A stretch of 64,000 nt of DNA from a virus. This document shows, piece by piece, positions 1 through 64,000 of the stretch. Each line of letters begins with the position of its first letter. Within the stretch, counting starts at the first letter, position 1. The notes beneath the pieces are model-generated. The model searched no databases, was not told the DNA's origin, and worked only from the letters and a program-made list of their open reading frames with translations. The position numbers were made by a program, and so were the translations under genes. The DNA lies in the IMG/VR virus record IMGVR_UViG_3300006339_000005, positions 62,587 to 126,586 of that record. One strand, given 5' to 3'.

Positions 1-3
1 ATG

Positions 4-1458
4 CTAAAGTGCTAGTCGCCAAGTGCCTTCCCGGTATTCACCTTCGAAGCTTAATGTCCATGCTGTACCGTCCCATTTATATTGGATACCGGTATTAAGG
101 TTGGTTGTATATTTGATATCTACAGTTGAATCAGATCCATCATTATCACTAGCATTGAATACAATAGTCCACACATTACCATCCCATTCGATTATATCAT
201 TTTCTGATGCAATGAAATCATCACCAGCTGTACTTTTCCAAGCATCTGCACCATCTTGGTTTACCTCAGCACCAATATCACCTAATAATAAGATTCTAAT
301 ACCACTTACTTTAACATCTGTAGGATTGGTTCTTGTTGGATCAATTATATAATCAATAGTTCCTTTAGTAATTGCTGGTCCGTCAAATACTGAATTAGTT
401 GGAATAGTATCTGTATCCCAGTTTACAATAAGTTGTGTTTCGTCTAATTCATTAAGTGCAAATGTTCCTATAACACTTCCTAAATCTAACCTGCTTAAAT
501 AAATTTTACTTAATCCTGCTATGTACTCTCCAGGTAATACATCTAAAACTATACGCCAATTTAATTCACCAGCAATACCTTTGTCACCTAATACAACAAT
601 ATTATTAGTTACTATTATATCATAATCTTTAAATGTAGTAATTGCTAATGAAGTTGTATCAGTTCTACTAGCTGTTCCATGTTTCTCAGTATCAACTGTT
701 GTGTCATCATCACCTTTAACATCTTGTCCTGGTGAGTCATCGTGTTTTACAAGTTCAGGTGTTGCTGAACCTAAATTAATTGTACCTTGGCTTTCATCAA
801 AAATACTCATTACAATAGCTGTTATAACACCTAACTTTTTAACCTTAGCAGGAGGTGATAACCAAATAGGAGTACTAAACCCTAGTTGTCCAACATCAAT
901 CATACTTTCTGTACCTATAGGAATACTTCTAGTTGAGAACTGAATGTTTTCTAAATCTACTACACTTAAACTAGTCCAGTCAATATAATTATCAGTTGTT
1001 TGAATTTCTAAACTTGGGTTAAACAAAGTTAATATTTGTTCTATTATTTGTAATTTTTGTTCTGTATTAGTTGACCAAATATCACAATTTATACCTAACT
1101 TAAATGGTGTTGGTGCTAATCGTTCTACGGTGTAATTTTGTCCTTGCGTATTTAAATATTCATTATTTTCACTATCATATGTACGTTCACGTAAATGAAT
1201 TTTACCTATATACGATGCATCTATAGTTCTTTGTCTATCCATTTCTAAAGTAGTTACATAAACACTTATTCTAGGAGCACTAGGTATTTTATTTTCACTA
1301 TTATCACGTATGATATGACCAACCTGACGGGTGATGTCGCCATACATTACAGGTATTTGTGTTAAGTTACCCTTGCCATCTTTATAAGAAAAGTTACTAA
1401 ACAACCTTATAAGCTGAGTAATGTAACGTCTTATTTGACCATCGTAAAAATGTTGCAT
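4..1458 (-). CDS. T4 gp15-like tail sheath terminator/completion protein with C-terminal extension
   Basis: N-terminus (HFYDGQIRRYITQLIRLFSNF..IPVMYG..PRISVY..KLQIIEQILTLFNP) follows the gp15 pattern; adjacent to gp14/gp13-like genes. Confidence 0.8.
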   Translation of the reverse strand: MQHFYDGQIRRYITQLIRLFSNFSYKDGKGNLTQIPVMYGDITRQVGHIIRDNSENKIPSAPRISVYVTTLEMDRQRTIDASYIGKIHLRERTYDSENNEYLNTQGQNYTVERLAPTPFKLGINCDIWSTNTEQKLQIIEQILTLFNPSLEIQTTDNYIDWTSLSVVDLENIQFSTRSIPIGTESMIDVGQLGFSTPIWLSPPAKVKKLGVITAIVMSIFDESQGTINLGSATPELVKHDDSPGQDVKGDDDTTVDTEKHGTASRTDTTSLAITTFKDYDIIVTNNIVVLGDKGIAGELNWRIVLDVLPGEYIAGLSKIYLSRLDLGSVIGTFALNELDETQLIVNWDTDTIPTNSVFDGPAITKGTIDYIIDPTRTNPTDVKVSGIRILLLGDIGAEVNQDGADAWKSTAGDDFIASENDIIEWDGNVWTIVFNASDNDGSDSTVDIKYTTNLNTGIQYKWDGTAWTLSFEGEYREGTWRLAL

Positions 1459-2615
1459 TAATTATCTGCCTTCGGTTTAATTGCTTTAGACAATGGTTGA
1501 CGTTCTTGAACAACCTGACCGCCTATCTCTGCTTCTCCAGTATTATTAATAAATCCAGTTTTTAGTGTAGCTCTTGTGTCTGTATTAGTTAATGTCATAC
1601 GTACTGAGTCTTCCATCTTAATCCATCTGCCTCCATCATATCTAAATAATCTATTAGGTAAGAAATCTGTTCTTAAGAAATAATCACCTTTAATTTGTTG
1701 TGTTGGAAATCCTATACCATGACCAAACGCTTCTCCGTTTGGTGCTATTCCATCACCTAATAAGTAACCATCATAACCATTTCGTTCAGGTGTTTGGTTA
1801 ACTCTGTCTGCTAACAATCCAGCCTGTGAAGCATCTAATGTATCAATGTCTGTTGTAACAAGTTCTGGTTTACCATCTTTATCAACTTGTAATGTATATA
1901 AATGTTGTGTTTCATATCCTGACTTAGGTGCATCAGCTTCTGCTTGGGAAACTACCGCCTCATTAATTTGCATTTCTTGTTCATAAGTAGACAATACATC
2001 ACGTAATGTATTAGCTGATCCTTCTTCTGCTGGTAGGTCAAGTATTTCTTTAAACTCTTGACTATCTACAATTTGTTTCATTTTTACACGATACAAATGT
2101 GGATACCAAGTTTGGCTAAATCCTTCTGCCGCTCTATTAACATCTTCAACAACATAAAAACGTTTTAGTGCAAGACTAAAGTCGTTAAGTGCATGGGGAT
2201 CTTTTAAGTGAGGTAATTCTATTACATCACCTGACATAATTTTTCTACCTAATGTTTTAACACTATCATTAATATGCACAGTCATAAACAATGTATCATT
2301 TTGTAAAAATAAACCAAATTGACTCATATCAAAGTCAATGTCTTGTACATTGTAAATACCTCTAGTATGATAAATGTCAGGATCATACTTTCTATCCCTA
2401 TTTTCAAGGAATAGCATATCTTGTATATTTGTTTCTTTTACCGCATCATAGCGAGGTTGGTCAGCTGTAGCATCTGCTTCTTCAGGATTTTGTGGTCCTA
2501 AATACTTGTGAATAAAAACGTCAGTTCCACCGACTTGAAACATCTCCCCAATGTGCTTATCTAGGAAGACATAATCGTCACCGCGTTCGGGCTTATATAG
2601 TGTTAGTCTAGGCAT
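1458..2615 (-). CDS. T4 gp14-like neck protein
   Basis: FDMSQFGLFLQNDTLFMTVH..GDVIELPH resembles gp14 core; between gp15-like and gp13-like genes. Confidence 0.75.
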   Translation of the reverse strand: MPRLTLYKPERGDDYVFLDKHIGEMFQVGGTDVFIHKYLGPQNPEEADATADQPRYDAVKETNIQDMLFLENRDRKYDPDIYHTRGIYNVQDIDFDMSQFGLFLQNDTLFMTVHINDSVKTLGRKIMSGDVIELPHLKDPHALNDFSLALKRFYVVEDVNRAAEGFSQTWYPHLYRVKMKQIVDSQEFKEILDLPAEEGSANTLRDVLSTYEQEMQINEAVVSQAEADAPKSGYETQHLYTLQVDKDGKPELVTTDIDTLDASQAGLLADRVNQTPERNGYDGYLLGDGIAPNGEAFGHGIGFPTQQIKGDYFLRTDFLPNRLFRYDGGRWIKMEDSVRMTLTNTDTRATLKTGFINNTGEAEIGGQVVQERQPLSKAIKPKADN

Positions 2616-2623
2616 CGTAACAG

Positions 2624-2653
2624 TATTTATTCGATGTCGGTATACGATAAATA
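2624..2653. promoter_or_regulatory. Back-to-back late promoter motifs (ATAAATA on - at 2624-2630; GATAAATA on + at 2646-2653)
   Basis: T4-type late promoter core upstream of both divergent neck genes. Confidence 0.65.
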
Positions 2654-2672
2654 CATATGGAGAGCATACAAT

Positions 2673-3431
2673 ATGAGCGATTTAGCTACACAAAAACAAG
2701 AAGTATTTGACTATGTAAACCTATCATTAGGTGGGGGTATGGTTGATGTTGAGCTAGACCCAGCTCATTATGAAGAAGCCCTTAAAAAGGCCTTTGCTAA
2801 ATTTAGACAACGATCTGATAATTCTGTTGAAGAATCGTATTTGTTTTTACCAACAGTAGTTGATCAAAATACTTATATTTTACCAGAAGAAGTGGTTGAA
2901 GTTAGACGTATACATAGACGGTCAATTGGATCACGTACTGGTGGTGGTGATGGCGGCACATTATTTGAACCTTTTAATTTAGCATATACAAATACCTATC
3001 TATTAGCAAGTACAAATATGGGTGGATTAGCTACATATGAATTATTTGCAGGGTATCAAGAACTTGTTGGAAGAATGTTTGGTAGTTTTATTGAATTTAA
3101 ATGGAACACTACTACTAAAGAATTAACAATATTACAACGTCCTCGTGCTGAAGAAGAATTACTATTATATGCTTATAATTTCCGTCCAGATAGCCAATTA
3201 TTAAAAGACTATCTAGCTGTACAATGGTTAAAAGATTATACACTTGCTACTTGTAAATATATGCTTGGTGAAGCACGAAGCAAATTTGCCACAGTAGCTG
3301 GTCCACAAGGTGGTACATCACTTAATGGTGATGCTCTAAAAGCCGAAGCTATTGCTGAAATACAGCAACTTGATGAAGAACTTAAATTACAAGTTGCAGG
3401 TGGGCAAGGTTACGGCTTCTCAATTGGTTAA
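2673..3431 (+). CDS. T4 gp13-like neck protein
   Basis: LGGGMVDVELD..EESYLFL..WLKDYTLATCKYMLGEARSKF..GPQGGTSLNG; start moved to ATG 2673 behind GGAG. Confidence 0.85.
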   Translation: MSDLATQKQEVFDYVNLSLGGGMVDVELDPAHYEEALKKAFAKFRQRSDNSVEESYLFLPTVVDQNTYILPEEVVEVRRIHRRSIGSRTGGGDGGTLFEPFNLAYTNTYLLASTNMGGLATYELFAGYQELVGRMFGSFIEFKWNTTTKELTILQRPRAEEELLLYAYNFRPDSQLLKDYLAVQWLKDYTLATCKYMLGEARSKFATVAGPQGGTSLNGDALKAEAIAEIQQLDEELKLQVAGGQGYGFSIG

Positions 3432-3439
3432 AATTACAC

Positions 3440-3468
3440 TTGACATTTAACTAAATTCCTCGTATAAT
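3440..3468 (+). promoter_or_regulatory. sigma70-type promoter
   Basis: TTGACA-17nt-TATAAT perfect consensus. Confidence 0.8.
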
Positions 3469-3494
3469 ATAAACATAATATGAGGAATAATCAA

Positions 3495-4088
3495 ATGGTA
3501 ATTGGAATCTGTGGGCTTATTAGCTCGGGTAAAGATACAATAGCGGATTATTTAATTAAAGAGCATAACTTCCAAAAAATTTCATTTGCAGATAAGCTAA
3601 AAGATAGTGTAGCGGCTATGTTTAATTGGGACCGTGAATTACTTGACGGCAAAACTGTTGAAAGCAGAGAATGGCGTGAAACAGTCGATACTTACTGGAC
3701 TAATGAAATAGGACGTGAAATCACACCTAGACTAGTATTACAATTATTTGGTACAGAATGTATGCGTAACGGATTTTATGATGGTATATGGGTTAGTTTA
3801 ACTAAGAAGAAAATACTAGATAATCCAGATACTAACTATGTTATTCCAGATACACGCTTCCCAAATGAAGCTAAAATGTTGTATGAAATCAACGGAGAAG
3901 TTTGGCGTGTTAAACGTGGAGAAGATCCAGCTTGGTTTAGTGAATATCAAGAATTAGGTGTTGAACCTACCAACCAACACCCTAGTGAATGGGCTTGGGC
4001 ACAAACTAAATTTAAACATATTATTGATAATAACGGTACTATTCCTGAACTTAAAAGTCAGGTACTAAATCTCCTTGTTTCCAAGTAA
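3495..4088 (+). CDS. Deoxynucleoside monophosphate kinase (T4 gp1-like)
   Basis: IGICGLISSGKDT P-loop, SFADKLK, TPRLVLQLFGTE, DTRFPNE; start 3495 behind GAGG. Confidence 0.9.
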   Translation: MVIGICGLISSGKDTIADYLIKEHNFQKISFADKLKDSVAAMFNWDRELLDGKTVESREWRETVDTYWTNEIGREITPRLVLQLFGTECMRNGFYDGIWVSLTKKKILDNPDTNYVIPDTRFPNEAKMLYEINGEVWRVKRGEDPAWFSEYQELGVEPTNQHPSEWAWAQTKFKHIIDNNGTIPELKSQVLNLLVSK

Positions 4089-4389
4089 TACCTTCTTTAT
4101 ATAAAATCTTACTACAATTTGCACAAACAGTTTTTAAGTTTGATGTGCGAACATTATTAAGATTTCCATCTACATAATAAACATGAAATTGTTCTTTATG
4201 TTTACTACGAAACGCACACTTATCACAAACAGTTTTTTTAATGTAACCAGCTAACGCCCACTTCGATGGTCCACGTTCTTTGCCTCCATGTTTAGCACAG
4301 TTCTCACAAAGGCTCCGATAATAAGGAACTCCTTTCTTATAATAATTAAGTGCTACCGGCTTTTTACCGCATTTGCATAAAGGTCTCAT
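4051..4389 (-). CDS. Zn-binding HNH-fold protein, catalytic residues degenerate
   Basis: CxC, CxxC, CxxC and HVYYVDGNLNNVRTSNLKTVCANCS matching HNH scaffold without the usual His residues. Confidence 0.6.
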   Translation of the reverse strand: MRPLCKCGKKPVALNYYKKGVPYYRSLCENCAKHGGKERGPSKWALAGYIKKTVCDKCAFRSKHKEQFHVYYVDGNLNNVRTSNLKTVCANCSKILYKEGITWKQGDLVPDF

Positions 4390-4471
4390 GATAGTATTTA
4401 TACCTCCCCTTTTCACTTCCCTTTTCAAGACTATTTTTGCGGTGTATTGAGACCCGTTTTTGGAGAATTGA

Positions 4472-4479
4472 TATAAATA
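4472..4479 (+). promoter_or_regulatory. Late promoter TATAAATA
   Basis: Exact T4 late consensus 40 nt upstream of the tail sheath gene. Confidence 0.75.
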
Positions 4480-4518
4480 CTAGCAACGAGATGACTATGT
4501 CCAACGGGAGAACATACA

Positions 4519-7500
4519 ATGGCTAATTTAGTATCACCAGGCGTACAAGTTCAAGTTATAGACGAAAGTTTCTATACACCAGCTGAACCGGGTACAGTAC
4601 CTATGATATTCTTTGTATCTGCACAAGATAAGGCAAATGGTGCAGGAACAGGAACAGCGACAGGTACCACACAAAAACAAGCAGGAACACCTTTCTTGCT
4701 AACATCACAAAGAGAATTAACAGAAACATTTGGAGATCCAAGTTTCTATACAGATACAAATAACAATCCAATTAATGGCAGTGAGCTTAACGAATACGGA
4801 TTACAAGCGGCTTATTCATACCTAGGTGTGAGTAACAGAGCATGGGTAACAAGAGCTGACGTTAACACTACAGAATTACTTGCAACGGCAACTGAGCCGG
4901 CGGCAGATCCTGCAGATGGAACATTTTGGTTTGATACAGGAAATACTTTATGGGGCATTTTTGAATGGAACGCTAACGCGGCTACTGTCACTGGTGGACA
5001 GACATTTACTAATAAAATACCTTATGTAATAACAGACGAAACTAAAGTAACATCAGGCGTACCTAAGACATCCGTTGGTCAAGTAGGAGATTACGCCGTT
5101 GTTGCAACAACTACATTAAACAAAATATTTTACAAAAACACAGGAGGTGTTTGGGTACAATTAGGAACAACTAATTGGGTTTCAGCACATCCGACAGTAA
5201 CAGGAACAGAAAGCAATCCAACTATTACAAACACAGCTAGTATGAGTGTTAATGCTACAGTTGTAACTTCAGGTGGAACAGCTTTAGCTGATGTTGTAAG
5301 TGCTCTTAACGGAGCAAGTATTGCCGGTGTAACTTCAGCGGTTGTTGATGGTAAATTTGAAATTTACTCAACAGGCGTAGATGTTGTATTAGCAACAAAC
5401 AGTTCAACATTACTTTCAGAAATTGGTTTAACAGCTGGAACATTTAAAGCACCAGCATTACAAATTACACCGCATACTGACGTACCAGAATTTAAATTGT
5501 CTGATACTGCACCAAGACCAACAGGGTCTATTTGGATTAAAACTACACAACCTAACTTAGGTGCTCGTTTTAGAGTTAAGAAATTTAACGGAACGACTAA
5601 TCTTTGGGAAGATGTTGTAGCACCAATGTACAGTACTAATCATTCAGCATTGTTTAACTTAGACAAAGCTGGTGGCGGAGTTAATCTAGCAGTAGGTACT
5701 TTATTTGTTAATTACAATAACGCTGAAGTTAGTCCAATTTTAGCAGATTTTAAAATTCATAGACGTATTTCTACAGGAAACACAACTATTACAAGTGATA
5801 TAATTGCCGCTCAACTTACAGCGAACACTTATGCATTTAATATCCAAGAGTCTATTGTTGGACAAGAAGCTCTAGGAGCAGATGTAACAGTTAGTGTTAC
5901 AACTACAGCGGCATCAAGTGATGCTGACGAAATTGCAGGTGCAATTAACTCAGCAGGATTTACTAACGTTGAAGCTTCAGTAGATGCTTCAAATAGAATT
6001 GTTATTTCACATAATGATGGTGGTGAATTCCGTATTGAAGATACCGGTGGCGTACTTACCTTAGCTGGATATATAGCTTATGTAGATACTACAACAGGTA
6101 CACCTAACTTGTATGCGGCGCCAACAGGCGACAGTACACACAGTTTAGTTGCAAGTAACTGGCAAGTATTAACTTATACAGCAGGATCAGATGCACCAAC
6201 TGCCTTAACAACAGATAACAGATTATGGTACAGTTCAATTGTTGACGAAGTTGACATGATGGTCCACAATGGTACTACTTGGGTAGGATATCAAGATTCG
6301 ACTAGCCCGTTTTATGCGGTTGCGTCAGCTGATAAAACTGACCCAGCTGGTCCGATTGTAGCGGCAACAGAGCCAACTGTACAATCAGATGGTACTGCAC
6401 TTAAAAATGGTGACCTTTGGATTTCAACAGCAGATGTTGAAAACTATCCACAAATTTACAAATATAACGGATCTACTTTAAAGTTTGTTTTAATTGATTC
6501 AAGTGATCAAACAACTGAAGATGGCGTTTTATTTGCAGATGCACGTTACAATACAGCAGGTGCTAATTCAGATAAAGACGGAACTATTGCGGCACTATTA
6601 GTAAGTAACTTTATTGATACTGACGCTCCAGATCCAGCACTATATCCAAAAGGTATGTTGCTTTATAATCTACGTAGAAGTGGTTTTAATGTTAAAAAGT
6701 TTGTTCGTAACTATGTTAACACATCTACAGACAATATTAGATTTGGCGACGAATCACAAGATGCCTACTATGCACACCGTTGGGTTACTGAATCAGCTAA
6801 CCAACCAAATGGTGCAGGTAGCTTTGGACGTAAAGCACAACGTAAAGTTGTTGTACAAGGACTTCAAGCACTAGTAAATAGCAACCAGAAAATTAGAGAT
6901 GATGAATCAAGGTTGTTTAACTTAATGGCTTGTCCTGGATATCCAGAACTAATTGGTGAAATGGTTACATTAAACTATGATAGAAGCCTAAGTGCATTTA
7001 TTATAGGTGACTCACCGTTTAGGTTAACACCGGATGCAACTTCACTTAACAACTGGGGCAAAAATACAGCTCTAGCAGTTGAAGATAATGACGATGGGCT
7101 TGTTACTTTTGATGAATACTTAGGTGTATTTTATCCAAGTTTATTCACAAGTGACAACGCAGGTAACAACGTAGTTGTTCCACCAAGTCATGCAACATTA
7201 AGAACATTTGCATTAAGCGATCAAGTTTCGTTTCCATGGTTTGCACCAGCAGGAACAAGACGTGGTGGCATTACAAACGCAAGTGCGGCAGGTTACATTG
7301 ACAACGAAGGTGAATTTGTAAGTACTGCACTTAATGAAGGGCAACGTGACACGTTATATAGCAACGCTATTAACCCAATTACGTTCCTAACAGGAGCAGG
7401 GTTAGTAATCTTTGGACAAAAGACAAGAGCCAAGAATGCATCGGCACTTGATAGAATTAACGTAGCACGTCTAGTAATTTACTTACGTGGGCAACTTAAA

Positions 7501-7767
7501 AAACTTGCTAAACCTTATATCTTTGAACCAAATGATAAGATTACGCGAGACGAAATTAAGGCGCAAACTGATACTTTGCTACTTGAACTAGTTGGTCAAA
7601 GAGCACTTTATGACTTCTTAGTTGTGTGTGATGAATCAAACAACACTCCAGCTAGAATCGATCGTAATGAGCTTTATTTAGATATTGCCATAGAGCCAGT
7701 GAAAGCAGTTGAATTTATTTACATTCCACTAAGGCTTAAAAATACTGGTGAAATAGCGGGACTGTAA
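4519..7767 (+). CDS. Tail sheath protein (gp18-like), 1082 aa
   Basis: LVSPGVQVQVIDES N-terminus; PWFAPAG..RG, INPI, GQKT, LDRINVARL, FEPND, IEFIYIP C-terminal sheath motifs. Confidence 0.95.
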   Translation: MANLVSPGVQVQVIDESFYTPAEPGTVPMIFFVSAQDKANGAGTGTATGTTQKQAGTPFLLTSQRELTETFGDPSFYTDTNNNPINGSELNEYGLQAAYSYLGVSNRAWVTRADVNTTELLATATEPAADPADGTFWFDTGNTLWGIFEWNANAATVTGGQTFTNKIPYVITDETKVTSGVPKTSVGQVGDYAVVATTTLNKIFYKNTGGVWVQLGTTNWVSAHPTVTGTESNPTITNTASMSVNATVVTSGGTALADVVSALNGASIAGVTSAVVDGKFEIYSTGVDVVLATNSSTLLSEIGLTAGTFKAPALQITPHTDVPEFKLSDTAPRPTGSIWIKTTQPNLGARFRVKKFNGTTNLWEDVVAPMYSTNHSALFNLDKAGGGVNLAVGTLFVNYNNAEVSPILADFKIHRRISTGNTTITSDIIAAQLTANTYAFNIQESIVGQEALGADVTVSVTTTAASSDADEIAGAINSAGFTNVEASVDASNRIVISHNDGGEFRIEDTGGVLTLAGYIAYVDTTTGTPNLYAAPTGDSTHSLVASNWQVLTYTAGSDAPTALTTDNRLWYSSIVDEVDMMVHNGTTWVGYQDSTSPFYAVASADKTDPAGPIVAATEPTVQSDGTALKNGDLWISTADVENYPQIYKYNGSTLKFVLIDSSDQTTEDGVLFADARYNTAGANSDKDGTIAALLVSNFIDTDAPDPALYPKGMLLYNLRRSGFNVKKFVRNYVNTSTDNIRFGDESQDAYYAHRWVTESANQPNGAGSFGRKAQRKVVVQGLQALVNSNQKIRDDESRLFNLMACPGYPELIGEMVTLNYDRSLSAFIIGDSPFRLTPDATSLNNWGKNTALAVEDNDDGLVTFDEYLGVFYPSLFTSDNAGNNVVVPPSHATLRTFALSDQVSFPWFAPAGTRRGGITNASAAGYIDNEGEFVSTALNEGQRDTLYSNAINPITFLTGAGLVIFGQKTRAKNASALDRINVARLVIYLRGQLKKLAKPYIFEPNDKITRDEIKAQTDTLLLELVGQRALYDFLVVCDESNNTPARIDRNELYLDIAIEPVKAVEFIYIPLRLKNTGEIAGL

Positions 7768-7770
7768 AAT

Positions 7771-7778
7771 GATAAATA
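7771..7778 (+). promoter_or_regulatory. Late promoter motif GATAAATA
   Basis: Upstream of tail tube gene; same octamer at 8516-8523, 10764-10771, 11257-11264, 14886-14893. Confidence 0.65.
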
Positions 7779-7800
7779 CTATTAACGAGGAGATATTATA

Positions 7801-8430
7801 ATGAGCATTTCGACATTATCAAAACTTACAGTACCTTTAGATTCAAGTGCATCAGCGTCGAATCAAGGGCTGTTAATGCCGAAACTCCAATATCGCTTTA
7901 GGGTGACATTGGAAAATTTCGGAGTATCAACGCCAACAACAGAGTTGACTAAACAGGTAGTTGATATAACAAGACCTAACGTGTCTTTTGAACAGATCAC
8001 CGTAGACGTGTATAACTCTAAAGTATTCCTAGCAGGAAAACATACTTGGGAGCCAATTACACTTAATTTACGTGAAGATGTTTCAAATAACGTACAAAAA
8101 TTAGTTGGTGAACAACTACAGAAACAATTTGATTTCTTTGAACAATCAAGTGCGGCTTCAGGAAGCGATTACAAATTCGTAACTAGAATTGAAATTTTAG
8201 ACGGTGGTAATGGTGCAAATGCGGCAGGTGTACTTGAAACATTCGAACTTTATGGTTGTTATTGTGAAAGTGCTAACTACAATACATTAGCATACGCAAC
8301 AAACGATCCAGTAACAGTTGCATTATCAATTAGATATGATAACGCAATACAAACACCACAAGGTACAGGTATTGGTACAGCAGTTGGTAGAGCAGTTAAT
8401 ACTGCTATTACTGGTGGTGGATCTTCATAA
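7801..8430 (+). CDS. Tail tube protein (gp19-like)
   Basis: PKLQYRFRV, RPNVSF, AGKHTWEPITL, YDNAIQ; directly after sheath. Confidence 0.9.
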   Translation: MSISTLSKLTVPLDSSASASNQGLLMPKLQYRFRVTLENFGVSTPTTELTKQVVDITRPNVSFEQITVDVYNSKVFLAGKHTWEPITLNLREDVSNNVQKLVGEQLQKQFDFFEQSSAASGSDYKFVTRIEILDGGNGANAAGVLETFELYGCYCESANYNTLAYATNDPVTVALSIRYDNAIQTPQGTGIGTAVGRAVNTAITGGGSS

Positions 8431-8460
8431 TATAATACCACAATATAATATTTCCGAGTA

Positions 8461-8494
8461 AAGGGGGGTCTTTTTAGGCCCCTTTTTTCTTTTT
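8461..8494 (+). terminator. Intrinsic terminator
   Basis: GGGGTC/GGCCCC stem followed by T-rich tract after tail tube gene. Confidence 0.7.
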
Positions 8495-8528
8495 AAATAC
8501 CCACTTATTTTCCTAGATAAATAATAGT

Positions 8529-9914
8529 ATGGCATTCAAATTTAAAGGATTTTTAGATAACTTATTAGGAGGGGCTACAAACCCTAAGGGTAACCTTGCT
8601 GACTGGGCCCACGCACGAGCATTATATACTAATGACGATCATCGTCTTGCTCCTAAACAGAAGTTTCTATACCATGTAACTTTTAATTTAAGTCCTGTAG
8701 CAGTTAAAGTAATTCCAGAAATACAAACAAGAGAAATTAATATGCTTGTTAAATCTGTAGACTTGCCCAAGTATAATATAACAACTAACTTAAAACACCA
8801 ATACAATCAAAAACGTAATTTACAAACAAGATTAGATTATGATCCTATTAATATAACTTTCCATGATGACAACTTTGGTCAAACAACTGGGATGTGGGAA
8901 GCATATTATAAGTATTATTTCAAAGACGGAAATTATGGAAGAACTGCTGGTGGGCATCCAGAAGGTCGTGCCGCCGCTTATAATAGAGGGAATACATATC
9001 TAGGTGAAACATTAAACGGTTTTCGTTATGGTATGGACAATGACAGTTACTATAACTTTTTTGAAAGTATTCAAATTTGGCAAATGTCTAGACGAAGATA
9101 TACTTGTTTTACATTAGTTAATCCATTGATTCAAAGTTGGCAACATGATACAATGGAAAACTCTGCAAGTGATCCTGTACAAAGTACAATGCAAGTTTTA
9201 TACGAAACTGTATGGTACGGTCGCGGAGCAGTTACAGATAATATAGCACCTAAGGGATTCGGATCAGAATCGGGACACTATGATACAACTCCAAGTCCAC
9301 TAACAATAGAAGGTGGAGGTACATCTAGTTTCTTTGGTCAAGGCGGTGTAGCAGAAGGTGGATTAGGTGTACTTGGAGACATTACAAGTGGAAATGCATT
9401 TAAAAGTCCAACTTCTTTTCTTGGTACTGTACTTAAAGGTGCAAACGTTTTTAAAAATGCAAAAAGTTTATCACGTGGTGGCTTACGTGAAGAAGGATTT
9501 AATATTTTAAAAGGAGCAATTGGTGGTGTTGGAAATGTTAATATTGTTGGTGGTGTTGCAAATACTCTTTTCCCGAAAAGTTCAGGAAGTTTTGGTGTTG
9601 CAAGTACTCTTACAAAAGCAATACCCGGAATAGCAATTGCTAGTAAATTATTAGGTTCGGGTCAAACTTCATCAATTGCTGAAATAGGGCTTAACTTGGT
9701 TAAAAATCCAGTCAATCTAAATGCGTTCACTTTAATTGCAAACCAGGCACAAGGTATGAAGAAACTATTGAACGACGGGGCATCGCCAATAATACAAAAT
9801 CTTACTGATGTTTTTAACGCTCAACCAGAAGCAGTTAAAAATACCGCAAATAACGAAACGCTTAACCAACTTGAAACGTTAAGCAGACAACATCCAAACC
9901 TAACGTTTACATAA
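8529..9914 (+). CDS. Tail-tube-like baseplate protein (gp48/gp54-like) with Gly-rich C-terminal half
   Basis: N-terminal tube-fold pattern (LVKSVDLPKY, YDPINITFHDDN, NPLIQSWQHD); position after gp19. Confidence 0.6.
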   Translation: MAFKFKGFLDNLLGGATNPKGNLADWAHARALYTNDDHRLAPKQKFLYHVTFNLSPVAVKVIPEIQTREINMLVKSVDLPKYNITTNLKHQYNQKRNLQTRLDYDPINITFHDDNFGQTTGMWEAYYKYYFKDGNYGRTAGGHPEGRAAAYNRGNTYLGETLNGFRYGMDNDSYYNFFESIQIWQMSRRRYTCFTLVNPLIQSWQHDTMENSASDPVQSTMQVLYETVWYGRGAVTDNIAPKGFGSESGHYDTTPSPLTIEGGGTSSFFGQGGVAEGGLGVLGDITSGNAFKSPTSFLGTVLKGANVFKNAKSLSRGGLREEGFNILKGAIGGVGNVNIVGGVANTLFPKSSGSFGVASTLTKAIPGIAIASKLLGSGQTSSIAEIGLNLVKNPVNLNAFTLIANQAQGMKKLLNDGASPIIQNLTDVFNAQPEAVKNTANNETLNQLETLSRQHPNLTFT

Positions 9915-9924
9915 GGAAAAAGAT

Positions 9925-10317
9925 ATGCCAATAGTAACACCAAATCCACAACCAACTAACTTACCAAGAATTGATAAGAATGATTCTGCACAAGAAGTAA
10001 AAAACTTTTTAGATCAATATTTTACTGCTTCTATTAGTTTTCCAACGAACCAAGTTGATGCAGTTATTGGCTTTTTTGAAAATAAAGGATTTGATAAAGT
10101 TAGTTCACAAACAATCGGTACTATTCTTATGCAACAAGCTAGAATAGACGATATTAATGTATTTGAATTAATAGATACACTTAAAGGTTATGATAATCTT
10201 GAATTAAGTGGAATTGTGACTGAAGTATTAAATTATAATCGATCAAAAATTAGTACTCTAGGGTATAAAGTAGATACATCTGTTAATAAACTAGAGACAA
10301 GAAACGTATTGGTATGA
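9925..10317 (+). CDS. Hypothetical protein (morphogenesis cluster)
   Basis: 130-aa ORF with RBS, tightly packed in operon. Confidence 0.7.
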   Translation: MPIVTPNPQPTNLPRIDKNDSAQEVKNFLDQYFTASISFPTNQVDAVIGFFENKGFDKVSSQTIGTILMQQARIDDINVFELIDTLKGYDNLELSGIVTEVLNYNRSKISTLGYKVDTSVNKLETRNVLV

Positions 10318-10318
10318 T

Positions 10319-10762
10319 ATGCCTAAGTTCGCCCAAGGACGTTATACGTTAAAAAATGATAACAAGTACCTAGGTAGAAAAACTCCTTTATATAGATCAA
10401 GTTGGGAATTTGCTTTCATGCGTTTTTGTGATGAAAGTCCTTCAGTAGCAAAGTGGGCCAGTGAGTCAATTAGAATTCCTTACAAAGATCCCTTAACAGG
10501 AAAACTTACAATTTATGTTCCTGATTTTATGATTCAATATACTGATGCTAAAGGCAAAGGTCATGTTGAGGTAGTAGAAGTTAAACCCCAAAATCAAATG
10601 ACTAAAGAAGGTGCTGGGCGAGACAAATATAAACAAGCCCAATATGTAAGAAATATGGCCAAATGGGAAGCCGCAAGAGCTTGGTGTAATCAACGTAAAA
10701 TTTTTTTTCGTGTAATTAACGAAAATGACATATTCCATAAGCCAAAAGCGAAGCGTAAATAA
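10319..10762 (+). CDS. Head completion nuclease (T4 gp4-like, TnsA/PD-(D/E)xK fold)
   Basis: YRSSWE..WASE..IPY..YVPDF..EVKP..KWEAARAWC. Confidence 0.9.
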   Translation: MPKFAQGRYTLKNDNKYLGRKTPLYRSSWEFAFMRFCDESPSVAKWASESIRIPYKDPLTGKLTIYVPDFMIQYTDAKGKGHVEVVEVKPQNQMTKEGAGRDKYKQAQYVRNMAKWEAARAWCNQRKIFFRVINENDIFHKPKAKRK

Positions 10763-10776
10763 CGATAAATATCAAC

Positions 10777-11265
10777 ATGACACAGAAATTAGAAGAATTA
10801 TTAAACTTACCTGAGTCTAAAGAGATTATAGACGAAGCGAAAAAGAAAGCAAAAGCTGAAGCAAAACAGGAACAAAAAGAAACGTTCCGTGAAATAGCTG
10901 AATTTGATAAAATTACATCCGCTTTACCTCAAGTAAAAGGACTAGGTCAATTAGCAGATACAGAACTTAATGAAGTTGCTGATAAAGCCATGTCAGCTTA
11001 TGAAGATTTAATGGATCTAGGGATGAACGTCGAATCACGCTACTCAGGTCGTGTATTTGAAGTAGCTGGCCAGATGCTTAAAACTAGCCTTGATGCTAAA
11101 AATGTTAAGCTAGATAAGAAGCTAAAAATGGTTGAATTACAGCTCAGAAAAGAAAAAATGGATCGTGAAAGCACTATAGATGAGGGCAATCTAGTAAATG
11201 GTGAGGGATACGTTGTTACAGATCGCAATAGTCTACTAGAAAAACTAAAGAAGATAGATAAATAA
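10777..11265 (+). CDS. Probable terminase small subunit
   Basis: Helical coiled-coil protein (AYEDLMDLG, RVFEVAGQMLKTSLDAK, VVTDRNSLL), size and position upstream of terL. Confidence 0.55.
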   Translation: MTQKLEELLNLPESKEIIDEAKKKAKAEAKQEQKETFREIAEFDKITSALPQVKGLGQLADTELNEVADKAMSAYEDLMDLGMNVESRYSGRVFEVAGQMLKTSLDAKNVKLDKKLKMVELQLRKEKMDRESTIDEGNLVNGEGYVVTDRNSLLEKLKKIDK

Positions 11266-11287
11266 CATTATAACGGGAAACAAAGTC

Positions 11288-11860
11288 ATGAGTAAAACAT
11301 TTGTTGAACATCTAAATGAAGCAAAAAAGACGTATTCTTTTAAGGTAGGAATTGCGGGTGATTTACCTGCTAATTATCCGGATCAGCTAGAAGAAGCACT
11401 ACAAAAATTTAAAGTAGAAAATATGAGCCCAGGTAAGAAAACACCTATCCAAGAACGTCCATTAGATTTTCCACAATTACAAAACACCCATGTTCACTAC
11501 TATGACGTTGAACTAGCTTACCCAACAACACCACAAGTACTCCAACAGTACATAGCAATGAACTGTGGAATTCATGAGTCTTATGTTATTGTTAGAGGTG
11601 AAGGTGCACCTCAAGAAGAGTATCAAGATAAAACAAACTATGATAAAGTTTATACTCCTAGCCTAGGTACAGATTTAACAGATGCGGAAGCAGATGCACA
11701 AAAGAAAGTAGCAGGTAATAGGACTATGGACTTATTAAAAGAACTTGAAGGCGTTCGTGCAGAACGTGAAAATAAACAAGTTCCTGATGGTATAAGTGAT
11801 ACAGAACAAAAACATGATATGGGCGAGCCAGGGAAAACAAGTCCTGTAGGGAGCAAATAA
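11288..11860 (+). CDS. Hypothetical, probable virion protein
   Basis: Late promoter motif upstream; N-terminal F.EHLNE resembling a prohead protease site. Confidence 0.55.
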   Translation: MSKTFVEHLNEAKKTYSFKVGIAGDLPANYPDQLEEALQKFKVENMSPGKKTPIQERPLDFPQLQNTHVHYYDVELAYPTTPQVLQQYIAMNCGIHESYVIVRGEGAPQEEYQDKTNYDKVYTPSLGTDLTDAEADAQKKVAGNRTMDLLKELEGVRAERENKQVPDGISDTEQKHDMGEPGKTSPVGSK

Positions 11861-12861
11861 TGAAACTAGACGATGTTTATAAAAAAATAGATTCACTTAA
11901 TGATACTCAAACGAAGGAATTAAATGAGATTGCTTCTATGAATATTTCAATGAGTGGAGATACTGCTGATGACGTAGGCAAACTTATGCAGATGATGAAA
12001 CTTGCCGGCTTGAACGACGCAGGACCAATTGGTCCAGAAATTTCAAGTCCAACAGATTGCGGGAAACCAGTTGGTGGTGATATGCCAGTAAACCCAGTAC
12101 CCGGTGATGTAGAAAAATTTAGAGCACATCAAACAGACGATCCAAATATTCCTGGACAAGATGATGTTGCAGGTGATCAAGACTTAAACGCAGGACCAAT
12201 CGGAGCATTGATTGGTGCAGGTTTAGGAGCTGGAGCGGCTAAATTAGGTGGGCTTGGAACAGGTGCAACTATCGGATCAGGATTAGCTGGTGCCTATGTT
12301 GGCGATAAAGCAACTGATGATGAAAGTCTTAATGCATCAACACAAGACGATCCAAGATCGGAACTAGAAAAATTCCGTGATATTATCGACGCAGGTAATA
12401 GCGAAGAAACAGAAGACCACGGATCGAACAGTGATAGTTTCTTAACTAAAATTGCTACTAGCAATGATAGTCATGAATTAATAGATCAAGGCATGAGAGG
12501 AAACCATGGTCCTGAGATTGAACAAGCATTACAAGATATGTACAATAACGTTTCAGCTGAGCATGGTTTACATCCAGATGATGACCATGAAGCAATTTAC
12601 GATCGAATGGCCGACGATATCGAAAGTGGGTATGGTCCTAAAGAAACAGACTATGCTAATCAACCAGACGAAAAGTATGGCGACACAAAACTTATGACTA
12701 AAGATTTAGCAGGCGGACTAAACGGTCCTAAGCAATCTTATCCAAAAGTAGCAGGCGGTGATAACCCAATGTCAATTCGAGCAGAATTAACTCGTTTAGA
12801 AAATGACATTAAAGGTAAACTGTCGGCTGAGTTAAAAGAAAAATTAAGCGGAGATAAGTAA
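11860..12861 (+). CDS. Acidic probable internal head protein with glycine zipper
   Basis: Very D/E-rich; GxxxG run GALIGAGLGAGAAKLGGLGTGATIGSGLAGAYVG. Confidence 0.55.
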   Translation: MKLDDVYKKIDSLNDTQTKELNEIASMNISMSGDTADDVGKLMQMMKLAGLNDAGPIGPEISSPTDCGKPVGGDMPVNPVPGDVEKFRAHQTDDPNIPGQDDVAGDQDLNAGPIGALIGAGLGAGAAKLGGLGTGATIGSGLAGAYVGDKATDDESLNASTQDDPRSELEKFRDIIDAGNSEETEDHGSNSDSFLTKIATSNDSHELIDQGMRGNHGPEIEQALQDMYNNVSAEHGLHPDDDHEAIYDRMADDIESGYGPKETDYANQPDEKYGDTKLMTKDLAGGLNGPKQSYPKVAGGDNPMSIRAELTRLENDIKGKLSAELKEKLSGDK

Positions 12862-13214
12862 TGGCAGGCGTAACACGAGTTAACGGACTAGGCGTAACAG
12901 TTGGTACTTTATATCAACACAACGTTAAAGGTTTTTTAGTAACTGTAAAAAATGTTGGCGGTACAGCAATTGATTTAAGAGCAGAAGATGATGCTGTTGA
13001 TGAAGCTGGCGAAGTAGTTATTAAAGAAGTTAATCCTTTAATGTATCAATTAGTTGATGCTAACACTGGAATTATTTACATAGTTACAGATGCGGCACTT
13101 ACAGCGGCAGATATTCAAGCAAGACTACGTGCTTATGAAACAGTTGTAGGACCTAATAACGTTGATATTTCAGGTACTACTGTAGCAGACGTAACCGGCA
13201 TAACATTAACATAA
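12861..13214 (+). CDS. Small structural protein (possible capsid decoration protein)
   Basis: 117 aa, V/T/A/G-rich, last in late operon before strong terminator. Confidence 0.45.
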   Translation: MAGVTRVNGLGVTVGTLYQHNVKGFLVTVKNVGGTAIDLRAEDDAVDEAGEVVIKEVNPLMYQLVDANTGIIYIVTDAALTAADIQARLRAYETVVGPNNVDISGTTVADVTGITLT

Positions 13215-13250
13215 TAATATAAACAATATTTCCTCCCATATTGTAAAATC

Positions 13251-13276
13251 AAATAGGGCCTTTAGGCCCTATTTTT
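13251..13276 (+). terminator. Intrinsic terminator (possibly bidirectional)
   Basis: AAATAGGGCC-TTTA-GGCCCTATTTTT perfect stem. Confidence 0.85.
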
Positions 13277-13294
13277 GCCAATAAATACGTTATC

Positions 13295-14890
13295 ATGAGT
13301 ATAAAAAGTCTAGACGGTGTTCTTACTAAGAAGGCTCACACACGTGAGTCGTTTAATGAACAACAAATAAAAGATATTAAAAACTGTATGGATGAAGAAA
13401 CTGGGTTTCTTTATTTTTCAGAATACTTCTATAACATTCAACATCCTGTTGAAGGTAAATTATTATTTAAACCATACGACTATCAAATAAAACTCATGCA
13501 GGCATATCATGAGCATAGGTTTAATGTTAATATGCTACCACGTCAAAGTGGTAAAACAACTTGTGCTTCTGCATACCTTTTATGGTTTGCTATGTTTCAT
13601 CCTGATCAAACAATATTAATTGCCGCACATAAATTTGCTGGCGCTCAAGAAATTATGCAACGTGTTCGATATGGATATGAATTATGTCCTGATCATATAC
13701 GTGCAGGTGTAACAAACTATAATAAAGGTTCAATGGAATTTGAAAACGGTAGTAGATTAGTAAGTGCTACGACGACAGGAAATACAGGACGTGGTATGTC
13801 TATATCTTTATTATACTGTGATGAGTTTGCATTTGTTAATCCTAGTATTGCAGACGAGTTTTGGACTTCAATGTCACCTACATTAGCAACAGGTGGTCGT
13901 GCAATTATTACTTCAACACCTAATTCAGATGAAGATACATTTGCAATTATATGGAAAGAATCACAAAACAAATTTGATGAAAATGGACTTGAACAAGCAG
14001 TAGGTATTAATGGCTTTCATGGCTTTACAGCTAATTGGGACGAACATCCTGATAGAGATGAACAATGGGCTAAAGACGAAGTTGGTCGTATTGGTGAAGA
14101 AAGATTTAGACGTGAGTACGGTTGCGAATTTTTAGTTTATGATGAAACATTAATTAATGCAATTAAATTATCTACATTAGAAGGAATGAATCCTGTACTT
14201 AATATGGGTCAAACCCGTTGGTACGGTAAACCAACTGGAGATAAAACGTATGTAGTTTCTTTAGATCCTGCTATGGGTACTGGTGGCGATTTCGCGGCTA
14301 TTCAAGTAATTGAATTACCTACATATAATCAAATTGCAGAATGGCGACATAATACAACACCTATACCTACACAAATTAGAATTATGAAAGATATTTGTAA
14401 TTATATTAAAGAAACGTGTAATACTGATGGGCAAAATATTTACTGGAGTGTAGAAAACAACGCTATTGGTGAAGCCGCACTTATTGTTATTAATGACTTT
14501 GGTGAAGAGAATATACCAGGAATGTTTGTTAATGAACCTATTAAAAAAGGACATATACGTAAATTCCGCAAAGGATTTAATACTACTCATATTAGTAAAG
14601 TAAGTGCTTGTGCTAAACTAAAAACTATGATAGAAAACGATCGTATGAAGGTAAACAGCAAATTACTAATTACTGAGCTTAAAGGCTTTGTTGCGGCTGG
14701 TTCTAGTTATAAGGCAAAACCTGGTGAAACTGACGATTTAGTTATGTCCGCTTTATTAAGTATGCGTATGATTAGCGTGATGAAAATGTGGGATCCAAGA
14801 GTATACGATACATTTAATCAAGCTGATGAGGATCCTGATGAAGATTTTGTACCGCCTATGCCAATCATGGTTAGTACTCAATACAGATAA
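13295..14890 (+). CDS. Terminase large subunit (gp17-like)
   Basis: PRQSGKTT Walker A, LLYCDEFAF Walker B, ITSTPN, LDPAMG and DDLVM nuclease motifs. Confidence 0.97.
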   Translation: MSIKSLDGVLTKKAHTRESFNEQQIKDIKNCMDEETGFLYFSEYFYNIQHPVEGKLLFKPYDYQIKLMQAYHEHRFNVNMLPRQSGKTTCASAYLLWFAMFHPDQTILIAAHKFAGAQEIMQRVRYGYELCPDHIRAGVTNYNKGSMEFENGSRLVSATTTGNTGRGMSISLLYCDEFAFVNPSIADEFWTSMSPTLATGGRAIITSTPNSDEDTFAIIWKESQNKFDENGLEQAVGINGFHGFTANWDEHPDRDEQWAKDEVGRIGEERFRREYGCEFLVYDETLINAIKLSTLEGMNPVLNMGQTRWYGKPTGDKTYVVSLDPAMGTGGDFAAIQVIELPTYNQIAEWRHNTTPIPTQIRIMKDICNYIKETCNTDGQNIYWSVENNAIGEAALIVINDFGEENIPGMFVNEPIKKGHIRKFRKGFNTTHISKVSACAKLKTMIENDRMKVNSKLLITELKGFVAAGSSYKAKPGETDDLVMSALLSMRMISVMKMWDPRVYDTFNQADEDPDEDFVPPMPIMVSTQYR

Positions 14891-14898
14891 ATAATAAC

Positions 14899-17346
14899 AT
14901 GAGCACAATGGATAAAATATCAGAGAATTTGTTTGCTAAAATTAGGGGTCGATTCCCCTCAATTACATTGGGTGATGCTACTGGCGTAGTAACAGATGAC
15001 CCCAAATTAGCTAGATATTTTGATTTTGATTTCAAAGATGGTGAAGAAATATTAGGAAAAGTAAGTATAACACTTAATGAAGAAGCTGGCGTAGTAATAA
15101 CGTATAATAACGATTTTATAACTAACGAAGCAGATGATGTTAAAGATAACTGGTACAATTTTTTAAGAGAAATAAGAGTGTTTGCTAAGAAAAATATGCT
15201 AAATTTTGATACACGTGATATTACAAAATCAAATCTCGATAAACGAGACTATGCCCACTTAACTAAAACTAGCTCCGGAGACAACACAATGAGTGAATCT
15301 ACAATGTACGGGACGAGTCGAACAAGCTATGAAGATGTCGATAAAGCTCGTTTAGTACTGAAACACAATCAACCAGTTAATTTAGAAATACCTGGGTCAA
15401 GAACACAACACGTTCATAGCATTTATATTGAAAGCGACAACGGTGAAAGATATCGATACCCATATAGACACTTAAATGGTGCAAGAGCATTAGCACGTCA
15501 CGTCTCCGAAGGTGGTAATCTCTATGACGATTTTGGTAAACATATTGTTGGGTTAAGTGAAGAATTAGCAAAATTACGTCAGTTTAAAATTTATATGAAT
15601 CGTTCAGCAGTAATGGCAGAAGGACTTAAAGGTTACCTTGATGTTGTTAACGAACGCTTAGAAACAGTCAAAAAAGAATGTTTAAAATTGCAACGTGAAA
15701 ATTATTATAAAGACGCAATTGCAAACTATAAACAAGAAATACTAGAAGATGTTCCAGAAGACGTTAGTAACAGTTGGATTGATGAATTAACTATTAGATC
15801 ATTTAATGAAGAATTAAAAAGTGTATTCCCATACATTTATAAACTTATTAATGATTCTAAAAAAGTTGAGGAGATTGGTCCAGAAAATATAAACAATATT
15901 CAAGTAAATGAGTGGGTACCAGCAGTAATGTGGGGAATTACTACTCTAAGAAACTTGTCTTTGGCAAAGAAAGCATGGCAAGGAATAAAACTAATAGCTA
16001 AAGTTTCTGCTAAAAATCCAGTCAAAGCTACAGTGGCAGGTACAGCGGCGATGAACCCAGGAGCAACAATGGATATTGCAAAGGGAACAGTTGACGTTGC
16101 AAAAGGGGCAGGCGATCTAGTAGCAAAAGGCGGAGACCTTGCAAATAAGGCAGATGATACTTTAGACATGATTCAAAAAAATGTTGCTCAAGCAGGCAAT
16201 ACAATAGTTACAAATGCTAACGACTTAAAAGATATGGCATCAGGTGCCCTTGATAATTTACCAACACTTGATAATATTGCCGACATTGCCAAACAATATG
16301 CGGTACCAGCCGCGGCTGTTATGGCTGTAATTTTTGGTGGATATAAGGTAATACAATGGATATTTGGTGAATCTAATGAATCAATAAAAACTTTTGAAGG
16401 ATTTGATCCAGAAGAGTTTGACGATGAAGTAGATGTTGAATGGACTGGAGATGATGGTGAAGTAACAGGTGGAATGTTATATTACCATGCTACAGTTGAT
16501 AGCGAAAATAATACAGTAACAGTTGATCCTAAGTCACTAAGAGGTTCAGTTGATCAAGAACAAAATGCGGCTAAAGTAGATCAAGACTTAATTGATATGC
16601 AATTAAAAGATGATTGGAAACACTTTCTTGAAATAGCTCAAGACCATGCAGATGACACGTGGAGCCAAAGAGATAACAAATATGCACAAGGTGAAGAAAT
16701 GAATTTCGATCCAGTTGCAAGTTATGAAAAAGCTCTTTCTTATATTGTTGGTGAACAAGAAAATGCATTAACAGATGGTTCAGATGAAGATAAAGCACAA
16801 GCAGTTGAAAGACTTAATGGTTTAATGCGAGAGCATTTTCCAGCAGGTGTTAATGGTACAAACGCAATTGAAAGTTTAGCAGGAATAATTGACGATCCAA
16901 AATTACAAGAAATGTTCCGTAAAGTTGGACAAAAAAATTCCGATATTTGTGTAAGACCACTTGTAATGAAATGGATTAAAGCACACGCACCAGATGTACA
17001 TTCACAAGTTGACGTAGGTGATATGGAGGCAAAAGAAGCACGACCTTTAGGGCATCCAAAAGACGGCTATTATGATCCAAAAATAATTAAAACAATGCTT
17101 AAGAAAAAAGGCGACGACGAAGGTAAAAAAGATAATAAAAAACCATCGGAAAAATTAGAAGAGCTAATCAAAAGTTATTATGATTACACAACTAATAGAT
17201 TTCCAAAAGGCGAAACAGCGGTAATGACGGCTGTTGAAAAAGAATTTGGTGAGAGAAGTTTACCATATGCTGAAAGCATGATACAAAAACTATTTCATGG
17301 TCAAGATCGTGAAATGGAACGTGTAAAACAATTAGCTGGCGTTTAA
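14899..17346 (+). CDS. Large hypothetical, probable virion/internal protein
   Basis: 815 aa; GATAAATA upstream; central amphipathic segment bounded by hydrophobic helices. Confidence 0.55.
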   Translation: MSTMDKISENLFAKIRGRFPSITLGDATGVVTDDPKLARYFDFDFKDGEEILGKVSITLNEEAGVVITYNNDFITNEADDVKDNWYNFLREIRVFAKKNMLNFDTRDITKSNLDKRDYAHLTKTSSGDNTMSESTMYGTSRTSYEDVDKARLVLKHNQPVNLEIPGSRTQHVHSIYIESDNGERYRYPYRHLNGARALARHVSEGGNLYDDFGKHIVGLSEELAKLRQFKIYMNRSAVMAEGLKGYLDVVNERLETVKKECLKLQRENYYKDAIANYKQEILEDVPEDVSNSWIDELTIRSFNEELKSVFPYIYKLINDSKKVEEIGPENINNIQVNEWVPAVMWGITTLRNLSLAKKAWQGIKLIAKVSAKNPVKATVAGTAAMNPGATMDIAKGTVDVAKGAGDLVAKGGDLANKADDTLDMIQKNVAQAGNTIVTNANDLKDMASGALDNLPTLDNIADIAKQYAVPAAAVMAVIFGGYKVIQWIFGESNESIKTFEGFDPEEFDDEVDVEWTGDDGEVTGGMLYYHATVDSENNTVTVDPKSLRGSVDQEQNAAKVDQDLIDMQLKDDWKHFLEIAQDHADDTWSQRDNKYAQGEEMNFDPVASYEKALSYIVGEQENALTDGSDEDKAQAVERLNGLMREHFPAGVNGTNAIESLAGIIDDPKLQEMFRKVGQKNSDICVRPLVMKWIKAHAPDVHSQVDVGDMEAKEARPLGHPKDGYYDPKIIKTMLKKKGDDEGKKDNKKPSEKLEELIKSYYDYTTNRFPKGETAVMTAVEKEFGERSLPYAESMIQKLFHGQDREMERVKQLAGV

Positions 17347-17371
17347 AACCACTATTTCGGCAACATAGAAC

Positions 17372-17400
17372 TTGACTTACTAAATAAAAGATAGTAGTAT
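17372..17400 (+). promoter_or_regulatory. sigma70-type promoter with nested TAAATA
   Basis: TTGACT-17nt-TAGTAT; TAAATA at 17381-17386 in the spacer. Confidence 0.7.
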
Positions 17401-17467
17401 ATGTAATATGTGCTACTGCTTAAAGGCACAAAGCGAAAAAGGCTTAAAATATAAGGAGGCTTAAATT

Positions 17468-18424
17468 ATGGCTACATTAGCAGAAATTCGTGCAAAACTC
17501 AAAGAACAAGAGAATCGCTCTTCTGGCGGTTCAGGCGGTGACAACGCCATTTACCCATTTTGGAACTTAAAAGAAGGAGAATCGGCAACGATTCGTTTCT
17601 TACCAGACGGAGATGAAAACAACACTTTCTTCTGGCAGGAACGTTTGATGATCAAACTTCCTTTTGCAGGCGTTAAGAATGAATCCGATTCACGACCTAT
17701 ACAAGTACAAGTTCCATGTATGGAAATGTATGGCGAAACTTGTCCTGTATTGAGTGAAGTACGTGGTTGGTTCAAGGATAAAAATTTGGAAGACATGGGA
17801 CGTAAGTATTGGAAAAAACGTTCTTATGTATTTCAAGGTTTTGTAACTGACAATCCTCTTAAGGAGGACACAACACCAGAAAACCCAGTTCGTAGGTTTA
17901 TTATTGGTCCGCAAATTTTTCAAATCATAAAGGGTGCATTAATGGATCCTGACATGAATGAATTGCCAACAGACTATACCGCAGGTGTAGACTTTAGAAT
18001 TTCCAAAACTTCTAAAGGTGGCTATGCAGACTATTCAACTTCAACATGGTCACGTAAAGATCGACCATTAAATGAAGATGAGTATAAAGCAATCGAAGAT
18101 AATGGATTGTTTACTCTAAGCGACTACTTACCTAAGAAACCTGGCGACGTAGAAGTTGAAGCTATCAAAGAGATGTTTGGAAAATCTGTTGATGGTGAGG
18201 CTTACGACATGGACAAATTCGGAAGTTATTATCGTCCAGCCGGGATGTCAGCTCGTACAGGAGATCCTGTAAAAGCTGTAACTCCTACACCAAGTGTAAC
18301 ACCAACTCCAGAAGTTGCAAAAACAACTACTGAAGCTGTTACTACTGAAACAGCAGAAGCACCAAAACCTGGCGGCAAAGCGGAAGACATTCTTGCAATG
18401 ATTCGCAATCGCCAGAACGGCTAA
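17468..18424 (+). CDS. Single-stranded DNA-binding protein (gp32-like)
   Basis: ATIRFLPDG, CPV, KYWKKRSYVFQGFV, DFRISK, GGYADYSTS. Confidence 0.93.
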   Translation: MATLAEIRAKLKEQENRSSGGSGGDNAIYPFWNLKEGESATIRFLPDGDENNTFFWQERLMIKLPFAGVKNESDSRPIQVQVPCMEMYGETCPVLSEVRGWFKDKNLEDMGRKYWKKRSYVFQGFVTDNPLKEDTTPENPVRRFIIGPQIFQIIKGALMDPDMNELPTDYTAGVDFRISKTSKGGYADYSTSTWSRKDRPLNEDEYKAIEDNGLFTLSDYLPKKPGDVEVEAIKEMFGKSVDGEAYDMDKFGSYYRPAGMSARTGDPVKAVTPTPSVTPTPEVAKTTTEAVTTETAEAPKPGGKAEDILAMIRNRQNG

Positions 18425-18434
18425 ACAGTAACAC

Positions 18435-18460
18435 ATAAGGGGGGCTTCGGTCCCCCTTAT
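18435..18460 (+). terminator. 11-bp cUUCGg hairpin (terminator or mRNA stability element)
   Basis: ATAAGGGGGGC-TTCG-GTCCCCCTTAT; weak U-tract. Confidence 0.7.
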
Positions 18461-18482
18461 TAACTTGGATTAAGGAGATCTA

Positions 18483-19535
18483 ATGACAAATAAAGTATTC
18501 GACGTTTCTAAGTTTCGTAAAAACTTAACAAAATCAATTACAGGTATGAGCTCTGGGTTTCATGATCCAACCGATTGGATCAGCACAGGAAACTTTGCAC
18601 TCAATTATCTTATTAGTGGTGACTTCCATAAAGGTGTACCTCTAGGTAAAGTAACAGTCTTTGCTGGCGAACCAGCTTCAGGTAAATCATATTTTTGTTC
18701 AGCTAACATTGTAAAAGCGGCACAAGAACAAAATATCTTTGTTATTCTAATAGATTCAGAAAATGCATTAGATGAAAATTGGCTACAAGCATTAGGTGTA
18801 GATACTGACGAAAAGAAATTACTCAAATTAAGTATGAGTATGGTTGATGATGTTGCAAAAACAGTATCAACATTTATGGCAGACTACAGAGAAACACCAG
18901 AAGAAGAACGCCCAAAAGTATTATTTGTAATGGATAGTTTGGGTATGTTGCTAACACCTACTGACGTTGATCAATTTACAAAGGGTGATATGAAAGGTGA
19001 TATGGGTCGTAAACCTAAAGCCTTAACAGCTCTTGTAAGAAATTGTGTTAATATGTTTGGTAGTCATAATGTTGGACTAGTAGCAACCAATCACACTTAT
19101 GCATCACAAGATATGTTTAACCCAGATGATAAAATTAGTGGTGGACAAGGGTTTATCTACGCAAGTTCAATTGTTGTAGCAATGAAAAAATTAAAATTAA
19201 AAGAAGATGAAGACGGTAAAAAGGTTACCGATGTACGTGGTATTAGAGCCGCTTGTAAGGTAATGAAAACACGTTACGCAAAACCTTTTGAATCTGTACA
19301 AGTTAAAATTCCATATGAAACTGGCATGGATCCATACTCAGGATTAGTTGACTTATTTGAAAAGAAAGGCCTACTAAAACAACAAGGCAATCGACTTAAA
19401 TACGTTGATTCTTCAAAAAGAGAACATCTAGAATATCGAAAAGACTGGAGTGGTGAGAAGTTAGAGATAATTATGCATGACTTCGATAACCTCGAACAGA
19501 AAGATGTTGTTGGAGATGACGATACTGAGGAGTAA
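18483..19535 (+). CDS. uvsX: RecA/UvsX recombinase
   Basis: GEPASGKS P-loop, IDSENA, DSLG, DMGRKPK, ISGGQG. Confidence 0.95.
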   Translation: MTNKVFDVSKFRKNLTKSITGMSSGFHDPTDWISTGNFALNYLISGDFHKGVPLGKVTVFAGEPASGKSYFCSANIVKAAQEQNIFVILIDSENALDENWLQALGVDTDEKKLLKLSMSMVDDVAKTVSTFMADYRETPEEERPKVLFVMDSLGMLLTPTDVDQFTKGDMKGDMGRKPKALTALVRNCVNMFGSHNVGLVATNHTYASQDMFNPDDKISGGQGFIYASSIVVAMKKLKLKEDEDGKKVTDVRGIRAACKVMKTRYAKPFESVQVKIPYETGMDPYSGLVDLFEKKGLLKQQGNRLKYVDSSKREHLEYRKDWSGEKLEIIMHDFDNLEQKDVVGDDDTEE

Positions 19536-19542
19536 ACAACAT

Positions 19543-19776
19543 ATGGAAAGTGGATCACAGATTAGCGAAATCTGGACTTGCTTCAAAGAATACATAGACA
19601 AAAAACATATTGAAACAGTTGCAGAACGTTTTGTTGATTTATGTGCAGACTATGGCACACCAGATGAAGCATTTAGAGATGCATTAGGCATGGATAATGA
19701 ACTAGATAAGGCAATAACTTATTACTTAGATGAAGAAATGGAAGAAGATGATTGGGTTGAAGAAGAGGATTATTAA
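19543..19776 (+). CDS. Small acidic hypothetical protein
   Basis: Start refined to ATG 19543 behind GAGGAG; between uvsX and uvsY. Confidence 0.7.
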   Translation: MESGSQISEIWTCFKEYIDKKHIETVAERFVDLCADYGTPDEAFRDALGMDNELDKAITYYLDEEMEEDDWVEEEDY

Positions 19777-20231
19777 TGGGATGGTATTCTGATATTGCTA
19801 AAGACGTTAGCAAAATACCCGCGGCAATTGGTTATTTTGAACATGAATTAGACGAAGCAAAAGCCGAGGTTAGGATTAGAGGAAATGTAGAAAGGTCTGC
19901 GGCAGAGATGCCGGGGATAGTTGAACATCGATTTAATCAGCTTCAAGAACTAGAGGCAATACTAGAATACTTAAATATCGAATTACGAAGACTACGAAGT
20001 ACATTTTTTAGAAAATATTTGGAAAATTATCAACGAGCATTAAGCAGTCGTGATGTAGAAAAATATGTTGATGGCGAAGCAGATGTTGTTGATTATGAAA
20101 AAATTATAAATGAATTTGCATTAATGCGGAACAAATGGTTAGGAGTCACAAAGGCACTCGATCAAAAGCAATGGCAACTAACTAATATTGTAAAGCTTCG
20201 TGTAGCCGGAATGGAAGATGCTAGACTTTAG
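19776..20231 (+). CDS. uvsY: Recombination mediator UvsY-like
   Basis: FRKYLENYQRALSSRDVEKYVDGE..KALDQKQWQLTNIVKLRVAG. Confidence 0.88.
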   Translation: MGWYSDIAKDVSKIPAAIGYFEHELDEAKAEVRIRGNVERSAAEMPGIVEHRFNQLQELEAILEYLNIELRRLRSTFFRKYLENYQRALSSRDVEKYVDGEADVVDYEKIINEFALMRNKWLGVTKALDQKQWQLTNIVKLRVAGMEDARL

Positions 20232-20238
20232 GAACTAA

Positions 20239-20928
20239 ATGAAACTAACAGATACAGACATTGGTAAACAATATGGTGGAACTCATCGTGGAACTGACCA
20301 TGTTGAGAAAACAGCAGAACGACCGCCAACACCGGACGAATATGCAAAAGCATATAAAGAAAAATATGAACGGACAGGACATCCTGCTCTTCCTGGATCA
20401 ATACAAAAAATAGAAAGATTCGATCGTATTCCGTCAGCTCGATTTGTTAATAGAAACGGAATTCGCGGTGACTTTGATCTTATTGATTCACAATCTTTAT
20501 TCAAAGATCAAAGAATTGTATTGTTTAGTTTACCAGGAGCATTTACTCCTACTTGTTCAGAAAAACAATTACCTGCGTATGACGAAGCATACGATAGATT
20601 TAAAGGTTTAGGTATTAACGAAGTATATTGTGTTTCAGTTAACGACGGCTTTGTAATGAATGCCTGGGCTGAAGATATACAAATTAAAAATGTAAAATTA
20701 CTTGCTGATGGTAATGGTGATTTTACACAAGCGATGGGTATGCTTGTAAGAAAACGTCATGTTGGGTTTGCCAACCGTTCTTGGCGCTATGCAATATATG
20801 TAATTAACGGCATAGTTGATCAAGCATTTATTGAACCTGGATTTAATCATGACGGTGCTGACACCGACCCTTATACTGTTTCGGACCCTGAAACGGTACT
20901 CAGTTACATACAAACTACATTACGTTAA
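20239..20928 (+). CDS. Peroxiredoxin (Prx5 type) with N-terminal extension
   Basis: PGAFTPTCS active site, VSVNDGFVMNAW, LADGNGDFT, RSWRYA. Confidence 0.93.
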   Translation: MKLTDTDIGKQYGGTHRGTDHVEKTAERPPTPDEYAKAYKEKYERTGHPALPGSIQKIERFDRIPSARFVNRNGIRGDFDLIDSQSLFKDQRIVLFSLPGAFTPTCSEKQLPAYDEAYDRFKGLGINEVYCVSVNDGFVMNAWAEDIQIKNVKLLADGNGDFTQAMGMLVRKRHVGFANRSWRYAIYVINGIVDQAFIEPGFNHDGADTDPYTVSDPETVLSYIQTTLR

Positions 20929-20946
20929 TTATTAAATACAGTTGTA

Positions 20947-21732
20947 ATGACAATTGTATTAGTAACAGGTGGATTCGATCCACTTCACTCTGGCCATATA
21001 GCCTATTTCAAGGCGGCTAAAATAAAAGGTGCCCAACTATGGGTTGGTGTTAATTCTGACGCATGGCTAATACGTAAAAAAGGTAGAGCGTTTATGCCTA
21101 TGAAAGAACGCTGTGAAATAATTAAAAATCTTAAAATGGTAGATAAAGTTATTGATGTTGTTAACGATCATAAAGTTGACGACTCAGGAGGCGCAATTTT
21201 TAAAGCATTTGCCATAGGTGCAGACAAAATTATTTTTGCAAACGGGGGTGATAGAACTAAAGAAAATATTCCAGAAATGGAACAATGGGGCAACAATCCT
21301 AATGTAGAATTCATATTTGGTGTTGGAGGTAATACTAAACAAAATTCTAGTAGTTGGATATTAGATGAATGGAAAAATCCAAAAACAATACGAAACTGGG
21401 GTTGGTATAGAGTACTAGATGAGAAGCCTGGCTATAAAGTTAAAGAATTAGTAATAAAACCTGGTAAACATTTAAGTATGCAACGCCATGAACATAGAGC
21501 TGAACATTGGTATATTCTTAAAGGAAAATGTACACTTAATACAATAAATGTTTCATCTGATTTTGAACAACTAGGACAATATAACGAACATCAAACAATT
21601 ACGATTCATAAAGGACAATGGCATCAAGGGGGCAATAATACAAAAGAACCTTGTCATATATTAGAAGTACAGTACGGTGACCAGTGTATAGAAGAAGACA
21701 TTGAACGACTAAAACTTAAGGTACTAGAATGA
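20947..21732 (+). CDS. Cytidylyltransferase fused to mannose-6-phosphate isomerase-type cupin
   Basis: GGFDPLHSGH (HxGH), FANGGDR, KQNSSS; C-terminal WGWY..SMQRHEHRAEHW cupin. Confidence 0.88.
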   Translation: MTIVLVTGGFDPLHSGHIAYFKAAKIKGAQLWVGVNSDAWLIRKKGRAFMPMKERCEIIKNLKMVDKVIDVVNDHKVDDSGGAIFKAFAIGADKIIFANGGDRTKENIPEMEQWGNNPNVEFIFGVGGNTKQNSSSWILDEWKNPKTIRNWGWYRVLDEKPGYKVKELVIKPGKHLSMQRHEHRAEHWYILKGKCTLNTINVSSDFEQLGQYNEHQTITIHKGQWHQGGNNTKEPCHILEVQYGDQCIEEDIERLKLKVLE

Positions 21733-22448
21733 AAACAAAAAAAGAACTAGCCTGGGAACGAAAGTTAGAAAAAGATATTGATCATTCACACTTAACTGAT
21801 GACGAATGGTATATGGTTGGTGTTTGTAAACCATATACCATGACAAGTGGAAAAAGACTTTTACATACATTTAATACTGTTAAAGAACTAGATAAAAATA
21901 ATATTAAAGGTGACATAGTAGAATGTGGAGTATGGCGTGGTGGACAAATAATTAGTGCCTGGTTAGCAAATAAAACAACAGATAGAGACTTTTGGTTATT
22001 TGATACGTTCCAAGGAATGACACCGCCAACAATAGATGATTACAAACTTAATCCAGATGGTTCAAAAGGATATGCTCATGAAAGTGGAAAAGCAAAAGCA
22101 GGTTATGATAACTGGTGTAGAGCAGAATTACAAGAAGTTGTAAACAATATAAACCCGTTTATTCCACAAAGACAAACACATTACGTTGTAGGTGACATAC
22201 GCGAAACACTTAAAAATCCAAAAAATATTCCTCAACAAATTGCATTACTTCGACTAGATACTGACTGGTATGAAAGTACATTATCCGAGTTAACTCATTT
22301 ATGGCCAATGGTAACGCCAGGAGGAATATGTGTATTAGACGACTATAATAGTTGGCAAGGAAGTAAAAAAGCCTTTCATGATGCTCTAGGAAACTCAATA
22401 AAGATACATACTATTGACCAGGTTGCCGTCTGGTTCCGGAAAGAATAA
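21729..22448 (+). CDS. TylF/MycF-family O-methyltransferase
   Basis: GDIVECGVWRGG, LFDTFQG, LRLDTDWYEST, LDDY. Confidence 0.92.
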   Translation: MKTKKELAWERKLEKDIDHSHLTDDEWYMVGVCKPYTMTSGKRLLHTFNTVKELDKNNIKGDIVECGVWRGGQIISAWLANKTTDRDFWLFDTFQGMTPPTIDDYKLNPDGSKGYAHESGKAKAGYDNWCRAELQEVVNNINPFIPQRQTHYVVGDIRETLKNPKNIPQQIALLRLDTDWYESTLSELTHLWPMVTPGGICVLDDYNSWQGSKKAFHDALGNSIKIHTIDQVAVWFRKE

Positions 22449-22450
22449 GA

Positions 22451-23158
22451 ATGAGATTGAAAGTATTTGTAGGATATGACACACGAGAGGATATTTCTTT
22501 TCAAGTATGTGAACATAGCATACTAAGGCATAATATTGGCATAGATACTGTGGAAATTAAACCATTAATTCAAGATGACTTACGTAAAAGAAATCTTTAC
22601 TGGCGTGATGTTGATAAACTAGGTTCAACTGAATTTACATTTACAAGATTTTTAATACCAGCATTAATGAATTATAAAGGTTGGGCATTATTTTGTGATA
22701 GTGATATTGTATTTCTAGAAAATGTTTCTAATTTATTTCAACTTGTTAATGACAAGTATGCTGTAATGTGTGTTAAACACGTTCATAATCCACAAGTAGG
22801 ATTAAAAATGGATGGGCGTCAACAATTACAATACCCAAGAAAAAACTGGAGTTCAGTAGTATTATGGAACTGCGGACATCCAAGTAATCAAAACTTAACA
22901 GTTGATGTAATTAATGCTGAAGATACAACAGGAAAATATTTACATAGATTTGCTTGGTTAGAAGATGAAGAAATAGGATCACTTCCACATGAGTGGAACT
23001 GGTTAGTGGGCTGGTATAGAGAACCAAAAGATGGTAAACCTAAAGCATTACATTATACAGAAGGTGGACCTTGGTTTAAAAATTATCGTGAGTGTGAATA
23101 TAATAAAGAATGGAAAACTGCATTACTAGAAATGATGAAGGGAGGAGGGTTCGACTAA
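22451..23158 (+). CDS. GT-A glycosyltransferase (GT8-like)
   Basis: STEFTFTRF, FCDSD (DxD), PRKNWSS, WNWLVG, LHYTEGGPW. Confidence 0.85.
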   Translation: MRLKVFVGYDTREDISFQVCEHSILRHNIGIDTVEIKPLIQDDLRKRNLYWRDVDKLGSTEFTFTRFLIPALMNYKGWALFCDSDIVFLENVSNLFQLVNDKYAVMCVKHVHNPQVGLKMDGRQQLQYPRKNWSSVVLWNCGHPSNQNLTVDVINAEDTTGKYLHRFAWLEDEEIGSLPHEWNWLVGWYREPKDGKPKALHYTEGGPWFKNYRECEYNKEWKTALLEMMKGGGFD

Positions 23159-23159
23159 A

Positions 23160-24212
23160 ATGGAATGGGACCCCAGAAACTTGAAACCAGATTTAAAAGA
23201 TTTAGTTAATCATATACTTGCCGCAGTAGCAACAGGTAAAGCTAAAGATGCCGTTAATGCTGTGACTGAAGCATTTGAAAATGTTAAATCTCCCCAACTA
23301 ATTTGTGTTGATAGTGGAATTAAAAAAGTAGAGAAAAAAGAAAAAGCACCATTTGGGTTAGTTGATTCTTTTGTTATGGCTATGGCATTAGGATCAAATG
23401 GAAAATATATTAGGGCTGATGATTTAGACTGGAATGACAAAACACCAATACTAGTAAGAGGGTTAGGCAAAACTAAAATTATTAAAAGATGTATTGAAGA
23501 AAAAAGAGATTTTTATTTTATGGATACAGGATATTTAGGAAATAATCCTAGTCCTATGAATCCAAATGGTAAAAAAACATATCATAGAATTGTAAAAAAT
23601 GCTTTACAAAATCTTCATATGCCTGCAAGGGATAGAATTGAAGATAAAGGAAAAGATCCAAGAGACGATGATGACCTTGCACAACGAAAACTTGATGCTA
23701 ACTTATTAATAAAAGCACCACAGCATTATAGTGGTGAAAGATGGAAAAGGCTTGGTATACAATTTAAAGATGTGACGCCAGGTAAGAAAGTTCTTTTAGT
23801 ACCACCTAGTGAAAAAGTTATGAAATACTTTGAACTAAACTTAGACGAATGGATTGAAGCAACTATTTTAAAACTAAGACAACATACACAACGGCCAATC
23901 GAACTTAGAAGAAAACCTAGTAGAGAAGCTAGGGTTTCTACACAAACTATGGAACAAGCATTAGCTGACGACATACATTGTTTAGTAACATTTAATAGTA
24001 TTGCGGCTTTAGAAGCAATGGTTTATGGTAAGCCTTCTATAGTGTTAGGACCAAATTGTGCCCAAGACATCTGTGGAACAAGAATAGATAGACTTGAATT
24101 TACAACACATCCTGGACGTAAACAACTTACATGGCTTTGTCGTTACCTAGCTAATAATCAATTTACATATGACGAAATGTTAAATGGTCATGCTTGGAGT
24201 ATAGTAAAATGA
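23160..24212 (+). CDS. Capsular-polysaccharide-synthesis-like GT-B protein, paralog 1
   Basis: DTGY, RPIELRRKP, VTFNSIAALEAMVYGKP. Confidence 0.55.
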   Translation: MEWDPRNLKPDLKDLVNHILAAVATGKAKDAVNAVTEAFENVKSPQLICVDSGIKKVEKKEKAPFGLVDSFVMAMALGSNGKYIRADDLDWNDKTPILVRGLGKTKIIKRCIEEKRDFYFMDTGYLGNNPSPMNPNGKKTYHRIVKNALQNLHMPARDRIEDKGKDPRDDDDLAQRKLDANLLIKAPQHYSGERWKRLGIQFKDVTPGKKVLLVPPSEKVMKYFELNLDEWIEATILKLRQHTQRPIELRRKPSREARVSTQTMEQALADDIHCLVTFNSIAALEAMVYGKPSIVLGPNCAQDICGTRIDRLEFTTHPGRKQLTWLCRYLANNQFTYDEMLNGHAWSIVK

Positions 24213-25135
24213 GAGTAGTCGGATATACTAAAGTCATTCCACCTGGAACTAGAACTAGACCTTTAAAGCATAATCATAAAGAACAAATTATACGTAACTA
24301 TGTTGAAGGTGTTAGAAAAGCTGGTGACACAGGACTTGTTTATGATGGCTTTAATTTATTAGATTGTGATGTTGCAGTTATGCAAGGCTTTATACATGAA
24401 GGTAGTGCTCATGTACCACACATTCAACTTAGACGAGGTATTGCAGAGAACAAAAAAAATAAAGCATTTATAACAGCAGACAGTAATTTATTTTTGTATA
24501 AAGCAGTAACTAACGAACCACATCATTATTTACGATATAGTATTAATGGTGTGTTTAATGATACTGGCAATTACTGTAATAAAAATTCAGACGACACACA
24601 ATGGAAAAAGATACAAAGAGATTTACACGTTCGTTTACAACCATGGACATTATACGAACGAGAAAATATTTTATTATGTTTGCAACGCAATGGTGGTTGG
24701 TCAATGAAAGGTAAAGATGTTGTTCAATGGGCTAATCAAAAAATAGCAGAAATTAGAACATTCTCTGATAGACCTATTGTAGTTAGACCACACCCAGGTG
24801 ATAAAAAAGCACCACAGTATACAAAAAATATTCATGGTCCTAATGTGCGTATAAGTTTTCAACCACACATAGAACATGATTTAGCAAAAACTATGTGTAC
24901 AATAGTTTACAATAGTAGTCCAGCAGTAGCTAGTGTAATAGAAGGAGTACCAGTAATAGTTGAAGATCCTAGCTCAAGTCAGGTAGCTGAGGTATGCCAT
25001 ACTAATTTATCAGACATAAATGATTTAAAGAAAAAAGAACGTGAACAATGGATTAGAAATATAGCACAATGTCATTGGAGTTTTGTAGACTTACAATCAG
25101 GAGAAGCATGGTCCCATATGCGAAAGTATTTGTAA
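24209..25135 (+). CDS. Capsular-polysaccharide-synthesis-like GT-B protein, paralog 2
   Basis: RPIVVRPHP, VYNSSPAVASVIEGVP; ATGA coupling at 24209. Confidence 0.55.
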   Translation: MRVVGYTKVIPPGTRTRPLKHNHKEQIIRNYVEGVRKAGDTGLVYDGFNLLDCDVAVMQGFIHEGSAHVPHIQLRRGIAENKKNKAFITADSNLFLYKAVTNEPHHYLRYSINGVFNDTGNYCNKNSDDTQWKKIQRDLHVRLQPWTLYERENILLCLQRNGGWSMKGKDVVQWANQKIAEIRTFSDRPIVVRPHPGDKKAPQYTKNIHGPNVRISFQPHIEHDLAKTMCTIVYNSSPAVASVIEGVPVIVEDPSSSQVAEVCHTNLSDINDLKKKEREQWIRNIAQCHWSFVDLQSGEAWSHMRKYL

Positions 25136-25282
25136 ATGCCAGCGATATGCGATCGCGACCTTGCAAACAGAATATGGTGGATGGTCAAGGGCAAAGCAAT
25201 ACCTGACCACTACACTGATGAAGATTGTGAAGAAATTATAAAACGTTACTGGCACAGAGCAATGGAACAAGGAGGCGGATAA
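25136..25282 (+). CDS. Small hypothetical protein (48 aa)
   Basis: ORF exactly fills the gap with TAAATG junctions on both sides. Confidence 0.55.
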   Translation: MPAICDRDLANRIWWMVKGKAIPDHYTDEDCEEIIKRYWHRAMEQGGG

Positions 25283-25540
25283 ATGAAAATATTAAAAATT
25301 ATAATGTGGCCATTTATAATGTTAAAGAATATATTAGATGGTAATTACTGGGCAGAAAAAATTGGTAATAAAACTGGTGCATATGATAAAGCACATAACA
25401 GTAAACTTGCACAATGGTCGCGTAGCCTTACAGGATGGAAATGGTGGGCATATCAAATAGGTGTTGGTTTAGTATTTGTTGTTGTAGCAGAATTTGTATT
25501 AAACTTAATAGGCCTTAGTATGTTGCCTTGGAAATGGTAA
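25283..25540 (+). CDS. Small membrane protein
   Basis: C-terminal hydrophobic helix; GGAGG RBS. Confidence 0.65.
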   Translation: MKILKIIMWPFIMLKNILDGNYWAEKIGNKTGAYDKAHNSKLAQWSRSLTGWKWWAYQIGVGLVFVVVAEFVLNLIGLSMLPWKW

Positions 25541-26383
25541 ATGTCAGACATTAAATTTGTAACTACATTTCATCAACCAGGTATGGTTGAATACGGGCAA
25601 CGCTTTATTAATAGCTTTGCTGAACACGTTGATAAAGATATACATCTAATTGTATATGCTGAAGATTGTCAACCAACTAATCCAGATCCTTTACAAATTA
25701 TTATTAAAGATCAAAAAGAAATAACAAAACTTATAGCATTTAAAGAGAAATGGAAGGACGTTCCAAAAGCAAATGGTAAATGTCCTTGGCCTGAAAGACG
25801 CCCTCGTGATCATCATAAAGAGTTTAAATGGCACGCCATAAGATTTGCTAATAAAGTTTATGCTGTATTTAAAGAAACCCTAGACCCAGTTATTAATTGG
25901 TTAGTATGGATTGACGCAGATACCTTTGTGCATAGTGATTGGAGTTATGAGCAAATTAAAAATTTACTGCCAAGAGATAAATGGATAACGTTTGTAGGTA
26001 GGGGCGTTGGAACTCAAACATGGCCTGAGTGTGGATTTTATGGATTAAATATTAAAGATAAAATGTGCAAACAATTTTTAGCAGAGTTTGAACGATATTA
26101 TGAAGAAGCAGAAAAAGGAATTTTTACATTAGAAGAATGGCACGACTCATTTGTATTTGGTCACATACTAAATCAAATGAAAGTAAAATATCCTAATGTA
26201 TTAGATTATAGTGAAAACATTTATAATCGAACAGCAAAAACTGGGGGTGGTGGACATCCTCTAATCAATTCTGTTTTAGGAACATGGCTTGATCATATGA
26301 AGGGTGTTCGTAAATCAGAAGGTAGTAGTAGAAAGAAAGATCTTCTAGTACCTAGAAATGAGAAGTACTGGAATGAAGTTTAG
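25541..26383 (+). CDS. GT-A nucleotide-diphospho-sugar transferase
   Basis: FVTTF, RFANKVYA, VWIDAD (DxD), ECGF, EWHDSFVF, DHMKG. Confidence 0.78.
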   Translation: MSDIKFVTTFHQPGMVEYGQRFINSFAEHVDKDIHLIVYAEDCQPTNPDPLQIIIKDQKEITKLIAFKEKWKDVPKANGKCPWPERRPRDHHKEFKWHAIRFANKVYAVFKETLDPVINWLVWIDADTFVHSDWSYEQIKNLLPRDKWITFVGRGVGTQTWPECGFYGLNIKDKMCKQFLAEFERYYEEAEKGIFTLEEWHDSFVFGHILNQMKVKYPNVLDYSENIYNRTAKTGGGGHPLINSVLGTWLDHMKGVRKSEGSSRKKDLLVPRNEKYWNEV

Positions 26384-27227
26384 TTTATGGACTGATTATG
26401 GAGCACAAAATAGTAAACCTGTTTTTGATAGCTTTGCTCACGGTGTTAGTATTACCGGCGGCTCTGTTGTTTATAATGACCTTGACAGTGACGTTGGTGT
26501 TATATGGAGCGTTCTGTGGAATGGTCGAATGGCTAACAACAGGAAAATATGGGAACACTACCGTTCGCAGAATAAACCGTTGGTAGTACTCGAAGTTGGC
26601 GGAATTAAACGGGGCACTACTTGGAAAGTTGGAATTAATGGAATTAATAGGGAAGCCGACTTTGGTCCTAAAGGAAATGGGCCCGAACGTGCAAACTTAT
26701 TAAATTTAAAACTAGAGCCTTGGCGTCCTAATGGTAGAGATATAATTATATGTGGACAACATGATAAGAGTCATCAATGGCGTCATATGCCAGGTATGGC
26801 TGATTGGATTGTTTCTAACATTAAAGCTATAAGAAAACATACAGCAAGACCTATAATCTTTCGTCCTCATCCTAGATGTAGATTACCATTACTTGAACTT
26901 GAATTTAATCATTTTAAAAACGTAACACGAGAACACCCGCGACAACTTCCACATACATATGATGACTTTGATTTTAATTTCCATAATGCTTGGGCAGTAG
27001 TAAATTGGTCTAGTAATCCTGCTACACAGGCAGTTATTGGAGGCGTACCTGTTTTTGTAGGTCCAGAAAGTTTAGCGTGGGATGTTGGAAATGATACATT
27101 AGAAACTATTAATAAGCCAGCTATGCCTGACAGACAACAATGGCTAAATGATTTAGCATATACTGAGTGGACAACGGAAGAAATTTCTCAAGGATTACCC
27201 CTTAAACGATTGACATTTGCTCTATAA
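26373..27227 (+). CDS. Capsular-polysaccharide-synthesis-like GT-B protein, paralog 3
   Basis: RPIIFRPHP, VNWSSNPATQAVIGGVPVF, LAYTEWT. Confidence 0.55.
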   Translation: MKFSLWTDYGAQNSKPVFDSFAHGVSITGGSVVYNDLDSDVGVIWSVLWNGRMANNRKIWEHYRSQNKPLVVLEVGGIKRGTTWKVGINGINREADFGPKGNGPERANLLNLKLEPWRPNGRDIIICGQHDKSHQWRHMPGMADWIVSNIKAIRKHTARPIIFRPHPRCRLPLLELEFNHFKNVTREHPRQLPHTYDDFDFNFHNAWAVVNWSSNPATQAVIGGVPVFVGPESLAWDVGNDTLETINKPAMPDRQQWLNDLAYTEWTTEEISQGLPLKRLTFAL

Positions 27228-27238
27228 TCTAGTATAAT
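27210..27238 (+). promoter_or_regulatory. sigma70-type promoter
   Basis: TTGACA-17nt-TATAAT. Confidence 0.8.
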
Positions 27239-27244
27239 AGTTGT

Positions 27245-28525
27245 ATGATTCAGAGATCGTTAACTATTGAAGACTGTTTAGAATTGGTTGCCGGCATAAG
27301 CAACTACAAATTTCATAACGACCCTTCCTACTCAAAACTTCAAAATTTTAAACTACACGCAGATAATCATAAAATCATGTTTAGTATTGCTAAACAGGTT
27401 ATGAAGGGTACTGCTTTAACCAAAAAACAATACGACCTTGTATCAAAACTATTGCTAGAATACTACAAGCCTCAATTTGATGAACACGATATTAACCTTA
27501 AAAAGTGTATAGGAAACTTACGAATTCCTTTACGTAAAATTAATTCCGACCATTGGATTAAACTTTTGGAATGGAAAGGTGGTATTGGTGCAGAAAAAAG
27601 ACCAATGCTTTGTATTCGATTTCCTTTTAATAAAAAGGTTATAAAATATATTGAGGAATTAAAAAATAGTGTTGATAAAGAATACTTCTACGATAGTCAT
27701 AAACACTTTTTTCCGTACGAAGAAAAATACGTATGGCGGCTTGTTACTATAGCTAAAAAATTTAAAACAAAGTTTGATATTGAAGATAAAATCCAAGTTA
27801 TCTATGACAAATTAGTAGACTTTGAAAAGAATAAAGATGACTATATTCCTGGCGTATATAATTATGAACTACGTAATATACCAAAGTCTGCTATAGAACA
27901 TTGTCATAATAACATAGGAAAACCTAATAGAAATAATCTTTACAAGTACTATGATAGACGTTTTTTATATGGATTCAATCATATAAAACTAGATGCTAGT
28001 TTACAAAATATTTCTGTACTTTCTTGTAAAATTATTAATAGAAAAAGCACATCTTTAATAATTGATAAGAAAAAATGGACATTAGATCAAGTTCTAACTA
28101 GCATTGAAGAACTGTCTCGCTATCCATTACTCATTGTACTAGATAAAAAAGAAGCTCATGACGAACTAGTAGAATTGCATAATCGTTTTAAAAATTATAT
28201 TCCAGTAGAGCAAATGTCTGTTCTTTTTAGGTTAGATTCTAATCCAAAAGGAAACTTATTTAACCATTTCGTCAGAGAGCAGAGATTAAATAATAAAGTT
28301 GACAAAGGCACAAAGATAGTGTATATTAGTACTACTAAGGTACCTAAGCCTTTAATTAGAACTAATTGGCACCCTCTTAGTACTTTTACATTAGGCAGTA
28401 AAAAGAACTACTCTAAAGTAGATAACTTTATAACAAGTACCGACCTGTACATACAGTACGATGAAGATGTATCACCGTTCATGAAGCATAGTAGGTATGT
28501 TACTGACAAGATAGAAAAAATATAA
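27245..28525 (+). CDS. Hypothetical protein upstream of uvsW
   Basis: 426-aa ORF with own promoter; no motif recognised. Confidence 0.7.
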   Translation: MIQRSLTIEDCLELVAGISNYKFHNDPSYSKLQNFKLHADNHKIMFSIAKQVMKGTALTKKQYDLVSKLLLEYYKPQFDEHDINLKKCIGNLRIPLRKINSDHWIKLLEWKGGIGAEKRPMLCIRFPFNKKVIKYIEELKNSVDKEYFYDSHKHFFPYEEKYVWRLVTIAKKFKTKFDIEDKIQVIYDKLVDFEKNKDDYIPGVYNYELRNIPKSAIEHCHNNIGKPNRNNLYKYYDRRFLYGFNHIKLDASLQNISVLSCKIINRKSTSLIIDKKKWTLDQVLTSIEELSRYPLLIVLDKKEAHDELVELHNRFKNYIPVEQMSVLFRLDSNPKGNLFNHFVREQRLNNKVDKGTKIVYISTTKVPKPLIRTNWHPLSTFTLGSKKNYSKVDNFITSTDLYIQYDEDVSPFMKHSRYVTDKIEKI

Positions 28526-29983
28526 ATGGTAAGTTGCAGAATAGTAATACAAGACGAAGTCAACGTAAAGGTTGAAAATTTGCCTGTTGAGTATCGACGC
28601 AAAATTGCAAATAAATTAAAATTTGCAGTTCCGTATGCTCGTTACTTACCTAAATATAAACTTGGCCGTTGGGACGGTAAAATTAACTTTTTTGGTATTG
28701 GAGGCACAGGATATGTTAACCATCTTGATGTTATTGTTAATACTTTAGTAGATGCAGGAGTTGAAATTGCAGAAATAGATGATAAAAGAGTTAAGCACGA
28801 TCTTACATTTAAACAAATTAATAAAAACTATTGGGATCATATAACATGGCCAAAAGGACATATTGCCACCGGGCAAAAAATTATATTACGTGATTACCAA
28901 GTTGAAGTTGTTAATAACTTTTTAAAGAATCCACAATCATTACAAGAAGTTGCCACAGGTGCAGGTAAAACAATTATTACCGCAACATTATCACATCTTT
29001 GTGAAAAGTATGGGCGTACACTTGTTATTGTTCCTAATAAAAATTTAGTTACACAAACAGAAGAAGACTATATTAATTGTGGATTAGACGTTGGTGTATA
29101 CTTTGGTGACAGAAAAGAACTTGGTAAAACGCATACTATTTGTACTTGGCAAAGTTTGAATATACTTGATAAGAAAAGTAAGTATGGTGATGACGTTTTA
29201 ACATTAGCAGAATTTTTAGATGGTGTTGAAACATTAATTGTTGACGAAGTACATCAGGCTAAAGCTGAAGTATTAAAAAAATTATTAACACAAAATTTAA
29301 AACACGCACCTATTAGATGGGGACTAACTGGAACAATACCAAAAGAAGATTTTGAGTTTCAGGCTATACTCGCTAGTCTAGGACAAGTAATAGGAAAAAT
29401 AAGTGCTAAAGAATTACAAGATAAAGGTGTGTTATCTAACTGTCATGTTAATGTTGTACAATTAATTGATACACAAGTACATAAAAATTATCAAGAAGAA
29501 TTAAAATATCTTGTTACAAATAAAGATAGAGTAAAATATATAGGCACAATGATTAAATCAATTAAAGAGGCAGGCAATACGCTTGTCCTTATTGATAGAA
29601 TTGCTTCAGGCGAAAAATTACAAGAGGAAATACCAGGTTCAGTTTTTATTAAAGGTGATGTAAAATTAGCTGATAGAAAGGAACAGTATGACGAAATTAA
29701 AGAAGCTACTAATAAGTGTCTTATTGCTACTTACGGTGTTGCTAGTGTCGGTATTAATATTCCCAGAATATTTAATCTTGTACTTATTGAGCCGGGCAAG
29801 TCTTTCGTAAGGGTAATACAATCAATAGGCAGAGGTGTACGTAAGGCAGACGATAAAGACTTTGTACAAATATGGGATATAACTTCGACGTGTAAATTTG
29901 CAAAGCGACATTTAACACAACGTAAAAAGTTTTACAAGGAGGCACAATATCCCTTTAGTATTGAAAAAATAGACTGGACTTAA
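28526..29983 (+). CDS. uvsW: SF2 DNA helicase UvsW-like
   Basis: LRDYQ, ATGAGKT, IVDEVH, GLTGT, GINIP, QSIGRGVR. Confidence 0.93.
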   Translation: MVSCRIVIQDEVNVKVENLPVEYRRKIANKLKFAVPYARYLPKYKLGRWDGKINFFGIGGTGYVNHLDVIVNTLVDAGVEIAEIDDKRVKHDLTFKQINKNYWDHITWPKGHIATGQKIILRDYQVEVVNNFLKNPQSLQEVATGAGKTIITATLSHLCEKYGRTLVIVPNKNLVTQTEEDYINCGLDVGVYFGDRKELGKTHTICTWQSLNILDKKSKYGDDVLTLAEFLDGVETLIVDEVHQAKAEVLKKLLTQNLKHAPIRWGLTGTIPKEDFEFQAILASLGQVIGKISAKELQDKGVLSNCHVNVVQLIDTQVHKNYQEELKYLVTNKDRVKYIGTMIKSIKEAGNTLVLIDRIASGEKLQEEIPGSVFIKGDVKLADRKEQYDEIKEATNKCLIATYGVASVGINIPRIFNLVLIEPGKSFVRVIQSIGRGVRKADDKDFVQIWDITSTCKFAKRHLTQRKKFYKEAQYPFSIEKIDWT

Positions 29984-29985
29984 TT

Positions 29986-30216
29986 ATGAAAAAATTTATA
30001 GTAGAGATAAAAGTCGGTGATGAAATTGAAGTAGGACGGTTCCGAAACGTTTCAACAAAAATTAAAGATATTGAATTTGACGAATACGGACAACCTGTTG
30101 TTGTAACTAGTAAAGGTCCTAAAAAACTTTTTAGTTGCAGACTGTCAAAACTTAATCCAGGTAATAAAACACCAATAGAAATCCTAGCGAATGCTAGAAG
30201 GAAAAAGACTAAATGA
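29986..30216 (+). CDS. Small hypothetical protein
   Basis: 76 aa, coupled in operon. Confidence 0.6.
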   Translation: MKKFIVEIKVGDEIEVGRFRNVSTKIKDIEFDEYGQPVVVTSKGPKKLFSCRLSKLNPGNKTPIEILANARRKKTK

Positions 30217-30719
30217 AGATATTAACCTTGGAAAACGAGTGTTTTCTACTGAACAACCTACCAGAAGAATTAACAGATGATGTTCGATTTGCAGTATTAG
30301 ACAACTCTAATCCTAAAGAACCTGATTTCTTTTTTATACCACTAATCTTTTTAGAAAGTTTTAGTGCGCCTGCAATGGTATTAGAAATAGGTGGCAAAGA
30401 AATAACAATGCCTGTAGACTGGAGTTTAGCAGTAGGGGATAGTAATGGTGCAGGAGATATTGAAATACTACCATTAACAAGTTTAAATGATAGAGGATTT
30501 GATGCGTTTTTGTTTAACCCACTAACCAGCTACACGTTAAATTGGGGACCAGTGAAGATAACTAATTTTTATAACGATGTTAAATGGTATTTTCCTAAAA
30601 TGAAAAATGGACAACTTTTAGCAACACCAATAACAGAAGGTAAAGACCCGTTATGTGCATACTTTGTTAAAGATATTAGTAGACAAAGTGAAATGATAGA
30701 TTACGGATTATTAATATAA
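30213..30719 (+). CDS. Hypothetical beta-rich protein
   Basis: 168 aa, ATGA coupling. Confidence 0.65.
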   Translation: MKILTLENECFLLNNLPEELTDDVRFAVLDNSNPKEPDFFFIPLIFLESFSAPAMVLEIGGKEITMPVDWSLAVGDSNGAGDIEILPLTSLNDRGFDAFLFNPLTSYTLNWGPVKITNFYNDVKWYFPKMKNGQLLATPITEGKDPLCAYFVKDISRQSEMIDYGLLI

Positions 30720-30720
30720 A

Positions 30721-31452
30721 ATGTTTTGGAAAAAGAATAATACAATTTGTTTAGACGTCTATACTGATAGAAAAGAGATGTTTGAGGGTTATCAGCCTAT
30801 GTTGGCTAGAAAGTTTATTCCAGACTGGTGGAAAAATTTACCACAGCATAGAGAACAAGATATGCCAGGATATCCTAAAATGCCAGTTGCAACTCTAAAA
30901 GGATGTCCAGCAATTAATGATATTCTTAAAACAGGAATTATATTTCCATCTTGGTGTGAACTTCATGCAAAAGTAGATGTAGGCGGTAATAAAGATGTTC
31001 ATCTTGTTCCAAACTATGTCCAAATAGCTGAACACGACGAGCGTGATTTTACACAACATAAACCTGAGATGGCACACATAAAAGTTACATCTCCTTGGGC
31101 AATTGTAGAAAAAACAGGTGTTAAATTTATTTGGATGAAACCAGATTGGCATCAAGATAAACCTTTATCATATTGGACAGTTCCAGGAATTGTTGATTTC
31201 AAATATCAACACGCTAGTTTACTTAATATGTTTGTCCCATATAATACTAAACTACAAATTAATACTGGAACTCCGTGGTTACAATTAATACCTTTATCTG
31301 AAAAGCCTGTAGAAGTAAAATGTCATTTAGTTTCTACACAAGACCTAGATCAAATAATGAGTGCAAATACATTTATATCAATAACAGGCGGTTACTTAAA
31401 AAAGATAAGACATATTAGAAAACAGCAGGAGCGACTAGATGAAAACGATTAG
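30721..31452 (+). CDS. Hypothetical beta-barrel protein (paralog of 38576-39331)
   Basis: TLKGCPAINDILKTG..W..PW..P.LQLIP shared with 38576-39331. Confidence 0.6.
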   Translation: MFWKKNNTICLDVYTDRKEMFEGYQPMLARKFIPDWWKNLPQHREQDMPGYPKMPVATLKGCPAINDILKTGIIFPSWCELHAKVDVGGNKDVHLVPNYVQIAEHDERDFTQHKPEMAHIKVTSPWAIVEKTGVKFIWMKPDWHQDKPLSYWTVPGIVDFKYQHASLLNMFVPYNTKLQINTGTPWLQLIPLSEKPVEVKCHLVSTQDLDQIMSANTFISITGGYLKKIRHIRKQQERLDEND

Positions 31453-32002
31453 TGAAGAATACATATTACAACTATCAAGATTACACGATCAAAAAGCTTC
31501 ATTTGGTGATGCTAAAGGATTAAAGAAAACAGAAAAATATATTAGAAAATATAATCCTAAAAGCATTCTTGACTATGGCTGTGGTAAGGGCGGAGTAACT
31601 TTAGCACTACAAGAAACATATCCAGATTTAAGAGTTCAAGGATATGATCCTGGTAATCCTAACTTTAATACTAGGCCTGAAGGGACGTTTGATATGCTTG
31701 TGTCAACAGATGTGTTAGAACATATTGAACCTGTATTTTTAGAAAATGTTTTACGACATATGAATGAGTTGTGTACCAAAGTTGCATTTTTTATTATTGC
31801 AACTAGTCCTGCTAAAAAGTTTTTACCTGATGGACGTAATGCTCATCTTATTGTTGAAAACCCAGGATGGTGGAAACCTTTACTAGAAAAACATATTGAA
31901 GGTAACATTGTGCATCATGAATTTGTAGAAAAAACTAGAACAGATAAACGAGGTACTGTTCATCCTAATAACAAATATCTCGTAGTAATGGAAAAAACAT
32001 GA
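31439..32002 (+). CDS. Class I SAM-dependent methyltransferase
   Basis: ILDYGCGKG, GYDP, DVLEHIEP. Confidence 0.9.
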   Translation: MKTISEEYILQLSRLHDQKASFGDAKGLKKTEKYIRKYNPKSILDYGCGKGGVTLALQETYPDLRVQGYDPGNPNFNTRPEGTFDMLVSTDVLEHIEPVFLENVLRHMNELCTKVAFFIIATSPAKKFLPDGRNAHLIVENPGWWKPLLEKHIEGNIVHHEFVEKTRTDKRGTVHPNNKYLVVMEKT

Positions 32003-32475
32003 AATATCAAATTAAAGAGAATTTTTTAGATGAAGGCGCATTTAAGTTTATGGCAATGCAATTTATGGGTCATCAGTTACCTTGGTATTACCAAGCAGGT
32101 GTTAGTAAATATAATGATAATGATATGTATTTTACACATCTCTTCTATTCTGAACACGAGTGGGAAGGTGCCAAGCAACTAGTTCAACCTTTATTAGATG
32201 CATTAGAGCCAAAAGGTTTAATAAGAGTAAAAGCAAATTTGTATCCGCGATCACAAAAACTCATAACACATAAATTCCATGCTGACAAAGAGTATACACA
32301 TACCTCAGCATTGTTGTATATTAACACTAATAATGGATTTACTATCTTAGAAGATGGAACAAAAATTGAAAGTGTAGCAAATCGTTTAGTATTAATTGAC
32401 GGAAGTCAAAAACATTGTAGTACTAATTGTACTGATGAGACTGTTAGAGTAAACGTAGGAGTTAATTTCTTTTAA
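31999..32475 (+). CDS. 2OG-Fe(II) oxygenase-like protein
   Basis: FHAD, LLYINTNNGFT, ANRLVLIDG..HCS..R. Confidence 0.8.
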   Translation: MKYQIKENFLDEGAFKFMAMQFMGHQLPWYYQAGVSKYNDNDMYFTHLFYSEHEWEGAKQLVQPLLDALEPKGLIRVKANLYPRSQKLITHKFHADKEYTHTSALLYINTNNGFTILEDGTKIESVANRLVLIDGSQKHCSTNCTDETVRVNVGVNFF

Positions 32476-33206
32476 TGTCTTTTACAAACTTAATGACTAT
32501 AGCTCTTGATTCCATTTTAGATGAAGTTACTTGTAATGGAAAATGTACTCCAACTGTAGTTGAATTGGGCAACCAAAGGTTGAAAAATAATAAGTCCCGT
32601 GCTAAAATGTATAATAAATTACAAACTACTGGCACGCCAGGACTTTCTACAACTAAAGAGTTTTTTTTAGATATTGGATTTAGAAAATATCTAGCTATTG
32701 ATGTAAACACAGAAATGGATGCAGTTGCTTTAGATCTTAATATGGATTTAGAAAAACACTATGGATTTAAAGATAAGTTTGATTTAGTAACTAACAACGG
32801 TACTGGTGAACACGTTTTTAATCAGTATATGGTATTTAGAAATGTTCATAACTTATGCCAAGTTAAAGGTTTTATGATTCATATATTACCTTTTTATAGA
32901 TGGGTAGATCACGGCTTTTATAATTTTCAACCTAATTTATTTCCGTGTTTAGCATTACAAAACAATTATAAATTACATGGATTATGGATAGGAACAAGTG
33001 ACGGACAAAAAATAGAAAAGCTATCTGGAAAATTATCTCGTGATAAAGGATACAGAAATAATTATAATTTAGATAGTTGGGAACGTGATCCAATGGTAGT
33101 TGCTATTATGCAAAAACAAGACGATAAAGAATTTAGTTCACCACAACAGCATTTATATAACAATGAAAATATTGCTAGTGCTGAAATATCTGATAGGTAT
33201 AAATGA
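32475..33206 (+). CDS. SAM-dependent methyltransferase-like protein
   Basis: VVELGNQ, DLN, FDLVTNNGTGEHVFN. Confidence 0.7.
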   Translation: MSFTNLMTIALDSILDEVTCNGKCTPTVVELGNQRLKNNKSRAKMYNKLQTTGTPGLSTTKEFFLDIGFRKYLAIDVNTEMDAVALDLNMDLEKHYGFKDKFDLVTNNGTGEHVFNQYMVFRNVHNLCQVKGFMIHILPFYRWVDHGFYNFQPNLFPCLALQNNYKLHGLWIGTSDGQKIEKLSGKLSRDKGYRNNYNLDSWERDPMVVAIMQKQDDKEFSSPQQHLYNNENIASAEISDRYK

Positions 33207-33952
33207 ATTTAAGCGTACTACAAAACTTTAAACCAGAACATTTTAAAATGGATCCGTTCCCCCATATCCATATACCACAGGTATTACCTTGGAGTTTATA
33301 CAAGGAATTAGAAGAACAGTATCCTGAAGAACTTATGCTTAATGGAAGAACTGAAGGTTTTGGCGATATGCGTTACCAACAAAAAGACTTTGATTATTCT
33401 CGTATTACACCTTTATGGAATGCATTTGCTGAATATCATACTAGTAAGTACTTTAAAGATGAAGTAATTACTGCATTTAACGAAGCAATAAACAAACATT
33501 ATAAACCTTATTATATTAAGTATGCTAGGGCAGATGTAAAAGGTAGATACGATCAGGGTCCAGAACCAATGAAAATGGAAATGCAATTTGTTATTAATGC
33601 TATTGATAGCAAATATATTAGAACTCCACACGTTGATCAAGCACGTGAATTATTTGCATTTTTATTTTATTTTAAAAAATTTGATGATAAAGGCGACGAC
33701 GGTGGATTAAATCTGTACCAAAAAACAACAGATAAACAATGGCGTAGACAAGGTAGTGGGCGTGAAGCATTACCTGAAGATATTAAGGCTGTAGGACATA
33801 TTCAATATTCAATGAACACAATGGTAGGCTTCTTAAATACAGTAAACAGTATACACGGCGTTACTCCAAGAAAAAATCCAAATACTGTTAGACGGTATGT
33901 AAATATTGATTGCCATGTGCAGGAAAAATTATTTAAATTTGGAGAAGAATAA
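33203..33952 (+). CDS. 2OG-Fe(II) oxygenase
   Basis: PHVD, GGLNLY, SIHGVTPR..R. Confidence 0.85.
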   Translation: MNLSVLQNFKPEHFKMDPFPHIHIPQVLPWSLYKELEEQYPEELMLNGRTEGFGDMRYQQKDFDYSRITPLWNAFAEYHTSKYFKDEVITAFNEAINKHYKPYYIKYARADVKGRYDQGPEPMKMEMQFVINAIDSKYIRTPHVDQARELFAFLFYFKKFDDKGDDGGLNLYQKTTDKQWRRQGSGREALPEDIKAVGHIQYSMNTMVGFLNTVNSIHGVTPRKNPNTVRRYVNIDCHVQEKLFKFGEE

Positions 33953-33957
33953 GATAA

Positions 33958-34641
33958 ATGGACTGGACTTATAGTGGAAAAAAACTAGAAAGTAAAAACA
34001 ACTTGCATAGGTATCTTAAACTACCATTTGATATTAAGAAACATCCTATGTGTGAAACTGTTCCGGATAGCTATGCTCATTATGATCTTGATCCTTACAG
34101 GGATAATTTATTCGAAGAATGGAACCGCAGTTTAGGTTTAACTACTATGCACGTGGAAATGTTTTATACTCCACCTAACGGCGGTGAGTTACCAATACAC
34201 GCAGACGATGTAGTTATAAACGATCGAGCAAAAATTAATATAACTTGGGGACCTGCTGAAGGGACTTTTAGATGGTGGACTTCAGATAAAGTTAAAATTA
34301 TTAACTCAGCAAAAGAGGCTAGAGAAATGCTAGGTTCTGAGTTACTTATAGATGATTCGGCAACAAGCATAGGTAAAGGCGACCAATGGTCTGATAAGAA
34401 AGAAGGAGAACACATCAATTTAATGGCTAGGAAAGAAGACTGCACATTAGTATACGAGTGCAATACTAATATACCTAGTTTAGTAAATGTAGGACAATTA
34501 CATTCAACTTGGAATCCTTCAACTGAACCACGATGGACATTATGCTTTATGTCAGGAAGTGCCGCAATTCGTGACGGTGCCTACCTTACATTTGAAGAGG
34601 CTTGTGAGGCATATCAAGACTTTATTATAGGAGAATATTAA
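33958..34641 (+). CDS. Cupin/2OG oxygenase-like protein
   Basis: PIHAD..QLHST..RW HxD..H triad. Confidence 0.65.
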   Translation: MDWTYSGKKLESKNNLHRYLKLPFDIKKHPMCETVPDSYAHYDLDPYRDNLFEEWNRSLGLTTMHVEMFYTPPNGGELPIHADDVVINDRAKINITWGPAEGTFRWWTSDKVKIINSAKEAREMLGSELLIDDSATSIGKGDQWSDKKEGEHINLMARKEDCTLVYECNTNIPSLVNVGQLHSTWNPSTEPRWTLCFMSGSAAIRDGAYLTFEEACEAYQDFIIGEY

Positions 34642-35003
34642 TGACAGTTAAGGCAGGAAAAGTATGGGGACAAACTGAACTAATTCATGCTAATGGTGTA
34701 TTAGAATTTCACCGTATTGAATTTAACGCAGGCTTTAAATGTTCAGAACACGAACACGAATATAAGTGGAACGGATTTTTTGTTGAACGCGGCAAGATGC
34801 TTGTCCGAGTTTGGCAAACTGAAGACCAAGATGGATTAGTAGATGAAACTATTCTTGGCCCAGGTGACTTTACTGTAGTAAAACCTGGAATGGTTCATCA
34901 ATTCGAAGGCGTGGAAAATGGTGTCGCTTTTGAACTTTACTGGGCTGAATTTGATCATAACGATATCGTTCGTAGAACAGTCGGCTCAAAAATTAACTCT
35001 TAA
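34641..35003 (+). CDS. Cupin-domain protein
   Basis: KVWG, CSEHEH..KWNGFFV, PGMVHQF. Confidence 0.8.
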   Translation: MTVKAGKVWGQTELIHANGVLEFHRIEFNAGFKCSEHEHEYKWNGFFVERGKMLVRVWQTEDQDGLVDETILGPGDFTVVKPGMVHQFEGVENGVAFELYWAEFDHNDIVRRTVGSKINS

Positions 35004-35311
35004 TGGAGAGAAACATGAGATACGCAATATTAGTTTTATTCAGTTTTATGTTTATGGGATGTGTAGGATTATATGCTGATTCAGAGATAAAGACTGGAAG
35101 TTGGACAGCTAATAGTCACAAACATACATGGCGATCTCAGTCATGGGGATTTATGGAATATCCTGCAGATGAGAAGAAACTTACAAAATTTTTAGCTGAG
35201 CAACCATTGTATAAAGATTGTGTAGCTAAAAATGGTCACATAACCCAAATATACCAAGATGGTATGATTGGCGACCTAACTCTTATTTGCCAAGAGAAGG
35301 TAAAGATGTAA
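35003..35311 (+). CDS. Putative lipoprotein
   Basis: Hydrophobic N-terminus ending FMGC. Confidence 0.5.
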   Translation: MERNMRYAILVLFSFMFMGCVGLYADSEIKTGSWTANSHKHTWRSQSWGFMEYPADEKKLTKFLAEQPLYKDCVAKNGHITQIYQDGMIGDLTLICQEKVKM

Positions 35312-35503
35312 ATGGTTTTATATCTTTACCAGTGCTGGCGTTGTTGCTGGACTGAAACACTTGATATAAAAGTAGCAACTAGAGATGAAAAACAATGGTG
35401 TCAAGCCTGTCGTGAGAACTCGTTATCTAGAAAAGGCTGGGCCTTACGACCTGAAGGATGGCACAAGAACAAAGATGGTGTAGTAACTATTAGAAAGGTA
35501 TGA
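35312..35503 (+). CDS. Small Zn-ribbon protein
   Basis: CWRC..CQAC. Confidence 0.55.
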   Translation: MVLYLYQCWRCCWTETLDIKVATRDEKQWCQACRENSLSRKGWALRPEGWHKNKDGVVTIRKV

Positions 35504-35637
35504 ATGTTTGGAGTATGTAAAGCAATAAAACGTTGGTGGATGTGGACAACGCAAGAACCGTTGTTATTAACAAAGGAGGTGAAGCCAAAGAAGAAAAAGA
35601 AAAAGTATAAACGTAAATCTAATCCTTATGGTGGAAA

Positions 35638-35826
35638 ATGGAAAGGAAACTTATAATGACAAAAGAAGAAACACGCCCTAAAATATATGAGCGTAACCCT
35701 GATACAGGTGTAATTCGTTGGAGGTATCTTGGTGAAGATCCAGAAAAGTATGGGTGGCCACATTATGGAAATATTCTATCTGAAGAAGAAGCTAAAAATA
35801 TAGAAGGACCAATACATGAGAAATAA
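35638..35826 (+). CDS. Small hypothetical protein
   Basis: KIYERNPDTG..RWR; start may be 35656. Confidence 0.55.
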   Translation: MERKLIMTKEETRPKIYERNPDTGVIRWRYLGEDPEKYGWPHYGNILSEEEAKNIEGPIHEK

Positions 35827-35941
35827 AGATGAATATCAAGAATTAGCTGACTGTATTAGATCTGATCAATTATCTGCAAGACAAGTTGTTGTAGAGTTTG
35901 AAGAAGATCCTGAATTTGCAAAATGGTACAAAAAGAAGTAC

Positions 35942-35970
35942 TTGACAAATAGCGAATAATCTAGTATACT
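35942..35970 (+). promoter_or_regulatory. sigma70-type promoter
   Basis: TTGACA-17nt-TATACT. Confidence 0.78.
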
Positions 35971-35977
35971 ATTACTA

Positions 35978-36442
35978 ATGAGTAGACTATCCAACAAAGA
36001 AATCTTTTATGCGATCGATACTGATAGTAAATCCGTATGGAACGAATATACTGATGAAGAACGCACACAGATTATTAAAGAAAAGTTTTGGTTATTAAAC
36101 CGATACAATAGTCTTGTTAATGGCAATGTTGATGATCAAGAATATGCTATCTACTCTACTAATGAACTTTATAATAAAAATTGGGCTGTGGTTAGTAAAC
36201 ATCCAAAACTACTTTGGCAACTATTGTGTTGCACACACAACTCAAAAAGAAAAGCAAAATCACATGGTTGGATAGCGTTAAAGAAAAAGGGTGGTAAAAA
36301 TAAAGCATCTAATTTTTTATTAGACCTTTATCCAAACATGAAAGAAGATGAGGCAGAACTCCTTGCTGAAATATCTACAAAAGCAGAACTTCAACAACTT
36401 GCACAAGACTTGGGCTACGAGAAACGAGATGTTAAGTTCTAA
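35978..36442 (+). CDS. Clamp loader small subunit (gp62-like)
   Basis: FWLLNRY, LLWQLLC, HGWI..KK, YPNMKEDEAELL pattern. Confidence 0.65.
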   Translation: MSRLSNKEIFYAIDTDSKSVWNEYTDEERTQIIKEKFWLLNRYNSLVNGNVDDQEYAIYSTNELYNKNWAVVSKHPKLLWQLLCCTHNSKRKAKSHGWIALKKKGGKNKASNFLLDLYPNMKEDEAELLAEISTKAELQQLAQDLGYEKRDVKF

Positions 36443-37115
36443 ACCATTTACTTGTAAATACTGTGGTACAGGATACACAAGAGAAAAAACTCTTGCTGTC
36501 CATATGTGCGAAAAGAAAAGACGCCATATGCAAAAAGAAGAAAAAAGAGTACAACTAGGATTCTTAACTTTTAATAGGTTCTATCAATTGTGCCAAAAGT
36601 TTGAAGGAAATAAAACCTATGAAGAGTTTTGTGATAGTCCTTATTATAATGCTTTTGTTAAGTTTGGTAGTTTTGTCAGCAACGTACGACCTTTATATCC
36701 TGACAAATATGTAGACTACGTTGTAACTAGTGGAGTTAAACTAGACCATTGGTGTAGAGAAGAATTATATGAAAAGTATGCATTAGATTTAATACTTAAA
36801 GAAAGTGTTGAAACTGCACTTGAAAGAAGTATTAAAACAATGATGGATTGGGGAGAAGAAAAAGAAGCACCGTGGCAACATTACTTTTCTTATGCTAGTT
36901 TAAATCGTGCTTGCCAAGATATTAAAGATGGAAAAATAAGTCCGTGGTTAATACTTAATACTAAAAGCGGAAAAGAAATGTTAAGTAAGTTTACTGATGA
37001 ACAATTACAAATTGTATATCATGTTATGGATCCAAAACATTGGTCTATGCGTTTTAAAAGACATATAGCCGATGTAGAATTAGTTAAAGAAATAGCAAAG
37101 GAAAGTAGTTTATGA
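36429..37115 (+). CDS. Hypothetical protein with N-terminal Zn finger
   Basis: FTCKYC..LAVHMC; start refined to 36429. Confidence 0.7.
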   Translation: MLSSKPFTCKYCGTGYTREKTLAVHMCEKKRRHMQKEEKRVQLGFLTFNRFYQLCQKFEGNKTYEEFCDSPYYNAFVKFGSFVSNVRPLYPDKYVDYVVTSGVKLDHWCREELYEKYALDLILKESVETALERSIKTMMDWGEEKEAPWQHYFSYASLNRACQDIKDGKISPWLILNTKSGKEMLSKFTDEQLQIVYHVMDPKHWSMRFKRHIADVELVKEIAKESSL

Positions 37116-37285
37116 GCAAGGGTAGTAGACAGCGACCCATTAAAGATAAAAAACAGTACGATAAAAACTGGGAACAAATTTTTAGTAAAGATACTAATAA
37201 CTCTGCTGATGATGAATTTGGCTTTATATACGGCGACTACCCAGGACACGTTAAGAAGAAAAAACCAAAAAAGGAAACAAAATGA
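37112..37285 (+). CDS. Small basic hypothetical protein
   Basis: MSKGSRQRP..NWEQIF; ATGA overlaps at both ends. Confidence 0.6.
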   Translation: MSKGSRQRPIKDKKQYDKNWEQIFSKDTNNSADDEFGFIYGDYPGHVKKKKPKKETK

Positions 37286-37524
37286 GCAATGATAAATTTG
37301 ATAAACTTAAAGCCCATGGACTTGTAATAGAAGATATCAAAGCCCAAGTTAGTATTGAAGACGATGATTCAGTTACACTTAAATTTACTGGATTTAAATC
37401 TAATATATCAGCACAAGAATATGCAAATAGAATTCTTGCTAATTTAAGTTTTATGTTAGAAATGATAGAAGAAAATGCACCAAACGATCCAAGATCAATT
37501 GACAAAAAGAGAACGGTTCACTAA
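37282..37524 (+). CDS. Small hypothetical protein
   Basis: 80 aa in coupled series. Confidence 0.6.
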   Translation: MSNDKFDKLKAHGLVIEDIKAQVSIEDDDSVTLKFTGFKSNISAQEYANRILANLSFMLEMIEENAPNDPRSIDKKRTVH

Positions 37525-38087
37525 TGCCAGATATTGATATAGATTTTGCTGACAGAAATATTATACTTGAAAAGTTAAAACATCGTGTGGCTAAATTAGA
37601 TACAGAAAAGAAACACAACACCGGAGTTTACTTTACTGAAGTACCTTGTAATCCTGTTAATAATGTATCAACAATTGATTATAAAACTGCTGATAAAAGA
37701 GGGTACTTTAAATTAGATTTTTTGAATGTAAGCCTTTATAAAGATATCAAAGATGAAGATCATCTAAATAAGTTAATACAAAAGGAGCCACTGTGGACAC
37801 TTCTAGAACACAAAGATTTCGTAGAACAACTCTTTCACATCGGAGAACATGGCACCATTTTAGAATCAATGAAGCCGCAAAGCGTCGAAGAATTAGCAAT
37901 GATCCTGGCAATAATCCGTCCAGGAAAACGTCACCTACTAGGGAAGACGTGGAAAGAAGTGAGCGAGACGATTTGGAAGAAACCGACTACTAACGAATAC
38001 TACTTTAAAAAAGCTCATGCAATTGCTTATGCAATGGCCATTGTTGTACAAATGAATTTAATATGTGAAGGATTAGTAAATGCCTAA
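37524..38087 (+). CDS. Miniature DNA polymerase III alpha (DnaE)-like protein
   Basis: PDIDIDF, HNTGVY, GYFKLDFL, FKKAHAIAYA motifs in only 187 aa. Confidence 0.85.
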   Translation: MPDIDIDFADRNIILEKLKHRVAKLDTEKKHNTGVYFTEVPCNPVNNVSTIDYKTADKRGYFKLDFLNVSLYKDIKDEDHLNKLIQKEPLWTLLEHKDFVEQLFHIGEHGTILESMKPQSVEELAMILAIIRPGKRHLLGKTWKEVSETIWKKPTTNEYYFKKAHAIAYAMAIVVQMNLICEGLVNA

Positions 38088-38592
38088 TGGCCCTATAAAA
38101 ATAATTGATAATTGGTTAGATACCGAGTTAATAAATCATCTGTCAGAAAGATTTTTATATCATTATCCACATCATTTTGTTGAAAAGTCTCTTAATACTA
38201 AACCAATTATGTATTCATATGACTTTAATCCTGGTGATACATTAGTAGATTTTTTATCTGCTAAAGTGCAAAACCAAGTAACAAGTAATCACAATATTAC
38301 TTTTACTAGAATATATTTTAATGTTGCACACCCCGGCATGAACGGAATGTTTCATGTAGATTCTAAAGATCCTAGTGCTGGCCCGTCTATAATGTTAATG
38401 GTTACACCCAAAGGCGAAGGTGGAGAATTTTATTATAAACCTGATCCAGATGATAATCTTAGTACAGAAAAAGTCGAGTATGAACAAAATAGATTATTAA
38501 TTTTTGACGCACACATAGAACATTATGGTGCATCATTTAAAGACAAACCGCGAATAACTTTGGTATTTAAAACTTATGTCGAAGCCAACTGA
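38080..38592 (+). CDS. 2OG-Fe(II) oxygenase (prolyl-hydroxylase-like)
   Basis: FHVD, GGEF, NRLLIFD..HYG..R. Confidence 0.85.
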   Translation: MPNGPIKIIDNWLDTELINHLSERFLYHYPHHFVEKSLNTKPIMYSYDFNPGDTLVDFLSAKVQNQVTSNHNITFTRIYFNVAHPGMNGMFHVDSKDPSAGPSIMLMVTPKGEGGEFYYKPDPDDNLSTEKVEYEQNRLLIFDAHIEHYGASFKDKPRITLVFKTYVEAN

Positions 38593-39331
38593 TGTAACAT
38601 TCTTTACACTATTTCCTGAATTAATGGAAACCATGCCACCAGTACCAGCTAGTGAGTTTTGGCCAGAGTGGTTTAAAAAAAGTCCTGCTTCCAGAGACCA
38701 GGCTGAAGGAAATGCCGGCTCTGAGTTCTTTACTAAAGCACATAGAGATTTTAGAACTGTAAAGAGCTGTCCTGGTATTCTTGATGTTATTAATATGGGA
38801 TATATTATTCCACTGTGGAGTGATTACCAACTTACTAAACAGACGGATGGACAATTAGGCTGGCAACTACCTTCATCAGGCCCCTTAGGTGATAGTAATT
38901 TATATGGTGCCGCAATTCATCCACATGATCAAATATCAGGTTATCCATTTGGAGAGGATACGTGGAAAGGATCATTTAAATTTCAAAACCCTTGGATGGT
39001 AAAAACACCTAAAGGATATAGTTGTCTTATGATCCACCCTTTTTACAATAAACATCCTAACTTACAAGTGTTACCTGGAAGTATTGATACTGATGTTTAC
39101 CATGAACTTCATGTAAATACTTTCTTTACTGCAAAAGTAAATGACACAATTTTATTTAACTATGGTATGCCACTAGTGCAAATTATTCCTTATAAAAGAG
39201 AGGAATATAAAATGGAAGTATTAGTTGGGGATCATAGAACTAAATCAAATATATTAACACAATTTATACATAATTCTATTTTTTCAAAAGAACATTATAG
39301 AGCAAAACTCTCGCCGAAGCGATACAAATAG
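38576..39331 (+). CDS. Hypothetical beta-barrel protein (paralog of 30721-31452)
   Basis: TVKSCPGILDVINMG..W..NPW..GMPLVQIIP. Confidence 0.6.
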   Translation: MSKPTDVTFFTLFPELMETMPPVPASEFWPEWFKKSPASRDQAEGNAGSEFFTKAHRDFRTVKSCPGILDVINMGYIIPLWSDYQLTKQTDGQLGWQLPSSGPLGDSNLYGAAIHPHDQISGYPFGEDTWKGSFKFQNPWMVKTPKGYSCLMIHPFYNKHPNLQVLPGSIDTDVYHELHVNTFFTAKVNDTILFNYGMPLVQIIPYKREEYKMEVLVGDHRTKSNILTQFIHNSIFSKEHYRAKLSPKRYK

Positions 39332-39341
39332 GAGAAGAAGA

Positions 39342-39503
39342 ATGAAGAAAATTTTAACGGTAACTGCATTAACACCATTCATATTAGGCAATTCAGCAGG
39401 AACTCTTGGCGCATTACTACCATTGGCAATAGGAGCAATTATTGGTCTTGTTGTAATTATTGGTATAGTATGGGGTGCTTGTAAATTCTTTAAGAACTCT
39501 TAG
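39342..39503 (+). CDS. Small membrane protein (53 aa)
   Basis: GGAG RBS; MKKILTVTALTPFILGNSAGTLGALLPLAIGAIIGLVVIIGIVWGACKFFKNS. Confidence 0.6.
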   Translation: MKKILTVTALTPFILGNSAGTLGALLPLAIGAIIGLVVIIGIVWGACKFFKNS

Positions 39504-39864
39504 GCTTTCTCATGAGTTGAACGCTTTTTCTTTTGACTCTTTTAACTGATAAATTACCTAAATTTACTACAGGACCTACTGTTACCTTAACATCTTTAGT
39601 ATTCATAGTTATTAAAGCGTGTTTAAATTTAGAAAATTCTTTAGGTAAGAAGATACTTATAGGTATGGTCCTATTACTTTCAAACCACCACGTCTCGCCC
39701 ATATGTATAAAATGCTCTTTTTCTTCAGATTCTCTAAGCATAGTGTAAATGTACATTGATGTGACGTGCTGATCTTGATTAGCAATTATACCTATATACT
39801 CCTGCCCGCCGTACTGTACAACGCTTAGGAAGGGGAATTTAGTTTCTATGTCTTTTAATAGCAT
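39490..39864 (-). CDS. Hypothetical protein
   Basis: 124-aa lone minus-strand ORF with protein-like composition; no good + strand ORF fills the gap. Confidence 0.7.
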   Translation of the reverse strand: MLLKDIETKFPFLSVVQYGGQEYIGIIANQDQHVTSMYIYTMLRESEEKEHFIHMGETWWFESNRTIPISIFLPKEFSKFKHALITMNTKDVKVTVGPVVNLGNLSVKRVKRKSVQLMRKPKSS

Positions 39865-39903
39865 CTTTCAAATAAATACAATGTATAATATAGTGAGAAC
39901 CGA

Positions 39904-40692
39904 ATGCAGTTAACACCTAGATATTTATCAACCAACAAAGCCATTATCATAGCAGATTTGGCTAATAACATAACGGAGTATAAACCAGTGTACCAGAGAA
40001 ATTTACAAGTCTACAAAGGCATAGACAATCTATTAACCTTTGAAATTAAAAACCCTGATCAGAAACCTTTAAGTATATTAAACACTTACACTCCCAAGTT
40101 TGTTGCGTTTGATGAAAACAATAACCTCGTGATCGAGCACGACGGAAATGTCCTTGAAACTTCTACTCCTAGTAGAAAAGGACAGTTTGAAATAAATGTT
40201 ACAGAAAACGACTTATTAGATTTAAAGTCACAATATTTAACCTACAATATTTACCTTATAAAAACTGCAGATTTAACTAAGGTACTCACTTATGCAAACA
40301 CTCATTATAATGCAAAAGGTAATATCTTTGTAAGTGCTGAAGCATTTCCAGGACCATCAACAACATATACTATAAAAACATTTACAGAAACTGATTACGA
40401 TTCTGATGTATTTGTAAGTGAATCAATTACAGCAGACCCAGCCAAAAACGGAAATGAAGCATTACATAGTGCGGCATTTTATACAACTGACTTCGAAGGC
40501 GAAGTGTTTATTGAAGCTACATTAGAGAATCAAGTTTCGGGTGCTACTAGATGGGGACAAGTTGCTACACTTAATTTAGATAACCCAACAGAACCTCAAT
40601 ATGTAAACTTTAATGGTGTGTTCTCTCATTTAAGAGCTAGATACCAAAATCAAATTTCCGGAACAATTGATCAAGTATTGATAAAAAACTAG
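39904..40692 (+). CDS. Probable virion structural protein (beta-sandwich)
   Basis: AATAAATA at 39871-39878; VYKGIDNLLTFEIKN pattern. Confidence 0.5.
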   Translation: MQLTPRYLSTNKAIIIADLANNITEYKPVYQRNLQVYKGIDNLLTFEIKNPDQKPLSILNTYTPKFVAFDENNNLVIEHDGNVLETSTPSRKGQFEINVTENDLLDLKSQYLTYNIYLIKTADLTKVLTYANTHYNAKGNIFVSAEAFPGPSTTYTIKTFTETDYDSDVFVSESITADPAKNGNEALHSAAFYTTDFEGEVFIEATLENQVSGATRWGQVATLNLDNPTEPQYVNFNGVFSHLRARYQNQISGTIDQVLIKN

Positions 40693-40721
40693 TTGACTTT
40701 TCCATAGATTTCTCATATAAT
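40693..40721 (+). promoter_or_regulatory. sigma70-type promoter
   Basis: TTGACT-17nt-TATAAT. Confidence 0.78.
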
Positions 40722-40730
40722 AGTATTATT

Positions 40731-41729
40731 ATGAGTGAACTAGTTCAGAATACATTATTTGCACATATACCAGCAAAACGAAAAACAACTCCAAGCGGAT
40801 GGACTAGTTTCAATGCACCATGTTGTCATCATAATGGTACAAGTCAAGATAAAAGACAACGTGGCGGATTAATATCAAATGCTGATGGTAGTGTAAGTTA
40901 CCATTGTTTCAATTGTGGATTTAAAGCAAGTTGGCAAAGAGGACGCAGACTTTCTAGAAAGATGCGTAGTCTTTTAGAATGGTTAGGCGCATCTGATGAT
41001 TCTATTAATCAACTTGCTCTTGGTGTTTTACAATTCAATGAAGAAAGTGGATTTATTCAACCACTTGTTGAACTTCCAAAATTTAAAGATATAGAACTAC
41101 CAAAAGGTGCTAAACTTATTACAGAATATAGTGATAATAATCTTCTTTTAAAAGTTCTAGATTATATGAAAGGGCGACAACTAAATGTTGAAGATTATGA
41201 TTTTTATTGGAGTCCTGAACTTGGTTATCGTGACAAATTAATTATTCCATTTTATTATTTAACACCTGGATCTGACACTAAAAGATTAGTTGGGTGGACC
41301 GCACGTAGAATTACAAAAGGCAATCCAAAATACTTAACTGATGTACAACCAGGATATGTTTTTAATTTAGATGCTCAAGATTATAGAAGGATTTTTGTGA
41401 TACTTGTAGAAGGTCCTATTGATGCTATAGGCATCGATGCGTGTGCATTAATGGGTAGCGAAGTCAGAGATCAACAAGCACTCTTGCTGAATAGTTTAAA
41501 TAAGCAAGTAATAGTTTTACCAGATAGAGATAAAGCCGGTATTAAATTAGTTGACGATGCTATGGAATTAGGTTGGTCAATTAGTATGCCAGACTGGGAG
41601 GACGATGTAAGAGATGTTAATGACGCAATTAAAAAATACGGGCGAATGTTTACACTTCACACTATTGTTTCATCTTCTGAGGATAATGAATTGAAAATTA
41701 AATTAAGGATGAAAAAATGGTTTGTTTAA
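40731..41729 (+). CDS. DNA primase (gp61-like)
   Basis: Zn finger (PCC..YHCFNCG), TOPRIM VEGPIDA and PDRD. Confidence 0.92.
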   Translation: MSELVQNTLFAHIPAKRKTTPSGWTSFNAPCCHHNGTSQDKRQRGGLISNADGSVSYHCFNCGFKASWQRGRRLSRKMRSLLEWLGASDDSINQLALGVLQFNEESGFIQPLVELPKFKDIELPKGAKLITEYSDNNLLLKVLDYMKGRQLNVEDYDFYWSPELGYRDKLIIPFYYLTPGSDTKRLVGWTARRITKGNPKYLTDVQPGYVFNLDAQDYRRIFVILVEGPIDAIGIDACALMGSEVRDQQALLLNSLNKQVIVLPDRDKAGIKLVDDAMELGWSISMPDWEDDVRDVNDAIKKYGRMFTLHTIVSSSEDNELKIKLRMKKWFV

Positions 41730-41839
41730 AAAAGTTATTGGCAAAAATTTGTACTCCATTTAAAAAGTGGATTGAGGATCGTCGTTTTAAAAAAAGACTT
41801 AAAGAGCTCCAGAAAAAAGATCCGTTTATATACAAATAG
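41717..41839 (+). CDS. Small basic protein (40 aa)
   Basis: MVCLKK..KKRLKELQKKDPFIYK; overlaps primase stop. Confidence 0.55.
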   Translation: MVCLKKLLAKICTPFKKWIEDRRFKKRLKELQKKDPFIYK

Positions 41840-41851
41840 AAAGGAGAAATT

Positions 41852-42001
41852 ATGGCTAAAGGTGGATATAGAAAACCAGCAGGATTTAAACATAAGGAAC
41901 CGTCACCCTGGAAACCCGCAAAACCTAAGAAGACGTATACGGAAAATCCTAAAGGGAAGGTTTGGAGGAAGCCTCCTAAACCAGAAAGCACAACAGATTG
42001 A
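41852..42001 (+). CDS. Small Lys/Pro-rich protein (49 aa)
   Basis: AAGGAG RBS; MAKGGYRKPAGFKHKEPSPWKP. Confidence 0.55.
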   Translation: MAKGGYRKPAGFKHKEPSPWKPAKPKKTYTENPKGKVWRKPPKPESTTD

Positions 42002-42012
42002 AAGGTAGTACA

Positions 42013-42243
42013 ATGTTAAATGATGGAAATGTGGAGGTTGCATACAGACGTATTGAAAAGATAGTAGCAACCTTATGTGAAGATGGCAAGCATACGCCAC
42101 TAGAAGTTGCAGGAGTTATGATGGCTCAAGCTATGCGTATATATAAAACTGCACTCGGGGAAGAAGAGTTTGACAACATGGTTGAAACAATTTTAGAGAC
42201 AAGAAAAGATGTTACACCATTTCAAAAACCAACAATAAACTAA
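42013..42243 (+). CDS. Small hypothetical protein
   Basis: Start refined to 42013. Confidence 0.6.
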   Translation: MLNDGNVEVAYRRIEKIVATLCEDGKHTPLEVAGVMMAQAMRIYKTALGEEEFDNMVETILETRKDVTPFQKPTIN

Positions 42244-42893
42244 TGTCATACGAAATATTAAGACCATTCGGCCCGTCAATATATCATTCAACAATGAATG
42301 AAGAGATGATGGAAACATTAAGAGACATTGTAAAAACAAGTCGCGGTGACGGTTTGGATATGCGTCGACGGTTAGCTGGAAATATTGCTTTGGAAAAACA
42401 ATGGGCGGCTAGTATTGAAATAAAAGAAACATTTTATCATCAATTACTTCCGCATATAAGAGATTTTTTACAATCAGAAACTACTCGATATCAAAGTTTT
42501 TTAATTAAGAAATTTGAAACTACACCTGAGTATGATAAATTGAATTACAGATTTCTTACTGATCCGTGGATTAATTATCAACGAGCAAATGAGTTTAATC
42601 CAATCCATGCTCACTATGGTCACTATAGTTCTGTACTATATATAGATGTACCGGAGGAGATTGCAAAAGAAAACGAAGAGAATGAAAGTAGTACTAATAT
42701 GACTTGCAAGGGCCAAATAGAATTTATTTTTGGTACAGACCAATTAGGGTCAAATGGAACACATAAAATTATTCCCAAGACAGGGGATATTTTATTGTTT
42801 GATGCACTATTAAAACATTGTGTATATCCATTTACAAGTGATGTAGAACGAATTAGTATGAGTTTTAATGTAGGTGATATAAACTTTGATTAA
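42243..42893 (+). CDS. 2OG-Fe(II) oxygenase-like protein
   Basis: WINYQ..FNPIHAH..SSVLYI..PKTGDILLF..HCVYPF..RISMSFN. Confidence 0.85.
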   Translation: MSYEILRPFGPSIYHSTMNEEMMETLRDIVKTSRGDGLDMRRRLAGNIALEKQWAASIEIKETFYHQLLPHIRDFLQSETTRYQSFLIKKFETTPEYDKLNYRFLTDPWINYQRANEFNPIHAHYGHYSSVLYIDVPEEIAKENEENESSTNMTCKGQIEFIFGTDQLGSNGTHKIIPKTGDILLFDALLKHCVYPFTSDVERISMSFNVGDINFD

Positions 42894-42902
42894 GGAGACG
42901 TT

Positions 42903-43256
42903 ATGTTAGAAGGACACTTTATAGATCCAGCAGATATGTATGACCGTCAGCAGAACAAACGAATAAATGATTTTGTTATGGTGTATTGTCCAAAGTGTAG
43001 TCAACGGGTGGAGTTCCCGATTAAGCATGATAAGTCTGATGGATCATATTTTCAAGCAGTTAACATTCCAACAGAGATTGCTTTAAAGATGAAATGGAAA
43101 GATCCTATTATGTGTGAAAGCTGTGACGCTAAATTAGATCTTGAAGCTGTATATGAGAAGCCACAGCGTGTTGAGTTAAAAGTAAAATTAGATTGTTCAG
43201 AGATGCCAAAGGGAATGGATTCATGGTATGATGAACACGGAAGAGGATATGATTAA
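42903..43256 (+). CDS. Zn-ribbon protein
   Basis: CPKC..CESC. Confidence 0.6.
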   Translation: MLEGHFIDPADMYDRQQNKRINDFVMVYCPKCSQRVEFPIKHDKSDGSYFQAVNIPTEIALKMKWKDPIMCESCDAKLDLEAVYEKPQRVELKVKLDCSEMPKGMDSWYDEHGRGYD

Positions 43257-43265
43257 GGAGAACTT

Positions 43266-43853
43266 ATGCCAAATTTAATACCTATGGTTGTTGAGTCAAC
43301 CAACAAGGGCGAACGTGCTTATGACATTTATAGTAGGCTACTAAAAGATAGAATTATCTTTTTAACAGGACCAATTGACGAAGATAGTGCCGCTTCAGTT
43401 TGTGCTCAATTACTATTTTTAGAATCAGTTAGTAAGGATAAAGATATTTCTATGTACATACAATCGCCAGGTGGATATGTTCATTCAGGATTAGCAATTT
43501 ATGATACAATGCAATATGTTAAACCTGATGTATCAACTGCTTGTATTGGCATGGCCGCATCAGCTGGTTCATTGTTATTAATGGCGGGAGCAAACGGAAA
43601 ACGTATTGCTTTACCTAATAGTAAAATAATGATTCACCAACCATCGGGTGGATTTAGAGGACAAGCAACTGACATGGAAATTCATGTTAAGGATATACTT
43701 GAAACAAAAGAACGTTTGAATAGATTGTATGCTAAACACACAAAGCAAGACCTAAAGGTTGTTACAGAAGCAATGGAACGTGATAAGTTTATGACACCCG
43801 AGGAGGCTATTAGTTTTGGTTTGATTGACAAAATTGAGGAGCACCGTAAGTGA
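43266..43853 (+). CDS. clpP: ATP-dependent Clp protease proteolytic subunit
   Basis: [25 protein letters not shown] (Ser), MIHQP (His), ERD (Asp). Confidence 0.97.
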
Positions 43854-44836
43854 TAACCTGGGGTATCGTAGGTAATAGTCATGATGCCAGTATAGCAGTT
43901 TTTGACGGTGAAAAACTTTTATGGGCCGCTTTGGCTAAAGACTTTTCGAAAGTAGACAACGATCCTCATTTAAATCCTGAACTTGTTAACGCCGCTAAAG
44001 AAGCCGGTGGTTGGCGAATGCCAGACAAAGTTGTATGGTATGAAACTCCCTTTCTAAAAACTCTTAGACAATGGTGGGCTGGCCAAGGCTGGTTACAAAA
44101 AGAAAATAATATTCACAAATATTTAAGACAATGGGATATTAAGTGTCCTATTAAATTTGCTATTCATCATAATAGTCATGCCGCATATGGTTATTATACT
44201 AGTGGACTTCCTAATGCAACTGTAATAGTTTTAGACAGCATTGGTGAGTGGGAATGTTTTACTATATGGGCGTGTTATGATGATAAGATGAAAAAAATTT
44301 ATTCACAAAAGTATCCACATAGTATAGGACTATTTTATTCAGCATTGACACAACGTCTTGGGTTTAAAGCAAACCGAGACGAATATAAAGTTGATCCTTT
44401 GGGCACACCTATTAAAGTAGAAGAAAATATAAACTTACTAAATGATCTATTAAGTACTTTCGTAGAAGGTCCATTAAATGGAGACTTACCTGGAGTTAAG
44501 TTTAAAGTTAATATGCATAAAGGATGTGATTGGTATAAACCAGAATTAAAATCAGATATGGATATGGCAAGACTTGCAAGTGCAACTCAATGTGCATTTG
44601 AGTTAATGCTTAAATCAAACACTAAATGGTGTTGGAATCATTTACCAAGTCGCAATCTTATTATAACAGGAGGGTGTGCATTAAATAAGACAGCAGTCAA
44701 CATGGTTAAGAAAGGTTGGCATAATGTTTGGGTACCACCAAACCCAGGAGATCCAGGTTCATGTATTGGCGGTGTATTGGCATCGACAAAACAACATATT
44801 GACTTTGATTCTAAAATATGGTATAATAACAACTAA
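43850..44836 (+). CDS. Carbamoyltransferase N-terminal (Kae1-like) domain only
   Basis: [39 protein letters not shown]; ends before a YrdC-like domain. Confidence 0.85.
44799..44827 (+). promoter_or_regulatory. sigma70-type promoter with extended -10
   Basis: TTGACT-17nt-TATAAT with TGn. Confidence 0.78.
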
Positions 44837-46254
44837 TGACTAAACAAAATATAGATTACAGTTACAATATACAAAAAACTTATTTGGAAATAATGTTAAG
44901 TGATGCACAAACTTTTGTGCGTTGCCAAGGTATATTTGACCCAACTTTATTTGATCGTAAGTTACAAACTACTGCACAATTCTTACAAGACTTTGTTGCT
45001 GAACATAATGTACTTCCAACACAAGACATTATAAACAGTTCGTGTGATGTAAAATTAGAACCTTCTAAGGACTTAAACGAACAGCATTATGATTGGTTAT
45101 TAAAGGACTTTGAAACTTTTTGTAGACATAAAAGTTTAGAAAAAGCTATTCTTGAAAGTGCTGACTTATTAGAAAAAGGCGAGTATGGACCTGTAGAAGA
45201 TCTAGTAAAAAAAGCAGTACAAATTGGTTTGCAAAAAGATCTTGGAACTGATTATTTTAAAGAACCTAAGCAAAGGTTGTTAGCTTTAAAAAATAACAAC
45301 GGACAAGTAAGTACGGGTTGGGAAACATTAGATAGAAAGTTATTTGGTGGTTTTAATAGTGGTGAACTTAATATATTTGCAGGTGGATCAGGTGCAGGTA
45401 AATCTTTATTTCTAGCTAACATGGGCGTTAATTGGGTATTGAAAGGACTTAATGTTGTATTAATAACATTAGAACTTTCTGAACAATTAGTTGCTATGCG
45501 TTTAGATAGTATGTTAACTGAAGTGCCAACTAGAGAAATATTTAAAGATCTTGATGGTATTGAAATGAAAGTTAGATTAGTTGGTAGAAAAGCCGGAGCA
45601 TTTCAAATTAAGTATATGTCAAGTGGTAAAAATACAAATGATATTAGAAGCTTCGTTAAAGAATATGAAATTAAAACAGGACTTAAAATTGATGTACTAT
45701 TAGTAGATTATTTAGACTTGTTAATGCCATTAAGTAAAAAAGTATCACCTAGTGATTTATATGTTAAAGATAAATTTGTATCAGAAGAACTAAGAAATTT
45801 AGCAATGGAATTAGGAATTATATTTGTAACAGCATCACAGTTAAACAGACAAAGTGTTGAAGAAATAGAATTTGATCATTCACATATTGCAGGTGGATTA
45901 AGTAAAATCCAAACAGCAGATAATGTTATAGGTATCTTTACAAGTAGGGCTATGCGTGAGCGTGGACGTTATCAAATACAATTAATGAAGACTAGATCAT
46001 CAAGTGGTATAGGAAGCAAAATTGATTTAATGTTTGATGTTGATAGCTTACGTATTACAGATCTAGATGAAGAAGAATCATATAGTGGTGCTACTAGTAA
46101 CTCGCCTATACTAGCAGGGTTAAAGAAAACAAGTACAGTAGAAGAAGATGAACCAATAAAAGAACCTAATGAAGGTATGGCAGTACCAAAGGTTCATGCA
46201 GAAACAGATTCAACAAAATTAAGACAGTTTTTAAACAACCTTAATACAGATTAG
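44836..46254 (+). CDS. Replicative DNA helicase (gp41/DnaB-like)
   Basis: GGSGAGKS, LELSE, VDYLDL, ASQLNR, QLMKTR. Confidence 0.95.
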   Translation: MTKQNIDYSYNIQKTYLEIMLSDAQTFVRCQGIFDPTLFDRKLQTTAQFLQDFVAEHNVLPTQDIINSSCDVKLEPSKDLNEQHYDWLLKDFETFCRHKSLEKAILESADLLEKGEYGPVEDLVKKAVQIGLQKDLGTDYFKEPKQRLLALKNNNGQVSTGWETLDRKLFGGFNSGELNIFAGGSGAGKSLFLANMGVNWVLKGLNVVLITLELSEQLVAMRLDSMLTEVPTREIFKDLDGIEMKVRLVGRKAGAFQIKYMSSGKNTNDIRSFVKEYEIKTGLKIDVLLVDYLDLLMPLSKKVSPSDLYVKDKFVSEELRNLAMELGIIFVTASQLNRQSVEEIEFDHSHIAGGLSKIQTADNVIGIFTSRAMRERGRYQIQLMKTRSSSGIGSKIDLMFDVDSLRITDLDEEESYSGATSNSPILAGLKKTSTVEEDEPIKEPNEGMAVPKVHAETDSTKLRQFLNNLNTD

Positions 46255-46262
46255 GAGGTCAC

Positions 46263-46373
46263 ATGAAAAGACCGTGGCGGGATCAGATTAGAGATTTACT
46301 AATGAGGTTAGCTTTTGCTATACCAATATCAGGAGCGTTATTCTGGATAGCGTATAATCTACCGGACAAGTAA
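46263..46373 (+). CDS. Small membrane protein (36 aa)
   Basis: GGAGG RBS, hydrophobic helix. Confidence 0.5.
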   Translation: MKRPWRDQIRDLLMRLAFAIPISGALFWIAYNLPDK

Positions 46374-46374
46374 T

Positions 46375-47181
46375 ATGAGAACTTTACACATCTTTGGAGA
46401 TAGTTTTTCACAGCCATTTAAAGAAGACTGGGTATGGCCTAACCAGATAGGTAAGAAGTTAAAAGTTAATGCTTTAAGTAATAATTCTCATATAGGTGTT
46501 AGTAACGATTGGATATTTTCTAACATCCGTGAGGCGATACTGGGCAAACAAAAAGTTCCTTTAATAAAAAATGATGTTGTTATAGTTGTATTAACATCAC
46601 CTCATCGCTATTGGTTCTTTAAAGATAAACCGCAATTCTCAAATTATATGATTAGTAATTGGGATGAATTTGTGCCAAAGAACAAAATAGATGCTATAAA
46701 GGGTTATACTAATCATATACAAAGAGACGAACTAGACCTGATTAGAATGGAATTTCAAGTAGGTTGGCTTAAACAAATGCATAATCAAATTGGGTTTGAC
46801 TTATTAATAATTCCGGGATTTTCTTTAACTGTTGACTTTAGTGGCATACCTGAAGTGCTAGGAGACTTAACAGGATCAGTATCAAACGCAGAATTTGTAA
46901 CTCCTGGAGAAGATACTAATTGGTATAGGCAAGGTATTGATACTCGCTATAATCATTTATGTAAAGACAATCACGACATACTAGCTGACAAGTGTGTAAG
47001 CAGTTTAATGACTGGAAGAACTTTAGATTTATGTGTAGGATTTAAACGACATTTTTTAAGAGCTGATGAAAGATATACAAGCAAACAAGTTGGTCCTAGT
47101 TTAATTCCACACGCTAAAGAATTAACAGAAAGCTCGGTTAGGAATAGTACATCTCCACACTGGCTTACTGATGATAAGTAG
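46375..47181 (+). CDS. SGNH-hydrolase-like hypothetical protein
   Basis: IFGDSFS, GVSN, late NH motif. Confidence 0.5.
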   Translation: MRTLHIFGDSFSQPFKEDWVWPNQIGKKLKVNALSNNSHIGVSNDWIFSNIREAILGKQKVPLIKNDVVIVVLTSPHRYWFFKDKPQFSNYMISNWDEFVPKNKIDAIKGYTNHIQRDELDLIRMEFQVGWLKQMHNQIGFDLLIIPGFSLTVDFSGIPEVLGDLTGSVSNAEFVTPGEDTNWYRQGIDTRYNHLCKDNHDILADKCVSSLMTGRTLDLCVGFKRHFLRADERYTSKQVGPSLIPHAKELTESSVRNSTSPHWLTDDK

Positions 47182-47199
47182 TTTTAAGGATTAGTAAAA

Positions 47200-47664
47200 A
47201 TGGAATTAGTTAATAATTACGAAAAATGGATTAGTGATGAATGGCTTGATTACATTTCCAAGAATGAAGGTTTAAAACAAAACGGTAGTTATAATAAAAC
47301 ACCCGGCGAGCATTATCCGTTTGAAGGATTCAGTTGGGAATTATTTGATCGACATAACACTGATTTTAAAATATCTCCACCGCCTATGTTTAACACGCAT
47401 ATATGGCAATGGTGGATTAAGAAGTTACTACCCGGTGACGGATTTCCTGTAGTAAGACTAACCGAAACAACAAGGCGTTTATGGATGCCTTTAACTGATT
47501 ATCAATTAGGTCATGTCTTTATATGGGAGGACAGAATGATTGCTCCTTTTAATAAAGGTGACTTGTTTGAGTTTGAACAAAACTCTCCTTACGCCGCAGT
47601 TAATTTAGGTACAGGTCCATTTTATATGATGATGTTCTCACTAGCTAGAGAACCTCAATGGTAG
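47200..47664 (+). CDS. Degenerate 2OG-oxygenase/cupin-like protein
   Basis: KKLLPG..RRLWMPLTDYQLGHVF..KGDLF..AAVNLG without the HxD..H ligands. Confidence 0.45.
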   Translation: MELVNNYEKWISDEWLDYISKNEGLKQNGSYNKTPGEHYPFEGFSWELFDRHNTDFKISPPPMFNTHIWQWWIKKLLPGDGFPVVRLTETTRRLWMPLTDYQLGHVFIWEDRMIAPFNKGDLFEFEQNSPYAAVNLGTGPFYMMMFSLAREPQW

Positions 47665-47747
47665 CCTGACCTAAATAAATCTAGCTAAATATAGCTACGT
47701 AGTACAAATTTCTTACATCTATTTTCATAACTATAAAGGAATAATAA

Positions 47748-48158
47748 GTGTTACGAAAGTATCTTATTATAGGCATATTTCTATTGCTTGGAGGGTGCGG
47801 TTTTATTCCTTGGCAATTGAGTGTTGCATTAAATGGCGCTGATCTTATTTCTGCCGGAACAACTAATAAAACTTTAGGCGAACACGCTGTAAGTGGTGCC
47901 ACTGGTAAAGACTGTCAGTGGTATAGATTAATAGACGGTGAAAAAGCGTGTATGACTAAGGAAGAAGAACTGGAATATCTATTAAACAAAAACTGTGATG
48001 TTTATGCTTTTAATGTTATGAATATTCCATTAGTTAAGACTGCACGTGAAGAACTACTCCCAGAATGCGAAGAAATACTTACACCTGTTGACGAACCTGT
48101 TGACGAAACAGCCTGTTGCGATCCTATGGGAGTGCGAGACTGTCCAAAGGAATGTTGA
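47748..48158 (+). CDS. Putative lipoprotein, Cys-rich
   Basis: GTG start, LLLGGC lipobox-like; TAAATA motifs at 47672 and 47686. Confidence 0.6.
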   Translation: MLRKYLIIGIFLLLGGCGFIPWQLSVALNGADLISAGTTNKTLGEHAVSGATGKDCQWYRLIDGEKACMTKEEELEYLLNKNCDVYAFNVMNIPLVKTAREELLPECEEILTPVDEPVDETACCDPMGVRDCPKEC

Positions 48159-48172
48159 ACCCAAAATAATGG

Positions 48173-48201
48173 TTGACTTTATACATTAAAAGTTGTATAC
48201 T
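48173..48201 (+). promoter_or_regulatory. sigma70-type promoter
   Basis: TTGACT-17nt-TATACT. Confidence 0.72.
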
Positions 48202-48207
48202 ATTGTT

Positions 48208-48339
48208 ATGTTAGAGAATAAAACAAATTTAGAAAAGAAGCTCGATAACATTAACCATACTATGGAACTTGTTAGAACTATTGTTCCTTTAATAATATTA
48301 GTCTTGCAAGTAGTAATTTTGGTTAAGTTGTTCGCGTAG
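48208..48339 (+). CDS. Small membrane protein (43 aa)
   Basis: Directly behind promoter; C-terminal hydrophobic helix. Confidence 0.55.
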   Translation: MLENKTNLEKKLDNINHTMELVRTIVPLIILVLQVVILVKLFA

Positions 48340-48435
48340 AAAGAAGAACAAGATACGTTTCGAACAACGTCGAAAAAAGCACTTTCAACCACTAAGATAC
48401 CGCTTTTGCAGAACTTTGCTAAATACTACTTTAGT

Positions 48436-48708
48436 ATGCCGAGCGAACTCTTAAATACTAAAAACACTTCCAAAACAACTCATACCATTACCAATTCAAA
48501 TTTTAAAGACGTAGAACTAGTCAAACTCATGACCGACGCCTTACGTAATTACACTCGTTATAGAGTTCGTGTGGAGGGCTGGTCTAAAGAGTACAGCAGG
48601 CATTTTGAATCAGATATCAAAACTATTGAACATTGGAACACATTAGACTTTAACTATGATCCACTGTACAATACATTTGTTTTTACGCACAGGAGGAAAA
48701 AACAATGA
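48436..48708 (+). CDS. Hypothetical protein
   Basis: TAAATA at 48420-48425; ATGA-coupled to the aaRS-like gene. Confidence 0.55.
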   Translation: MPSELLNTKNTSKTTHTITNSNFKDVELVKLMTDALRNYTRYRVRVEGWSKEYSRHFESDIKTIEHWNTLDFNYDPLYNTFVFTHRRKKQ

Positions 48709-49556
48709 CCCAACTTATCAATCCGGAGCACTTTACCGAAACTGTCGGCCTATTAAGGTCGTTTTTTTTGGATAGGGGATTTCAAGAAGTACACACACAA
48801 AACAGATTAAGCATACTGGCGGCTTGTGAAGATCCAACCACAGTAAGCACTTATAATTACGCCGGCAATGTTTGGCCGTTACCACAGACAGGCCAAATGT
48901 GGCTAGAATACGAACTACTTACACGCCCCTCTTCGAAGGGGTTTTTTTGTGTCTCCACTTCCTACAGACAGGAACCAAACCCAATTGAAGGACGACACGA
49001 TCTAATATTTCCGATGTTTGAGTTTGAGTTTCCTGGTACAATCACGGAGCTGGAGAATATGGAAAAGGAGCTTATAGCACACATGGGTTATGGAACTCAA
49101 GATGAAGTAATTGCTAAAGACTATAGCAAATGGGCAGAAGAATTTGGAGTAGAAGAACTAACTCATACTGAAGAAGAGCTTATGCATAAACAGTGGCAAG
49201 GCAGAGTATGTATGATTAAAAACTTTCCAAACCACACTAGTCCATTTTGGAATATGAAACAAAACGGAGACGGAACTGCCGCTAAGATAGATGTTATTAT
49301 ATCAGGACAAGAAACAATAGGATCAGCTGAACGAAGTAGTGATCCGGATGAAATGTGGCATCAGTTTCATACAATAAGTGAAGGAATGTATGCAGAATTA
49401 TTGTTTGGACAGTTTGGTAAAGAACGTGTAGAAAAAGAATTAAAAGACTTTTTAGCCCATGACTTTATACCTAGAGTAGGCGGAGGTATTGGTTTAACTA
49501 GATTAATTCGTGCAAACGAAGATTATAAAGCTAGGGGATTACACGCTCATATGTAA
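48705..49556 (+). CDS. Class IIb (Asp/Asn) aminoacyl-tRNA synthetase paralog, catalytic domain only
   Basis: Motif 2 SYRQE..RH..FPMFEFE, ETIGSAER, motif 3 GGGIGLTRL; 283 aa, no N-terminal anticodon-binding OB fold. Confidence 0.88.
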   Translation: MTQLINPEHFTETVGLLRSFFLDRGFQEVHTQNRLSILAACEDPTTVSTYNYAGNVWPLPQTGQMWLEYELLTRPSSKGFFCVSTSYRQEPNPIEGRHDLIFPMFEFEFPGTITELENMEKELIAHMGYGTQDEVIAKDYSKWAEEFGVEELTHTEEELMHKQWQGRVCMIKNFPNHTSPFWNMKQNGDGTAAKIDVIISGQETIGSAERSSDPDEMWHQFHTISEGMYAELLFGQFGKERVEKELKDFLAHDFIPRVGGGIGLTRLIRANEDYKARGLHAHM

Positions 49557-49561
49557 GACGA

Positions 49562-49648
49562 TCCGGGGTGGTGGAAACGGTAGACACGATAGCCTGTTTA
49601 GCTATTGCTTGGGAGAGCGTGGAGGTTCGAATCCTCCCCCCGGAGCCA
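49562..49648 (+). tRNA. Atypical tRNA, anticodon GTT (Asn) on a class II long-variable-arm body, encoded CCA
   Basis: Acceptor TCCGGGG/CCCCGGA, D arm GTG..CAC, anticodon stem ATAGC/GCTAT with loop CTGTTTA, variable arm GCTT-GGGA-GAGC, T arm GGAGG-TTCGAAT-CCTCC, G73-CCA. Confidence 0.9.
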
Positions 49649-49799
49649 ACTTTGGATTAGTAAGATGATCTAACGTAATTATTTGATCAAGAGGAATCAT
49701 TTTAGGATTAACTTTTTTAGGCTTTACAAATTGATGTCTAAGTTGTTTGTCTAACTTTTTTTGTTGCCTCATTATATGTCTGTCTGAATGTTTAGCCAT
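49602..49799 (-). CDS. Small basic hypothetical protein; 3' end antisense to the tRNA
   Basis: Start overlaps upstream gene end; last ~15 codons read through the tRNA reverse complement. Confidence 0.5.
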   Translation of the reverse strand: MAKHSDRHIMRQQKKLDKQLRHQFVKPKKVNPKMIPLDQIITLDHLTNPKLAPGGGFEPPRSPKQ

Positions 49800-50505
49800 T
49801 ATCCTCGCTTGAGATATAAAGCCATATCTTCTTAAGTAGTTTTCTTAATACAGGGTGTCTAGTATCAAAATCAAAAGCCGCGAAGTAACCAAATAAGTTA
49901 GGTGACAATAAATGATCTATTTCATCTCTAAATTGTGCAGTCTTGCCAGCCATACGTAATAATGTAAGGGCAGTTTCTTTATCTGATTTACGTATTAATT
50001 CACTAGCAATATTTTTAGCATACGCTTCTATTTCATCATCGTTTCCTAAATATTCTCTAGTCTTTTTTATTTTAGTAGTTAACCCTTTTTTTGGTTTAAA
50101 CTCGCGTTGTTTTTTAAAACCGCGTCCACGATATTGACTCAAATGAATCATTTCGTGTTCTAATAAATCTATTAATCTACTTTTAATATTCTCTAATCCT
50201 TTAGGACTAAAAGCAATAGTTTTATCTTCTTTAGAAAAAATTAATTCAATTTCAAAATGATTAAAACCTTCCTCATCGTCAATAGGATCATAAGCGGCAT
50301 TCATATTCATGTCACCTACTTCTACATTTTTAGATCGTACAATTGTTACTTCATCAACACCAATTGACTTTAAATCAGCTTGTAATTTATTCTTAATGTC
50401 GTTAAGAGGAATCTCCTCACCTGAGGCAATGAAGGTTAAAAAAGGTGCCAACGCTGACTCGATGTCTTTTCTACTAGCTGGTTCTGTAAATTCCATCATC
50501 AACAT
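49792..50505 (-). CDS. Zincin-like (HExxH) metallopeptidase-fold protein
   Basis: LEHEMIHLSQY plus downstream EIEAYA. Confidence 0.6.
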   Translation of the reverse strand: MLMMEFTEPASRKDIESALAPFLTFIASGEEIPLNDIKNKLQADLKSIGVDEVTIVRSKNVEVGDMNMNAAYDPIDDEEGFNHFEIELIFSKEDKTIAFSPKGLENIKSRLIDLLEHEMIHLSQYRGRGFKKQREFKPKKGLTTKIKKTREYLGNDDEIEAYAKNIASELIRKSDKETALTLLRMAGKTAQFRDEIDHLLSPNLFGYFAAFDFDTRHPVLRKLLKKIWLYISSEDNG

Positions 50506-50769
50506 TATACACCTACCTTAATATCGTTTTCGACCTATTCATTTCTCGTTGTTGCCAATCTGGGTCGCTCATATTGCCAATCCAATGCTCAGGAAAGTTT
50601 GATTGCCCACATTGTTTAAGCCCAAACATTAACCCAAATCCTAAACAAAAAAATACTATAATCCATACCGTTTCTTTAGCCACGATGCCCCCTGTTTAAC
50701 TCTGTAGCTTACTAGCCATATAAAGTTGTATATTCTACACTTAATAATGTATAGCTTCATATATTTATT

Positions 50770-51006
50770 CTAGCCAATGGTCCCAGCTTCAACATCACCA
50801 TCTCCGTCTTGTTTATCAAGCTGTTCTGATATTAAGTCGTATGATATTGTTTTATGTGCTGAAGCCTCCATTAGCTTTTTAATTAGAACATCTTTCCTAG
50901 AAATCTCTGAACGTAAATGCCCTAACATTTTATCACGTACTTCTACTTGAGATTCTAAAATCGCAAGTTGTGTAGTCAACATACTTTCCCTCTCTGCGTC
51001 ATGCAT
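50770..51006 (-). CDS. Coiled-coil hypothetical protein
   Basis: GAGGAG RBS before 51006; heptad pattern. Confidence 0.6.
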   Translation of the reverse strand: MHDAERESMLTTQLAILESQVEVRDKMLGHLRSEISRKDVLIKKLMEASAHKTISYDLISEQLDKQDGDGDVEAGTIG

Positions 51007-51114
51007 TGTACTACTCCTCTTTAGTGGCCCATTTATCAACCCAGGCCATAATAGGGTTATTTGTAAACAATATTAACACGTATAATGGCGCCAATATAAA
51101 AAGTAGCACCTCCA

Positions 51115-51417
51115 TTATTCGGACAACATTATTGATGAATAGTATTCGCACCCTCGTAGAACACCATCTACAAATTCTAGTTCAGTATCATACTTGTGAT
51201 GACAAGTATTAAAACTAACTTTTAATGATACTCCATTATGAACATACCAATGATTTTTTGAAAGTTCTGTTCTACCTATTTCCATATTTTCCGTTTCACA
51301 TTCTATTACAGAGTCAGTCCAGTCGCGTAGTTGATCTGAAATCAAGATTGCATGAATCATGGGCATTTTGAGAATATAAGTTTTAACTAACGGATTACCC
51401 GTTAACGAACATTCCAT
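51115..51417 (-). CDS. Hypothetical protein
   Basis: 100-aa ORF co-oriented with neighbours. Confidence 0.5.
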   Translation of the reverse strand: MECSLTGNPLVKTYILKMPMIHAILISDQLRDWTDSVIECETENMEIGRTELSKNHWYVHNGVSLKVSFNTCHHKYDTELEFVDGVLRGCEYYSSIMLSE

Positions 51418-51507
51418 ATTACATACCTACTATTAACCACGAGCTAATAATAATACCAGCTATAACCATAGAAATCATAACTTCTCCTTATTTTTATTTT
51501 AATGAAA

Positions 51508-52119
51508 TTAATTATCGCTTGACTTATAGTCTTTATCGACCACACACATAACCATATGAATTCTATCTGCTTCACTGCCGTTAAATTGTGAATGATAAAA
51601 ACGTGTATCAGTAAACCAGCAAGTTCCCGTTTTCATATGATGTACTTCGTCTTCGATAATCATTTTTGATCCAATTAAGGTTCTAACAGGAACGTGTATC
51701 CTTGGCTCTGGATCACGATGCCAGGATAAAGCCCTTCGTGGCATAGAACGTACTAAACGTACCCGTCCTATTTTCCAGTCCTCAGAAATTGTTTCGTATA
51801 CTTGTTTAAAATATGTATGAGCAAACTCGGGAATAAATTTTGTGTACTCGCTTTCGCATATATCTTGTAAGCGACTTACTTCTTTGCCTTCAGCATCAAA
51901 CGTATCATAATGCCCGCCTTCGCCTCCATGATACTCGTGTTCTTCATTTTCTTTTTCTGTTAAGCAAATCTGTGGAGAGTAAATATCATTCTTGCCAAAC
52001 TTGTTTACATTTCCTCCGGACATCTTATCGCCCCAAGGACAAATCTGCAATACATCATGTAGCCCTTCTTCTAGCTTTTCGTTATCAAACTCATATGTTA
52101 ATTTTTTAAAGTACTTCAT
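51508..52119 (-). CDS. Aspartyl/asparaginyl beta-hydroxylase-like 2OG oxygenase/cupin
   Basis: SWHRD..RIHVP..DTRFYHSQFNGSEADRIHMV; start refined to 52119 behind GGAGG. Confidence 0.75.
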   Translation of the reverse strand: MKYFKKLTYEFDNEKLEEGLHDVLQICPWGDKMSGGNVNKFGKNDIYSPQICLTEKENEEHEYHGGEGGHYDTFDAEGKEVSRLQDICESEYTKFIPEFAHTYFKQVYETISEDWKIGRVRLVRSMPRRALSWHRDPEPRIHVPVRTLIGSKMIIEDEVHHMKTGTCWFTDTRFYHSQFNGSEADRIHMVMCVVDKDYKSSDN

Positions 52120-52387
52120 TACCAACACCCTCCTCGTATTGCACATAGGAATAACATCTTTGCTTTAACATGAAATGGAGCCACTTCAGCACAACCCATG
52201 TTTATATTATAGAACCATACTCCACCTATAGTTGCACTTACAATAAAGAATCCTATAGTTACTTTCCAAAATGTTGTCATTGTATTAAACTCAGTATAAC
52301 GAAAGTACTAATAATAAACACTATGTATCCAACTGTTACTAGTATTCTTTCTTTAGTTTTTGACTTAAAAAGATAATGATGTTCCAT

Positions 52388-53518
52388 CTATCTATTCATT
52401 ATAAACATACTTCCAAACTTTGTATTAACCGCGTCACTTAGATTAACGTCCTCTTGTTTATAATACCCTTCTTTGTTAAGTTTATCTTGTAAAAATAATT
52501 CAACCATTGTTAACATTCCTGATGCAGTAGTTAATTCTATTGCTGTATAATATCTATCATTATATGTTTCTGGATAAAATACTTTCTTGTATATACGTTC
52601 CTTATGCTTACCATTTATCCTACCACCAGCTGTAATAAACAAAATTACAACATCACGTCTTGTAGTTGACACACCTCTTTTAATAATTTCAATTAACTCT
52701 TTATTAGGAATTCTTAAATCATTTATTAAGAAATCTATAAGGTTATGATGTCCTTTACGGCGTATAGTTTTATAATTTATATTTGAATGCGTAAAGCGTT
52801 CATCATCTAAGTCAGCTATAGTTCTTGCAAACGTACCTAAGCCTCCACTCGTATTAAATGCTTCATACGTATCACCGCCAATCATTAATGTTTCATATCC
52901 TGTAAGAGTAGGCACTTCATAATATTTGCCATCTCTAATAATTGCACAATCGCCACAATACTCATTTACTAAACCATCAGCACTCCATGACAAATGATAC
53001 TTTAACTTATTAGTTGCATCTTGTGATAATGCTCCAACACGTATCTTAATATGATCAACTGGATCCATATCATGCATTAAGTTGTTTGCAATAACTGTAC
53101 TCATACCAGGAGCAAGTCCACAATGCGGCATTGTAAATTGGATGCCTGTTCTAGTTTCAGAAACATACTTACGATCTCTTATCCAATTATCTAATTCAGC
53201 ATCTTCTGAGAAATCAAAGTACGGAATATTACATTCCATACAAGCATTATGAATAACCATATTTTCTGTATATGGTAGAGCATTAATTATAAGTGTAAAG
53301 TCACAAACGAAATCCTGTAGTATTGAGTTGTTTGCTCCAGGATGTCTAGTATCTATTTGCTTGTAATCTTCTTCAGCAAATGCTCCCGAACGAGTAGCAT
53401 TATATGGCGTCATATCCGCTACTGTAACGCTGTAGTTTGTACGATCTTTTAAAAGATGATATACTGCACTACCTATTGCTCCTGCTCCGAATATTCCTAT
53501 TTTAACTTGATCAGACAT
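52388..53518 (-). CDS. Saccharopine dehydrogenase / lysine 6-dehydrogenase family protein
   Basis: GAGAIG Rossmann, NALPY, CGLAPG, RVGAL, WSADGLVNEY, EAFNTSGG, YKTIR. Confidence 0.9.
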   Translation of the reverse strand: MSDQVKIGIFGAGAIGSAVYHLLKDRTNYSVTVADMTPYNATRSGAFAEEDYKQIDTRHPGANNSILQDFVCDFTLIINALPYTENMVIHNACMECNIPYFDFSEDAELDNWIRDRKYVSETRTGIQFTMPHCGLAPGMSTVIANNLMHDMDPVDHIKIRVGALSQDATNKLKYHLSWSADGLVNEYCGDCAIIRDGKYYEVPTLTGYETLMIGGDTYEAFNTSGGLGTFARTIADLDDERFTHSNINYKTIRRKGHHNLIDFLINDLRIPNKELIEIIKRGVSTTRRDVVILFITAGGRINGKHKERIYKKVFYPETYNDRYYTAIELTTASGMLTMVELFLQDKLNKEGYYKQEDVNLSDAVNTKFGSMFIMNR

Positions 53519-53529
53519 AATGCTTGTAC

Positions 53530-54381
53530 TTATCTAACTTTGGATAAGAACTCCTTCACTGTATTAACAACAACAAATCTTAGATTTTTAAATTCCATTA
53601 GCCGCCTAATTACATAAGGCATCCAGTCTGCTCCATATGGTGCATACGTTCTAACATTATAACCTTCACCTATTAAGCGTTTAGCTAAATCACGCCTAAT
53701 GCCAAACAACATTTCAAAATAAAACTTCCTTTTACAACTGTATTGTTTTGCTAATTCTTTAATTCTATGTATTAAATATTCATCATGAGTTGCTAGTGAT
53801 ATTAATTCTTGCTTATAACTCTTATCATAAAAGTATCCGCTTTTAAAAAGCTCTTCTACTAATTCTAAATATGAGCTTCGTACCTTATGTTTATTATGGA
53901 TATCTCCTTTGTATGCACCTTTACAAATTCTTACTCTACGTTTACTTTCAATTACATCTGCTAAATCAGTATATGAACGTTCCATATTAGCTTGTAATAC
54001 AATACCGATATCCTTAAAGCATCGTGAAAATTTTAATGTATCATCAATTGACTCTGCTTTCTCCATATCAAATTTAATTTTAATAAACGGTATATCTTTT
54101 ACTACATTAACAATTCGTTCTACAGGTTCTTTCCAATCACTAGGTAGCTGACCGAATTGACTTAACTTAATAGATACTTCGTATTCTCTATGTGGAAGGT
54201 CAAATAACTTACTAATTAAATCTAAATATTCTTTTAAGTTTGCTTTAATTTCACAAGGTGCATAAGCACTTTCGCCTACATAATTAATAGTCACTAGATC
54301 ATATTGTCTGATATTGTATAACATTGATGCAATATCATCACCAGCAATAAATCTCTTAGCTAACGGAAATAATAATTTCAT
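53530..54381 (-). CDS. Monofunctional proline dehydrogenase
   Basis: RFIAG, SIKLSQFG, DME, GIVLQA, VRICKGAY, ATHD, EMLFGIR, YAPYG..YVIRRL. Confidence 0.92.
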   Translation of the reverse strand: MKLLFPLAKRFIAGDDIASMLYNIRQYDLVTINYVGESAYAPCEIKANLKEYLDLISKLFDLPHREYEVSIKLSQFGQLPSDWKEPVERIVNVVKDIPFIKIKFDMEKAESIDDTLKFSRCFKDIGIVLQANMERSYTDLADVIESKRRVRICKGAYKGDIHNKHKVRSSYLELVEELFKSGYFYDKSYKQELISLATHDEYLIHRIKELAKQYSCKRKFYFEMLFGIRRDLAKRLIGEGYNVRTYAPYGADWMPYVIRRLMEFKNLRFVVVNTVKEFLSKVR

Positions 54382-55739
54382 AACGGGCTTCTTATAAACC
54401 TAGCTTGGAAAAATCGTAATTCTTTTGGCTCGTATGTCATTGTTAAGCCTTTTATTTTATCTGCATTTTTATATAACTGACTAATAGAATTAGCGGTATA
54501 TTCTAAATGCTCTGACGTATATACCCTGCGTGGAATTGTTAAACGTATTAATTCCATATCATCGTAAGGTTCGTCACCGTGTTGTCCTGATACAATTCCA
54601 CGCTCCATTGTTCTAACACCAGACTCTTCATATATTGAAGCGGCTACTGTTTGTGCTGGATATCTGTCTTGTGGAATATGTGGAACAAATCTTTTTGCAT
54701 CAATAAAAACTGCATGGCCTCCAATTGGTACTACAATAGGTACCCCTCCTTCTTGTAACTGTTCTCCAAAATGTCTTACTTGTCCTACTCTATGTGCAAT
54801 ATGATCATCGTCAACGCTTTCATAAAGACCTCTTGCTAACGCTTCCATATCACGTCCTGACAGCCCACCGTAGGTATGAAGTCCTTCATATATTACTACC
54901 ATGCCTCGCATTCTTTCAAATAGTTCTTCGTCATTAAGGGCAATGAAGCCGCCCATATTTACAAGTCCATCCTTTTTAGCTGAGCAAGTTATACCATCTG
55001 CATACGCACAAATTTGTAAAACAATTTCTGCAACTGATTCATGAAAACCGTTTGCAATGACTGGGCCATCTAACTGTTGAATAAAATAAGCATTCTCTAC
55101 TAATCGTGTTGCATCTATCCACAATGGTATATTGTGTTCTTTACAAATTGAACTTACCTCTGACAGATTTTGCATACTAAATGGTTCACCACCAGCCATA
55201 TTAACACAAGCCTCCATGCTAACAAATGGCACGTGATTATTATTAATGCAATCTTTCAATTTATCTAAATCAATATTTCCTTTATATGGAAAATCATTTT
55301 CAGGTTGATGTGCTTCATCTACTGATACGTCTTCCCAAATTCCTTTTGCTATTTCTTGATGGGCTCGTCTAGTAGTAAAATAAAGATTGTTAGGAATTAC
55401 ATCACCTTCTTTAATCATTAACTGAGATTGAATATGTTCTGCTCCACGCCCTTGATGTGTAGGAACAACATACTTAAATCCGTATATGTCTTGAATTGCT
55501 TTTTCTAAATTATAAAAGTTTCTTGACCCAGCGTATGCTTCATCACCTAACATCATGCCTGCCCATTGATTATCGGACATGGCTGTCGTGCCTGAGTCTG
55601 TTAATAAATCAATATAAACATCTTCTGACCTTAAAAGAAACGTATTATAATGAGCTTCTTTCATTGCTACTAATCTGTCTTTATATGGAATAAGCCTAAT
55701 AGGCTCAACTGCTTTTATTTTATACGGTGGTAAATGCAT
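54378..55739 (-). CDS. tpl: Tyrosine phenol-lyase (PLP beta-eliminating lyase)
   Basis: IDLLTDSGT, GDEAYAGS, PTHQGRGAE, SAKKD PLP-Lys; TPL-type YFTT, MERG, LRFF. Confidence 0.88.
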   Translation of the reverse strand: MHLPPYKIKAVEPIRLIPYKDRLVAMKEAHYNTFLLRSEDVYIDLLTDSGTTAMSDNQWAGMMLGDEAYAGSRNFYNLEKAIQDIYGFKYVVPTHQGRGAEHIQSQLMIKEGDVIPNNLYFTTRRAHQEIAKGIWEDVSVDEAHQPENDFPYKGNIDLDKLKDCINNNHVPFVSMEACVNMAGGEPFSMQNLSEVSSICKEHNIPLWIDATRLVENAYFIQQLDGPVIANGFHESVAEIVLQICAYADGITCSAKKDGLVNMGGFIALNDEELFERMRGMVVIYEGLHTYGGLSGRDMEALARGLYESVDDDHIAHRVGQVRHFGEQLQEGGVPIVVPIGGHAVFIDAKRFVPHIPQDRYPAQTVAASIYEESGVRTMERGIVSGQHGDEPYDDMELIRLTIPRRVYTSEHLEYTANSISQLYKNADKIKGLTMTYEPKELRFFQARFIRSPL

Positions 55740-56211
55740 ACTTGGTATCCTTATAGAAAGATAATTCGTTATCCATTATGCCGAACTTTAATTGCATTTC
55801 GTTTAAAGAACTATCCCAATCTTCTTTCGTCCAGTTTACCTCGCCTATACGCTTAATATTTCTCGTACGCCCGTAGGTAAAGCCACGTTCAAAAATGTTT
55901 ATTTGTTCTTTACTAAATTTATTTTTTTTAGGATATAGGAAGCGTGAAATAAATTTGAATAATTTAACTTCCCACGTTTTGGTTCGATCATCATTGCCCA
56001 TTGTAAAGCCAATTACAAAAGCCTCTGAGTCATTTGATTGATCACATTCTAGTAAGACATGAATAGCATCATGATCTCGTAATGCCGCTGATCCATGAAG
56101 ACAAAAAGGCGACATTGGGTTCTCCACAAACCATATTATAAAAGATATCTCAGTCGGTTCGACTGTTTCATACCCACGTATGAACTCCTCGTATACTTCC
56201 CGAAAAGTCAT
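55720..56211 (-). CDS. Coq4-like metal-binding protein
   Basis: HDAIH-x11-E matches the Coq4 HDxxH-x11-E motif. Confidence 0.65.
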   Translation of the reverse strand: MTFREVYEEFIRGYETVEPTEISFIIWFVENPMSPFCLHGSAALRDHDAIHVLLECDQSNDSEAFVIGFTMGNDDRTKTWEVKLFKFISRFLYPKKNKFSKEQINIFERGFTYGRTRNIKRIGEVNWTKEDWDSSLNEMQLKFGIMDNELSFYKDTKYAFTTV

Positions 56212-56223
56212 TACCTTGCCCCC

Positions 56224-56502
56224 TTAAAACACAAACATTTTAAATATTCCTGATAGCGTAATTGCTACTACAATTATATTTAACACTAGTAAGTTAATAC
56301 TTTGTCGTAAGTAAGCATTAATTGTATGTAGTAACGCACCGGATAAAGTGAATAGGAAAACTAGAGAAACAGGAGCATCGTCGCCGTGCCATGCTAGTAT
56401 AACATACACACTTATAAAGCACAATGCTCCTGTAGTTTCAACAACTAACCTAAACCTGTTCTGTTCCCAATCTTCTATTAACCACGACTTAAAACTTTTC
56501 AA
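56224..56502 (-). CDS. Small integral membrane protein
   Basis: About three hydrophobic helices. Confidence 0.65.
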   Translation of the reverse strand: MKSFKSWLIEDWEQNRFRLVVETTGALCFISVYVILAWHGDDAPVSLVFLFTLSGALLHTINAYLRQSINLLVLNIIVVAITLSGIFKMFVF

Positions 56503-56891
56503 ATTCCAGGTCCTTCTTCCCCAGGTGTAAAGAGTTCAGCTTTATTACCACCTACTATACAAGCCTTATCTTGACCTTTAAACATAAAAGAAATTGCCCA
56601 TTGGTCGTTATCTGGATTCATCCACATCTCTACAGAAACTAGCTCTTTGTAAAAATGATTATGAACTAATCCTTTCATAGCTCTATGCATACGATAATCC
56701 TTTTTAGCCATAGCTAATATCTTTTCCTTTGTATCACAATACGTCATTATTACATTTAGGTTCTTCAGCTCTGGACCTTTTACATCTGGTAATGTACCGT
56801 TTGACAGAGCATCATTCATTAAGAATAATGTTGTTAAACAAAGAATAGCAAAATATAAAGCTAGTTTTATCTGTACTGATAGGTGTCTCAT
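56499..56891 (-). CDS. Secreted/membrane-anchored hypothetical protein
   Basis: N-terminal signal-like helix; ATGA coupling. Confidence 0.6.
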   Translation of the reverse strand: MRHLSVQIKLALYFAILCLTTLFLMNDALSNGTLPDVKGPELKNLNVIMTYCDTKEKILAMAKKDYRMHRAMKGLVHNHFYKELVSVEMWMNPDNDQWAISFMFKGQDKACIVGGNKAELFTPGEEGPGI

Positions 56892-57604
56892 CTACCCTCC
56901 TTCATCAAAGTATCCGTTCCCGGACTAATTGCCATTGAACACGGCATCCAAACATTCTCTTTAGCATGGTAATGAACATTAGATCCACAGTCTAAATAAT
57001 CTGCGGCCGCTAGTGCTTTTTGCGGAGTATCATATGTATGATCAAATATATTATCAGAGTCTTTTACACCGTCAGGAACTGCTCGTTTTAATTCAAGATG
57101 TTGACTATGTGACCCTTCATCATGTCGTTTAAAAGGTTTGTTGTGACTAGAATTTGGATCATCTCTAGGATCTTTCTGAGGTGCCCACTGGTCTTCGTTC
57201 TGCTTTCCTAAAAATGGTGGAGCATTCTCTTCTGCTTCTATTAAATGCTTGTTGTTTGCTATAAATTGATTAATATTTTTATAAAAATCATCTTTTCCAT
57301 TATAGCCAACCCACCTAGTAATTTCTCTATCCGTCCATATCATGAACGTAGGTGTGCCTGCAATTCTACCTACACGCTTTGATTTGAATGCTTCAATATA
57401 CCAATCAGGCACAGGACCATCCATATCAATAATATGTAACGGTAATACTTTGCCTGCTTCAGACTCAGCATACGTTGGTTTAACTTCTTCTAAAAATCGC
57501 ACACAAAAATTACAATTTGGATTGCTGAACATTAATAGTTCAATTGCGTGACTTGGTGTAACAAATAGCACGATGAATGCTAGAGCTAATAATAGCTTTT
57601 TCAT
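56888..57604 (-). CDS. Exported thioredoxin-fold protein (SoxS-like) with C-terminal Cys/His domain
   Basis: Signal peptide, CNFC, GTPTF cis-Pro loop; C-terminal DC..H..WMPC. Confidence 0.75.
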   Translation of the reverse strand: MKKLLLALAFIVLFVTPSHAIELLMFSNPNCNFCVRFLEEVKPTYAESEAGKVLPLHIIDMDGPVPDWYIEAFKSKRVGRIAGTPTFMIWTDREITRWVGYNGKDDFYKNINQFIANNKHLIEAEENAPPFLGKQNEDQWAPQKDPRDDPNSSHNKPFKRHDEGSHSQHLELKRAVPDGVKDSDNIFDHTYDTPQKALAAADYLDCGSNVHYHAKENVWMPCSMAISPGTDTLMKEGR

Positions 57605-57627
57605 ACCCTCTCTCCTTTATGTGAAAT

Positions 57628-59151
57628 TTACTCTTCTATCTGAGCTTTTTGTAATGTACCACTATAATCAACAAAGACAGATTTCCACTCAGTACAATTA
57701 TCAATCATACTGTGTCCTGCTTCACGATGCCCATTACCGGTTCCTTTAGTACCACCAAAGGGTAACTGTATTTCTGCACCAATAGTTGACGAATTAATGT
57801 AAGTAATGCCTGTGTCTATTTCATTAAACGCTTTAAAGGCAAAATTTACATTCGCCGTATAAACTGCGGCCGATAATCCATACTTAGAATTATTAACCAT
57901 GTCTATAACTTCATCAGTATCACTAAACGATACTAATGCTACTACAGGACCAAACACTTCTTCCTGTGCAATCATATCGTCTTGCTTTACGTTTGTAATA
58001 ACAGTTGGCATATAAAACCAACCGTATGTTTCTTTAAACGTGCCATACTTCTCTGGAACATCATTAGTAGGCTGTTGGTTAATAGCACCTCCACACAATA
58101 CAGTATTAGTAACCTTAGCTTCTGTTACCATCATGTGTATTTTATTTAACGCTTTTTCATTAATAACAGGCCCCATATCAACCTTATCGTCTGAACCGTC
58201 ACCTACAAATAATGCTTCGGCTCGCTTAACAAGTTTATCTGTAAACTCGTCTTTAATGCTATCTTGAACAAATACTCTTGAACACGCTGTACAACGTTGT
58301 CCTGTTGTGCCAAATGCACCCCACACAACACCGTCAACAGCAAGATCCATATCAGCATCTTCCATAACAACTATTGCATTCTTGCCACCCATCTCTAATG
58401 AATAAGGCTTCATTTGATCTGCACATCTAGTTGCTACTTTCCAACCTGTAACTGTTGAGCCAGTAAATGATATAAACTTAACTGTAGTGTTTGCTACTAA
58501 TGGTTGTCCCGCCGATTCTCCATAACCTGTAACTACATTAAACACTCCTGGTGGTAATCCTGCTTCTTCAAATACCATTGCTAGTCTACATACACTCAGT
58601 GGTGTATCTTCCGCTGGCTTAATAACCATTGTGTTACCGGCTACAAGGGCAGGGAAGGCCTTCCATGACGGAATAGCTATTGGAAAATTCCAAGGAGTGA
58701 TTGCTCCGATAACGCCTATTGGCATTCGCATGGACATACAGAACTTATCATTCAGTTCTGATGGAACTGTCATTCCTCCCAATCTCCGACCCTCACCTGC
58801 CGCATAGTAGCCCATATCAATTGCTTCTTGAACATCGCCACGTGTTTCAGATAATGGCTTACCCATTTCCTGAGTCATTATCTTTGCTATATCTTCTTTA
58901 TCTCGTATTAAAATTTCGGACGCTTTAAATAATATCTCACCGCGTTTTGGTGCTGGAACCTTACGCCACGTTTTAAATGCTTCGTGTGCCACAGCTACAG
59001 CTTTATCGATATCTTCTTTATTACTGTCTTGGACAGTAGCTATAACTTGTTTACAATGAGCAGGGTTCGTGACTTCAATCTTTTTACCTGAAGCTGAGTC
59101 TACCCATTGGCCACCTATATAATTTTTATAGTCAGTTTTCATTAGAATCAT
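57628..59151 (-). CDS. NAD(P)+-dependent aldehyde dehydrogenase
   Basis: PWNFP, KPAEDTP, FTGST, LEMGGKN, GQRCTA, EEVFGP, PFGG. Confidence 0.96.
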
Positions 59152-59178
59152 GGTAACTCCTTCGTTTAATTATATGCG

Positions 59179-59185
59179 TATTTAA
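59179..59185 (-). promoter_or_regulatory. Possible late promoter TTAAATA upstream of ALDH operon
   Basis: TAAATA core 28 nt before start with AAGGAG RBS. Confidence 0.4.
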
Positions 59186-59190
59186 CTCTA

Positions 59191-60774
<1,584 letters not shown>

Positions 60775-60785
<11 letters not shown>

Positions 60786-60901
60786 TTAATTTTCCTCTTT
60801 CTTAATACCCAATAGTTTTTTAATCAATTCAAGCATATATTTTATCTTACTCATAGTACAGGCACAACAAGATTCTTTAACGGTAGTTGTCATTTAATTT
60901 T
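60775..60901. repeat. 19-bp direct repeat pair
   Basis: GTAGTTGTCATTTAATTTT at 60775-60793 and 60883-60901. Confidence 0.85.
60786..60893 (-). CDS. 35-aa mini-ORF between beta and alpha subunit genes
   Basis: MTTTVKESCCACTMSKIKYMLELIKKLLGIKKEEN; ATGA overlap upstream, TAAATG junction downstream. Confidence 0.5.
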   Translation of the reverse strand: MTTTVKESCCACTMSKIKYMLELIKKLLGIKKEEN

Positions 60902-61744
60902 TTCCCCTTGTTCTCGCAAATAATCTTTTGCTCTGTCAGATATTTCTTCTTCAAAACCGTAACGGTCTTTCTCTACATCAAATGCATCTTTCATAACTTC
61001 TGGAGTTGGTATTGAATACTCAATGTTGCATGATGTATATGCTTGAATGTATGTAGACCCAAACTCTCTTGCAACTAGTATTGCTCGTCTAACAGAGCGA
61101 GCCACCCTTGCAGGATTTGTAGGTGCTATACGACATACATAATCAAGTTTTGCAACTCTTGCCAATCCCAACATATCCATCTTCTCATCTACTTTACCAC
61201 GGGGTGACATCTTTGCAACTAGACCCTTTTGAGTCATTCCACTTTCTTGTCCACCTGTGTTACCGTAGATTTCATTGTCCAACATAATGGTTGTAAACTT
61301 CTCATGCCTAAACCAACTATGCATGAGTCCTTGAAATCCTATATCAACTAGTCCACCATCACCACACATTACTATTACATCTTTATCTTGTTCTGGAAAT
61401 CGTAATTCTAATCCTCGTTTCAATCCAGATGCAACAGCATTTGTATCGCCATAGTTTCCATAAATGAATGGAACATTACCTTGACTTATTGCTAACCTTC
61501 CACAACCAGCCGTACCACAAATAATGGTATGCTCTGGTTTTGGTAATGCAAGAAATACAATTCGTATAAAAAGAGTCATAGCACATCCGGCACACATTGG
61601 ATGTTCTTCAATTAACTCTTTGAACTTGCCCATGTCCTTAACTTTTTTAGGCTTGCCATACTGACCATGTTTAACAAGGTCTTGGTACTCAACAGGCAAG
61701 TGTTCTAAATAGCCAGGGCTAGGCCTTACAGTTGCTAATGACAT
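60890..61744 (-). CDS. 2-oxoacid:ferredoxin oxidoreductase beta subunit (ForB-like)
   Basis: CAGC, GTAGC, ThDP motif GDG..DN, GNTGGQESG. Confidence 0.93.
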   Translation of the reverse strand: MSLATVRPSPGYLEHLPVEYQDLVKHGQYGKPKKVKDMGKFKELIEEHPMCAGCAMTLFIRIVFLALPKPEHTIICGTAGCGRLAISQGNVPFIYGNYGDTNAVASGLKRGLELRFPEQDKDVIVMCGDGGLVDIGFQGLMHSWFRHEKFTTIMLDNEIYGNTGGQESGMTQKGLVAKMSPRGKVDEKMDMLGLARVAKLDYVCRIAPTNPARVARSVRRAILVAREFGSTYIQAYTSCNIEYSIPTPEVMKDAFDVEKDRYGFEEEISDRAKDYLREQGEKIK

Positions 61745-61745
61745 A

Positions 61746-62717
61746 TTACACAGATTCCAATACTTTAGCGTTACGTTGAGCTTTGGCTTCTTGGTCAGCT
61801 TTTAGTTTAGCTTTGAATTCAAGTTTACGTTCTTTCTCTTCAGCTTTTACTCTGTCTATAACAGCTTGTCCTTCATCAGTAATGTAACAGCGATTAACAA
61901 AACGTCCACCGATACTTTCTGAGTCTTTCATTTCATCAAGCCCTTCCATACTCTGCTTACCAATTTCTAGTATACACGGAGTATACAATTGGACAAACGT
62001 TGGGCCTACTTCACGAGCAATATAAATGCCATGACGGATAGCTTCTGCAACTCTATTAGGTTTACTAACAGTTAGGATTGTTGAATAATGACAGCCAGCC
62101 TCTCGTGCTATTTCCACTAGGCGGACTTTTTCAAACTGCTTCCCCTTGGGAGCCATTTTTGCAACAAAGCCTTTTTGCATAAGTCCTGATTCCTGTCCAC
62201 CCGTATTAGCGTACAGCTCGTTATCAAAACATATAGTTAAAAAGCGTTCTTGTCTAAACCATGACTGCATAGTCATATCTAAACCAATATCAACAGTAGC
62301 ACCATCACCAGCTAAGACTATTACATCTTTAATCTTATTAGGAAATCGTTTTGCTAAAGCTCTTTGAAGTCCACTAGCAATAGCATTTTGATTACCGAAC
62401 AAGCTATGGATATTTTGAACTGCTACGTGGGGCCATACTAATGATGTACAGCCTGTACTTCCAACGAATACCGTATCTTCTGGGTTTGGAATACTTGCTA
62501 GGATATAACGAAACGCTATGCTCTCTGGACAGCCTGCACATAGTGAATGCTGTTCAATTAATTCTTTACTGCTCCCAATATCTTTCCAGCCTCGATCCGT
62601 ATTGCCATATGTAGAGTTCTCAACTAGTTCTTGATACTCTGGGGGCATAATATCTGCTAGTTCTTCACATAGGGCGATCTTGCTAGATTTATTTTTGCTT
62701 GGCGTATGCTGTGCCAT
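61746..62717 (-). CDS. Second 2-oxoacid:ferredoxin oxidoreductase beta subunit (PorB-like)
   Basis: CAGC, GSTGC, GDGAT..DN, ANTGGQESG; start refined to 62717 behind AGGAG. Confidence 0.93.
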   Translation of the reverse strand: MAQHTPSKNKSSKIALCEELADIMPPEYQELVENSTYGNTDRGWKDIGSSKELIEQHSLCAGCPESIAFRYILASIPNPEDTVFVGSTGCTSLVWPHVAVQNIHSLFGNQNAIASGLQRALAKRFPNKIKDVIVLAGDGATVDIGLDMTMQSWFRQERFLTICFDNELYANTGGQESGLMQKGFVAKMAPKGKQFEKVRLVEIAREAGCHYSTILTVSKPNRVAEAIRHGIYIAREVGPTFVQLYTPCILEIGKQSMEGLDEMKDSESIGGRFVNRCYITDEGQAVIDRVKAEEKERKLEFKAKLKADQEAKAQRNAKVLESV

Positions 62718-62738
62718 GTTAGTTCTCCTAGAAACATT

Positions 62739-62784
62739 TAAGGGGCACAAGGCCCCCTAAACTTAACAAAGCATTGTTAAAGTT
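62739..62784. promoter_or_regulatory. Two adjacent inverted repeats upstream of the beta-subunit gene
   Basis: GC-rich stem at 62739-62759 and TTAACAA-N4-TTGTTAA at 62763-62780. Confidence 0.55.
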
Positions 62785-62789
62785 GAATC

Positions 62790-63011
62790 TTACTTACGTG
62801 TAAAGATAGCGTAGATGACGCCAATGGCCGCTAGTCCTACAACGCCCTGGGCACCAAGTGTACCGATAATACCAGTAATGTTACCTATGATATCGCCACC
62901 AATAAATGGAACAGCTTTACCAAACACAACTTGCATTACGATACCTAGAGCTAGTAAACTCATACCAGCTTCTGTTATCTTGTGTATCCAACCAATTATT
63001 TGATCAAACAT
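62790..63011 (-). CDS. Small Gly-rich membrane protein (73 aa)
   Basis: AAGGAGA RBS before 63011; two hydrophobic helices. Confidence 0.8.
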   Translation of the reverse strand: MFDQIIGWIHKITEAGMSLLALGIVMQVVFGKAVPFIGGDIIGNITGIIGTLGAQGVVGLAAIGVIYAIFTRK

Positions 63012-63029
63012 ATGGTTCTTCTCCTTTGA

Positions 63030-63120
63030 AGATTTAAGCCGCGAAGCGGTCCTGCTCCGCATTTAGCCGAGAATCGGTAAGCTAGATTTACACTAGTACG
63101 AAGTACTTGCGGTTAAGCAA
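63030..63120 (-). ncRNA. Candidate structured cis-regulatory RNA (three-way junction plus hairpin)
   Basis: Four complementary stems, three UUC-capped loops, GC-rich, immediately 5' of the SD sequence. Confidence 0.55.
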
Positions 63121-63525
63121 AAAACTGTACCTCCGATTTGGCTTCTTATTGTAATACTCTACTCTTTTTTCAGCCTATGTTTAACGTGCCTTAAATAGTC
63201 CTAAAAAGCGTCTTAATGGCTCTTAAATAACAAATAAGCATCTAAGTAGCACTCTGACACACAAACGCTGTACAAAGACGTCTTATGCGTTCTAAGACAC
63301 CTTTATATAAGCGTATAAGGACTGTCGTCATATACGCATAGCAAACAGGCGGTTAGTAAAGTTTAACTAATCCGAATGTATGTACTAACCAAACTATACA
63401 AGGAATTATTAATGCAATAATACCTACCCACAATATGATTTTGAAAAACTTCACTAACGCCCTTGCTATGCACACGTATTTTAAACTTTGATCGTAATAT
63501 GTAATTCTAATTTCCCAACAATTTT

Positions 63526-63609
63526 TTACATAGTTGGATTACATACAATAGCACCAAAGCCAATTGAAATTGCAACTACAATGATTACTAATAACCAATT
63601 TACTTGCAT
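63526..63609 (-). CDS. 27-aa hydrophobic peptide
   Basis: AAGGAGA RBS; MQVNWLLVIIVVAISIGFGAIVCNPTM; GATAAGTA at 63709-63716 upstream. Confidence 0.45.
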   Translation of the reverse strand: MQVNWLLVIIVVAISIGFGAIVCNPTM

Positions 63610-63896
63610 AATGGCTTCTCCTTGTTAATTTACGTGTAATGAGCATAATAGCTCTAGCGTGATCAAGCTAGACCTAAACTGTCTAACCGTTGCTTTATGA
63701 TGTAGTATTACTTATCTGATCTACACACTAAATGTAGTCGAAAAGGGTGTTTACAGCTAAAAATAGTGTGCTACGATTTTTTTATATGAAGTACTTAGGC
63801 TTTTGAGGTGGTGATTTTACCCCTGCTCACTAGCAAACTGCTCTTAGCTTTTTCATTTTATAAGCCCCGACCCCTCATCTCGAGAGAAAATTTTTT

Positions 63897-64000
63897 TTAT
63901 ATTTCTCTCGCCATTCTCTTCGCTAATGATTTGAGCGTCTTCATTGTCTTTTCAAATTCAGGATGATTCTTGTTACGTACAGCTAGGTTTCGTAGCAACC
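63897..64000 (-). CDS. Partial CDS (3' end) running off the window
   Basis: Open frame ..LLRNLAVRNKNHPEFEKTMKTLKSLAKRMAREI-stop. Confidence 0.45.
   Translation of the reverse strand, partial: LLRNLAVRNKNHPEFEKTMKTLKSLAKRMAREI

Follow-up and report, generated by a model that had tools for sequence, protein, structure and literature searches.

What is the role of a phage tRNA that combines the body of a leucine tRNA with the identity elements of an asparagine tRNA, and that lies directly behind the gene of a synthetase-like enzyme? The question is raised by a 126.6-kb viral contig of T4-like type from IMG/VR, of which a stretch of 64,000 nucleotides (the window) was analyzed. A preliminary description of this stretch had proposed a class II, Leu-type scaffold carrying GUU, G73, U1-A72 and U37, and had judged that it does not look decayed; two roles were offered there, a decoder that might escape anticodon nucleases or the dependence on t6A, or a task off the ribosome. 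By the textbook rule, long variable arms are confined to the tRNAs for Leu, Ser, Tyr and Sec, and nearly all tRNAs have U33 and a purine at position 37.

ARAGORN found one tRNA in the whole window, exactly at 49562-49648 on the plus strand, and called it tRNA-Asn with anticodon gtt. This agrees with the preliminary description, whose listed features were all recovered by reading the sequence at their coordinates. In a local search the Rfam model RF00005 matched positions 49562-49645 with 51 bits (E 5e-10, gathering score 29), and R1, a covariance model built from 34 homologues, gave 102 bits (E 4e-22). With a score above the gathering threshold and a cloverleaf backed by covariation, the molecule belongs to RF00005. 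The minimum-free-energy fold of the tRNA by itself did not return the cloverleaf and carries no information on this point. The anatomy of the tRNA and of the upstream gene, whose product is here called X, is given in Table 1.

Table 1 Features of the X-tRNA locus, in window coordinates
Feature	Position	Strand	Basis or detail
Gene for X, 283-aa class IIb AsnRS-like catalytic core (P0001)	48705..49556	+	Pfam, PHROG, AF2
Spacer, 5 nt, from X stop codon to tRNA position 1	49557..49561	+	
Class II tRNA, GUU, 87 nt including G73 and encoded CCA	49562..49648	+	ARAGORN, RF00005, R1, covariation
Acceptor stem, 5' strand UCCGGGG	49562..49568	+	Pairs with 49638-49644: U1-A72, C2-G71
D arm, tRNA-Leu type: 3-bp stem; A14 A15, G18 G19, A21	49571..49587	+	
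Anticodon arm, 5-bp stem AUAGC/GCUAU and 7-nt loop CUGUUUA	49589..49605	+	
Anticodon loop C32 U33 G34 U35 U36 U37 A38	49594-49600	+	
Anticodon G34 U35 U36	49596-49598	+	U33 = 49595; U37 = 49599
Variable region, 15 nt: 4-bp stem, GGGA loop, then GU	49606..49620	+	
T arm GGAGG-UUCGAAU-CCUCC	49621..49637	+	
Acceptor stem, 3' strand CCCCGGA, with G73 and CCA	49638..49648	+	Stem strand 49638-49644; G73 49645; CCA 49646-49648

The window tRNA is one member of a large family in marine T4-like phages that is strongly conserved and under purifying selection. More than 589 related loci were recovered from IMG/VR, and of the 80 that were kept, 65 carry the tRNA according to R1. Members include the Prochlorococcus phages P-SSM2, P-SSM5 and P-SSM7, in whose records the gene (85–88 nt) is annotated as tRNA-Asn; the complete 252-kb genome of P-SSM2 holds exactly one tRNA, and it is the family tRNA. 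In an alignment of 34 distinct tRNAs, 99.6% of the 804 stem cells form standard pairs and compensatory, both-sided changes occur at 20 of 24 pairs, a pattern matched by none of 500 shuffles and reduced to 4–6 such pairs when the structures were slid by 1–3 columns. The acceptor stem is 100% paired at all seven positions with double changes at six, the T arm is 100% paired with double changes at four of five pairs, and all five pairs of the anticodon stem as well as the variable-arm stem co-vary. This combination of conservation and covariation rules out sequencing error and decay. An anticodon misread or a decaying tRNA-Leu pseudogene, which nothing favors beyond the odd features themselves, can be regarded as refuted, as more than 100 independent contigs and the genomes of three cultured phages share the same anticodon loop. 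The claim of a functional-looking hybrid scaffold is thereby borne out by the family as a whole.

Invariant or nearly so within the family are U1-A72, U8, A14, A15, G18, G19, A21, the anticodon bases G34, U35 and U36, the T loop, and G73, which is present in every member. The first pair, U1-A72 in 33 of the 34 aligned tRNAs and U-G in one, is that expected of a GatCAB substrate, and C2-G71 follows in 29 of 34. CCA is encoded family-wide except in the P-SSM2/5/7-like copies and in one copy that ends in CCG. The variable arm is as short as 5 nt in L051, a tRNA of 78 nt in total, has 15 nt in the window and reaches approximately 38 nt in L072. Position 37 is U in about 49 of about 54 distinct members, with A or G in a few others. 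At position 33, 33 of these ~54 members have U, 15 have A, five have C and one has G, i.e., the base departs from U in 21 of 54. The window copy has kept U33 and carries U37. On a tree of X proteins, U33 is retained in 24 of 24 distinct rows of clade I; in the clade of the window (30 rows) position 33 has changed at least 12 times, often between near-identical enzymes, and all four bases occur there. Two lineages (L027 and L034) carry GUC together with G37. Ordinary tRNAs at the same loci, among them five class I tRNA-Asn of huge phages or giant viruses, combine U33 with a purine at 37; the only exceptions among these controls are four oddly called genes at huge-phage or giant-virus loci, for which ARAGORN probably set the wrong register. 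Two loop positions that matter to the ribosome thus appear to have drifted or been replaced in the family, position 33 being relaxed in the clade of the window and the purine at 37 having given way to U.

The leucine-like character of the body is evident from R1, which ranks genuine phage tRNA-Leu (57–75 bits in huge phages; 61.8 bits for a phage tRNA-Leu with an identical D arm) above all other non-members, an ordinary class I tRNA-Asn reaching 48.7 bits. The D-arm sequence of the window tRNA is identical to that of the genuine phage tRNA-Leu at L064:263-348, and the sole match in E. coli, a weak one in a nucleotide search, is the 5' part of a tRNA-Leu gene. The X-tRNA cassette had no nucleotide match in the phage collection. 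Compared with the defining features of known isoacceptors, the tRNA shares GUU and G73 with tRNA-Asn, both near-invariant in the ~54 distinct members, but lacks the class I body with its variable loop of 4–5 nt (the region in the window has 15 nt and a 4-bp stem) and the combination of U33 with a purine (A/t6A) at 37 (U37 in the window). With tRNA-Leu it shares the D arm, the core and the long variable arm, but neither A73 nor a leucine anticodon. It does not resemble a tRNA-Ser or another substrate of SerRS, given C2-G71 in 29 of 34 members and an arm whose length is unconstrained and may be as short as 5 nt.

Published identity rules allow this mixture to be read in terms of charging enzymes. 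In bacteria, asparagine identity can be transplanted to another tRNA body by the three anticodon bases and G73, and a non-discriminating AspRS reads the same set, with C36 or U36 (PMC9976931, PMC2811023). U1-A72 is the determinant for bacterial GatCAB, t6A37 of tRNA-Asn acts in yeast as an antideterminant against AspRS, and G73 is an antideterminant against LeuRS (PMC9976931, PMC2811023); C2-G71 of tRNA-Leu is one against SerRS (PMC9976931). Bacterial GatCAB additionally reads the D loop and sits close to the variable loop, and an extra D-loop base acts as an antideterminant (PMC2811023). By these rules, the conserved set appears to be that read by a full-length bacterial AsnRS (anticodon and G73), and it also appears to suit a non-discriminating AspRS followed by GatCAB (G34, U35, G73 and U1-A72), although the Leu-type D loop and the long arm might hinder GatCAB. 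The molecule probably arose from a tRNA-Leu body in which A73 was changed to G73 with C2-G71 retained, which would block both LeuRS and SerRS, the anticodon was changed to GUU and the first pair to U1-A72.

The most telling property of the family is its attachment to X. The tRNA starts 4–11 nt past the X stop codon in 60 of the 65 tRNA-bearing IMG/VR loci. An independent view comes from the tRNA side, where an IMG/VR search with a 5'-half pattern returned 35 stretches: X lies directly upstream in 30 of the 30 with enough upstream DNA, and a tRNA without X was found in none of these. Other neighbors differ between loci, e.g., gp23 and a tRNA cluster in P-SSM7, and hypothetical genes and a lipase in P-SSM2. 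X itself is less dependent. The family tRNA is absent from 75 cellular X loci, comprising all chromosomal ones, and the five contigs from metagenome-assembled genomes (MAGs) that do carry it look like phage contigs. It is likewise absent from all giant-virus X loci examined, from two complete huge-phage genomes with X, and from about 17% of the T4-like X contigs; loci that lack it have no degenerate copy just downstream, nor one elsewhere on these fragmentary contigs. The co-inheritance expected of a synthetase/tRNA pair is thus present on both the enzyme side (65/80) and the tRNA side (30/30), but an enzyme never found without its tRNA is not what is seen in cells, giant viruses and huge phages. 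The dependence is therefore one-sided, the tRNA never occurring without X and X often occurring without the tRNA.

Alternatively, the tRNA shape could serve mainly as an RNase P site or as a 3'-end protector of the X mRNA, with aminoacylation being irrelevant. The very short and constant distance past the stop codon fits such a processing or stability element, as does the lack of a terminator-like site 3' of the tRNA within the window. However, an element of this kind would need no invariant GUU, G73 and U1-A72 and no encoded CCA, and we consider this explanation very improbable.

A second alternative keeps the tRNA in translation as a replacement decoder that is charged by the host, through AsnRS or through AspRS and GatCAB, and that sustains decoding of AAY codons when the host tRNA-Asn is cleaved by anticodon-arm nucleases or when X drains free asparagine. 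The conserved identity set for host enzymes is consistent with this, and the drain version would account for a tRNA that travels with X. For the cleavage version there is a precedent in the PARIS effector AriB, which cleaves tRNA-Asn(GUU) and reads the context U36-A37-A38-U39, and in phage T5, whose tRNA variants changed at the AriB motif rescue infection (PMC12409363). U37 would break this motif. Escape from such a nuclease is possible, but it leaves unexplained why the tRNA always accompanies X and never sits in ordinary phage tRNA clusters, and we know of no PARIS-like system in the hosts of these phages. Furthermore, a pyrimidine at 37 together with a non-U at 33 should weaken decoding, and the ordinary phage tRNA-Asn in our data set retain U33 and A37. 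On balance, a replacement decoder appears rather improbable.

The nature of X bears directly on the remaining possibilities. It matches the Pfam family tRNA-synt_2 (6.6e-14) and phrog_29758 (3.4e-114), for which no function is annotated, and its homologues in P-SSM2, P-SSM5 and P-SSM7 (60–62% identity) are annotated as "tRNA ligase". An AF2 model based on an alignment of 26 homologues reached a pLDDT of 83.7, compared with an uninformative 43.8 for the single sequence. The closest structures to this model are AsnRS (Z 26.8 for 8h53, 26.5 for 2xti and 25.5 for 1x54), with archaeal-type AspRS (25.8), archaeal asparagine synthetase A (24.1) and EpmA/GenX (22.9) next. X aligns solely to the catalytic part of AsnRS, e.g., residues 242-529 of 8h53, and has no N-terminal OB-fold anticodon-binding domain. 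Motifs 2 and 3 of the class IIb core are intact, and in a profile search the invariant pocket motif QTGQMWLE aligned with QSSQLYLE of AsnRS and not with QSPQLYKQ of AspRS. Active-site residues are identical across phage, cellular and giant-virus copies, and every ATP-site residue is kept in phages. The protein is strongly acidic, with a median net charge of -19, and has no extra or RNA-binding domain, which is weak evidence against an RNA-binding charger. We also considered a split synthetase, with the missing part encoded by a 100-aa ORF at 48406-48708; this ORF has no Pfam or PHROG match, upstream genes are not conserved between loci, and the idea was rejected.

In class II synthetases the motif-2 loop touches the acceptor end of the tRNA, and it is here that copies of X with and without the tRNA differ. 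The sequence of the loop in tRNA-less X is E-P-N-P-V-P-G-R-H, and 130 of 137 copies have P93. Copies linked to the tRNA have a remodeled loop (residues 91-95): P93 is found in 21 of 72 and is otherwise A or I, and position 95 is E in 35 of 72. The contrast suggests that X may contact the acceptor end directly, although it reflects few independent events. One alternative is that X and the tRNA form an orthogonal pair, in which X is a minimal, anticodon-blind AsnRS that charges the tRNA via its acceptor end (U1-A72 and G73) for the decoding of AAC and AAU, providing the phage with an Asn-decoding channel independent of the host. The full class IIb core, AsnRS as the nearest fold, the AsnRS-type pocket motif, the fixed unit of gene and tRNA, and the restriction of the remodeled motif-2 loop to tRNA-linked X all point in this direction, as do the conserved GUU, CCA, T loop and G18-G19 and the retention of U33 in clade I. 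On the other hand, family-wide U37 and the free position 33 in the clade of the window make a poor design for a decoder, and the charge of about -19 without an RNA-binding domain is unfavorable for X as the charger. The same active site is present in tRNA-less cells and giant viruses, where X is linked to pyrD and pyrF and aspartate carbamoyltransferase is absent, so that its core job looks metabolic. We therefore regard an orthogonal pair as unlikely, though as an alternative to be taken seriously.

The evidence for a metabolic role comes from the distribution and context of X. Searches of GTDB genomes gave 375 matches, mostly in Patescibacteria (including Saccharibacteria), with others in Dependentiae, Rickettsiales, Bacteroidota, and Alpha- and Gammaproteobacteria; some cellular copies lie on megabase chromosomal contigs, and X is common in giant-virus MAGs. 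Some relatives of X are parts of fusion proteins, with dihydroorotate dehydrogenase (DHODH) at 53–59% identity to X and, in one protein, with OMP decarboxylase at 41%. In two Alphaproteobacteria and several Bacteroidota a bona fide pyrD (class 2 or 1A) adjoins X, with pyrF nearby. Aspartate carbamoyltransferase scored above the curated cut-off in only one of 43 X-bearing cellular genomes, compared with 14 of 14 control genomes, and the genomes without it include some of 4–6 Mb that carry pyrD and pyrF. It is consequently very probable that in some lineages X takes over early steps of pyrimidine synthesis: in cells and giant viruses it would substitute for aspartate carbamoyltransferase upstream of DHODH, and it probably also stands in for dihydroorotase. 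A strong DHODH is present in about 14 of the 43 X-bearing cellular genomes, and X as a plain supplier of dihydroorotate everywhere is weakened by the lack of DHODH in about two-thirds of the X-bearing small genomes. No DHODH or OMP decarboxylase of phage origin was found in the tRNA-bearing phages that were checked. Two other ideas about X were set aside. Four of five tested small genomes lack a canonical AsnRS, which X might have replaced, but all five have GatB, so that a missing AsnRS need not be invoked, and the idea leaves the pyr linkage unexplained. Dus, considered as a conserved partner, adjoins X in 12 of 80 cellular loci, probably through lineage synteny.

Taken together, the linkage to X, the tie of X to pyrimidine synthesis and the odd position 33 move the weight toward a role that is tied to the enzyme. 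Judged from its sequence, it is a genuine accessory tRNA of X that looks expressed, probably a private helper of this enzyme and not an ordinary decoder. The reading we favor, with a confidence that falls somewhat short of even, is that the tRNA is loaded by the host, through AsnRS or through AspRS and GatCAB, and is subordinate to X, to which it passes activated asparagine. The tRNA would be co-transcribed with X and released by an RNase P cut a few bases past the X stop codon; a host class IIb synthetase would then load it with Asn, or with Asp that GatCAB amidates, and the loaded tRNA would present an activated asparaginyl ester to the AsnRS-type pocket of X. In this way it could serve as the phage's private supply of activated asparagine for a shortcut to a pyrimidine precursor. 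Our data establish the structure and conservation of the tRNA, its one-sided dependence on X, the linkage of X to pyrD and pyrF and the absence of aspartate carbamoyltransferase; the charger, the cargo, the uptake of the aminoacyl group and the chemistry of X are all inferred. Delivery of activated asparagine to X explains the identity set, the lost ribosomal constraints, the one-way dependence and the restriction to phages of bacteria. The AsnRS-type pocket motif, the motif-2 loop remodeled in tRNA-linked X and the retention of this single tRNA by P-SSM2 also speak for it.

For the chemistry we propose, from our own reasoning, that X could make Asn-adenylate, the alpha-amine of which is carbamylated by CO2. 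The carbamate would close on the activated carboxyl to give an N-carboxyanhydride, and attack of the side-chain amide on the carbamate carbon would yield dihydroorotate; an asparaginyl-tRNA ester could feed the same N-carboxyanhydride route. Such a route from Asn and CO2 would bypass carbamoyl-phosphate synthetase, aspartate carbamoyltransferase and dihydroorotase. That the tRNA has left translation altogether, its host-loaded Asn ester being used by X to convert Asn and CO2 to a pyrimidine precursor, probably dihydroorotate, is a tentative proposal, and we would sooner doubt it than rely on it. Several observations count against a tRNA that carries asparagine to X. Cellular and giant-virus X works without a dedicated tRNA; as all ATP-site residues are kept in phage X, the enzyme probably adenylates its own substrate and may need no pre-activated ester. 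The retention of U33 in clade I fits a decoder, and the two GUC/G37 lineages and the scarcity of DHODH in X-bearing small genomes are further points against it. Finally, the Leu-type core may not suit GatCAB.

In a comparison of cyanomyoviruses from 2010, X was listed as "tRNA ligase" in T4-GC 194 (PMC3037559). Our literature search found no account of the class II body, of the departures at positions 33 and 37, of the obligate association with X, or of the tie between X and pyrimidine genes. The family is nevertheless abundant in ocean phages and breaks three rules of tRNA architecture, those of the long arm, of U33 and of the purine at 37, under purifying selection, and the sole tRNA kept by the well-studied cyanophage P-SSM2 belongs to it. 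If X charges the tRNA, the two would constitute a natural, compact orthogonal synthetase/tRNA pair of use in genetic-code engineering. If the tRNA is instead a carrier, very abundant marine viruses would possess a tRNA-assisted metabolic shortcut; the route from Asn and CO2, if true, would provide nucleotide biosynthesis with its first tRNA-dependent step and viruses with a new means of rewiring host metabolism. Since cultured Prochlorococcus NATL strains and the phages P-SSM2, P-SSM5 and P-SSM7 exist, the question is directly testable.

Comparison with known systems places the phage tRNA between established categories. It shares GUU, G73 and U1-A72, i.e., the full published identity set, with the bacterial elongator tRNA-Asn (class I, QUU/GUU, t6A37), but differs in its class II body, its Leu-type D arm and long arm of very variable length, in U37 in place of A/t6A, in a U33 that is unfixed in half of the family, and in its constant attachment to the X gene. 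With bacterial and phage tRNA-Leu it has the D arm, the A15/U48-type core and the layout of the variable arm in common; G73 in place of A73, U1-A72 in place of G1-C72, and the Asn anticodon set it apart, and by published identity rules LeuRS should therefore reject it. Like PylRS and tRNA(Pyl), X and its tRNA are an enzyme and an unusual tRNA that are inherited together, the tRNA never occurring without the enzyme. Unlike PylRS, however, X often occurs on its own, is tied to pyrimidine genes and lacks any domain for binding the anticodon or the core of a tRNA, and the anticodon of the phage tRNA is that of an ordinary sense codon. The T5 tRNAs that escape PARIS are likewise phage tRNAs(GUU) altered in the anticodon arm near U36-A37-A38-U39 (PMC12409363), but they keep a class I body, U33 and A37, and reside in tRNA clusters without a tie to an enzyme.

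On the side of the enzyme, X has the same class IIb fold and motifs 1–3 as the AsnRS catalytic domain, AS-AR and EpmA (Z 26.8, 24.1 and 22.9, respectively), and like AS-AR and EpmA it has no anticodon-binding domain. It differs from all three as a separate and very strongly conserved family that is joined to pyrD and pyrF by fusion or clustering and occurs in genomes lacking aspartate carbamoyltransferase. A parallel for the proposed division of labor may be the non-proteogenic tRNA-Gly of Staphylococcus, a donor for the peptidoglycan bridge that is charged by the normal synthetase and departs from the features required by EF-Tu and the ribosome (PMC7826273). The proposed likeness lies in a tRNA that is normally charged, has an off-ribosome sequence and serves an enzyme outside translation; there, however, the tRNA is cellular and of class I and its users are Fem transferases, whereas the putative user here is a synthetase-like enzyme.

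The variable arm of the family tRNA, the class II tRNA with a Leu-type body and a GUU anticodon, differs markedly in size between loci. In one clade (L053, L060, L066, L084 and L062-L072) an A/U-rich hairpin, whose recurring core is …GUACUG…CAAUAUAUUUA…, lengthens it to 30-38 nt, and in the tRNA of L051 it is down to a class I-like 5-nt loop. Given this range, the length of the arm appears unconstrained. The P-SSM2 copy lies immediately 3' of PSSM2_198 (NC_006883.2; L002), but the RefSeq tRNA-Asn feature PSSM2_199 falls within CDS PSSM2_205. The two positions, 162083-162171 versus 164094-164179 in the record's coordinates, are ~2 kb apart, and the misplaced feature looks like a coordinate shift remaining from a record update.

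The cassette pairs this tRNA with X, the gene for an AsnRS-like catalytic core. A metagenomic X homologue of 614 aa (P0132) carries an N-terminal GIY-YIG (LEM-3-like) and NUMOD3 homing-endonuclease module, a fusion that hints that the cassette is moved or invaded by homing endonucleases. On three X-bearing phage contigs, tmRNA genes are found ~2 kb or less from the cassette, and the tag peptides they encode are AVNEDFALAA and ANDNQQPEMALAA. Downstream of the cassette in the window, genes resembling an Asp/Asn beta-hydroxylase and a saccharopine dehydrogenase, together with a proline dehydrogenase gene, are located on the opposite strand; this segment (51508-54381) is part of an amino-acid catabolism island. 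A terminator scan returned 3 terminator-like sites, compared with 1.3 expected, and two such hairpins occur early in the coding sequence of X, within its first 250 nt.

Features in the window and on X-bearing phage contigs
Feature	Location	Strand	Context
Terminator-like hairpin + T run	window 48746-48771	+	within X CDS
Terminator-like hairpin + T run	window 48925-48952	+	within X CDS
Asp/Asn beta-hydroxylase-like gene	window 51508-52146	-	
Saccharopine-dehydrogenase-like gene	window 52388-53518	-	
Proline-dehydrogenase gene	window 53530-54381	-	
tmRNA gene	L054:993-1375		
tmRNA gene	L055:992-1374		
tmRNA gene	L057:1113-1447		

Among the cellular loci, 12 of 80 (L113, L147 and 10 further Patescibacteria loci) have a gene for a DusB-like tRNA dihydrouridine synthase immediately 5' of X and dnaX downstream. 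The adjacency of Dus and X may reflect lineage synteny, or it may be a second link of X to dihydropyrimidine/tRNA chemistry. Aspartate carbamoyltransferase scored over the cut-off in only one of the 43 X-bearing cellular genomes (G006-G050), and pyrD and pyrF are kept adjoining X in several Bacteroidota and Alphaproteobacteria genomes of 4-6 Mb. A candidate role for X is in an as yet undescribed pathway leading to dihydroorotate.

Follow-up and report, generated by a model that had tools for sequence, protein, structure and literature searches.

Gene content and organization of the island

The window analysed here is a 64,000-nucleotide stretch of DNA that encodes a tail sheath, TerL, UvsX, and helicases. 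It is a fragment of an uncultured marine jumbo phage (a jumbo myovirus), and the nearest terminase matches of the contig are PA5oct-like phages. Eight genes run along the minus strand from position 59151 to 52388 (Table 1), in the order aldehyde dehydrogenase (ALDH), thioredoxin-fold (Trx-fold) protein, p130, p92, mini-Coq4, tyrosine phenol-lyase (TPL), proline dehydrogenase (ProDH), and a saccharopine-dehydrogenase-family enzyme (SDH-like). The initial annotation described a co-oriented run of these genes, and we recovered all eight ORFs at the same positions on that strand. The listed genes stand, though the run does not end where it had been placed, as p53 and a cupin-type gene continue it downstream.

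Table 1. Features of the island and its flanks, listed in the direction of the minus strand.
Feature	Length (aa)	Coordinates	Strand	Evidence or remarks
2-oxoacid:ferredoxin oxidoreductase (OFOR)		59517..62750	-	POR_N, PFOR_II, TPP_enzyme_C
OFOR beta1 subunit		61746..62750	-	
OFOR beta2 subunit		60890..61744	-	
OFOR alpha subunit		59517..60785	-	
YfhL-type 2[4Fe-4S] ferredoxin		59191..59529	-	NF033683, 100.7 bits (cut-off 86); directly upstream of ALDH
NAD(P)-dependent aldehyde dehydrogenase (ALDH)	507	57628..59151	-	Pfam Aldedh, E 5e-168
Trx-fold protein, predicted secreted	238	56888..57604	-	Thioredoxin_2, E 1.5e-4 (below cut-off)
p130, predicted secreted/membrane-anchored	130	56499..56891	-	Single N-terminal hydrophobic segment
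p92, predicted integral membrane protein	92	56224..56502	-	About three hydrophobic segments (hydropathy)
mini-Coq4, truncated Coq4-like putative metalloprotein	163	55720..56211	-	Motif HDxxH(x)11E and predicted fold
Tyrosine phenol-lyase (TPL)	453	54378..55739	-	Beta_elim_lyase (PF01212), E 7e-69
Monofunctional proline dehydrogenase (ProDH), FAD-dependent PutA-type barrel	283	53530..54381	-	Pro_dh, E 6e-21
SDH-family oxidoreductase (SDH-like)	376	52388..53518	-	Sacchrp_dh_NADP and Sacchrp_dh_C
p53, Cys-rich small protein	53	52119..52280	-	Conserved with the island
Cupin-type Asp/Asn beta-hydroxylase-like 2OG oxygenase		51508..52119	-	Asp_Arg_Hydrox, E 1e-8; downstream end of run

Neighbouring genes overlap by 4 nt at the Trx/p130, p130/p92, and TPL/ProDH junctions and by 20 nt between mini-Coq4 (p163) and TPL, with gaps of 11–23 nt at the remaining junctions of the run. 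No convincing intrinsic terminator was found inside it. Genes that share one orientation, overlap or nearly abut, and have no terminator between them are typical of an operon, and the island is probably co-transcribed. The T4-type late promoter TATAAATA occurs by the tail sheath gene and was not found within the island, which fits non-late expression. Values of dN/dS lie between 0.04 and 0.27 across all island genes, with the cupin-type gene the most conserved (0.04). Given this purifying selection and the retention of catalytic motifs, the genes are intact rather than pseudogenised. Their composition has ameliorated to that of the phage itself.

Enzymes of amino acid metabolism

Among solved structures, the closest relatives of the phage TPL are other TPLs (E 2e-161, compared to 1e-123 for tryptophanases), with scores of 530–541 bits against TPL chains and 346–416 bits against tryptophanases. 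The alignment to the Citrobacter freundii and Erwinia herbicola enzymes (EC 4.1.99.2; 2ez1, 1c7g) is full-length (E ~1e-158). The phage protein has a fold-type I beta-eliminating lyase domain, and all substrate-contact residues checked are identical, as is the PLP lysine; equivalents of Y71, R100, F123, T124, D214, R217, K256, K257, M379, R381, R404, F448, and F449 are all retained. Identity at T124, R381, and F448 in the alignment to 2ez1 (C. freundii numbering), which we take to be the phenol-pocket residues by which TPL differs from tryptophanase, upholds the original identification of this gene. Unlike the bacterial enzymes, it is phage-encoded and scores under the TIGR02618 equivalog cut-off (643.3 versus 720.7 bits); it passes the broader tryptophanase/TPL subfamily model NF009709 (591 bits, cut-off 285). 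Among cellular proteins, those of CPR/Parcubacteria type are nearest to it, with ~67 per cent identity.

ProDH scores 75.6 bits against PF01619 (cut-off 27) and matches the solved ProDHs 4h6q and 2ekg at E 1e-26. Aligned to 4h6q, it keeps the motifs siKlS, DME, vlQ, KGAY, THD, and YGxDWxxYxxRRxxE. The Pfam match and the intact FAD/proline-binding motifs agree with its annotation as a proline dehydrogenase. Equivalog level was not reached for the Thermus model NF045947 (133 bits versus 500), and the specificity may be of a hydroxyproline or pipecolate type.

The SDH-like protein is a member of a large family whose known sequences, to date, all come from marine metagenomes and phage contigs. Its family profile matches 3abi best (E 2e-24), followed by AASS (8e-8) and carboxyspermidine dehydrogenase (CASDH; 1.5e-7, N-terminal Rossmann part only), and Foldseek also returned 3abi (E 5e-22, TM 0.75–0.81). 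This structure is an L-lysine 6-dehydrogenase (PMC10413350), PH1688 of Pyrococcus horikoshii, which shares with the phage protein a two-domain fold and an NAD-type Rossmann motif but only 21–22 per cent identity. The GxGxxG motif is present and followed by an aspartate (D35) that is invariant in the family, from which we infer a preference for NAD and hence a catabolic direction.

The initial annotation had named carboxynorspermidine synthase as a specificity that would undo a catabolic role, and a biosynthetic enzyme making a polyamine (carboxyspermidine/homospermidine type) or opine-like product would indeed leave the right end of the run outside catabolism. Polyamine genes are known phage auxiliary metabolic genes (AMGs), and the fold is common to carboxyspermidine dehydrogenase, homospermidine synthase, and saccharopine reductase. 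The carboxynorspermidine synthase model NF043000, though, gave 19 bits (cut-off 800), a Pfam search of the island found no partner decarboxylase, and the invariant aspartate suggests NAD rather than NADPH. The His-Glu-Glu (HEE) tripeptide, the triad central to CASDH catalysis (PMC10413350), was not found in the SDH-like sequence. We thus reject assignment as a carboxy(nor)spermidine dehydrogenase, place the protein nearest to L-lysine 6-dehydrogenase by both profile and fold, and regard a biosynthetic role as quite improbable.

ALDH scores 560 bits against PF00171 and has the catalytic residues of the superfamily: the Asn of PWNFP, the general base Glu of LEMGGK, and the Cys of GQRCTA. It falls under the equivalog cut-off of every P5CDH, P6CDH, and KGSADH model. 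The top NCBIfam model is 2-oxoglutarate semialdehyde dehydrogenase (KGSADH; 502 bits, cut-off 770), and scores fell short for P5CDH (405 versus 648 bits for NF002852, 371 versus 660 for TIGR01237) and P6CDH (375 versus 730 for NF050084). It is thus not recognisable as a P5CDH (ALDH4) or an AASADH (ALDH7), and the earlier suggestion that one ALDH finishes both the proline and lysine routes stays a guess. The phage ALDHs are monophyletic, with a weakly supported cellular sister group whose genes are flanked by a class-III aminotransferase (omega-aminotransferase) and an acyl-CoA dehydrogenase. Such aminotransferase neighbours fit a semialdehyde dehydrogenase, and the phage enzyme is probably an acid-semialdehyde dehydrogenase.

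Proline is canonically broken down in two steps, first by ProDH and then by a semialdehyde dehydrogenase, which are separate enzymes in Thermus and Deinococcus and parts of the PutA fusion in proteobacteria. The phage likewise has ProDH and an ALDH-superfamily gene in one predicted transcription unit. It differs from Thermus and Deinococcus in that its ALDH lies outside the P5CDH (ALDH4) subfamily and five other genes intervene, and in that ProDH occurs without ALDH in another phage lineage.

Membrane, secreted, and Coq4-like proteins

The second gene of the run had been annotated as a thioredoxin. The Trx fold holds, and a homologue in contig L009 scores above the Thioredoxin_2 cut-off, but this is not a plain thioredoxin. 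Its N-terminus resembles a signal peptide (hydrophobic segment at residues 3–27), and a Cys/His-rich C-terminal domain is DUF3721-like (E 0.012). The CxxC cysteines C31 and C34 (CNFC) are conserved in four phages together with the motif CGSNxHxHAKExVWMPCSM. The next two genes, p130 and p92, are a membrane/secreted pair as first described, judging from their hydrophobic segments. Searches of Pfam and NCBIfam found no family match for p130, which has homologues of 37–61 per cent identity in several phage groups. For p92, identity is ~70 per cent in phages bearing the module and 47–52 per cent in others.

The Coq4-like label of the 163-aa ORF is backed by both motif and fold. In a family alignment of fifty-three sequences, H47, H51, and E63 never vary, at least 90 per cent of members have D48, and E30 is invariant or nearly so. 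H47, D48, H51, and E63 make up HDxxH(x)11E, the metal-binding motif of Coq4 (PMC10680789). The AF2 model (pLDDT 94) had Coq4 homologues 6e12 and 3msq as its top three Foldseek matches, with VIA Z scores of 8.8 and 7.6 and the next match at 3.5, and a neighbouring ESM Atlas cluster bears the name Coq4. The Pfam Coq4 model itself (PF05019) was not significant (E 0.12; 12.1 bits, cut-off 22.9). Compared to Alr8543 (6e12; Coq4 is the C1 oxidative decarboxylase of ubiquinone synthesis, PMC10680789), mini-Coq4 shares the motif and surrounding helical fold but lacks ~80 N-terminal residues, aligning solely to chain residues 81–216.

These proteins raise an alternative in which the conserved core is a membrane or envelope redox module rather than a catabolic one. 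ProDH would mainly feed the quinone pool, mini-Coq4 would act on or bind a prenylated quinone or phenol, and p130, p92, and the secreted CxxC protein, whose tail would bind metal, would have periplasmic roles, keeping the membrane energised or remodelling the envelope redox state during infection. ProDH/PutA enzymes are quinone-linked, half of the eight core genes encode secreted, membrane, or Coq4-like proteins, and mini-Coq4 also stands beside OFOR alpha in L068 and L069. Coq4 works on prenylated ring precursors of ubiquinone, and in 6e12 a hydrophobic tunnel lies beside the metal site (PMC10680789). Mini-Coq4, on the other hand, is missing the N-terminal third of Coq4, and this alternative leaves ALDH and the SDH-like enzyme unexplained; we consider it unlikely.

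Comparison across phages

The order ALDH-Trx-p130-p92-miniCoq4-ProDH-SDH is kept in seven contigs of related phages, the six besides this one being L009, L015, L016, L017, L062, and L065. In these six, p53 is 50–77 per cent identical. The co-occurrence expected for a shared pathway thus extends to a syntenic seven-gene core but excludes TPL, which is absent from the module site in all six, including the closest relative (ProDH 90 per cent identical), and so one inherited pathway is not upheld. A core of ferredoxin-ALDH-Trx-p130-p92-miniCoq4-ProDH-SDH-like-p53 has been inherited within one phage subclade, and this phage alone has a TPL insertion, placed exactly where mini-Coq4 and ProDH meet. 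The closest cellular relatives differ from gene to gene, which points to several donors and not to a single one.

In other phages, TPL, ProDH, SDH-like, and ALDH each occur in the absence of the rest. ThyX and a class II RNR flank TPL in L008, TPL immediately precedes RNR in L002 and L007, a lone ProDH sits among replication genes in L050, and the SDH-like gene occurs alone in L012–L014. Elsewhere ALDH goes with ferredoxin or OFOR: it is paired with a YfhL ferredoxin in L057–L060, where neither ProDH nor SDH-like accompanies them, and in L070 an ALDH has OFOR alpha-beta1-beta2-Fd nearby. In L061, ALDH was found with no ferredoxin match.

OFOR had been drawn into the catabolic scheme as the recipient of its 2-oxoacids, but among module carriers a complete OFOR (alpha and beta2) adjoins the run in this phage only, and neither subunit was found beside the module in L009, L015, or L065. 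Where other phages have a complete OFOR, TPL, ProDH, and SDH-like were not found within the flank of ≤10 kb that was fetched.

One explanation for this scatter is that the genes are functionally unrelated morons in a hypervariable accessory region, with no metabolic hand-over between them, and that ALDH works with the ferredoxin/OFOR set rather than with ProDH or SDH-like. ALDH might then, for example, make or consume a 2-oxoacid. The solitary genes and ALDH pairings above favour this explanation, as do the best ALDH model and the mosaic identity to L062 (SDH 74 per cent, ProDH 90 per cent, cupin 95 per cent). Set against it, the seven-gene core keeps its order and translational-coupling overlaps in six related phages at amino acid identities down to 45–70 per cent, and its ProDH and probable semialdehyde dehydrogenase recall the canonical proline route. 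We think the moron explanation possible but doubtful.

Interpretation of the island

The explanation we favour, with about even confidence, is a stepwise-assembled AMG island of different gene origins, probably co-transcribed, in an uncultured marine jumbo myovirus. Of the amino-acid-burning module originally proposed, the phage setting and intact enzymes stand; the single pathway does not, and the shared ALDH is conjecture. Because related phages show a piecewise build, the island looks like a collection of helper genes for host metabolism rather than a proven single pathway. The genes would help separately, and we propose that they cluster for co-expression in an accessory region and not as steps of an obligatory pathway.

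As candidate activities, ProDH would convert free proline to P5C/glutamate semialdehyde and pass electrons to the membrane quinone pool, and ALDH would oxidize glutamate semialdehyde, or a related C4–C6 acid semialdehyde, to the acid with formation of NAD(P)H. The lysine-6-dehydrogenase-like enzyme, of NAD type, would remove the terminal amino group from lysine or a comparable diamino acid to give another semialdehyde, and TPL would cleave tyrosine to pyruvate, ammonia, and phenol. Overall, phage replication would be supplied with glutamate, 2-oxoacids, ammonia, and reducing power at the expense of the host amino acid pool. Coupling of ProDH to ALDH is plausible; the remaining couplings we infer. 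Several points weigh against this assembled-island explanation. Across phages, the most persistent neighbour of ALDH is ferredoxin/OFOR, not ProDH, and ProDH, SDH-like, and TPL each stand alone elsewhere. The secreted Trx-fold protein, p130, p92, and mini-Coq4 are unexplained by catabolism, and the putative lysine-type assignment of the SDH-like enzyme depends on low identity to one solved structure.

AMG islands occur in the hypervariable regions of marine T4-like phages. Ours resembles them in its clustered, co-oriented, host-derived metabolic genes, in content that varies between close relatives, and in composition ameliorated to the phage. It is unlike them in its gene set of TPL, ProDH, LysDH-like, ALDH, and mini-Coq4, for which we found no description in the literature searched and no credible cultured-phage record.

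A more far-reaching proposal, which we rate as a long shot, is a self-contained phage 'fuel line' into host electron transport. ProDH would feed the quinone pool from proline, the phage OFOR would pass electrons of 2-oxoacids to the phage ferredoxin, and mini-Coq4 would be a new truncated Coq4-type putative metalloenzyme that modifies or handles a quinone or phenolic ring, with TPL in this phage perhaps supplying it with phenol from tyrosine. If so, the virus would re-plumb host respiration with input enzymes of its own, beyond topping up single steps.

Genomic context and gene order

The window makes up the final 64 kb of an IMG/VR virus record 126.6 kb long, for which CheckV gives a completeness of 33 per cent, implying a genome of ~350–400 kb. 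Its plus-strand portion encodes a tail sheath, a tail tube, the large terminase, a gp32-like SSB, a UvsX-like recombinase, and helicases. The large terminase (13295–14890) is closest to those of Pseudomonas PA5oct-like jumbo phages (51 per cent identity); Sinorhizobium Phosso, a Vibrio phage, and Erwinia jumbo phages come after them, and cyanophages are not among these nearest relatives. A cyanophage host was rejected on the basis of this terminase affinity and the absence of Photo_RC from two partial records. From ~50 kb to the end of the contig both coding strand and GC skew flip, and the metabolic island lies inside this minus-strand block.

All eight ORFs that the initial annotation placed in one co-oriented run are present (see table), and the run is a real co-oriented unit. 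Adjacent genes overlap by 4 nt (ATGA type) or, in one case, by 20 nt, or else are separated by 11–23 nt, and a terminator scan found no convincing terminator inside it. Downstream, the run extends into a conserved 53-aa ORF (p53) and then a cupin-type Asp/Asn-hydroxylase-like gene; upstream are a YfhL-type ferredoxin and three subunits of a 2-oxoacid:ferredoxin oxidoreductase (OFOR).

Genes of the minus-strand island (window coordinates)
Gene product	Coordinates	Strand	Features
Aldehyde dehydrogenase (ALDH)	57628-59151	-	Pfam E 5e-168
Thioredoxin_2-like protein (Trx)	56888-57604	-	Signal-peptide-like N-terminus, CNFC motif, weak DUF3721-like Cys/His-rich C-terminal domain
p130		-	130 aa, single N-terminal hydrophobic segment
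p92		-	92 aa, about three hydrophobic segments
mini-Coq4	55720-56211	-	163 aa, truncated Coq4-like
Beta-eliminating lyase (TPL)	54378-55739	-	
Proline dehydrogenase (ProDH)	53530-54381	-	
Saccharopine-dehydrogenase-family protein (SDH-like)	52388-53518	-	Two-domain

Sigma-70 promoter-like sites were fewer than in shuffled sequence (43 observed, shuffle mean 58.5), and the nine terminator-like sites fell within shuffle expectation (7.3), so neither count is informative. The T4-type late-promoter word TATAAATA is depleted, with two copies in 64 kb against twelve expected. Both copies (4395–4402 on the minus strand and 4472–4479 on the plus strand) are in the divergent intergenic region before the tail-sheath gene, and the word occurs nowhere else in the window.

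Pseudogenization, which had been named as a reason to discard the operon reading, was not borne out: for all nine island genes tested, dN/dS calculated pairwise with homologues from contigs of related phages was 0.04–0.27. GC3 ranges from 0.19 to 0.34 throughout the island, and on this measure none of the genes resembles a very recent acquisition. A recent horizontal transfer of the lyase gene in particular was rejected, as its composition carries no such signal (GC3 of 0.21, like its neighbours).

Predicted enzymes

The enzyme identities in the initial annotation stood, with three refinements: the thioredoxin is a secreted type, the Coq4-like protein a truncated one, and the ALDH assigned to its superfamily rather than to a subfamily.

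The lyase is predicted to be a tyrosine phenol-lyase (TPL) by every test run except the strict equivalog cut-off (TIGR02618, 643 bits, below the cut-off of 721). Compared with solved structures, it scored 530–541 bits to TPLs versus 346–416 bits to tryptophanases, and it is identical to the C. freundii enzyme at Y71, R100, F123, T124, D214, R217, K256, K257, M379, R381, R404, F448, and F449. Close relatives were not found in IMG/VR by peptide-pattern search; those used here were obtained via the protein database and contig look-ups. A tree groups the phage TPLs in a single clade (SH-aLRT 100) in which the window copy is sister to all the others, and CPR/Parcubacteria-type proteins are the nearest cellular group.

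The ProDH can be aligned from end to end with the enzymes of Deinococcus and Thermus, and the expected motifs (lysine, DME, Q, KGAY, THD, and YGxDWxxYxxRRxxE) are conserved. An identical ProDH sequence is recorded on twenty-six contigs; a contig of 237 kb is among the carriers.

The SDH-like protein belongs to a large family whose known members all come from marine metagenomes or phage contigs. A profile of seventeen family members matched P. horikoshii PH1688 (3abi) at E 2e-24, followed by AASS (8e-8) and carboxyspermidine dehydrogenase (1.5e-7), where the match is limited to the N-terminal part. The AF2 model (pLDDT 85) also had 3abi as its top Foldseek match (TM 0.75–0.81, 21–22 per cent identity). 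This structure is an L-lysine 6-dehydrogenase, and carboxyspermidine dehydrogenases rely on a His-Glu-Glu triad (PMC10413350); the His-Glu-Glu tripeptide is absent from the phage sequence. The NCBIfam carboxynorspermidine-synthase model scored 19 bits against a cut-off of 800. With this score, the missing tripeptide, and a match confined to the N-terminal part, we rejected the carboxynorspermidine synthase specificity that had been offered as a way for the operon reading to fail; 3abi is the nearest solved enzyme. A biosynthetic role of some kind for this protein seems very unlikely.

In the ALDH, the catalytic Asn, Glu, and Cys are all present, and no equivalog model reached its cut-off. The highest-scoring NCBIfam model was 2-oxoglutarate-semialdehyde dehydrogenase (502 bits, cut-off 770), with lower scores for P5CDH (405, cut-off 648) and P6CDH (375, cut-off 730), and the nearest solved relative is a generic Thermus ALDH. 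All phage ALDHs fall into one clade (SH-aLRT 100), to which a set of Obscuribacterales and Proteobacteria-MAG genes is sister with weak support (87). These cellular genes are flanked by a class-III (GABA/acetylornithine-type) aminotransferase on one side and an acyl-CoA dehydrogenase on the other. It had been proposed that a single ALDH completes both the proline and the lysine routes. This convergence is biochemically coherent, and both the semialdehyde-type setting of the cellular relatives and the resemblance of the final gene to lysine dehydrogenases lend it some support, but the ALDH does not classify as either P5CDH or AASADH.

The 163-aa ORF is a truncated Coq4-like protein, although the Pfam Coq4 model gave no significant match to it. 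It represents an unannotated family of ~160–230 aa (316 representatives at 50 per cent clustering, E up to 0.001) that lacks the N-terminal third of Coq4. Within the family alignment (A4), H47, H51, E63, and E30 are invariant and D48 nearly so, corresponding to the Coq4 metal motif HDxxH(x)11E. The AF2 model (pLDDT 94) had clear matches only to two bacterial Coq4 homologues, 6e12 and 3msq (Foldseek probability 0.95 and 0.89; VIA Z of 8.8 and 7.6, versus 3.5 for the next chain), and the alignment covers solely residues 81–216 of those chains. Of two cellular homologues whose gene neighbourhoods were inspected, one (L046–L049) adjoins the 5-oxoprolinase subunits PxpB and PxpC and the other has uninformative surroundings, too small a sample to build on.

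Conservation and assembly of the island

Contigs from six related phages (L009, L015, L016, L017, L062, L065) carry ferredoxin, ALDH, Trx, p130, p92, mini-Coq4, ProDH, SDH-like, and p53 in synteny, with protein identities to the window of 45 to 91 per cent. L009 is a 351-kb Tara scaffold and L017 begins inside the run. L065 (PAHU01000021.1, 125 kb) is filed by NCBI under a Euryarchaeota MAG; it has the complete phage module and phage replication genes, which makes a mis-binned contig of a jumbo phage the probable explanation. A tryptophan-halogenase-family protein (18338–19879) is encoded on it as well. Identity between L062 and the window is mosaic, being high for p100 (98 per cent), cupin (95), mini-Coq4 (91), and ProDH (90) and lower for Trx (76), SDH-like (74), and p130 (61), which suggests recombination between phages within the island.

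None of these six contigs has TPL at the island site, not even L062 with its 90 per cent identical ProDH, and mini-Coq4 abuts ProDH in all six. Other phage TPLs, 77–80 per cent identical to the window copy, occupy a different genomic site: in contig L008 between ThyX and class II RNR, in L002 and L007 immediately upstream of RNR. In contigs L002, L007, and L012–L014, ThyX, class II RNR, a PDDEXK nuclease, and GAPDH (one or two copies) follow one another. In the island, TPL is a late insertion, found only in the window's lineage among module carriers.

The suggested check of co-occurrence across related phages came out positive for the core run and negative for TPL, and the enzymes are separable in other phages. 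An SDH-like gene (50 per cent identity) occurs without ProDH or ALDH in L012–L014, and a ProDH (47 per cent) is alone among replication genes in L050. In L057–L060, an ALDH (67 per cent; ~8001–9473) is adjacent to a YfhL ferredoxin (9487–9807) without ProDH, SDH-like, Trx, or other island enzymes; L061 has the ALDH and no ferredoxin match. OFOR alpha, beta1, beta2, and ferredoxin are found together in L067 and L070, and in L070 an ALDH of 59 per cent identity lies 4 kb from them. Across phages, ALDH keeps company most persistently with the ferredoxin/OFOR set, not with ProDH. That the genes are unrelated morons, with ALDH tied to ferredoxin and OFOR, fits the finding of TPL, ProDH, SDH-like, and ALDH each apart from the others across phages; set beside the syntenic core of the six contigs, we consider it possible but rather unlikely. 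Mini-Coq4 lies beside OFOR alpha in L068 and L069, and a membrane and quinone redox module as the core of the island is, in our judgement, improbable.

The window is the sole module carrier with OFOR alpha and beta2 beside the module; L009, L015, and L065 have beta1 and ferredoxin only. In L009, a NifU-like gene (4761–5108) is located between OFOR beta1 and ferredoxin, with no OFOR alpha within 10 kb. The suggestion that pyruvate from TPL feeds the adjacent OFOR draws on a single phage that happens to have both genes; the other OFOR phages showed no TPL in the flanks of up to 10 kb that were fetched.

Identities to the nearest cellular proteins differ widely: ~67 per cent for TPL, ~54 per cent for ALDH, and at most 39 per cent for ProDH (Pyrinomonadaceae-type), while SDH-like reaches ~21 per cent at most to any characterized enzyme. 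These values point to several donors and acquisition times rather than capture of one operon, and the cellular relatives differ gene by gene, which speaks against a single donor. In one WOR-3 MAG (L023, 8004–11381), a cellular ALDH (50 per cent identical to the phage ALDH) is followed by a JAB-domain gene and then a beta-eliminating lyase 34 per cent identical to the phage TPL; this proximity may be coincidence.

Adjacency of the genes is not enough here to establish a pathway. Because the ALDH falls short of both semialdehyde assignments, the genes are separable, TPL is a late insertion, and the TPL–OFOR link comes from one phage, we favour, with about even confidence, a stepwise-assembled set of auxiliary metabolic genes for amino-acid harvesting.

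Relation to known phage auxiliary genes

Phage auxiliary metabolic genes influence carbon and nitrogen processing by infected cells at sea, and those known from marine phages mainly serve photosynthesis, the pentose-phosphate pathway, and nucleotide, phosphate, and sulfur metabolism. The island adds new examples. In the open literature searched, no paper described TPL, ProDH, or a member of the saccharopine dehydrogenase family as an auxiliary gene of phages; a ProDH is on record for the algal prasinoviruses (OtV5 paper).

Cultured-phage records held no credible homologues of the island enzymes, and none for the SDH-like gene. For TPL, the search returned only matches of ~40 per cent identity, from one faecal contig and two records of Campylobacter phages. 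Matches to ALDH and ProDH in 'phage' records of Staphylococcus, Listeria, and Acinetobacter were set aside, since the records are fragmentary and identity is at most 38 per cent. We likewise rejected the 'proline dehydrogenase' of Microcystis phage MaAM05 as a precedent, as its neighbours (fliM, pomA, ompA, murJ, bioD, pcnB) look bacterial; this region (L072, MW495066.1, 97–110 kb) is bacterial-looking DNA in a record filed as phage.

If the enzymes are active, infected cells would turn free amino acids into glutamate, pyruvate, ammonia, reductant, and phenol, a new route for virus-driven nitrogen and carbon remineralization, and the phages would offer biochemistry a natural source of four enzyme families. 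The carriers are a widespread family of uncultured marine jumbo phages with intact genes predicted to encode ProDH, a lysine-dehydrogenase-like enzyme, and a semialdehyde-oxidizing enzyme, and with a putative TPL in one lineage. Related TPL and SDH-like proteins are present in Tara, vent-plume, and other marine assemblies.
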